Of a stretch of 31,125 nucleotides of DNA, positions 1 to 31,125 are shown piece after piece (position 1 is the stretch's first letter; every line of letters starts with the position of its first letter). The notes beneath the pieces were generated by a model. The model made no database searches. It was not told where the DNA came from and saw only the letters and a program-made list of their open reading frames with translations. Source of the stretch: a virus (lineage: Duplodnaviria; Caudoviricetes); IMG/VR virus record IMGVR_UViG_3300027887_000038, positions 1 through 31,125 of that record, one strand, 5' to 3'. The translations under genes were made by a program, and so were the position numbers.

Positions 1-41
1 CCACCGTGAGAGAGAGCGCAACCTAAATATTTCCTGATGTT

Positions 42-488
42 ATGCCACCTCGCAAGAGTATAAACAAGAAGCGAATCGAGGGGAATCCTGGCAAGCGACA
101 TTTAGATGCCGTAAAGCCCCCACCTGGCGTCCCAGAGATCCCGAAATGGCTGAAAGGCGAGGCGGCCGATGAATGGGGGCGCATCGTGCCCATCCTTGAC
201 TCCATGGGAGTGCTTTCACGGCTGGATCGGGCTGTGATCGCTGATTATTGCACGGTCTGGGCTCAGTTGGTGCGGGTGGAAAGCGAGCTGGCGGACTCCG
301 AAGCCATCACAGAGACGCGCTCGAACAACGATCAGATGGTTAGACACCCGCTTTGGAGCGTGGCGAACCAGTTGCGGCAGCGGTTCGACCGGAAATGCGA
401 GCTGCTGGGCCTTGCTCCCGGTCCGCGCGGCCGGCTTGACGTGCCCGACAAGCCGCTCGAGGATGACGGACTGGGTATTTTGGACTGA
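42..488 (+). CDS. terS: Terminase small subunit, P27 family
   Basis: N-terminal GNPGKR motif, P..L...A..EW.R, and C-terminal HP.......LGL.P..R..L pattern typical of P27-family TerS; directly upstream of TerL. Confidence 0.92.
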   Translation: MPPRKSINKKRIEGNPGKRHLDAVKPPPGVPEIPKWLKGEAADEWGRIVPILDSMGVLSRLDRAVIADYCTVWAQLVRVESELADSEAITETRSNNDQMVRHPLWSVANQLRQRFDRKCELLGLAPGPRGRLDVPDKPLEDDGLGILD

Positions 489-491
489 AAT

Positions 492-2006
492 GTGTCCTTC
501 GATGTGGGGAAAGCTGATCGGGCAGTGCTATTTTTCGAGCGGTATCTGCGCCATACCAAGGGTCGATATGCCAATTCGCCATTCCTGCTCTATGACTGGC
601 AGAAAGAGCTGGTCCGCGAGATCTTCGGGCGCGTGAATGACGATGGGACGCGCCAATACCGTACGGTTTTTCTTGAAGTCCCAAGGAAGAACGGCAAATC
701 CGAGATGGCGGCGGGCATCGCGTTGAAACTGACGCTGGCCGATGGGGAGCCGAGCGCGGAGGTATACTCAGCCGCTTCAGACCGCGAGCAAGCGGCCATC
801 GTCTACGACGTTGCGGCGCAAATGGTTCGGAATCAGCCGAAATTCAGGGAGCGAGTGAGAATTACGGACAGCCGGCGCAATATCGCGGTCCCCACGACGG
901 CATCCCGTTACCGCGTGGTGTCTGCCGATGGCGGCCGGCAGCATGGCCTGAACCCCTCGGGCGTGATTTTCGATGAGGTTCACACCCAGCGGCGCCGCGG
1001 GCTCTGGGATGCGATGACGATGGGCTCCGATACCCGGAGTCAGCCCCTATGTTTTGCCATTACGACGGCCGGCGTGCCGGATGAGGCGCCGGTCTGGTGG
1101 GATCTCCACGAGTATGCGCGACAGGTCAGAGAAAACGTCTTCCAAGACTCCACGTTCCTGGCTATCCACTATGGTGCGGAACACGGCGATGATTTCGACA
1201 ACCCCGCTGTTTGGCGGAAGGCGAACCCGGCCCTGGGTACTTTTCTCGACGCTGAGAAGTTTGCCGCGAACTGGCAGCGGGCACGCCGCATCCCGTCCGA
1301 ATGGAACGAGTGGCTCAGATACCGACTGAACGTCCCGACACAACAGGCCGACCGTTGGCTGTCTCTCCAGGACTGGGATGCTTGCGGGGAGCGGATTGAC
1401 TGGGCGGCGCTCCGCGGCAAGGAGTGTGTCTGTGGAGTGGACCTGTCCAGCAGGTCGGATATCACGGCGCTCGTGCTGCTCTTCCGGTGCGAGGACGGCA
1501 TGGTGCGGGTGCGGCCGTTCTTCTGGTTGCCCGAGGAAAGGGTGCCCTCGCGTCTGCGCCCATGGGTTCAGTCGGGCCTGATAGAGACGACCCCGGGCGG
1601 AGCCGTGGACTATGCCTATATCCGTGCGCGAGTCGGCGAACTCCGCAAGGAATACGGGATTCAGACGCTTTTGTTTGATGAGTGGAACGCCTCGCAGATC
1701 GGCAGCGATCTGATGCAGGACGGGTTGAACGTGGCGACTCGTCGTTTCGGGCCGCGGTCCATGACCGGCCCGGCGAAGGAGCTGGAATCTCTCATCGGCA
1801 GCCGGCGCATCCGCCACGACGGAAACCCCGTGCTGCGCTGGATGGTCGATTGCGTCTCGATCAGGTCGGATGCCAGCGGGAATATCTGCCCCGTGAAGCC
1901 GGATCGTCTGAAGTCAGAGAAGCGGATTGACGGTATCGCCGCGCTGTGCATGGGCCTGGGGGCCCTGTCCCGGCCATCAGAGGAGCCAAGGGTGGTGTTC
2001 CTATGA
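492..2006 (+). CDS. terL: Terminase large subunit (Terminase_1 type ATPase/nuclease)
   Basis: Walker A VPRKNGKS, Walker B VIFDEVH, ITTAG coupling motif, nuclease motifs GVDLSSRSD and KRIDGIAA; GTG start. Confidence 0.97.
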   Translation: MSFDVGKADRAVLFFERYLRHTKGRYANSPFLLYDWQKELVREIFGRVNDDGTRQYRTVFLEVPRKNGKSEMAAGIALKLTLADGEPSAEVYSAASDREQAAIVYDVAAQMVRNQPKFRERVRITDSRRNIAVPTTASRYRVVSADGGRQHGLNPSGVIFDEVHTQRRRGLWDAMTMGSDTRSQPLCFAITTAGVPDEAPVWWDLHEYARQVRENVFQDSTFLAIHYGAEHGDDFDNPAVWRKANPALGTFLDAEKFAANWQRARRIPSEWNEWLRYRLNVPTQQADRWLSLQDWDACGERIDWAALRGKECVCGVDLSSRSDITALVLLFRCEDGMVRVRPFFWLPEERVPSRLRPWVQSGLIETTPGGAVDYAYIRARVGELRKEYGIQTLLFDEWNASQIGSDLMQDGLNVATRRFGPRSMTGPAKELESLIGSRRIRHDGNPVLRWMVDCVSIRSDASGNICPVKPDRLKSEKRIDGIAALCMGLGALSRPSEEPRVVFL

Positions 2007-3262
2007 GCCTCTTTAGCCGGTGGTTCGGGCGGGAAGAGACGGCCGCCAAGACGTACACCATCCTGGATTTGGCGCGGGATGTGGGCTGGGAGGAATATGG
2101 GATACAGCCGGGTGGCATCACTCCCAAGAGTTCGCTACAGGCCATCTGTGTTTATCGGTGCGTGAATCTCTTGAGTGGTTTGTTGGCTAGTTTCCCTCTG
2201 GATCTATTTCGGAAGACTCCAGCCGGGCGCCAGGCGGTCGGAAATCACCCGATAGACCGGCTGTTCAATGTCGAGTTTGCCCCTGAACTGGATGCCTTCA
2301 GTGGGCGTCAGGTGTTCTACAGCAATTGGCTACTCGGCGGTTTCGGCATTGCATTGAAGGCATACAGCGGAAACCGTGTGATCCGGCTCGATCCGGTCGA
2401 ATACTCCAAGGTCAGTTATAAGCGGAATGATGCTGGGGAGCTTGAATATACCATCGACAGCCAGCGCTACTCTCGGCGCGAGATATTCCATGTCAACCTG
2501 ATGAGTCTTGATGGTGTGACGGGCCTCTCGCCGATTGAGCAAGTGCGGTTGCGGATCGCGGGTCATGTCGGCGCCGAGAAACATCAAGCCACGCTCTACA
2601 AAAACAAGCCGCAGCCGGGCATGGTGATCGGCTACCAGAGCGCCATCAGTCAACAGACCATCGACCAATTGCAGGAACAGATCGGTAAGGGATTCACGGG
2701 CGCAAGCGCGGGCCGCCCGATGATTCTCGCTGGCCTCAACGGTTACCCGCAAGTGAACTTCCCGCAAGTGCCCCTGACGGATCTTCAATGGCTGGAGTCA
2801 CTCCAATACGGCGAGGAGCAGATCGCGCGGCTTTACGGGATTCCGCCCGTTGTCCTGGGAATCACGACGAAATCAACTTCGTGGGGGAGTGGGATTGAGC
2901 AGCAGAATATCGGTTTTTTGCAGTACACCCTGACGCCCCTCGTGGCCGCCCTGGAATGCGCCATCCGCCAGCAACTTTTGAGCGATGCCGACCGCCGTGA
3001 TGGCGTTTATGTGAAACATAACATGGCATCGATGTTGCGCGGCGATCTGAAGGCACAGGCCGAGGCGATCACGACCTATGTTCGTGGTGGGATTTACTCT
3101 CCGAACGAGGGGCGCGCGTTGCTCGACATGAACCCATACGACGGTGGGGACGAGCATTTCATGCAGAGTCAGATGTGGCCGGTGGAGCAGTTGGGCACTG
3201 CTCCGCAATCAGCGCCAGCGCCAGAGGCGGGAGGTAGCAACGATGCAGTGGCAACCGATTGA
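2003..3262 (+). CDS. Portal protein, HK97 family (419 aa)
   Basis: ATG at 2003 overlaps the terL stop (ATGA). Motifs VYRCVNLLS, DGVTGLSPI, IARLYGIPP, SWGSGIEQQNIGF, SPNEGRALLDMNP. The 1946 start in the ORF track lies inside terL. Confidence 0.95.
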   Translation: MSLFSRWFGREETAAKTYTILDLARDVGWEEYGIQPGGITPKSSLQAICVYRCVNLLSGLLASFPLDLFRKTPAGRQAVGNHPIDRLFNVEFAPELDAFSGRQVFYSNWLLGGFGIALKAYSGNRVIRLDPVEYSKVSYKRNDAGELEYTIDSQRYSRREIFHVNLMSLDGVTGLSPIEQVRLRIAGHVGAEKHQATLYKNKPQPGMVIGYQSAISQQTIDQLQEQIGKGFTGASAGRPMILAGLNGYPQVNFPQVPLTDLQWLESLQYGEEQIARLYGIPPVVLGITTKSTSWGSGIEQQNIGFLQYTLTPLVAALECAIRQQLLSDADRRDGVYVKHNMASMLRGDLKAQAEAITTYVRGGIYSPNEGRALLDMNPYDGGDEHFMQSQMWPVEQLGTAPQSAPAPEAGGSNDAVATD

Positions 3263-4022
3263 CGAGTTTCGGAAACAGCCCGACGCGGAAGCGGGTTTGC
3301 TCAAGACCTTGGATGTCGAGGTGAAGGCGGATGACGCCTCGCGCGAACTCACATTTAGGATTTCGACAGGAACCGCTGATCGGGTAAACGATACCATTGC
3401 AACGGCGGGCTGGGAGATCGCGGCATACCAGAAAAACCCGGTCATGCTCTGGGCTCACGACTACACTTCCCTGCCGGTCGCAAAGGCCACGCGCATTTGG
3501 GCCGATCCTAGCGCACTCCACGCTACGGCAGAGTTCACGCCGGCCGGGCTCGTGCGCTTCAATGACATCGTTTTTGATCTCTACAAGGGTGGCTGGCTGA
3601 ACGCCGTTTCGGTCGGCTTCCGTCCGCTCGAATGGGAGTTCACCAACGACAAAAACCGACCCGGGGGAATCGACTTCATCAAACAGGAGTTGCTGGAGTT
3701 TTCGGCGGTTCCTGTGCCCGCGAATCCTGACGCGCTGATCGAGGCGCGGGCTGCCGGGTTGGATCAAGGGGAGTTGAGGAAGTGGGCACTGGGCGTGCTG
3801 CGAGCCTTGCCGCGCCCGGCCACGATCCGAGAGTTTGAGGCGTTCTTACGGGATGTGGGGATGCCGCAAAAGGAAGCCAAGGAGATTGCTAGCCACGGCT
3901 TCAAGTGCCTTCAGCGGGAAGTTGAAGCGGAGCCTGCACCGACACCGCAGGAACCAGTCGAGGACGTTGTACTAGTGGCGCTGCAAAGCCACGCGGTGCG
4001 AGTCTCTCTCAATTTTCACTGA
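3243..4022 (+). CDS. Prohead maturation protease, HK97 family (259 aa)
   Basis: GGAGG upstream of ATG 3243; motifs NPVMLWAHD, AVSVGFRP, LLEFSAVPVPANPDA; lies between portal and capsid. Confidence 0.93.
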   Translation: MQWQPIDEFRKQPDAEAGLLKTLDVEVKADDASRELTFRISTGTADRVNDTIATAGWEIAAYQKNPVMLWAHDYTSLPVAKATRIWADPSALHATAEFTPAGLVRFNDIVFDLYKGGWLNAVSVGFRPLEWEFTNDKNRPGGIDFIKQELLEFSAVPVPANPDALIEARAAGLDQGELRKWALGVLRALPRPATIREFEAFLRDVGMPQKEAKEIASHGFKCLQREVEAEPAPTPQEPVEDVVLVALQSHAVRVSLNFH

Positions 4023-4028
4023 AAGGAT

Positions 4029-5180
4029 ATGCCGATGGACATGAATCAGGAACAGTTGCTCAAAGCGATCCATGATCTCCGCGAGAGCTACGACGCCAAC
4101 ATAATTCGTCTCGCCTCCGAACAGAAGGAGCGGGACGAAAAGATCAACCTCCGCATCGACGAAATCCAAGCGAAGTTCGCCAAGCCCGCCCTGCCGGCCA
4201 CCGAAGCCAAGCCCGCCGACGAATACCGCAAGGCATTCGAGGGATGGGTTCGTAATGGCGACGACAGCGTGGTCAAGGTGATGAGCGTTGGCACCAATGC
4301 CGACGGCGGGTTCACGGTCCCGGTGGAACTGGACCGCGCCATCGACCGCATTGCGATGGATTTCTCGCCGATGCGCCAGATCGCCAACGTCATCAGGATC
4401 AGCACCGAGAACTACCAGAAGCTCATCGGGCTCGGTGGCGCCACTGCCGGATGGGGCGCTGAGACGACGGCGCGTGCCAACACGGCCACGCCCGCTTTCG
4501 CTCAGGTCACGCCGAATGTTGGTGAGGCGTGGGCGACCTGCCACATCACCTCCAAGCTGTTGGAGGATTCCTTTGTCGATCTGGAGTCCTATCTCGCCCA
4601 AGAGATCGCAATGGGCTTTGCCGGTGCCGAGGGCACCGCGTTCGCCACCGCGAACGGCGTGGCCCGCCCCCGCGGCTTCCTCGACTATGCCAAGGCCACA
4701 TCGGCTGACAGCTCCCGCACGTTCGGCGAGTTGCAGTACGTTGCCACAGGCGTCGATGCCGACTGGCCCGCCGCCAGCAAGCCCGACAAGTTGTTCGACC
4801 TCATCGGGACTCTCAAGGCGGAGTATCGCCAGGGCGCGGTCTTCACCATGGCGAAGAGTGTGGTGTACGAGATCCGCAAAATGAAGGACACCACAAACAA
4901 CTACCTCTGGCAGCCTGCGCTCCAGGCCGGCCAGCCAGCGAACCTCTTAGGCTACCCGGTCTACGAATGGGAGGACATGCCGGCGAAGGCCAGCAACTCC
5001 TACTCGGTCGCCTTCGGCAACTTCAAGCGCGGCTACACCATCGTGGACCGCACCGGAATGTCCATGCTCCGTGACCCGTACACGGCCAAGCCGTATGTCG
5101 TGTTCTACGCGCGGCGCCGCGTGGGCTCCATGCTGACCGACAGCAACGCGATCAAGCTCATCAAGTTCTACACCAGCTGA
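4029..5180 (+). CDS. Major capsid protein, HK97 fold
   Basis: N-terminal coiled-coil delta domain, DGGFTVP, KDTTNNYLWQP, LLGYPV, FGNFKRGYTIVDR, RDPYTAKPYVVFYARRRVG; strongly biased codon usage. Confidence 0.97.
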   Translation: MPMDMNQEQLLKAIHDLRESYDANIIRLASEQKERDEKINLRIDEIQAKFAKPALPATEAKPADEYRKAFEGWVRNGDDSVVKVMSVGTNADGGFTVPVELDRAIDRIAMDFSPMRQIANVIRISTENYQKLIGLGGATAGWGAETTARANTATPAFAQVTPNVGEAWATCHITSKLLEDSFVDLESYLAQEIAMGFAGAEGTAFATANGVARPRGFLDYAKATSADSSRTFGELQYVATGVDADWPAASKPDKLFDLIGTLKAEYRQGAVFTMAKSVVYEIRKMKDTTNNYLWQPALQAGQPANLLGYPVYEWEDMPAKASNSYSVAFGNFKRGYTIVDRTGMSMLRDPYTAKPYVVFYARRRVGSMLTDSNAIKLIKFYTS

Positions 5181-5199
5181 AACGCGAGTTGCTCACCCT

Positions 5200-5231
5200 G
5201 GGGGCCGGTGCCTTGCTGGCCCCCGATTTTT
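5200..5231 (+). terminator. Probable intrinsic terminator/attenuator after the capsid gene
   Basis: GGGGGCCGGT-GCCTT-GCTGGCCCCC stem-loop (5200-5224) followed by GATTTTT, 20 nt after the capsid stop. Confidence 0.7.
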
Positions 5232-5241
5232 GAGGATCGCC

Positions 5242-5844
5242 ATGCAGAAGTATGCAGTTACCTCGGCACCCGCCGTCGAACCCGTCACCGCCGCGGAGTT
5301 GAAACTCCAGACGCATGTTGACCATTCGGCGGAAGACGCTCTGCTGGCGTCCTACATCATCACCGCGCGCACGTTGGTCGAGCAATGGACCGGACGCGCG
5401 TTGATCACGCAGACGCGGAAGGTGTTGTATCAGGTCTATGCGACGGAGTACCTTCTGCCGGGTGCGCCGGCGCAATCCGTTACAAGCCTAAAGGTGGCGA
5501 ACACGGCAGGCGTGCAGACCTTAGTAGCGGCGGGAAATTACATCCTCGATACCGTCTTTGGCCGTCTGCTGATCCGACCCGATGGGACTCTGCCAGCCAT
5601 CGATCTTCAGTATGTCGATGCCGTGGAAATCATCTACGTCTGCGGTTACGGTGCCTCATCGGCATCGGTTCCTGAACCCTTGCGGCAAGCCATCATGATG
5701 CTCGCCGCCCATTTTTACGCCAATCGGGAAGCCGTATCGGTGGGTAACACATCGGCAATTGCATCGGCCCCGGTGGCATATGGCGTGGATTCGCTCATTG
5801 AGCCCTACCGTCTATTTTTCTTCCCTACCGTCTATTTTTCTTGA
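5242..5844 (+). CDS. Head-tail connector/adaptor (phiE125 gp8 / gp6-like, 200 aa)
   Basis: PAVEPVTAAELK, EQWTGRALITQT, GYGAS...VPEPLRQAIMMLAAHFYANRE; GAGGA upstream of ATG 5242. Confidence 0.9.
   Translation: MQKYAVTSAPAVEPVTAAELKLQTHVDHSAEDALLASYIITARTLVEQWTGRALITQTRKVLYQVYATEYLLPGAPAQSVTSLKVANTAGVQTLVAAGNYILDTVFGRLLIRPDGTLPAIDLQYVDAVEIIYVCGYGASSASVPEPLRQAIMMLAAHFYANREAVSVGNTSAIASAPVAYGVDSLIEPYRLFFFPTVYFS
5803..5842 (+). repeat. Perfect 20-bp tandem duplication CCCTACCGTCTATTTTTCTT x2
   Basis: 5803-5822 is identical to 5823-5842, at the 3' end of the connector gene. Confidence 0.95.
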
Positions 5845-5851
5845 GGTGAGC

Positions 5852-7078
5852 ATGGATTGGAATGAACAAACTCTCGCGGAACGATTGCGCGGGAAGTCTA
5901 TTTTCTTCGCTACACCCGCCTTTGGGGCGCAAGTGTACCTCAACTACCACATTTCGATGTTGCAGACTTTGACGCTGCTAGCGGAACTGCACGTCGGATA
6001 TCAACATGCCCCGACCGGGGGTGACTCGCTGGTGCATCGGGCACGCAACGTGCTAGTGGGCAAGTTCCTCGAGTCGGATTGCACCCATATGATGTGCATC
6101 GACGCGGATATCGGCTGGCAATCACATGACGTAGTGAAACTACTGGCCGGCTGCAAAGACATCGTAGGTGGGATCTATCCCAAGAAGTGTTACCCACTCG
6201 CGTGGCCGGCCAACTTCTTCGTGAAGGACGAAGAATTGAAGGTAGACCCTGATACCCACTGGCTTGCGGCGAAGGATTTGCCCACCGGGTTCTTGCTTGT
6301 GAGCCGCCACGCGATCAAGTCGATGATCGAGAAGCACCCGGAGTGGAAATGCACGTTCGACCCGGAGCACGCCTCGGAGCCCAACTCCTACAGCATCTTT
6401 GACTGCTACACGGATGACGATGGGGTCTATCTGTCAGAGGATTTCGCATTCTGCCGGCGCGCGCAGGCCGAAGGGTTCATGACCTGGGCAGACCCGACCA
6501 TCGTGCTGACTCATTTCGGCGGGCATATGTTTGGCGGTTCCTGCATCGCGGACTGGATTCTGCCGCAAGCGGAGACGGAGATCGAAGGCTGGATGGCTGG
6601 CGACGAGCTGCGCTGGCTCAAGACCGCGGCCGCGCGCATGGATTCGGCCTGTGAGATCGGCTCGTGGAAGGGGCGCAGCACGCATGCCCTGCTGTCGAAG
6701 ATCACCGGGCCGGTCTATGCCGTCGATCACTGGCAGGGTTCGCCGGACGACTTAGAAGGGGCGCACTGCGAGGCGGCCGCCGGCGGGGACATCTTCGGCG
6801 AGTTCATGAAGAACGTCGGCGAGTTCCCTAATCTCGTGGTCGTCAAGGGCGACAGCGGGGAGGTGGCCGAGAAAATCCCGCAAGTGGATATGGTGTTCAT
6901 CGATGGCTCGCACCGCTACGAGGATGTAAAACGAGACATCGAACTATATCGACCGAAGGCCAAGTCTCTCATCTGCGGGCATGACTTCCAGATGCCCGGA
7001 GTGAAACGTGCGGTCAAGGAGATATTCGGCCCTCGCGCGCAGGGAGCGGCGGGGAGCATCTGGCAAGTGTGGCTATGA
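5852..7078 (+). CDS. Glycosyltransferase (GT-A fold) fused to a class I SAM-dependent methyltransferase (Methyltransf_24-like), 408 aa
   Basis: N half: FATPAFG, SLVHRARN, DxD motif in CIDADI, TGFLLVSR, YLSEDFAFC. C half: EIGSWKGRST, YAVDHW, VFIDGSHRYEDVKRDI, ICGHDF. GAGGTGA upstream of ATG 5852. Confidence 0.85.
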   Translation: MDWNEQTLAERLRGKSIFFATPAFGAQVYLNYHISMLQTLTLLAELHVGYQHAPTGGDSLVHRARNVLVGKFLESDCTHMMCIDADIGWQSHDVVKLLAGCKDIVGGIYPKKCYPLAWPANFFVKDEELKVDPDTHWLAAKDLPTGFLLVSRHAIKSMIEKHPEWKCTFDPEHASEPNSYSIFDCYTDDDGVYLSEDFAFCRRAQAEGFMTWADPTIVLTHFGGHMFGGSCIADWILPQAETEIEGWMAGDELRWLKTAAARMDSACEIGSWKGRSTHALLSKITGPVYAVDHWQGSPDDLEGAHCEAAAGGDIFGEFMKNVGEFPNLVVVKGDSGEVAEKIPQVDMVFIDGSHRYEDVKRDIELYRPKAKSLICGHDFQMPGVKRAVKEIFGPRAQGAAGSIWQVWL

Positions 7079-7404
7079 AGGCAGGACTCTTTCATCATCG
7101 CGTCACGGTCCAGGCGCCCACCGACGCCAAAGGGACGACGGGCGCTCTGTCTACGACCTGGGCCGACCTCGCCTCCCGGTGGGCTGACGTATTGCCCACT
7201 AAATCGCGGGAATACGAGCGGCTCAAGTTGCGGTTCGCGGAGATGGAAGCGGCTTACCGCATCCGAGGCTATTTGGCGGTGACCCTGAAACATCGTCTCG
7301 TGCATGACACACAGACGTTGGAAATCATCGGCGTCGACACGGAGGGCAACCGACTCCCGGCGAACGCCGAATGGATAACGCTCGTGTGCCGGGGGCGGCG
7401 CTGA
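7075..7404 (+). CDS. Head closure / head-tail joining protein (SPP1 gp16-like)
   Basis: MKAGLFHHRVTVQAP...W.DLASRWADV pattern; ATGA overlap with the preceding stop; 109 aa. Confidence 0.85.
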   Translation: MKAGLFHHRVTVQAPTDAKGTTGALSTTWADLASRWADVLPTKSREYERLKLRFAEMEAAYRIRGYLAVTLKHRLVHDTQTLEIIGVDTEGNRLPANAEWITLVCRGRR

Positions 7405-7955
7405 TGGCGGTTCTTCTGGTGGGCGTGGCGGATCTACGGAAGGGGCTGGCCGACCTCACTGCCGACCTCGCGGGAGATGAAGCGGGGCAGGCTTTCGCCG
7501 GCGCGGCGGTCAACCTGGCGAAGCGAGTTCGGATGTTGGCACCGAAAGGCGAACATCCGAACTACACGGACGCCTATGGCCCGAAGCCCCCGGGGCGGCT
7601 GCGGAGCGCGGTCATTGGCAGGGTTTTCAAAGCATCGTCAAGGAAGCGATTCGGGCCGGGCGCCTACGCCATGGTGAAACTCGGTCGTAGGTTCTCAGTG
7701 AAAGCGCCCTATGCGCTGATCGTTGAGAGCGGTCGCAAGGCCCTAAGCATCATCGGCCAGGGTAAGACGAAGCGCGCGAAGGTCTTCCATTTCAGGGACG
7801 CGGTGAACTACCAATGGTTCACAAAGAAGGTGCGCGGATTCACCGGGAGAAACTTCTTCCGGCGCGCAATTGACCAGGCGGGCGATCAGGAGTTGACCGG
7901 CGCGCGGGATCGGCTGGCGAAGTATATGGACAAAAAGGCGGCGCGTAAACCGTGA
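7404..7955 (+). CDS. Tail completion/neck protein (HK97 gp10-like)
   Basis: Position after head closure; G...L...L start, LAP...GRLRSA, APYALIVESG, NFFRRAID; basic; TGATG coupling. Confidence 0.75.
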   Translation: MAVLLVGVADLRKGLADLTADLAGDEAGQAFAGAAVNLAKRVRMLAPKGEHPNYTDAYGPKPPGRLRSAVIGRVFKASSRKRFGPGAYAMVKLGRRFSVKAPYALIVESGRKALSIIGQGKTKRAKVFHFRDAVNYQWFTKKVRGFTGRNFFRRAIDQAGDQELTGARDRLAKYMDKKAARKP

Positions 7956-8353
7956 CTCTCTCCGAGGCACTCTTCGCAAAAGTCGCGGCAATCACCGACC
8001 TCGTAACCATTGCGGGAACCTCCATCTATGCGGTGGAGGGGCCGAGGCAGACGACGACGTATGAGGATGCCGTGGTGATCTCTTTTGAGGGTGCCGAGAT
8101 TCAATCATTCAACGGAGACAAAAACGACCGCACGGCTGATTTTTCTCTGATCTGCATCTCAAAGACGCACCTCCGTGCGGTCCAGATGGCAGAGGCGATT
8201 GTCCGCGCCATGCATGGCCTCAACGGGACCATGGGCGGATCGGGGGGCGTGAAGGTCATAGATTGCACGGCTCGTGAAGGGCCTGAGGACTATGACCTCG
8301 AGAGTGATCTCTTTGCTCGCACGGTATTGCTAACGCTTACCTACGAATTTTGA
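7952..8353 (+). CDS. Tail terminator (DUF3168-like)
   Basis: 133 aa acidic protein immediately before the tail tube gene; GTGA overlap; A..MAEAIVRAMHG pattern. Confidence 0.75.
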   Translation: MTLSEALFAKVAAITDLVTIAGTSIYAVEGPRQTTTYEDAVVISFEGAEIQSFNGDKNDRTADFSLICISKTHLRAVQMAEAIVRAMHGLNGTMGGSGGVKVIDCTAREGPEDYDLESDLFARTVLLTLTYEF

Positions 8354-8376
8354 TGAAACGCGGGAGGTAACAACCG

Positions 8377-8784
8377 ATGGCTGTCAAATCTCAAGGAACT
8401 GTTCTCGCCGTCAAAAACGGCACTACATTTTCAAACATCGCCGGCATCCAGGGTATCAGTATGTCCGGTGGTGAGGCGGAAAACATCGACACCACGTCGC
8501 TTGCCGACGCGAACCCGTCCTCGGTCCGAGGCATGGAGACGCCGCTGCAACTGTCGTGCGAGATCCACTATGATCCCGACGACGCTTCGCACATCATTCT
8601 CGATGCGCTCAAGAGCAACGCGGCCAGCGTCAATTACAAGATGCTCACGGCCGCGACGACGAACAACACCAAGTACTTCACGGGCCAGGTGCTCTCCTTC
8701 CCGCAGGTCCCGTCTGCGGAACGCAACGGTGTCCTGAAGAAGACCCTCGCCTTGACCGTCAACAACATCAGATCATCGGAGTAA
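8377..8784 (+). CDS. Major tail tube protein (siphovirus)
   Basis: Strong GGGAGG RBS; SQGTVL, ENIDTTSL, YFTGQV motifs of lambda gpV/TP901-like tubes; no sheath gene present. Confidence 0.85.
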   Translation: MAVKSQGTVLAVKNGTTFSNIAGIQGISMSGGEAENIDTTSLADANPSSVRGMETPLQLSCEIHYDPDDASHIILDALKSNAASVNYKMLTAATTNNTKYFTGQVLSFPQVPSAERNGVLKKTLALTVNNIRSSE

Positions 8785-8787
8785 TTC

Positions 8788-9168
8788 ATGATTGATCCCG
8801 GCCAGGCCGCCATTATGGTGCGCCTATTCGGCGAAGACCTCCCGCTGAAACTCACCCGCCGCGGTCTCCGAAGAGCGGAGTACGAATCCCGTACCCCGCT
8901 CTTCGGAGCGCCTGGGAGCGATCAGTTCTGGAGGCAATTGCAGATTCAACCCACGCCGTTCCATTTCGTCGTGCTGATGTTTGCGGCGCTCGTGCATCTA
9001 CATCGGTTCACATTTGATGAAGTGGATGAGGCGATGGTCGAGGAGGACATGGAGAAGTATATCTCCGCCTTGCTCCGGTGCATCCAGCGGGACTTCCCGA
9101 CTCCTGATCCCAAACCGGAGGAAGCGGAAGAGGCGGTCCCTTTCCCGATGGCTGGGATTACTGGCTAG
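8788..9168 (+). CDS. Tail assembly chaperone (gpG-like)
   Basis: Between tube and tape measure; acidic C-terminus containing a slippery heptamer. Confidence 0.8.
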   Translation: MIDPGQAAIMVRLFGEDLPLKLTRRGLRRAEYESRTPLFGAPGSDQFWRQLQIQPTPFHFVVLMFAALVHLHRFTFDEVDEAMVEEDMEKYISALLRCIQRDFPTPDPKPEEAEEAVPFPMAGITG

Positions 9169-9437
9169 AAACATGGTCCCTCGCGCGGTATGACCTCGGG
9201 CTCGGTGAGGAGGAGTCATGGGATATGACGCCCCGCGCGTTCGATGCAATCTGCCGGCGCTGGGAGGACCGAAGGGACTGGGAGGCAGTCTTGGCAGCGA
9301 TGGCTCCTCATGCGATCTCTAGCGCCCTCGGCGGTGATGCAGGACTCGAGGAGTTTGTGTTGACACGAGCGAGGGGCGCGCGGCGCCGGAAAGAAGAGGC
9401 TCGGTTGGCGGCGGCATTCGATTTGAGGCTGGATTGA
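9138..9437 (+). CDS. -1 frameshift extension of the tail assembly chaperone (gpGT-like; full product 8788-9437, about 216 aa)
   Basis: C CCT TTC at 9138-9144 is in the correct phase; the -1 frame reads FPDGWDYWLETWSLARYDLGLGEEESWDMTPRAF...RLD* and ends just before the tape measure ATG. Confidence 0.82.
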   Translation, partial: PFPDGWDYWLETWSLARYDLGLGEEESWDMTPRAFDAICRRWEDRRDWEAVLAAMAPHAISSALGGDAGLEEFVLTRARGARRRKEEARLAAAFDLRLD

Positions 9438-9438
9438 T

Positions 9439-12039
9439 ATGGCGAAATTCAGCGACCTCATCGTCAAAATCACGGGAGACGCGAGTGGTTTCAACAAAAC
9501 CACGAAACAGGTCAGTGATAGCCTGGAGGGCTTATCAACCGACGTGCTGAAGGCGGGCGGCAGCTTTTCCGCACTTGGGAAATCATTCACCTCCGCGCTA
9601 GGCCCACTGGTGGGAGCCTCCTCGGTCGTCGCCATAGGGACCGCGGCCTTCGGGGCGGCGCAGGACTTTGAGGAGGCGATGAGAAAGATCGCTTTTGCGA
9701 CGGGGGCAACACAGGAAAAGCTGAAGGGCCTCGGGGAGAGTTTCAAAAACGTCTATGTTCAGACGGGCGCTGACTCGGGCCAAGTGGCCGGCGCGATTTC
9801 GATGATCGCCCAGCGATCAGGATTAGCGGGGCAGGCGCTAGAAACCATGGCGCTAAGTATGCTCAAGTTCGCCAAGGTGGGAGGCGTTGACGTGTCTGAA
9901 GTCGTGCCCCGCCTGACGCGGCTTTTCGGGTCGTGGAAGATCGCCACGGAAGACCAAGCCGGTGCGATGCAATTCCTCCAGTCGGTATCGCAGCGCACGG
10001 CTGTCCCGGTCACTCAACTGCTCGACCGACTGACGCAGTTCGGCGCGCCCCTGCGCGAGGTCGGCCTATCGATGGCCGATGCTGCGGTGATGCTGGCGAA
10101 GTTCGAGGCCGAGGGATTGAACGTCGAAGAGGTCATGGCGGGGATGCAAAGGGCAGCCGCCAAATTCCTCAAGACTGGCATGGACCCCGGCCAGGCGTTT
10201 CAGGCCGTCATCAAGGGAATACAGGACGGCACGATCAGCGCCGAGAAGGCTATCAAGTTGTTTGGCACGAGAAGTGGGTTGGCGCTAGTGGAAGCGATAC
10301 AGGCTGGTCGATTTTCTGATGTTCTAAGTGGGCAATTGAAAGAAGGCATCGCCAACGCGGCTAAAGGCGCCGCGCCTCCGAAGGCACTGGCGACCGAATG
10401 GAAGCAGTTTTACCATGACATCGAAATCAACGCGCTTGAGCCCCTCGGTAGCGGCCTATTATGGATCGCTCACAATGCGATGGAGGGCGCGAAGATCATC
10501 AGCGGCCTATTGAAGGAACTGGGCGCGAACGTCATCAAGTTCTCGACGGGCTGGGTTAGCGCGCTGGCGGACGCTGGCAAGAAAACCGCTGGGCTACTGT
10601 TCCCATCAGCGCAGTTGCCCTATTCGCAGCCGGGGCCGAAAGCGATCCCGACCGCCGCGACGGCGCAGGCCCCGTCTACCGCCGCATGGATGGACAGTGC
10701 CAATCGCATTCCTTCTGTGCTGCCTCCGACGAAAGAAGAACTGGCAGAGCAGAAAAAGCGTCTGGAAGCCAGCATCAAGGTCGTCTATGACTACTGGGAC
10801 AGGTACCAAACGGCGTTTGAGAAGTTGCAGGAAGAAGGACTTACGGGGGGCGCGACCGTCCCCGCGCGTTGGATGTCTGGATTGGTGGACATGATCGACA
10901 AGACGAAGGAATATCGCGCGATCCAAGCCAGCCTGAAGACAGTCAATGATGACCTCGCGAAGAATGAAGCAGAATGGGCACAAAAGACATGGGAAGCGCG
11001 GCAGAAGGTAAACGAGTCGGCGAAGGAAACGATTGTCGTTACCACAACCGTATCGGACATCCTGAGAGAGAAGTTCGCTGGCTCTCTATCCGCAGCAGAC
11101 AATGGCCTGCTGGCAATTTACGAATCGCAATCGCGCTATAACGATCTCCTTAAAGCATTTGGGATTACAAGCCGCGAGATCGCCAGTGTCGATCTAGAGT
11201 CGCTTCGTAAGAAACTGGAAGAGCTTGAGGTTTATGCAAGGTCCAGCGCGGGGGCTTTCCTGGACTTCCAGGATGCCTATGAAAAGGTCCAGAAAAAAAG
11301 GGCAGATGTTGAAGAGGGAGTAAAAATACCGACGGCTGACCTTTCAAAGGATGCGAAGAAATCCTCTGCCGCGATGCAGCAAGTCTCCCTCGTGGTCAAC
11401 GACGTTGCGCGCGGCCTTACCGACGTGATCTTCAAGGCTGGGACGTTCGGCGACGTCATGAAACGCATGGCTATCGACGTCGGCAAGGCTATCACGCGGA
11501 GCATTATCGAAGCCGCATTGAAGCCACTTATCGAAAAGCTGACCAAGATCATAATGGACGCCACGAAGCTGTCCTCTATCTTTGGCAGCGGCACATCGGC
11601 GGCGGGTGGTGCCTCCGGGGCGGCGCAGGGCGGGGCCGCGAGCGGATTCGGCGGTGCAGTGGGTGGCATGGTCGGAATGATTTCCGGCATCGTCTCCGCA
11701 ATTGGCTCAATCGGAACCTGGATTTCGACCATACGCCTTGAAGGCACGATGAACGGTGTGGAGTGGAACACCCGGAAAGCCTCGATCCACCTCGAAACGC
11801 TAGTAAACAACGCAAACCAGTGGTGGCCGAAGATTAACGACGTCACAACGGCCATTTGGGCATTCCGCGACCTCGCCCTCGGCTGGGGCTTCCCCGACAG
11901 CATCGGCGGCGCGGCTGCGGCTGCCGGCGGCGCGGGTGGCTACGGAGTGCAGATCAACGTCACCGGGAGCTTCATCGGCTATCGGGATATGGATAGTTTC
12001 GTTGACGAGTTGGTGCGCCGGATCAAGGCGCGACTGTAA
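9439..12039 (+). CDS. Tail tape measure protein (TP901-like core)
   Basis: 866 aa, Ala/Gly-rich and helical; N-terminal LIVKITGDASGF; AQDFEEAM..IAFATGAT; follows the chaperone genes. Confidence 0.93.
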   Translation: MAKFSDLIVKITGDASGFNKTTKQVSDSLEGLSTDVLKAGGSFSALGKSFTSALGPLVGASSVVAIGTAAFGAAQDFEEAMRKIAFATGATQEKLKGLGESFKNVYVQTGADSGQVAGAISMIAQRSGLAGQALETMALSMLKFAKVGGVDVSEVVPRLTRLFGSWKIATEDQAGAMQFLQSVSQRTAVPVTQLLDRLTQFGAPLREVGLSMADAAVMLAKFEAEGLNVEEVMAGMQRAAAKFLKTGMDPGQAFQAVIKGIQDGTISAEKAIKLFGTRSGLALVEAIQAGRFSDVLSGQLKEGIANAAKGAAPPKALATEWKQFYHDIEINALEPLGSGLLWIAHNAMEGAKIISGLLKELGANVIKFSTGWVSALADAGKKTAGLLFPSAQLPYSQPGPKAIPTAATAQAPSTAAWMDSANRIPSVLPPTKEELAEQKKRLEASIKVVYDYWDRYQTAFEKLQEEGLTGGATVPARWMSGLVDMIDKTKEYRAIQASLKTVNDDLAKNEAEWAQKTWEARQKVNESAKETIVVTTTVSDILREKFAGSLSAADNGLLAIYESQSRYNDLLKAFGITSREIASVDLESLRKKLEELEVYARSSAGAFLDFQDAYEKVQKKRADVEEGVKIPTADLSKDAKKSSAAMQQVSLVVNDVARGLTDVIFKAGTFGDVMKRMAIDVGKAITRSIIEAALKPLIEKLTKIIMDATKLSSIFGSGTSAAGGASGAAQGGAASGFGGAVGGMVGMISGIVSAIGSIGTWISTIRLEGTMNGVEWNTRKASIHLETLVNNANQWWPKINDVTTAIWAFRDLALGWGFPDSIGGAAAAAGGAGGYGVQINVTGSFIGYRDMDSFVDELVRRIKARL

Positions 12040-12051
12040 GGAGCTTTCACC

Positions 12052-12468
12052 ATGAAAACCATGCGCCTTGCGCTCATTCTCTGCGCCCTCGCGGTTACTG
12101 CGCTGGCGCAAACCACGCTCACGGTGACAATCGCCCAGAACGAGAGTCTCAGTTCGGCCATACAGTTGCGCCCAAACTCGAGCGGGAACGCCTGCACGCC
12201 CGCGGCGATCCTCATTCCCTCCACATGGGTGACGGCCACCACGATGACGTTTCAGGCGAGCGACACCGGCGTCTCGGGCACCTATGCGGAACTAGTGGAC
12301 GAGTACGGTAGCGCCGTGGCGATCACCGTTGCGGCCAGCAAATACATCCGCCTCTCGCCCGGCGATTGGTGGGGCGTCAATTGGCTCAAGGTTCGGTCTG
12401 GAACATCAGGCTCGCCGACAAATCAGACCGAGGCGGCGGGAGTAGTCATCAAGATCATCTGCAAGTGA
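12052..12468 (+). CDS. Small beta-sandwich protein with a predicted Sec signal peptide
   Basis: AAGGAG RBS; MKTMRLALILCALAVTALA|Q; the mature part has ESLSSAI, MTFQASD, LKVRSGTSGSP and two Cys. Confidence 0.75.
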   Translation: MKTMRLALILCALAVTALAQTTLTVTIAQNESLSSAIQLRPNSSGNACTPAAILIPSTWVTATTMTFQASDTGVSGTYAELVDEYGSAVAITVAASKYIRLSPGDWWGVNWLKVRSGTSGSPTNQTEAAGVVIKIICK

Positions 12469-12474
12469 GTTGAG

Positions 12475-15400
12475 ATGGCCTGGGACATCACAATCGGATC
12501 GCATAACGCGCTGAGTGAGATCTGCCGGGGCACTCTGTCCATCGGCAGAGAGCTAAACTCGCGCGCGACGTGCTCCTTCCGCCTGATGTCCAAGACGGGC
12601 ACCTATACCCCGGCAGTCGGCGCGCCAGTCAATATCTACCATGATAACGCGCGGCTATATGGCGGATTCATCTGGAGCGTTGACACCAAGCGGTATAAGG
12701 GCTCCGTCCTGCTAGAGCACTCAGTGACGTGCGTGGATGCGTCATTTGTAGCCGACCGGCGCACCTGTTACGAGCACGCCTGGCTGAATGCCACGGGCGG
12801 GCAGATCGTTACCGACATCGTCGCCAACTCGCTTAATGGCGAGGGCGTGACATATACCTACGTCTCAGCCGGGCCGACCATTGCCGGCGAGTTCGGGATG
12901 TACGGTTACCCCACCGTTTCCGAGGCCATCCAGAAAGTTTGCGACCAGACGCAGAGCTATTGGTATATCGATGGCGACATGAACGTCCGGTATTTCAGCC
13001 AGACCTCTCTCGGATATGATGCGCCGTTTGACATTACCACCGACAACGCGATGGAGGCGAACCTCTTCACCTCGCTGGAGGAATACGCCAACCGCGTCAT
13101 CATCAACCTGTCGAAGTTCCTGCTCGCCGAAGACACCGAGACGTTCGTTGGTGATGGCGCGACGACCTACTTTCAACTTCAGCACCCGGTAGCGAGCGAG
13201 CCGGTGGTGAAGGTCGATAACGTCGAGAAGACGGTCGGAATCTCAGGGTCGGATACCGGGAAAGACTGGTATTGGTCGCAGGAAAGCGCGACCATCGCGC
13301 AGGATTCCGGGGCGGCTCCGCTGACGGGTGGACAGACACTTGCGGTTACCTACGTCGGCATCGACAGTGCATATGCTTCGGCACAGAACGCATCACAGAT
13401 CAGCGCCCGGGCAGCGATAGAAGGTGGGACCGGCGTTCATACAAAGGTGATTCAGTGGACCGAAGCGGCGAACCGCAGCAAGGCTGACGCGGTGGCCGCT
13501 GCGGAACTGGACCGCATTGACGAACTGCCCGCCGTCGTCACTTATCGCACCAACGATGTCAATTGCCCCGACCTGGATCTACTCAAGCCGGGGGACAAGC
13601 AGACGATCTTCGGCACGGAATACGTCCTCCGCTCAATCAAATGGGAAGACGATCCGCACGGCAACGTCCTTTGGGCTCAGATTGAGGGGGTGCGTGGACC
13701 TCTCCTCGCCACGCTAGTTGACCTCCTGCGCGGAACTGAGCCCGGCGGGGCGGGCTACTCTCCCACCGTGCCAGCGGTCGGGGAGTCTGGGGATTACACG
13801 CCCCCAGCCGCCCCGAATCCTCCTACCTCAGTCTCGCTCTCCATCGCGAGCGTCGGTGAGGATGAATACTATGCGGTGATTTCCTGGCTGCCACCATCAC
13901 CTAGCGGTGGGACGGTCAAGTTCCTCGTCTATCTCGCGTTCTACGAGCACGGGACGAATACCGAAATACATTCGGTAACATTTGAGACATTCGACCAGCA
14001 TCGTATCACTACTTTTCCGGCTCCAAAGAGCGTCGATCCCGTCGATTGTGATGCTCATGCCTACGGAGTGAACAGCGCTGGAGAAATATCCGCGTCCTCC
14101 GCTTTCAGCACACCGAGACAGGTGATTCCGGCGAAAGGTTCATACAGTGATCCACCCGCGGCAACCGGCATCAGTCTGGCGGTGACGGCCTTTGACAAGG
14201 ACGGATTGCCGTATTTCTACATCAGCGGTACCGTGAATCCGGCAGCGGTGGTTGGTACGGGCAAGGGATATGCGATCCAAGTTCGAACCTATACCAACGC
14301 AGCCGGGGGGGATGCCTATAAAGACTGCGACTGGATGACGTTCACCGAGACCGCCGCGGAAACCAGCCCATTCACTTACTTGTCGGATGACTGGAAGCAG
14401 TCCGATAGCGCGCGATGGGTTCAGGTGCGAGTGGCGGCGATCAATGGATGGAACGAATATGGGGCGTGGACCTATTCGGGCGTCGAAAGTATCGGGGCGA
14501 GCCAGGGTGCTGATCTCGCGAAGTCTCGCAAGTCATCCCTGGGCGCTGGGCTGACGAAGGATGCCAATGGTAAGCCCGCCAGCCTAACCAGTAGCGCGGG
14601 GTTGCAAAACGGCGATTTCGAGTATGACCTCGATGGATGGGACATCCTCGGGTCGCCGGCGGATGTTTTCGTCTATACCGCCGACAAATACAGCGGCACG
14701 AAATGCTGCCGGATTAATGCACACTCGAGCGCATGGTGCGGACTCAGCCAGAATCTTCCATTCAAATACGGACAGTCGGCGCGTCTGACTTGCTGGTACA
14801 AGGGCAACCTCGATGGCTATACCGTTTCAGTACTGAGATTTCTCGATAAAAACCTCGCCATCGTGGGGACTCAATCCTTGCCATCAGCCACGATGGACAG
14901 CACATGGCATAAGGTTGATGTCGCCGCGACGGCTCCGGCCGATACAGCCTACATCCAAATCTATCCCCTCTCCACGAATAGCGCCAATGGTTATGCGATT
15001 GTCGATCTTGTCTCGCTTACCATCGTGGATGTGGACATGACATATGCGGCCAACTTCAATACGTCGGAGTTTGAGGTAGTCACTTCCACGTTCCGCACAA
15101 AAGTGATCGCCGCGGATAAGATCTACGTCGGCTCCGTCCTCCGGGTGGGCGGTGGAACCGGGGCGTATCTCGCCACGTTCAATGGGGCCTCGGATGGGCA
15201 GATTGCCTGCTATAGCGCGGCGAACGCGCTAACCGCATGGATGGGGAAAAACGGTAGCTATACGGGCATTTGGGGCGGTGAGGCGTGGATCGGTGGAACG
15301 AGCCCAGCCAACGCGCAACTGACCGCCACAGGTGGAACGCTGGCGGCGAACGGCATGACGTTTGTTCTGTCGAAATCTGTCACTATCAGCGGTGCGCGCA

Positions 15401-15978
15401 CGATCCGAACCACGATCAACCCGGCGGCGCAGAACGGGCTATATTGCGGGCTCCAAGTGGAGGATGTCACCCCGTCTGGTTCCTATGCCGGGGAGGGTGT
15501 CTTTGTTCAGCCGTACAATGTGTATCTGAAGCGCCCGACGGGTGGCAGCGGGGCCGAGTCTCTCCTTGGTCAGGGCACTCTCCAGTTGGGCTACTCGACC
15601 ACCCTTGGAGTGAATCTCCAAGGATCTGCTGCGGGCGCGGGAGTTCTGGCACTTGATCCCGGCGCGGCCACGACCGCCAGCTCGAGCTATATCTCCATTC
15701 ACGGCGATGTTGTGCTGCGGAGCCGGCGCAGCGCCATCACGCACATCGCAGGCACATATCCATCGGACGATTATATGACCGGGACGGCAGGCGCTTCCTA
15801 CACCAGCACCGAGCAAGACATGCTCGCTTTCCTCTACGGAACCGGCGCCGCTCCGGGCGGGCATCCCTACCAGTACGGCGGCTGGTTGCATCGCGCCACG
15901 GCGGCGCTCAATGACCACTCGGCGCGCATCGCGTCAATCCTCTCCGCTCTCGAATCCCATGGACTCATTGAAACCTGA
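12475..15978 (+). CDS. Tail tip hub/central fibre protein with FN3-like repeats, a CBM4/9-like domain and a trimeric fibre C-terminus
   Basis: N-terminal hub-like region (WYIDGDMNVRYF); FN3-like segments (PNPPTSVSL..ISWLPP; VQVRVAAINGWNEYGAW); LQNGDFEYDLDGW...YSGTKC carbohydrate-binding-module pattern (about 14602-15018); C-terminal ILSALESHGLI. Confidence 0.8.
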   Translation: MAWDITIGSHNALSEICRGTLSIGRELNSRATCSFRLMSKTGTYTPAVGAPVNIYHDNARLYGGFIWSVDTKRYKGSVLLEHSVTCVDASFVADRRTCYEHAWLNATGGQIVTDIVANSLNGEGVTYTYVSAGPTIAGEFGMYGYPTVSEAIQKVCDQTQSYWYIDGDMNVRYFSQTSLGYDAPFDITTDNAMEANLFTSLEEYANRVIINLSKFLLAEDTETFVGDGATTYFQLQHPVASEPVVKVDNVEKTVGISGSDTGKDWYWSQESATIAQDSGAAPLTGGQTLAVTYVGIDSAYASAQNASQISARAAIEGGTGVHTKVIQWTEAANRSKADAVAAAELDRIDELPAVVTYRTNDVNCPDLDLLKPGDKQTIFGTEYVLRSIKWEDDPHGNVLWAQIEGVRGPLLATLVDLLRGTEPGGAGYSPTVPAVGESGDYTPPAAPNPPTSVSLSIASVGEDEYYAVISWLPPSPSGGTVKFLVYLAFYEHGTNTEIHSVTFETFDQHRITTFPAPKSVDPVDCDAHAYGVNSAGEISASSAFSTPRQVIPAKGSYSDPPAATGISLAVTAFDKDGLPYFYISGTVNPAAVVGTGKGYAIQVRTYTNAAGGDAYKDCDWMTFTETAAETSPFTYLSDDWKQSDSARWVQVRVAAINGWNEYGAWTYSGVESIGASQGADLAKSRKSSLGAGLTKDANGKPASLTSSAGLQNGDFEYDLDGWDILGSPADVFVYTADKYSGTKCCRINAHSSAWCGLSQNLPFKYGQSARLTCWYKGNLDGYTVSVLRFLDKNLAIVGTQSLPSATMDSTWHKVDVAATAPADTAYIQIYPLSTNSANGYAIVDLVSLTIVDVDMTYAANFNTSEFEVVTSTFRTKVIAADKIYVGSVLRVGGGTGAYLATFNGASDGQIACYSAANALTAWMGKNGSYTGIWGGEAWIGGTSPANAQLTATGGTLAANGMTFVLSKSVTISGARTIRTTINPAAQNGLYCGLQVEDVTPSGSYAGEGVFVQPYNVYLKRPTGGSGAESLLGQGTLQLGYSTTLGVNLQGSAAGAGVLALDPGAATTASSSYISIHGDVVLRSRRSAITHIAGTYPSDDYMTGTAGASYTSTEQDMLAFLYGTGAAPGGHPYQYGGWLHRATAALNDHSARIASILSALESHGLIET

Positions 15979-16192
15979 CCATATCCCGCTGACCGAGACG
16001 GAGGCCGCTTATGTGGCCGAAACGATTAGAGACATCATCGCCGCGCAGGCCCAGCATAGCGGAGCGGTCGCCATGCTGATCCGCTCTCGAGGACTCGCCG
16101 GCCAGTGGTCGCTTTCACCTGACGGCCGCGCATTGATCCGTGTTCCGCAAGTTCAGAATCCGCAGGAGGGCTCCTATGGCGTTGCCAATTGA
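15959..16192 (+). CDS. Hypothetical protein, possible tail fibre chaperone (77 aa)
   Basis: MDSLKPDHIPLTETE...; overlaps the end of the hub gene; function guessed from position only. Confidence 0.55.
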   Translation: MDSLKPDHIPLTETEAAYVAETIRDIIAAQAQHSGAVAMLIRSRGLAGQWSLSPDGRALIRVPQVQNPQEGSYGVAN

Positions 16193-16252
16193 GGGCGTTG
16201 GCAAACCAGCCACATTTGATACAGCGCACGCCAGCAGAAGGAGAAAAGTGAA

Positions 16253-16633
16253 ATGCCGCTAATTAAAGGCGTCGAGCAATACGCGATCCTGGTGACCTTG
16301 CAGGTAAATGCCGAAGGGCATGACCCGGTCACGATCATAATTCCACAGTCAAAGGCTCTGAAGATGCTGCGCAGGGTGCAGGACGCGGTCCTCCCGTTGT
16401 CTTCGGTGCCGATGTACACCAGCATCCTGGACCTCGTTCAGAAGTCGCTCCAATCCGGTCTGTTTGCAGAACTGGACAGGATCTACCAGGATTCCCCAAC
16501 CGCCGAGGAGGTACTCCTGCAGGAGCAGGCAGCTGCCATCGAAACCCGGCTGAAAGCCGCTCGAGCACAGCGCGACTGGATGCAGCCGGCGCCAGCCGTC
16601 GTCGGCGTCCAGGCCGTTTCCGAGATTGGCTAG
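16253..16633 (+). CDS. Hypothetical protein with C-terminal coiled coil
   Basis: AAGGAG RBS; 126 aa; EEVLLQEQAAAIETRLKAARAQ. Confidence 0.7.
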   Translation: MPLIKGVEQYAILVTLQVNAEGHDPVTIIIPQSKALKMLRRVQDAVLPLSSVPMYTSILDLVQKSLQSGLFAELDRIYQDSPTAEEVLLQEQAAAIETRLKAARAQRDWMQPAPAVVGVQAVSEIG

Positions 16634-16645
16634 AAGGAGCCAACT

Positions 16646-16993
16646 ATGCGATTGATCGTCACAGCGATTCTCATCATCATCCTGCTCTCGGTGGTGGCTA
16701 GCGCAGCCGGCCGCACAGTCACTCTGACGTGGCAGGACACCCAGAACCCTACGGGCACGACCTACAATGTCTACAAGGGAGTGGGCGACTGCGCCACAAG
16801 TAATCTTGCCTTCGTCAAGATCAACACCGCCCCCGTTGCTGCCCTCACTTACACCGAGAGCAATGTAGCGACAGGCCAATACTGCTACTACGTCACCGCC
16901 TTCGGTGGCGGCATGGAGAGCGCGCCATCGAACAAGGCGCCGGCCCTGGCTACACCTTATGCGGCAACGGTCCTTGTGGTGGTGGTTCAGTGA
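16646..16993 (+). CDS. Fibronectin type III-like protein with a predicted signal peptide
   Basis: AAGGAG RBS; MRLIVTAILIIILLSVVASA|A; FN3 signature VTLTW...YNVYK...YCYYVTAF...ESAPSN. Confidence 0.85.
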   Translation: MRLIVTAILIIILLSVVASAAGRTVTLTWQDTQNPTGTTYNVYKGVGDCATSNLAFVKINTAPVAALTYTESNVATGQYCYYVTAFGGGMESAPSNKAPALATPYAATVLVVVVQ

Positions 16994-17080
16994 GGAGACT
17001 CAACAGCGGAATCACCGGAGCCCTTGTTACCCAGACCTTTTCTCAGGACCTGATCATCGGCTGCCGCTAAGGGGAACACC

Positions 17081-18112
17081 ATGAAATGCTTTGTCTCGCT
17101 CTTCATTATGACACTGCTGGCGTTGGCGCAAGCTCCGCCGCCGAGCAGCAGCGGCGGCCTTGCAACAGGCTTCAAGATTCGCGGCGGCACCCTGCCGGCC
17201 ACTCCATGTCAGGACGGTCTCGCCTTTCAGAAGACGTCCGGCCCGAGCATGGGCCCTTACAGCTGCACCAACGGCGTCTGGGTGTTGATGGCCGGCAGCG
17301 CGGAGCCTGTGGACAACTACAGCGTATCGTTCACCAGCCAGACCTCCGTTGTGGCGAACCACGCCGCCGGAACAACGAAGGTGCTCATCTCCTGCTACGA
17401 CACGTCGGGGGTGTTGGTCGAACCGGCGTCAATCACGCTGACCGACACGAACAACGCGACCATCACTTTTCAGACCGCACAAAGCGGGACCTGCGTCGTC
17501 AACACGGTAGGCGGCGGCGGCGGGGGGGGCGGCGGCATCACCACACTGAACGGCCTGACCATCGGGTCACAGACGTTTACCAACGACACAAACGTCACAG
17601 TGACGTCCGCCGGTTCGGCCCACGCGATGGGATGGGCCGGGACGCTGTCCGTCGCGCGGGGCGGAACGGGTGCCGCATCTGAGGCCAACGCCAGGATCTC
17701 CCTGCTGCCCTCATACACCAGCAACGCCAGCAGGTGTCTCAAACTGAACTCGGGGGCGACCGACGTTGAGTGGGCGACCTGTACTGACCTGACGGCGGGC
17801 TCCGGCATCGAAATCACAGACGGCGTCGTCAGCATGACCGACGCCGTAGCCCAGCAGCTGTACGGCACCGACTCTTTGAACTTCCCGTCCATCAACAACG
17901 CGGCCTGCTCTGACCTGACGCTGACGGTTACAGGCGCTCAGATCGGAGACACGGTCGCCGCGGGCTGGCCGGCATCCCTACCGGCGGGTGTTTTCGGAAC
18001 GATGTTCGTCTCCATCGCGGACACTGTCGTCGTCCGCGTCTGCAATCTGAGCGGATCCTCTGTCGATCTCGCTGCGTCGGCATTCTCGGCACGCATCATT
18101 CGGAGCTTCTAG
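17081..18112 (+). CDS. Fibre/adhesin-like protein with a predicted signal peptide
   Basis: MKCFVSLFIMTLLALA|Q; Gly9 linker; phage fibre motif GTLSVARGGTGA; C-terminal LTVTGAQIGDTV...VSIADTVVVRVCN head-like domain; 8 Cys in the mature part. Confidence 0.8.
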   Translation: MKCFVSLFIMTLLALAQAPPPSSSGGLATGFKIRGGTLPATPCQDGLAFQKTSGPSMGPYSCTNGVWVLMAGSAEPVDNYSVSFTSQTSVVANHAAGTTKVLISCYDTSGVLVEPASITLTDTNNATITFQTAQSGTCVVNTVGGGGGGGGGITTLNGLTIGSQTFTNDTNVTVTSAGSAHAMGWAGTLSVARGGTGAASEANARISLLPSYTSNASRCLKLNSGATDVEWATCTDLTAGSGIEITDGVVSMTDAVAQQLYGTDSLNFPSINNAACSDLTLTVTGAQIGDTVAAGWPASLPAGVFGTMFVSIADTVVVRVCNLSGSSVDLAASAFSARIIRSF

Positions 18113-18116
18113 GGGA

Positions 18117-18866
18117 ATGAAAATGAAACAGCTACTCATCCTCACCATCGCAGCCGTAACCTGTCTGGCGCAGACCTCGATCAACGGCTCCCGCACGATC
18201 CAGGGAGCCATCAACTACGCCGCATCCTCGGCGGGAACAGACACCTACGCCATTACGTTGTCACCCGCCCTGCTCGGGTATGTGACCGGGGCGTGCTACA
18301 CGTTCACGGCTGACGTGGCGAACGTCGGCACCGCCACCTTGAACATCAACGCGCGTGGCGCGAAGACGATCACAAAGGCAGTCGGAGGAGTGACCACCGA
18401 CCTGTCCGACAACGACATTCGCGCCGGCCAGGTCGTCAACGTCTGCTACGACGGCACCAATATGCAGATGCAAAGCGCGGCCGGGAACGGTCTCAGCGCG
18501 AACAGCGGGATCCGCAACTTCGGCGCCTCGTTCGACGGCGGCGGGTCTGCCCTGACCACACGGCAGTCCCTACCGATAGTCGTTCCCTACGCCTGTACGA
18601 TATCGGCCTGGAACATTTTGGTAGCGCCGTCAGGAACGGCCACCGTGAAGCTGTGGAAGATCGCCTCTGGAACGGCCATCCCCACCATCAGCAACGTCAT
18701 TAACACCAGCGGCATCGCAATCTCAACCGGTACGGCTGTTCGCTCCACCACAGTCACCGATTTCACGACTACGACGGTGGCCGCGAACGACATCATCATC
18801 TTTTCGGTTACGGCTGTCGCCACCGCCACACAGTTGGTTGTGAGCATCCAATGCGATGCGTCCTAG
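18117..18866 (+). CDS. Tail-fibre-domain protein with a predicted signal peptide
   Basis: MKMKQLLILTIAAVTCLA|Q; GTDTYAITLSPA...ANVGTATLNINARGAKTITK...DIRAGQVVNVCYDGTN is a module I recognise from phage fibres; followed by a second beta-sandwich; 4 Cys in the mature part. Confidence 0.8.
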   Translation: MKMKQLLILTIAAVTCLAQTSINGSRTIQGAINYAASSAGTDTYAITLSPALLGYVTGACYTFTADVANVGTATLNINARGAKTITKAVGGVTTDLSDNDIRAGQVVNVCYDGTNMQMQSAAGNGLSANSGIRNFGASFDGGGSALTTRQSLPIVVPYACTISAWNILVAPSGTATVKLWKIASGTAIPTISNVINTSGIAISTGTAVRSTTVTDFTTTTVAANDIIIFSVTAVATATQLVVSIQCDAS

Positions 18867-19192
18867 AGTTCAGGAAGCCCCAAGTGGAAGCCCCGCCCAT
18901 CAACCCGACTCTGATGTCGAACCTGGCCACCGATCCAGAGAGGCTCATGCCGGAGTCGCTTCGCCAAGTCTTGGCCCAGAGCGAGCCCGCGCGCGTGGAT
19001 CCGGTGTCAAAGTACGGCGCCCCGCTGCTCGACTCCTCGGGAAAGTGGCTGAGGCACTTTGTTGACGTTCGCGGCGGGAAGGCCCACACGCTCTGTGGGC
19101 TGGAATTGGTCGGTGTGGATCGACGGGCCGGTGTGAGCGCCACCTGTCCGAAGTGTGCGGATGAACATACAAGACTTCGTGGAGGTTGGTAA
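18851..19192 (+). CDS. Small putative zinc-binding protein (start uncertain)
   Basis: H...HTLCG...TCPKC; fills the gap between neighbours, and its stop overlaps the next ATG (TAATG). Confidence 0.55.
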   Translation: MRCVLEFRKPQVEAPPINPTLMSNLATDPERLMPESLRQVLAQSEPARVDPVSKYGAPLLDSSGKWLRHFVDVRGGKAHTLCGLELVGVDRRAGVSATCPKCADEHTRLRGGW

Positions 19193-20508
19193 TGGCACTA
19201 AATAGCGCGATTGTTTGGGAAATTCGCACCACCGGCAGCGACAACAACGGCGGCGGGTTTAAGACAGGTGCGTCTGGGACCGATTATTCTCAGCAGGCGT
19301 CGGCCCAGAAGAGCAGCACTGACCTTGCCGTTCACTCGTCCACGAACACGATGGTGAAGCCCAACGCGGCCGGGGTTTCCGCCAACGATGTCGGGAACGT
19401 GGTCCAGATCACCGCAGGAACGGGGTGGACCGCCGGCTTCTACGAGATCGTGTCGCAGGACGGTACCTGGTGGACGCTGGACCGGTCGCCGTCTGCGGCG
19501 GGCAATGCGAACCTAGCCACCTACGCCATGGGTGGCTGCCTCCTGTCCCCCGGGAAAATTGGCGGGATAGTCCTTACCGGCCACATCGTCTACCTCGCGT
19601 ACGGTAGCTATACGATCTCGTCCGCCACATATAACGTGGCCGCTGGATGCGTCCAGACCACGGCCGGTAGGGCCATTTTTGTCGGATACGACTCGACCCG
19701 CACGGTGTACAATACCGACTCCAATCGCCCGACATTCACCATGGGGGTGGGGGTCACCAGCACTTCCGCATTCCACGGCTACAACTACTCGCATTTCAGG
19801 AACATCATCGTCGACTGCGCCAGCCGGACAAGCTCTAACGGCTTCCAGGGCGGCGCCCTCTTCACCCGGTGCAAGGTAATAAACACCGCCAACGCCGGGT
19901 TCTACACTGGGACGGCCTATGGCTGTGAGGTCACGTCTTCGGGCGGCGCTGGCGCGTTCTACAACAACTGGTGCTATCGGTGCAGCGCCCACGGGAACTC
20001 CTGCCATTCATATGAAAGCAGCTACTCCTACGAGTGCGTAGCCTACGGGAACACCAACATTGGGTTCTACGAAGGAATTGCCATCAACTGCGTGGCCTAC
20101 GGAAACACCGGGGCTAATGTTCATGGATTTGTTCGACAGAACTACGACGGCTACTGGATCAACTGCATCTCCGTCGGCAACGGCGGGTACGGGTTTCAGA
20201 ACCAGTACACCAATCACTGGGCTGGGATGATGGTGAACTGCTTCACCTACAACAACACGTCTGGGGGTATCTACCAGAGCGCCTGGGAAGCTGGAAACGT
20301 CACCGGGTCGGCCGACCCGTTCACCAACGCGGCGTCCCAGGACTTCTCGCTCAATAACACGGCCGGGGGCGGGGCTGCCTGTAGGAACGCCGGAATTCAG
20401 AGCTTCTCCACGGATCTAAACGCTAGCATGTTGAGCTACGTCGACATCGGCATGGCTCGACATCAGGACGCTGGTGGAGCAGGCGGCGGTTCTGCTGTGT
20501 GGGCCTGA
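19192..20508 (+). CDS. Right-handed parallel beta-helix (pectin-lyase-like) protein, possible tailspike/depolymerase (438 aa)
   Basis: GGAGG upstream of ATG 19192; repeating C.AYGN...GF coils; C-terminal DPFTNAASQDFSL...VDIG; no signal peptide. Confidence 0.8.
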   Translation: MALNSAIVWEIRTTGSDNNGGGFKTGASGTDYSQQASAQKSSTDLAVHSSTNTMVKPNAAGVSANDVGNVVQITAGTGWTAGFYEIVSQDGTWWTLDRSPSAAGNANLATYAMGGCLLSPGKIGGIVLTGHIVYLAYGSYTISSATYNVAAGCVQTTAGRAIFVGYDSTRTVYNTDSNRPTFTMGVGVTSTSAFHGYNYSHFRNIIVDCASRTSSNGFQGGALFTRCKVINTANAGFYTGTAYGCEVTSSGGAGAFYNNWCYRCSAHGNSCHSYESSYSYECVAYGNTNIGFYEGIAINCVAYGNTGANVHGFVRQNYDGYWINCISVGNGGYGFQNQYTNHWAGMMVNCFTYNNTSGGIYQSAWEAGNVTGSADPFTNAASQDFSLNNTAGGGAACRNAGIQSFSTDLNASMLSYVDIGMARHQDAGGAGGGSAVWA

Positions 20509-20519
20509 GGGGAAGAACC

Positions 20520-23500
20520 ATGAGAACGATCCTGATTTGGCTCGCACTCTCGGCACTTCCTGTTTTCGGGCTCGACAACTGCGTCAGGCTGACTGAAGGG
20601 GCCTCCCAGGCTCAGACGAACCGCCCTATTACTATCTATCGCTTCTTCGCCAAGGGTGAGATCGCGAACTACCCGAGGCCGAAAGTGGATGGGGATTTCC
20701 CAGGCGCGTGGCAGGCCGACGTGAAGAACCGCTGGCAGGACAACAGCGTCCAGGCGGCGTACATCTCGTGGCGGCAGTCCTTCATTTCTGGCCAGACAGT
20801 GACGGCGTGCTTTGAAGACTCCGCCAGCACGAGCAGCGACCCGTCCAACCCCGGGCTCACGCAAACAGAGTTGGTCAACTTCAACACCGGCGGCGGTACC
20901 GGGTCGTGGGACGTGGCCGTCTCGACGACACTGGCCGGCATCGAGCACGTGATGAACGCGAAGACCATGATCTCTGGAGGGGCGTTCTCGTACTGGCTCC
21001 GTGGTCCCGTCGTCACGCGAGTGCTCGTCGAGGACACCACCAGTCCGAATCCCCTCTACGACACCGGTTACGAGTACGACTTCACGGAGAACACTTCTGA
21101 CGGCTGGACAGCCCCGCTTGGGACATGGATGAACTCAAGCGTGGCGAAGTGGCACATGTTGACGTGGCAACCGATGAGGATCTCAGGAAGCAGCGTCACC
21201 AAGGGAGCCACCACAACATTTACTCGCGCCGCCCATGGGCTGACCAACGACCAGTCCGTTGGCATTTACTGCGGAACACAGATCGGCTACGGTAACTGCT
21301 CGGCCAACTGGAGCACGGTGCAGGCCGAGTACACCATCACGGTCACCGGGCCAGACACCTTCACGATCCCGCTCGACTCCTCGGCCTGGGCCGCACCGTC
21401 GTCATCCGACTACTTCAACTTCGCGGCATCGAGATTCCAACTGGGTGTTGGCGACGCGAACACATATAACCCGGACAACGCACTCGCCTTCCGGCTGAAC
21501 GGGAAGCAGTACGAGGTCCTGGTGCGCGACGGCGGCGTCCAAACCACGTTCGCCCTGACCGCTTATGTCTCGGACTCCAGCAATCTGGGCGACCAACTGC
21601 CGTCTTATGCCTCTTTCGTTGCCGATGGCGCGGCAAAGAGGATCACCGTGTTCTACTGGCGTGGGGGAGAATCCCAACAAACGATAACGGCCTGTCCTTC
21701 AGGTTGCGACATTACGGTGTCCGCGGATTTCTTCAGCAAGTCGTTCCTGCCACTGAAGGTCAGCACAGACGGTAGCGGGAACGCGGTGCCCATGCAGGCG
21801 GCAAACCTGCTTCGCGGCTCCCGATGGAAGGAGCCCACCGCCGAGAAATACAAAAGTTTTCACCCGACATTCATGTTGTCTTTCTACCCGGCAACGGGCG
21901 GAGCCAGCCCTTGGTCCGGGGTTGAAGCGGAGACCATCCTGATGAACCCTTGGACCAGCCGGTTCCAGGGCTTGTTTCTAGAGAACCTGTCAATCAGGAC
22001 CGAGGCGACTCTCTCGACGGAGCAGTTCAGCCAGAACTATTGGGTCCTTTCAGCCACAGGGGCCTTCTCGCGGGTGGTGTGGAGCGGAACGCCGCCGGCA
22101 CGTATCGACTACGATTTCAACCTGGACTACATGGTTCATTCGAGGATTATCCCGCCGTTCGATTCGCGGAACCCCGAGCCGGAATCCACGTTGACGACTC
22201 TTCTGTCCGATTACGACAGTTCGGTTGGCACTGAGGACGTACAGCATTGCATCACCCAGCAAGCCAACTGCAACGGCGGATACTCCTGCTGCGGGTTGTG
22301 GCTGAAATCCATGGGAGCAGCCGGCGGGCGCGGAGATCTGGGTCTCCATCCCAACTGGTACGCCATGGTGTTGTTCACCATGGGGAACAGCAATTACGCG
22401 CTTCAGAAACGCCGTGACGCCTGGGACAAGTTGCTCGTCGGAAACGGGGATGCCGGATTCAGTTGGACGATCCACCACCGGGAGTCAGACACCAGCTACC
22501 CCACCTACAACTACCCTGGTGACGCCTCGGCTTCATCCTTTGGGAGGTACATCAGCCTCCGCGCCAGACCACAACTGTTCAACCTGGGTCGATGGGCCGA
22601 TCCAGGTGGAGCGCAAGCCTTCTCTCCATCCTGCACGGCGGTTCCATGCAGTTGGGCTCACCCTGACGCAATCTACCGCAGAAATGACGGCAAGGACACT
22701 GCCCATCAGCCGAATGTTTCGGCGCTGCCGTTTCTCCTTACCGGACGCTACAGCTACCTCCTCTCAGTGTGGGCTTGGGCGAGCTTCAACATCTCCAGCG
22801 CCAGTCCCGGCTGTGGGGCTGTCGGAGCCAGATGCAACGACCTGGGCGTGGACTATCTGGATGGAGCCCTTCGTGGCATGGCCTGGAATCTGCGTTCTTA
22901 CGTGTACGCGGCGGTCCTGACTCCGGACGGCATGCCTGAGAAGGATTACTTCAGGCACATCGCCAGGGTGCAGGATGAGTTCTTCGAGGGGCAGTTCGGC
23001 ATCACGAACGGCAATGCCACTTCCACCACGTGCACGGGGGCCGATGTCGTCGGCCAAGCCACCGACTATGCCAGTTCGACGCACTCCCCGTTCTCCAACA
23101 ACGCCACCAATGGGATGGTCCCCAACGGCTACAACCGCCGTTTTGGTCTGGTCGAGGGAGGCATAGCGGCAGGCTACAAGCCCACGATCACCATCAACGG
23201 AACTCAGGTTCCGGCTGCAAGTGTTTGCCTGCAGGGAACGGTTGGATGTTCCTGGTACTACAGACCCGGAGATGCCTTTGTGGAGCAGGACGCCTCCCTG
23301 CCGCCGCTCGCGTTGGGCGACACGATCAGCGTTACTGGTTACCGCACTAGATTCTCATCACCGTGGTGTGCCGGATACAACTTTACGAACGGCTACTCTG
23401 GGGCGCTTGGCTTCCCGGGAATCTGGAATAGCCCAAGGTACGACAACCCGCAGGTCAACGAGTACACGTCCAACCCGCCGTGGGCGAACGCACCACACAA

Positions 23501-24443
23501 CGGCATCGGCAATGGGGGGCAGGCTTGGTACATGAGCGTCTTCATGGGCGAGGTCTATGCATGGGCAAGGTCGCTTGGCATACAGTCCACCGGGGCAAAG
23601 ACGATGTTCCAGTTCTCTGGCGAGAGGATGGCAAGTTGGTTCATCGGCCTCGCCACCTCCAGATTCACCAACAAGCTCTGGCTCTCACTCTACAGTGGAC
23701 CATCTTGGAACAAGGACGGCCGGCCCTTCCAGAACTGGTCGGAAATCGCCGAATATGTCGTCCCGACCTTGACCTTGACGAACGCAATTGACTCTGCAAC
23801 CACATCCATCGCCGTCACTGCCGCCAAGGGACCATTTTTCATCGCCGCGCTCAACAGCACACCCGTGTATTGGAAGGTGGACAACGAGTACATCCGTGTC
23901 TGTTCATGGACGGGGAATACGGCCACCGCCACGGTTTGCCCTGATGGGCGTGGCTACCTTGGCACCGCCGCTGCGGAACACAGCCAGGGTGCGTCGATCC
24001 AGGTGTACCCGATCTTCCACAACACAGTGGATTATACGGCCAATGCGCTCATGGCTTTGGCATTCGCGCAGGATATCAAGACGCCGACAGGCAGCGGCAA
24101 GCAGGCTTGGGAAAACCTTGTCTCGGTGATCCACGACTACAACACCTCGAGCTGGAATAACCAGCCTAAGCTCCGGATCAGGGCGAAGGACGAGATCGCC
24201 AACCTCCGGGTCGCCACCGCAGCGAGCTCAGTGACACTGCGTTACGTGGCGCCGGACGGACGGGCCTGCAAGTACGCTGTCGCGCCTGGTCTGTCCTCCA
24301 GCGACGACTCCTCTGACACGAGCGACGGAGGAGGCAGCCGGGAGAGGGCGGTGACAGTCTCCGGCCTCAACGGCGGTCAATCCTATGCCTACCGTGTTAC
24401 CTGCGGGACTGCTCGAAAGACGAACCAGGTTGTGGTGCCGTAA
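20520..24443 (+). CDS. Large multidomain protein with a predicted signal peptide (1307 aa); possible alpha-toroid glycan-processing scaffold with inserted phage beta-modules
   Basis: MRTILIWLALSALPVFG|L; N-terminal QADVKNRWQDNSV and WLRGPVVT (YetA/PcRGLX-like beta region); GGRGDLG, DTAHQP..LPFLLTG, LRGMAWNLR; FN3-like C-terminus (LNGGQSYAYRVTC). Confidence 0.75.
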   Translation: MRTILIWLALSALPVFGLDNCVRLTEGASQAQTNRPITIYRFFAKGEIANYPRPKVDGDFPGAWQADVKNRWQDNSVQAAYISWRQSFISGQTVTACFEDSASTSSDPSNPGLTQTELVNFNTGGGTGSWDVAVSTTLAGIEHVMNAKTMISGGAFSYWLRGPVVTRVLVEDTTSPNPLYDTGYEYDFTENTSDGWTAPLGTWMNSSVAKWHMLTWQPMRISGSSVTKGATTTFTRAAHGLTNDQSVGIYCGTQIGYGNCSANWSTVQAEYTITVTGPDTFTIPLDSSAWAAPSSSDYFNFAASRFQLGVGDANTYNPDNALAFRLNGKQYEVLVRDGGVQTTFALTAYVSDSSNLGDQLPSYASFVADGAAKRITVFYWRGGESQQTITACPSGCDITVSADFFSKSFLPLKVSTDGSGNAVPMQAANLLRGSRWKEPTAEKYKSFHPTFMLSFYPATGGASPWSGVEAETILMNPWTSRFQGLFLENLSIRTEATLSTEQFSQNYWVLSATGAFSRVVWSGTPPARIDYDFNLDYMVHSRIIPPFDSRNPEPESTLTTLLSDYDSSVGTEDVQHCITQQANCNGGYSCCGLWLKSMGAAGGRGDLGLHPNWYAMVLFTMGNSNYALQKRRDAWDKLLVGNGDAGFSWTIHHRESDTSYPTYNYPGDASASSFGRYISLRARPQLFNLGRWADPGGAQAFSPSCTAVPCSWAHPDAIYRRNDGKDTAHQPNVSALPFLLTGRYSYLLSVWAWASFNISSASPGCGAVGARCNDLGVDYLDGALRGMAWNLRSYVYAAVLTPDGMPEKDYFRHIARVQDEFFEGQFGITNGNATSTTCTGADVVGQATDYASSTHSPFSNNATNGMVPNGYNRRFGLVEGGIAAGYKPTITINGTQVPAASVCLQGTVGCSWYYRPGDAFVEQDASLPPLALGDTISVTGYRTRFSSPWCAGYNFTNGYSGALGFPGIWNSPRYDNPQVNEYTSNPPWANAPHNGIGNGGQAWYMSVFMGEVYAWARSLGIQSTGAKTMFQFSGERMASWFIGLATSRFTNKLWLSLYSGPSWNKDGRPFQNWSEIAEYVVPTLTLTNAIDSATTSIAVTAAKGPFFIAALNSTPVYWKVDNEYIRVCSWTGNTATATVCPDGRGYLGTAAAEHSQGASIQVYPIFHNTVDYTANALMALAFAQDIKTPTGSGKQAWENLVSVIHDYNTSSWNNQPKLRIRAKDEIANLRVATAASSVTLRYVAPDGRACKYAVAPGLSSSDDSSDTSDGGGSRERAVTVSGLNGGQSYAYRVTCGTARKTNQVVVP

Positions 24444-24444
24444 G

Positions 24445-24561
24445 GTGACGGCATTGAGATTCCCCATCCACTATCACAACCGGCCTCTCGACGTGCTGAT
24501 GGTGATTCTGATTCTGCTGGGAATCCTGGTGATGGTGTTCGACGTTCGGTGGTGGCGATAA
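24445..24561 (+). CDS. 38-aa single-transmembrane peptide (below the ORF-track cutoff)
   Basis: GTG start 1 nt after the previous stop; MTALRFPIHYHNRPLDVLMVILILLGILVMVFDVRWWR*; fills the intergenic gap exactly. Confidence 0.55.
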   Translation: MTALRFPIHYHNRPLDVLMVILILLGILVMVFDVRWWR

Positions 24562-24594
24562 ATGGAAGTACAAATCAAAGTGACTGGCTGTAAC

Positions 24595-24783
24595 ATGAGC
24601 AAAGACACACTGACTACGGTAACCGGCGTCATACTTGGCGCTCTGATCGCGGCCAATATCGACTGGGCCAAAGCGACTGCCGGCGATAAAGGCGAGATCA
24701 TGAAGGCCATCGGGGCGGCGTTGGTCGCGTTCCACGGCTACCTGACCAACAAAAGCGACACGCCTCCCGCCGCGAAGGGATAG
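24595..24783 (+). CDS. Putative holin-like protein with two hydrophobic segments (alternative start 24562)
   Basis: TLTTVTGVILGALIAA and AIGAALVAFHGYLTNK; 62 aa; located after the tail genes. Confidence 0.6.
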   Translation: MSKDTLTTVTGVILGALIAANIDWAKATAGDKGEIMKAIGAALVAFHGYLTNKSDTPPAAKG

Positions 24784-24787
24784 CGCC

Positions 24788-25138
24788 ATGGCAGCCATCG
24801 CAATACCAATCATTGCCGCCGCCGCTCCATTGATCGCCCCACTGATCACGAGTTTGATCAACAAGGTCGAGGGACTCTTCGGAGCCAAGACAGGGCCAGC
24901 AAAACTCGAGGCGGTCGTCGGCGCGACTCAGCAGATCACGCAGGCTCTCAGCGCGGCTGGCAAACTCCCCGGTGTGTTGACGGCCGACCAGATCACCGCA
25001 ATGGTCGAGGCGATGGTGCAGGCGCTCAAGGCGCAGGGCCAATTGACGACCTCCGCTACAGCCGTTACGCCAGTCGTCATTGAAGGCTCGACGACCTACG
25101 AAATCACGGGTGGCACAATTGTGCTGCTCAAGAAATAA
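24788..25138 (+). CDS. Putative holin-like/membrane-associated protein
   Basis: Hydrophobic N-terminus, then VEGLFGAKTGPAKLEAV and ITAMVEAMVQAL, reminiscent of LL-H-type holins. Confidence 0.55.
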   Translation: MAAIAIPIIAAAAPLIAPLITSLINKVEGLFGAKTGPAKLEAVVGATQQITQALSAAGKLPGVLTADQITAMVEAMVQALKAQGQLTTSATAVTPVVIEGSTTYEITGGTIVLLKK

Positions 25139-25149
25139 GAAAGGACTTT

Positions 25150-25575
25150 ATGACTCAGTTCAAGCGATACGGGATCATTCGCAACATCAACGCCGCTGGC
25201 GTAAATGAGATGTATCTCTCGACCTACGCAGAGGCAAAAGCACTCCAAAAGTACTACGAGGCTTGCGGCGCGAAGAACCTGGAGATCTTCGTGGCCCTCA
25301 TGGGGGACGTGGCGCAACCCGAGGAGATCATCGGTGGACCGGAAGCATCCGCCGACAAACTGCCGTGGACGATCACGGTGAGGGGAGCCACGCTGCGATC
25401 CAATGTCGCCGATGCGATTGCGGTTCTCAAGGCGGGCCAGCCGAACATCGTCCAGACCACTCAGCGCGTCCTCAGTGACATCGGCCTCTTGTGGGGATTC
25501 ATCGACGGTCCCGACTGGCGCTTCCAGGCCGACGTGGCGGCGCACCAGGCCCAGATGCAGGCGTGCGGGCTCTAG
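25150..25575 (+). CDS. Hypothetical protein (141 aa)
   Basis: AAGGA RBS, coding-like codon bias, no recognised motif. Confidence 0.7.
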   Translation: MTQFKRYGIIRNINAAGVNEMYLSTYAEAKALQKYYEACGAKNLEIFVALMGDVAQPEEIIGGPEASADKLPWTITVRGATLRSNVADAIAVLKAGQPNIVQTTQRVLSDIGLLWGFIDGPDWRFQADVAAHQAQMQACGL

Positions 25576-25582
25576 CAAGGCC

Positions 25583-25743
25583 ATGGCGGCGCAGGATGGC
25601 CTGTCAGAGGTGGAGCGTAAGCTCATGGCCCTCGCCTCCGAGGTTGCCGTCCTGCGCGCCTAGTATTTGTGATTGCTCTGATCGGCGCCCTAACCGGCCT
25701 CACGTCCGTACTGCTCGATCTACTGACGCGAGCCACTAGATGA
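25583..25743 (+). pseudogene. Frameshifted small coiled-coil plus transmembrane gene
   Basis: MAAQDGLSEVERKLMALASEVAVLRA ends at TAG 25661-25663; the -1 frame continues LVFVIALIGALTGLTSVLLDLLTRATR* to 25743. Confidence 0.5.
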
Positions 25744-25866
25744 GGCGTTATGGCTCCAGACATCATCTTCAGTTCGGCCGCGCAAGCAAACTGTCATCGC
25801 CTGGGCAACCGTTGGCGGTTTCAGTTCGCATTCATCCGATTTATCGTCGGCAGAGATAGGTGGCCC

Positions 25867-26250
25867 ATGTACCATACCCTCGCAGCATTCATGTTGTGGG
25901 CCTCCTTGGAATCGATCCCGAATCTTCCAGGTGTCGGCGGCGCTCTCCAGGATTCCATTGCGTTGGGATTCGCTATCCTTTTTTGGGTTGCGCTGACGAG
26001 ATCCTATCGCGAACATCGCCGGGATCTGAACGAGCGGGACCGGATTCACTCAGATCGGATTGAGAAGATGGTCATGAACTTAGAGGCGCGGGAGGAGCGA
26101 GCCTTGAAAGTGCTTGAGGCCAACATGACCATGAAAGGCCAGATGATCGAAAGCTCGAACGAGCTGAAGTTGGCCGTCCGCGAGCTGCTGGACAAAAGGT
26201 TCTGCCCCTTCGACGGGGAGGCTCATCCGGCCCGCCAGAAGCAACCCTAG
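25867..26250 (+). CDS. Membrane protein with coiled coil, BhlA-like holin architecture (alternative start 25750)
   Basis: SIALGFAILFWVAL transmembrane segment followed by a charged coiled coil; last gene of the late cluster. Confidence 0.6.
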   Translation: MYHTLAAFMLWASLESIPNLPGVGGALQDSIALGFAILFWVALTRSYREHRRDLNERDRIHSDRIEKMVMNLEAREERALKVLEANMTMKGQMIESSNELKLAVRELLDKRFCPFDGEAHPARQKQP

Positions 26251-26376
26251 CGGGCCGCATCGCACGGTTCAGGGCAGGGCTCGCGCCCGCGCACGCACGG
26301 GCACGCGCTACCTTTTCTTCTGGGAATCTCGGCGCGAGTGCATCAGCCTTGCCTCCGGCTCCTTCGTCGGCGCCGC

Positions 26377-26396
26377 CTGTTCCGATTTCGGAACAG
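26377..26396. terminator. Hairpin/palindrome CTGTTCCG-ATTT-CGGAACAG, possible late-operon terminator or protein-binding site
   Basis: Perfect inverted repeat in the largest non-coding gap; no clear U-tract. Confidence 0.35.
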
Positions 26397-26467
26397 AGTT
26401 GATCGCGTGGAAGGTCAGGTGTAGCGGTAACCTGAATTTTCCATGATTTCAGACACTTACCTCTCCC

Positions 26468-26540
26468 TGCGCTCAACGCGCGCAGTTTTCCGTTGACAAC
26501 ATGCGCGCACTGAGTAATACTCATGTGCGTAATGAGCGCA
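26468..26540 (+). promoter_or_regulatory. Sigma70-type early promoter overlapped by three related 17-bp operator-like sites
   Basis: TTGACA at 26493-26498; imperfect -10 (TAATACT) at 26515-26521 inside the palindrome TGAGTA-A-TACTCA (26511-26523); related 17-mers at 26468-26484 (reverse), 26502-26518 and 26524-26540. Confidence 0.7.
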
Positions 26541-26717
26541 ACTGAGAAGTTAGCACAGCCTGAGGCGGACCGGGAGAGAATCAGCCCGATAGTCCGTACG
26601 GAGACGGCCCTCCGGCTCCGTATCCGAGCGGCCGTTACCGGCTGCACCCAGGGCGAGATACTGGACGCCCTGGTAATGGCTTACCTTCCTCCCCCGCCCG
26701 CCGATCCCGTCTCGTAG
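26532..26717 (+). CDS. Ribbon-helix-helix (Arc/CopG-like) DNA-binding protein (alternative start 26523)
   Basis: RERISPIV (strand), RTETALRLRIRAAVTG (helix), TQGEILDALVMAYL (helix); 61 aa; first gene after the promoter. Confidence 0.7.
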   Translation: MSATEKLAQPEADRERISPIVRTETALRLRIRAAVTGCTQGEILDALVMAYLPPPPADPVS

Positions 26718-26726
26718 GAGCATCCC

Positions 26727-27095
26727 ATGGACCACGCTCCAGAGCATACATCAAACATTTGCGGGCCGGATTGTTTACCCCATCTGCCCATGGAGAAGCC
26801 CGAACCGGCCCCACTGACCGAACGCTGCCGCTGCGGCGAGCCCTGCGACGGCGAGACGGTCTGCCCGGAATGCGGCGGCGCGGTCTGCGAGGACTGCGCC
26901 ACGCCATGCAACTGCCTCGATTGCATGGAGGACGGGCACCGCGAATGCCTCATCGTTGTGGGGCGCGATCAGAAGGGTCGCTGCGAGCGCTGGCTGCGGC
27001 GCTGTGCTCTCGAACAGGCCGCGGTGGATGAGGAGCAGGGGCGGGAGCTGCTCGCGTCTGCGGCCCGCCTGAGGGCAGCGCTGGAGGGGAGATGA
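26727..27095 (+). CDS. Cys-rich putative zinc-finger protein
   Basis: AGGAG RBS; CRCGEPC, CPECGGAVCEDC, CNCLDC...H.EC. Confidence 0.7.
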   Translation: MDHAPEHTSNICGPDCLPHLPMEKPEPAPLTERCRCGEPCDGETVCPECGGAVCEDCATPCNCLDCMEDGHRECLIVVGRDQKGRCERWLRRCALEQAAVDEEQGRELLASAARLRAALEGR

Positions 27096-27319
27096 TTACC
27101 CGAGCTGTTGGCATCATCAACGACAACGGAGAGGAGGTCATGATCGACCTCCCCGACCAGCAGGAACTGCTGGATCGACTCTACGAGATGGAGCGGGACG
27201 GCGATGCGGAGATTGCGCTTTGGAAAGAGCGGCACGAAGCCGTCTGCCAGTTCTCGTTTCTGGTGGTGCTGTACGCCATCGCGATGACGGGCATTGCCAT
27301 GTGGGGGTGGTTGCGATGA
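27092..27319 (+). CDS. Hypothetical protein with C-terminal transmembrane helix
   Basis: GGAGG RBS, ATGA overlap; FSFLVVLYAIAMTGIAMWGWL. Confidence 0.7.
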   Translation: MITRAVGIINDNGEEVMIDLPDQQELLDRLYEMERDGDAEIALWKERHEAVCQFSFLVVLYAIAMTGIAMWGWLR

Positions 27320-27660
27320 GTCCCTCTGAGGACCGTCTTGTCGATGAGGCGATAGACCGCCTGGACCGATTCTCGCGGGTGCTGGCCCGGGAGCGGCTGA
27401 AGGTTCGCGTCCTTCTACTCATCAACATCACACTACTGGCGGCGCTGGTCGGGGTGCTAGTTGGGCTCTACCAAGCCGCTAAGTACGGCAGAATCATTGG
27501 GGTTATGTCTCACAGCTACTTGGTGACGCTGCCGCCAGACCTTCCGAGTGGGGACGGCTACGTCCTGCGGATTGACGACCGCAACAATGCCAGATGGGTA
27601 AAACCTGACTCCTCCACTCATGGGGCGGCGCCCGCGGCCGCCCCGTCTTTGGAGAGGTAG
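27316..27660 (+). CDS. Hypothetical single-pass membrane protein (114 aa)
   Basis: ATGA overlap at 27316; VLLLINITLLAALVGVLVGLY. Confidence 0.65.
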   Translation: MSPSEDRLVDEAIDRLDRFSRVLARERLKVRVLLLINITLLAALVGVLVGLYQAAKYGRIIGVMSHSYLVTLPPDLPSGDGYVLRIDDRNNARWVKPDSSTHGAAPAAAPSLER

Positions 27661-27677
27661 CAACGAAAGAGGAGAAC

Positions 27678-27896
27678 GTGGAACTGCATGAATTGACCAG
27701 TCTTCCGCCCGCAGAGGTGGCGGCGACAATCGAAAACACGGAAAAGCAGATTAGCGTATTGCAACAGCACCTCATCGTGCTGAAAGCCCTGCACTCTGCA
27801 CTGACCGGGATCACGAATGAGCCAAAGCCGCGGCGCGGCCGGCCCAAGGGCTCGAAGGCCAAGCCGAAGCCCGAGACGACCCATGAGGCGGTGTGA
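27678..27896 (+). CDS. Small coiled-coil protein with AT-hook-like motif
   Basis: GAGGAG RBS, GTG start; IENTEKQISVLQQHL coiled coil; KPRRGRPKGSK. Confidence 0.75.
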   Translation: MELHELTSLPPAEVAATIENTEKQISVLQQHLIVLKALHSALTGITNEPKPRRGRPKGSKAKPKPETTHEAV

Positions 27897-27897
27897 C

Positions 27898-28728
27898 ATG
27901 GGCGACATGATCCCAACACCGCAACAGGCCGTCGCGGCCCACCAGGGCATGAATCGCGAGCAGGTCGAGTTGCTCAAACGGACCATCTGCAAAGGCGCAA
28001 CGGACGACGAGTTGTCCCTCTTCCGCATGGTTTGCCAACGCACCGGGCTTGATCCGTTCTCGCGGCAGATTCATGCCGTCAAGAGGAAGGTGAAGAACGA
28101 GGAGACGGGCCAGTGGGAGGACGCCTTGACCTTCCAGACCGGCATCGACGGGTTCCGCCTCATCTCTCAGCGCACCGGACTCTATGAGGGCCAAACGGCT
28201 CCTCAATGGTGCGGAGAAGATGGCGCGTGGAAGGACATCTTGACCGAAAATGTGATGCCCTTTGCGGCGCGAGTCGGAGTCTACCGAAAGGGATTCCGCG
28301 AGCCCATCTGGGGCGTTGCAATGTATCAGGAGTACGTCCAGCGCAAGAGGGATGGAAACCCCATCGCCATGTGGAGCAAGATGGCCTGTACCATGTTGGC
28401 AAAGTGTGCCGAGGCGCAGGCGCACCGCAAGGCATTTCCCCAGGAATCGAGCGGACTATACGCCAACGAGGAGATGATCCAGGCCGTGCCGGCCGAGGAC
28501 GACAAGCCGCTCCCGCCGCCAGAACAACCGCAGATCGTAGACGAAATGCGGAAATCTTTGGAGGCATTCGCTGAGATGAAACAGCGTCTCGGGGCGCGTC
28601 GGTATTACGAGATCCTTGGAGCTGCCGGTTTCGAGCACGCGAACGAGATCCGCGCAATCAAGGACAGACGTCGCATCTGGCATGACATGGACGCCGTGGC
28701 GCGGTCGGTGGAGACGCCCAATGTCTGA
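27898..28728 (+). CDS. bet: Phage recombination protein Bet (RecT/Redbeta single-strand annealing family)
   Basis: ICKGATDDELSLF..VCQRTGLDPFSRQIHAVKR, QTGIDGFRLIS.RTG, W.KM...MLAKCAEAQAHRKAFP..SGLY..EEM. Confidence 0.93.
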   Translation: MGDMIPTPQQAVAAHQGMNREQVELLKRTICKGATDDELSLFRMVCQRTGLDPFSRQIHAVKRKVKNEETGQWEDALTFQTGIDGFRLISQRTGLYEGQTAPQWCGEDGAWKDILTENVMPFAARVGVYRKGFREPIWGVAMYQEYVQRKRDGNPIAMWSKMACTMLAKCAEAQAHRKAFPQESSGLYANEEMIQAVPAEDDKPLPPPEQPQIVDEMRKSLEAFAEMKQRLGARRYYEILGAAGFEHANEIRAIKDRRRIWHDMDAVARSVETPNV

Positions 28729-29227
28729 CCTATCGCTCTACACTCTCGCGTCCGATGCGACCAACCTCCTAGCCGTCGTCACGTCAGACGAGGCCAACGA
28801 GGAGCAGCGCGCGCAAGCTATGGCGCGGCTCGACGAGATCGGCACCGCGCTAATGGCTAAGGTGGACCGCTACGCCGGCTTCATGGCGCACCTGGAGTCA
28901 CAGATCGCTCTCGGAGATGCCGAGGCAAAGCGCCTGGCCGACCGCAAGCGGCGCTTTCAGAACGCTCTGGATTGGATGGAGGGCAACGCTCTCCGGGTGA
29001 TGGACGCTCATGGGTGGAAGGAGTTGGATGGCGACACCACCACTCTCGCCATCCGGCACAACCCGCCCAGCGTGGTGGTCACAAACGATGAGATCTTGCC
29101 GGCGGAGTTCGTCCGCATCACACAGAAGATGGACCCGGACAAAGTGAAGATCAAGGCGGCCCTGAAGGCCGGCGAGGAAGTGCCCGGGGCGCACCTGGAA
29201 ATCAAGCGCGGGATTCGGAGGAAGTGA
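28721..29227 (+). CDS. Siphovirus Gp157 family protein
   Basis: MSDLSLYTL, KVDRYA, EAKRLADRK, IRHNPPSV, LPAEF, DKVKIKAALKAGEEVPGAHL. Confidence 0.9.
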   Translation: MSDLSLYTLASDATNLLAVVTSDEANEEQRAQAMARLDEIGTALMAKVDRYAGFMAHLESQIALGDAEAKRLADRKRRFQNALDWMEGNALRVMDAHGWKELDGDTTTLAIRHNPPSVVVTNDEILPAEFVRITQKMDPDKVKIKAALKAGEEVPGAHLEIKRGIRRK

Positions 29228-29442
29228 TGAGCACCAAGATAACACCGCCGCCGGCGAAGATCAGACAGGAGGAACGGCTACTCCTCATCGCCGAAGCGCT
29301 GGACGATATCGACCGCCACATTGTTCAGCGGAAAAAGTGGGTCGAGAACTGGAAGACCGAGCACGAGGTGTTGCTTCAATCCCTCGGGATGCTACGGGAT
29401 GATGTGAGGCAGATGAGATTGGACGAGCAGGAGGGGTTGTGA
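29227..29442 (+). CDS. Hypothetical coiled-coil protein
   Basis: Translationally coupled on both sides; 71 aa. Confidence 0.65.
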   Translation: MSTKITPPPAKIRQEERLLLIAEALDDIDRHIVQRKKWVENWKTEHEVLLQSLGMLRDDVRQMRLDEQEGL

Positions 29443-29648
29443 TCGAAACTCACCACACTGCCCGGGAGGTTGCCGAGAAGCTCAAGCTTGCGCCGGCCAC
29501 GGTGCGGGTTCACTCGTTCTGCCGCGCTGCACTGGAACTCCTGGACGCCTACCGCCTGTGGAGCGGCGGGCACTCGGACGAGTTCGGCCTACTCATGGCG
29601 ATGGGGGATTGGTGGGTGGAGTTGGGGCTGGTGGAGGCGGGCCGATGA
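29439..29648 (+). CDS. Hypothetical protein with N-terminal HTH-like segment
   Basis: GGAGG RBS, GTGA overlap; HTAREVAEKLKLAPATVR resembles an excisionase-type HTH start. Confidence 0.55.
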   Translation: MIETHHTAREVAEKLKLAPATVRVHSFCRAALELLDAYRLWSGGHSDEFGLLMAMGDWWVELGLVEAGR

Positions 29649-30610
29649 AAGCACCCTTCCCTTGGTTCGGAGGGAAATCCCGCGTGGCTCATGTCGTCTG
29701 GGACCGCTTCGGCGACGTGCCGAACTACGTCGAGCCGTTTGCCGGGTCTCTAGCGGTTCTCCTCGGACGCCCGCACGCACCGAATACAGAGACGGTCAAC
29801 GATCTGGACTGCTACCTGGCAAACTTCTGGCGATCTATCAAACTCGACCCAACATCAACGGCAGCATGGGCGGATTGGCCCGTCAACGAGGCGGACCTTC
29901 TGGCGCGGCACAGATGGCTCGACGCGCAATCGGGGTTTAGGGAGCGGATAAGATCCGACCCCGAGTATTTTGATTGCAGGGTGGCCGGCTGGTGGGTCTG
30001 GGGCCTATGCTCGTGGATCGGATCTGGGTGGTGCGCGCAACGCCGGGATGGGGATCAACCGGAACAACTGCCACACCTGGGCGCCGGGATGGGGATCAAT
30101 TGGAAACTGCCGCACCTGGGCGATGCCGGGAGGGGGATCAACCGGAAACTGCCGCACCTGGGCGATGCCGGGAGGGGCGAGATGATCGCCCGATATTTCG
30201 GGCTGCTATCGGAGCGGCTGCGGGATGTCAGGGTCTGCTGCGGGGAGTGGGACCGGACTCTCGGTGAGTCGGTAACAATAAGACACGGCATGACTGGCGT
30301 GTTTTTGGACCCTCCATATTCTGCGAATGAACACAGCATCACCTATTCAGCCGATAGTGACGTTTCTTCTGCCGTGAGGGATTGGGCGATAGAAAATGGC
30401 GAAAATCCTTCTCTCCGCATCGCTCTTTGCGGCTATGAAGGCGAGCATGATCTGGCCGGGTGGGAATGCTTCGCCTGGAAGAGTTCGGGCGGATATGGAT
30501 CGCAGTCCGACGGCCGGGCGCGGGAGAACGCCACCCGCGAGCGGATCTGGTTTTCCCCCCACTGCCTGAAGCCGATGACTCTGTTTTCAGAAATCGAGGC
30601 CGCCTCATGA
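29645..30610 (+). CDS. Orphan DNA adenine methyltransferase (D12/Dam-like class), 321 aa
   Basis: PFPWFGGKS, YVEPFAGS, ETVNDLD, catalytic VFLDPPY; GGAGG RBS and ATGA overlap. Confidence 0.92.
   Translation: MKAPFPWFGGKSRVAHVVWDRFGDVPNYVEPFAGSLAVLLGRPHAPNTETVNDLDCYLANFWRSIKLDPTSTAAWADWPVNEADLLARHRWLDAQSGFRERIRSDPEYFDCRVAGWWVWGLCSWIGSGWCAQRRDGDQPEQLPHLGAGMGINWKLPHLGDAGRGINRKLPHLGDAGRGEMIARYFGLLSERLRDVRVCCGEWDRTLGESVTIRHGMTGVFLDPPYSANEHSITYSADSDVSSAVRDWAIENGENPSLRIALCGYEGEHDLAGWECFAWKSSGGYGSQSDGRARENATRERIWFSPHCLKPMTLFSEIEAAS
30041..30177 (+). repeat. About 42-bp intragenic tandem repeat (LPHLGDAGRGINRK)
   Basis: 30102-30143 repeats from 30144; degenerate copies at 30041-30101. Confidence 0.9.
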
Positions 30611-30888
30611 CCCAGCTCCCGCTCCCCCTAGCCTCCCGAGCCCCGCGCTACGTCTCGGTGAGCGCCATGGAGGAGAACACCATATACGCCCTACGTCGCC
30701 GCGGCCCATCAACGGCCGACGAACTGGCGGAATGCCTAGAACTCCCCGTCACCTCCATCCGCCCCCGCCTCACGGAGCTCGAATGGGCTGGCCGCGTCGA
30801 GCGCACCGAGGAGCGGCGGATCACCCCTGCTGGCGTGGCGACCGGGCGGCGCATCACGGCGGCGGTGTATCGGGTGGTGCAGCCATGA
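30607..30888 (+). CDS. Winged helix-turn-helix protein (93 aa)
   Basis: GPSTADELAECLELPVTSIRPRLTELEWAGRV; ATGA overlap. Confidence 0.8.
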   Translation: MTQLPLPLASRAPRYVSVSAMEENTIYALRRRGPSTADELAECLELPVTSIRPRLTELEWAGRVERTEERRITPAGVATGRRITAAVYRVVQP

Positions 30889-31125
30889 CCGCCGCTACAC
30901 TCCGCGCTGGTTACCGACCCGGTTCCAAATTGTTGGCGTGGCATTTCGTCGCCGGAAACAGAATGCTGCGCGACGGCTCCCTACTAGTGGAGCCGGGTTA
31001 TATCTACTCCATCGGGGCAGAGGAGTCGGTGGAGATGTGCGAGGTCGGGATGCACGCATCGCGCCGGCCCATCGATGCGCTCAAGTATGCCCCCGGGCCA
31101 GTGGTCTGCCGGGTGCGGGTGTGGG
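30885..31125 (+). CDS. Phage hypothetical protein, truncated by the window end
   Basis: ATGA overlap; open to the end: MTAATLRAG...LAWHF...MCEVGMHASRRPIDALKYAPGPVVCRV, a C..G.HAS....AL.Y pattern seen in phage early proteins. Confidence 0.7.
   Translation, partial: MTAATLRAGYRPGSKLLAWHFVAGNRMLRDGSLLVEPGYIYSIGAEESVEMCEVGMHASRRPIDALKYAPGPVVCRVRVW

Follow-up and report, generated by a model that had tools for sequence, protein, structure and literature searches.

Tailed-phage particles are, to our knowledge, regarded as products of the cytoplasm alone. The tail operon examined here, from an uncultured tailed phage of the HK97-type siphovirus kind, contains five ORFs with predicted signal peptides, which raises the question of whether parts of such a phage could mature outside that compartment and where they would act. 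The window is the whole 31,125-nucleotide stretch; all genes described lie on the + strand and are named by their start positions.

Organization of the tail operon

The tape measure protein (9439..12039; Pfam PhageMin_Tail, PHROGs tape measure) has no signal peptide. It is followed by 12052 (12052..12468), in which a signal peptide (approximately residues 1-19) precedes a jelly-roll domain with Cys48 and Cys137 and, in its model, a possibly capsid-decoration-like fold. The next gene, 12475 (12475..15978), encodes a leaderless central tail or hub-like protein with a CBM_4_9 domain (E 1e-5); the hub label reflects its location 3' of the tape measure gene and a weak Phage_GPD match of a homologue (E 0.04). 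This protein, a candidate for cytoplasmic receptor binding, has homologues of 34% identity in two Bryobacterales prophages and has a small module (approximately residues 240-300) in common with the 20520 family. Two or three small leaderless ORFs follow (15959..16633; the third is a short frame), and the two that were scanned had no Pfam or PHROG match.

The second signal-bearing gene, 16646 (16646..16993), encodes one FN3-like domain with Cys49 and Cys80; the FN3 label derives from sequence pattern, the Pfam scan having returned no match. Three further signal-bearing genes form what we call the cassette. Gene 1 (17081..18112) encodes a Cys knot, a phrog_21918/16122 fibre module, a GTLSVARGGTGA repeat, and a fibre-tip domain, and gene 2 (18117..18866) encodes a TSINGSRTI-type N-terminal peptide, a tail-fibre domain, and a phrog_35197 domain. 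Gene 3 (20520..24443) encodes a 1290-aa protein of an unclassified family with 22 Cys and a C-terminal FN3 domain. Between genes 2 and 3 lie a small leaderless ORF with a CxxC motif and no family matches found (18914..19192), which may be an insertion, and a leaderless 438-aa protein with 13 Cys (19192..20508). The latter is a spike-like candidate that looks beta-helical by its repeat pattern; its three viral homologues are all leaderless, and its N-domain is also matched within a signal-bearing protein of locus L147. Two small hydrophobic ORFs downstream (24595..25138) are possibly of holin type, with a weak match at 24788 (Phage_holin_6_1, E 0.008) that falls below the cut-off.

The preliminary description placed five possibly exported proteins, tightly packed among tail genes, in 12052..24443. 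The five signal ORFs are there and most gaps are 4-87 bp, but 325 bp containing the small ORF follow 18117, and the interval also holds leaderless genes, including the large receptor-binding candidates 12475 and 19192. A consensus scan found no promoter-like site on the + strand between 9000 and 26493, and terminator-like matches are at chance level.

Predicted signal peptides and paired cysteines

All five ORFs were recovered with the starts, strand, N-termini, and fibre or structural motifs first reported for them. Their N-termini are predicted Sec-type signal peptides: a heuristic of our own design (basic n-region, uncharged hydrophobic core, small-residue site), written with knowledge of the five, flags exactly these five among the 34 ORFs of the window. 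The same heuristic flags 109 of 6800 composition shuffles (1.6%) and 4 of 1257 internal positions. Each proposed ATG is preceded by a Shine-Dalgarno match of 4-7 nt, and among in-frame starts in codons 13-60 the single match of that kind belongs to codon 56 of 20520. Homologues keep the signal as well: 17 of 21 members of the 16646 family are flagged (one of the four others is a fragment), and the 20520 family retains L-[DS]-N directly after the predicted cleavage site.

The mature proteins encoded by 12052, 16646, 17081, 18117, and 20520 have 2, 2, 8, 4, and 22 Cys, all even numbers, and in three of the five an odd extra Cys falls within the signal. In the 16646 family, Cys49 is invariant and Cys80 is present in at least 90% of 21 homologues. 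Two separate fibre domains also have Cys pairs in those forms that bear a signal, and the mature N-termini of the signal-bearing proteins of the window are unlike one another. Conserved signals, Cys pairs, and even mature Cys counts make export and oxidative folding, as initially proposed, a well-supported prediction from comparison.

Fibre modules of 17081 and 18117

The tail-fibre domain, fibre tip, decoration-like jelly-roll, and FN3 modules of the signal-bearing proteins derive from phages. The 17081 protein matches fibre modules phrog_21918/16122 in PHROGs, and its C-terminal tip domain holds Cys276 and Cys321. Two Cys are present in this domain in 53 of 57 rows, the four rows with none or one being leaderless phage proteins. 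Of 201 genomes sampled from the order Bryobacterales, 42 contain the domain; against cultured phages, the tip matched one uncultured record only.

In 18117, Cys60 and Cys110 lie in the tail-fibre domain and Cys160 and Cys246 in the C-terminal phrog_35197 domain. The tail-fibre domain, of about 90 aa, matches the gp47 tail fibre (PDB 9b45, E 1.9e-9) and is also found in the annotated tail fibres of phage phiOH2 and Escherichia phage Pondi (its long tail fibre). Those tail fibres are leaderless; 18117, in which no virion anchor was recognised, begins with a signal and has Cys pairs of its own. Among 149 Met-starting top representatives of this domain family, the Cys hairpin is present in 28 of 30 flagged proteins and 6 of 119 unflagged ones, five of these six looking like signals overlooked by the heuristic; 113 of the 149 have neither signal nor Cys pair. 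The association (Fisher p 3e-22) is not independent support because the proteins are kin: every signal-bearing row of the tree falls within one 43-row group surrounded by leaderless fibres, and there is one independent pair on the starred branches, so the association is not phylogenetically independent. Signal-bearing, Cys-containing P0046 and P0055 are 55-58% identical over approximately 290 aa to leaderless P0040, beginning at the first mature residues.

The proteins encoded by 12052 and 20520

The family of 12052 consists mostly of leaderless phage structural modules, with a signal in 5 of 26 members. Its link between signal and Cys is weak, since two of the five signal-bearing members have no Cys; leaderless P0004 and P0006 carry Cys at like places. 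The model (pLDDT 84) best matches a 135-residue chain of the phage 7-7-1 capsid (Z 7.6, rmsd 4.3, 110 aligned), a middling match tied with YomS, XepA, and PNGase F, although YomS and XepA are not known as capsid parts. By its 135-residue length we assigned this chain to gp002 of Agrobacterium phage 7-7-1 (PDB 9HZ8), a jelly-roll of like size (Z 7.0-7.6); 12052 is 9-16% identical to gp002, YomS, and XepA. Searches with its profile against the PDB and with a family protein against cultured phages gave no match. In related prophages, the slot of 12052 is filled by an unrelated secreted 160-aa protein; homology between the two was considered and rejected. Such a replacement is as expected of a cargo insertion site and speaks against docking.

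For 20520, modelling from a 7-sequence alignment reached a pLDDT of 37.5, and Foldseek, at E 0.001, matched nothing to this model; its highest-ranked rows (TM 0.05, rmsd of approximately 18) are noise. Profiles of 7 and 23 sequences had weak PDB matches to FN3-type chains only, and Atlas had no usable match. No enzyme family could be assigned by profile searches. A PcRGLX-like polysaccharide lyase, considered as a lead, was not confirmed: family members have no Pfam match, and PF21346 is matched elsewhere in genome G001, not at 20520-family loci.

A cassette common to phages and Bryobacterales chromosomes

Genes related to 17081, 18117, and 20520 occur together as a cassette among the virion genes of sipho-, podo-, and T4-like phages. 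In one T4-like locus (L150), it lies between gp6/wedge/gp8 and DUF4815, and in another (L145), it adjoins gp15 and a head-tail adaptor. T4-like phages are as a rule lytic. A homologue of 16646 with 49% identity adjoins the cassette in viral locus L148. No RNA holder is listed for the cassette.

The cassette also occurs in Bryobacterales chromosomes, mostly adjoining polysaccharide genes. Strong 20520 homologues are present in 20 of 201 sampled Bryobacterales genomes, mostly within polysaccharide gene clusters with glycosyltransferase, Wzy, DegT, UDP-glucose dehydrogenase, and EpsI genes as neighbours. A 17081-like gene is found in 13 of the 20 chromosomal regions fetched, and core genes of the window's phage in none of them, which implies that the cassette can work without a virion. 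On the tree, phage copies are interspersed with host copies; as reconstructed from these sequences, it forces at least six phage-host exchanges. In T4-like phages the cassette keeps 70% identity to a host copy despite GC contents of 37% and 61%. A host-type leader was found full length in 25 rows, all from bacterial loci (eight are seeds and several are duplicates), and in no viral cassette.

Related prophages point to Bryobacterales (Acidobacteria) as host of the window's phage; terminase matches of approximately 44% do not name a host. The related phages are prophages with an integrase, and in two of them the sole fibre-like gene 3' of the hub has a signal. Part of the kit thus occurs in unrelated phages and in the chromosomes of their likely Acidobacteria hosts, a distribution suggesting maturation of some phage parts beyond the cytoplasm.

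Where the exported proteins would act

The best reading, to which we give an even chance, is that the five genes encode accessory appendages that are exported, fold with disulfides, and attach to virions at lysis. The late genes would then supply an appendage kit assembled outside the cytoplasm: during lytic growth in a Bryobacterales host, the five proteins would be exported and would fold and form disulfides in the periplasm, head and tail assembly remaining cytoplasmic. The products of 17081, 18117, and 20520 may form one chain, each fibre tip receiving the next N-terminal peptide, with the large protein at the end, where it would probably bind or cut host polysaccharide. The 12052 protein could serve as a capsid-decoration-type base and 16646 as a small binder, and these exported parts would add to the leaderless hub and spike, not substitute for them. 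Breakage of the inner membrane at lysis would then let the folded parts dock on finished virions; this is the least secure step. Decoration proteins and some tailspikes are known to dock on preformed particles.

The interpretation in the preliminary description is partly supported by these comparisons, its docking step indirectly. Prophage loci L131 and L133 each have a signal immediately followed by a T7-type tail-fibre/virion-anchor domain (phrog_1640, E 1e-29, in L131, downstream of tail-tube genes; the Pfam Phage_T7_tail match is weak in both), and in T4-like phages the cassette has baseplate and neck genes as neighbours, both consistent with attachment to the particle. Against it, Pfam and PHROG scans found no virion anchor on 17081, 18117, or 20520, and of 13 signal-bearing proteins taken from related loci, most had no PHROGs anchor match in their N-terminal domains. 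The leaderless receptor-binding candidates of this phage mean that export is not forced.

The missing anchor would equally suit proteins that are exported during lytic growth without ever becoming attached to virions. As a complex of fibre and large protein, released free at lysis or acting in the envelope, they might loosen host exopolysaccharide so that progeny escape or reach neighbours. The polysaccharide genes beside the host copies of 20520 favour such a free complex, as does the fact that 12052 is as like YomS and the exported PBSX protein XepA as it is like a decoration protein; presence in T4-like phages and the apparent absence of an own promoter fit too. We nevertheless consider it rather unlikely, as 20520 belongs to no assignable enzyme family, a signal joined to a true virion anchor exists in other phages, and the host-type leader is missing from viral cassettes. 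Docked appendage and free complex taken together, action within the lytic cycle is quite probable.

Alternatively, the phage may have captured a Bryobacterales surface-fibre cassette whose products would appear on lysogens or infected cells, acting there as adhesin, capsule modifier, or decoy. The presence of the cassette in Bryobacterales chromosomes, unseen in the preliminary description, gives this host-surface branch real weight; also in its favour are the lack of phage core genes around the host copies, the interleaved tree, the integrases of the related prophages, and the example of Bdellovibrio, a bacterium displaying signal-bearing phage-like fibres. We judge it unlikely all the same: the genes are embedded at short gaps in a late operon without a promoter-like site, the cassette is kept in T4-like phages at high identity to a host copy across a wide GC difference, and 12052 comes from a family of phage structural modules, not a host family. 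It is very improbable that the hydrophobic N-termini are not export signals at all, but mis-called starts, uncleaved anchors, or assembly peptides. The signal calls do come from our own heuristic, but its false-positive rate is low, ribosome-binding sites precede the proposed starts, the leaders of homologues vary in sequence while conserving their pattern, and the same leaders stand on chromosomal copies.

Relation to known systems

Known exported phage proteins include filamentous-phage coat proteins, Lom/Bor, spanins, and SAR and signal-bearing endolysins. They likewise use the host Sec route, but belong to membrane-assembled virions, lysogenic cargo, or lysis enzymes and not to fibre or decoration modules of a tail operon. 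Compared with tail fibres as a class, 17081 and 18117 have fibre-type modules but depart from leaderless cytoplasmic synthesis. In phage 7-7-1, the decoration proteins are disulfide-bonded and virions have disulfide networks, and the accessible text of that study mentions neither signal peptide nor periplasm (PMC12796354), so disulfides alone do not require export.

The closest analogue is bacterial. According to PMC10769870, the mosaic adhesive trimer (MAT) fibres of Bdellovibrio bacteriovorus have in common a beta domain of approximately 130 aa after the signal, and 13 of 21 end in S74; a Pfam scan found no S74 in the window. Both systems combine a signal peptide with a phage-fibre mosaic, and the chromosomal Bryobacterales copies look like a functional parallel of MAT fibres; unlike the MAT genes described there, those of the window belong to the late operon of a phage and are accompanied by a large partner protein. 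The early impression that no equivalent had been described applies to tailed phages in the literature searched, and not to bacteria. A full-text search, with subscription journals mostly outside its coverage, returned no account of tailed-phage virion fibres that carry signals, and the term "signal peptide" is absent from the main text of an Acidobacteriota phage paper (PMC11924767).

What is new here, on the sequence comparisons made, is the cassette of 17081, 18117, and 20520 relatives common to phages and Bryobacterales chromosomes. It moves between the two and probably serves as a surface fibre in hosts. Tentatively, and at somewhat less than even likelihood, tailed phages of Acidobacteriota may have a second, periplasmic assembly line, with the same cassette under a different leader forming a Bryobacterales surface fibre and having moved at least six times among host chromosomes and sipho-, podo-, and T4-like phages. 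Novelty as a new kind of system depends on the two lytic-cycle readings; were the proteins lysogen surface cargo only, they would be MAT-like adhesins. If true, maturation of virion parts in the periplasm, followed by their joining at lysis, would be a new assembly step, and host-type adhesins and enzymes stabilised by disulfides would become available to phages. Exchange with Bryobacterales chromosomes would offer a case in which a single fibre cassette can be traced as it serves a virus and a cell surface alike.

Signal-bearing proteins of the late operon

The record is a single contig of 31,125 bases, which may be incomplete. Its late operon is that of an HK97-type siphovirus, with genes for terminase, portal, protease, capsid, connectors, tail tube, and tape measure. 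The five signal-bearing ORFs (12052, 16646, 17081, 18117, and 20520, named by start position) lie in the tail part of this operon, and small hydrophobic and recombination genes are found 3' of them. Translation confirmed the five starts given in the preliminary description, each has a ribosome-binding match, and the genes resemble the remaining window in GC and GC3. Our own signal-peptide heuristic, designed with these ORFs already known, flagged 5 of 34 window ORFs versus 109 of 6,800 shuffles and 4 of 1,257 internal positions. The mature chains contain 2, 2, 8, 4, and 22 cysteines, respectively. The signal-bearing set is a real, conserved feature, and its predicted export and disulfide folding, as originally proposed, is well supported by comparison of relatives; that the signals are false is highly improbable.

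Leaderless ORFs within 12052–24443 include 12475, which is hub-like with a CBM_4_9 domain, and 19192, whose homologues are leaderless too. A small beta module is common to this hub (12475–15978, approximately residues 240–300) and the exported 20520 family (20520–24443), and chromosomal copies have it too. A small CxxC ORF (18914–19192) breaks the cassette (the relatives of 17081, 18117, and 20520) between 18117 and 19192. Upstream, a 408-aa ORF (5852–7078) flanked by the genes for the head-tail adaptor and for head closure joins phrog_1574 (unknown) to Methyltransf_24; such a modifying enzyme amid neck genes is unusual, and its N-terminal part may be glycosyltransferase-like. Pfam- and PHROG-type domain scans found no endolysin among the scanned window ORFs; the small hydrophobic ORFs at 24440–26250 are weakly holin-like.

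At its N-terminus, 18117 carries a tail-fibre domain that matches the gp47 tail fibre of PDB 9b45 (E 1.9e-9) and 30,154 clusters at E 0.001; phages Pondi and phiOH2 have the domain in proteins annotated as fibres. PHROG virion modules are present in 17081, and the Atlas clusters closest to its tip are mostly viral (feature scores <0.9, structure TM 0.80–0.89). Members of the 12052 family sit among phage head and tail genes, and 5 of 26 have a signal. The 12052 model is a jelly-roll (pLDDT 84) whose best fold matches are middling (Z 7.0–7.6): YomS, XepA, and a chain of 135 residues from the 7-7-1 capsid. Passages of PMC12796354 put the 7-7-1 decoration protein at 135 residues. The small FN3-like family of 16646 has an invariant Cys49 and 17 flagged members out of 21. 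Model, fold, profile, and domain searches with 20520 gave no class beyond a C-terminal FN3.

Association of signals with cysteines

Among the best 150 representatives of the 18117 domain (149 begin with Met), a Cys hairpin is present in 28 of 30 signal-flagged versus 6 of 119 unflagged proteins, and five of these six resemble signals missed by the heuristic. Cys counts are even in 26/30 and 58/119, respectively. The window 18117 is without that hairpin and has its own different Cys pair, found together in loci L116 and L118. In a Cys-masked tree, all 35 signal rows fall in one 43-row group (SH-aLRT 92), with six changes and only one independent pair on starred branches; the link thus amounts to about one evolutionary event, not 30. 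A second domain, the 17081 tip, agrees: two cysteines are present in 53 of 57 rows (many rows are duplicates or truncated by the end of a locus), and leaderless phage proteins account for the four with fewer. The 12052 family showed no clean link. Signal genes group by phage, with flagged neighbours numbering 16 of 61 near signal-bearing domains versus 11 of 134 near leaderless ones (9 versus 19 loci; 3 uncalled).

Chromosomal cassettes and the likely host

On a Bryobacterales contig (L116), 17081-, 18117-, and 20520-like genes stand in the same order amid EpsI and glycosyltransferase genes. The 20520 profile matched 26 of 201 genomes of this order (20 strongly), and the 17081 tip matched 42. 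We examined 20 chromosomal regions from 18 of the 20 strong-match genomes, with a Pfam scan of neighbour genes in a subset; 13 have a 17081-like gene. None matched the window terminase, portal, capsid, tube, or tape measure, in a test that distant prophages would escape and in which two prophage controls do match window core genes. Two chromosomal members of the 20520 family in polysaccharide gene clusters (L239:6552–9047 and L241:8001–10463) are fibre-less and have a dockerin-like C-terminal domain. Secreted, Cys-rich giants with fibre modules (1,073–2,798 aa) occur in apparently non-prophage loci of Acidobacteriota (L128, L132, L135, L136, L142, and L143).

Related siphoprophages are found in two Bryobacterales genomes, with tape measure and hub at 30–34% in both and the terminase at 43% in one. 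In both, a gene for a secreted 160-aa protein, which proved unrelated to 12052, separates the tape measure from the hub (L262:125–607 and L263:6150–6632), and the hub is followed by one signal-bearing fibre only and then by an integrase. These prophages, together with the occurrence of the cassette, point to a Bryobacterales (Acidobacteriota) host.

Virion or cell as the place of action

Whether the exported proteins dock on virions at lysis is evenly balanced in our judgement. Several observations favour docking. In L131, a signal directly precedes a T7-type fibre anchor 3' of tail-tube genes (the Pfam match is weak here and in L133); the anchor is Cys-free, with four cysteines farther out. 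Signal-bearing P0046 and P0055 share 55–58% identity with leaderless P0040 from the first mature residues, the cassette occurs amid T4-like baseplate and neck genes, and the host-type leader was found in full length only in bacterial loci (25 rows, 8 of them seeds). Against docking, domain scans found no virion anchor on the three cassette proteins of the window, leaderless alternatives are present in the same phage, some cassette copies would work without any virion, and disulfide-rich virions are described without export: so in passages of PMC12796354, and the main text of the Milano paper (PMC10811340) contains none of the words "periplasm", "Dsb", or "cytoplasm". A free complex that acts in the lytic cycle unattached to the virion is rather unlikely, and cargo for the host surface is unlikely.

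Full-text literature searches turned up no account of tailed phages with exported fibres; virion proteomes in supplements could affect novelty. The sources compared include PMC11924767, PMC10769870 (MAT fibres), and PMC13721041, represented by T6SS passages only.

Exchange between phages and hosts

The cassette or its large gene occurs in T4-like (L145 and L150), podovirus-like (L146, L147, and L149), and siphovirus (L144) contigs and in L148, which has a 16646 homologue as well. The middle gene is variable, and its resemblance to 18117 is often limited to the N-terminal peptide. In the first cassette gene of L145 (7867–8922), the second gene's type of N-terminal peptide replaces the host-type leader, a hint that this docking peptide may be exchangeable.

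From 81 rows, removal of duplicates, near-copies, and unclear contexts left a tree of 7 phage and 16 host rows, three host labels being based on neighbourhood in metagenome contigs; a 42-row version was also made. Starred branches of the 23-row tree force at least six phage-host changes, and the AU test rejects a tree with the phage rows as one clade (p 3e-46). The window copy is a long branch without a close sister. The T4-like L145 protein shares 70% identity with a host copy over 1,010 residues, with a contrast in cassette GC (37% versus 61%), and groups with five host rows at 100/100 support, which suggests that this phage acquired the cassette from a host.
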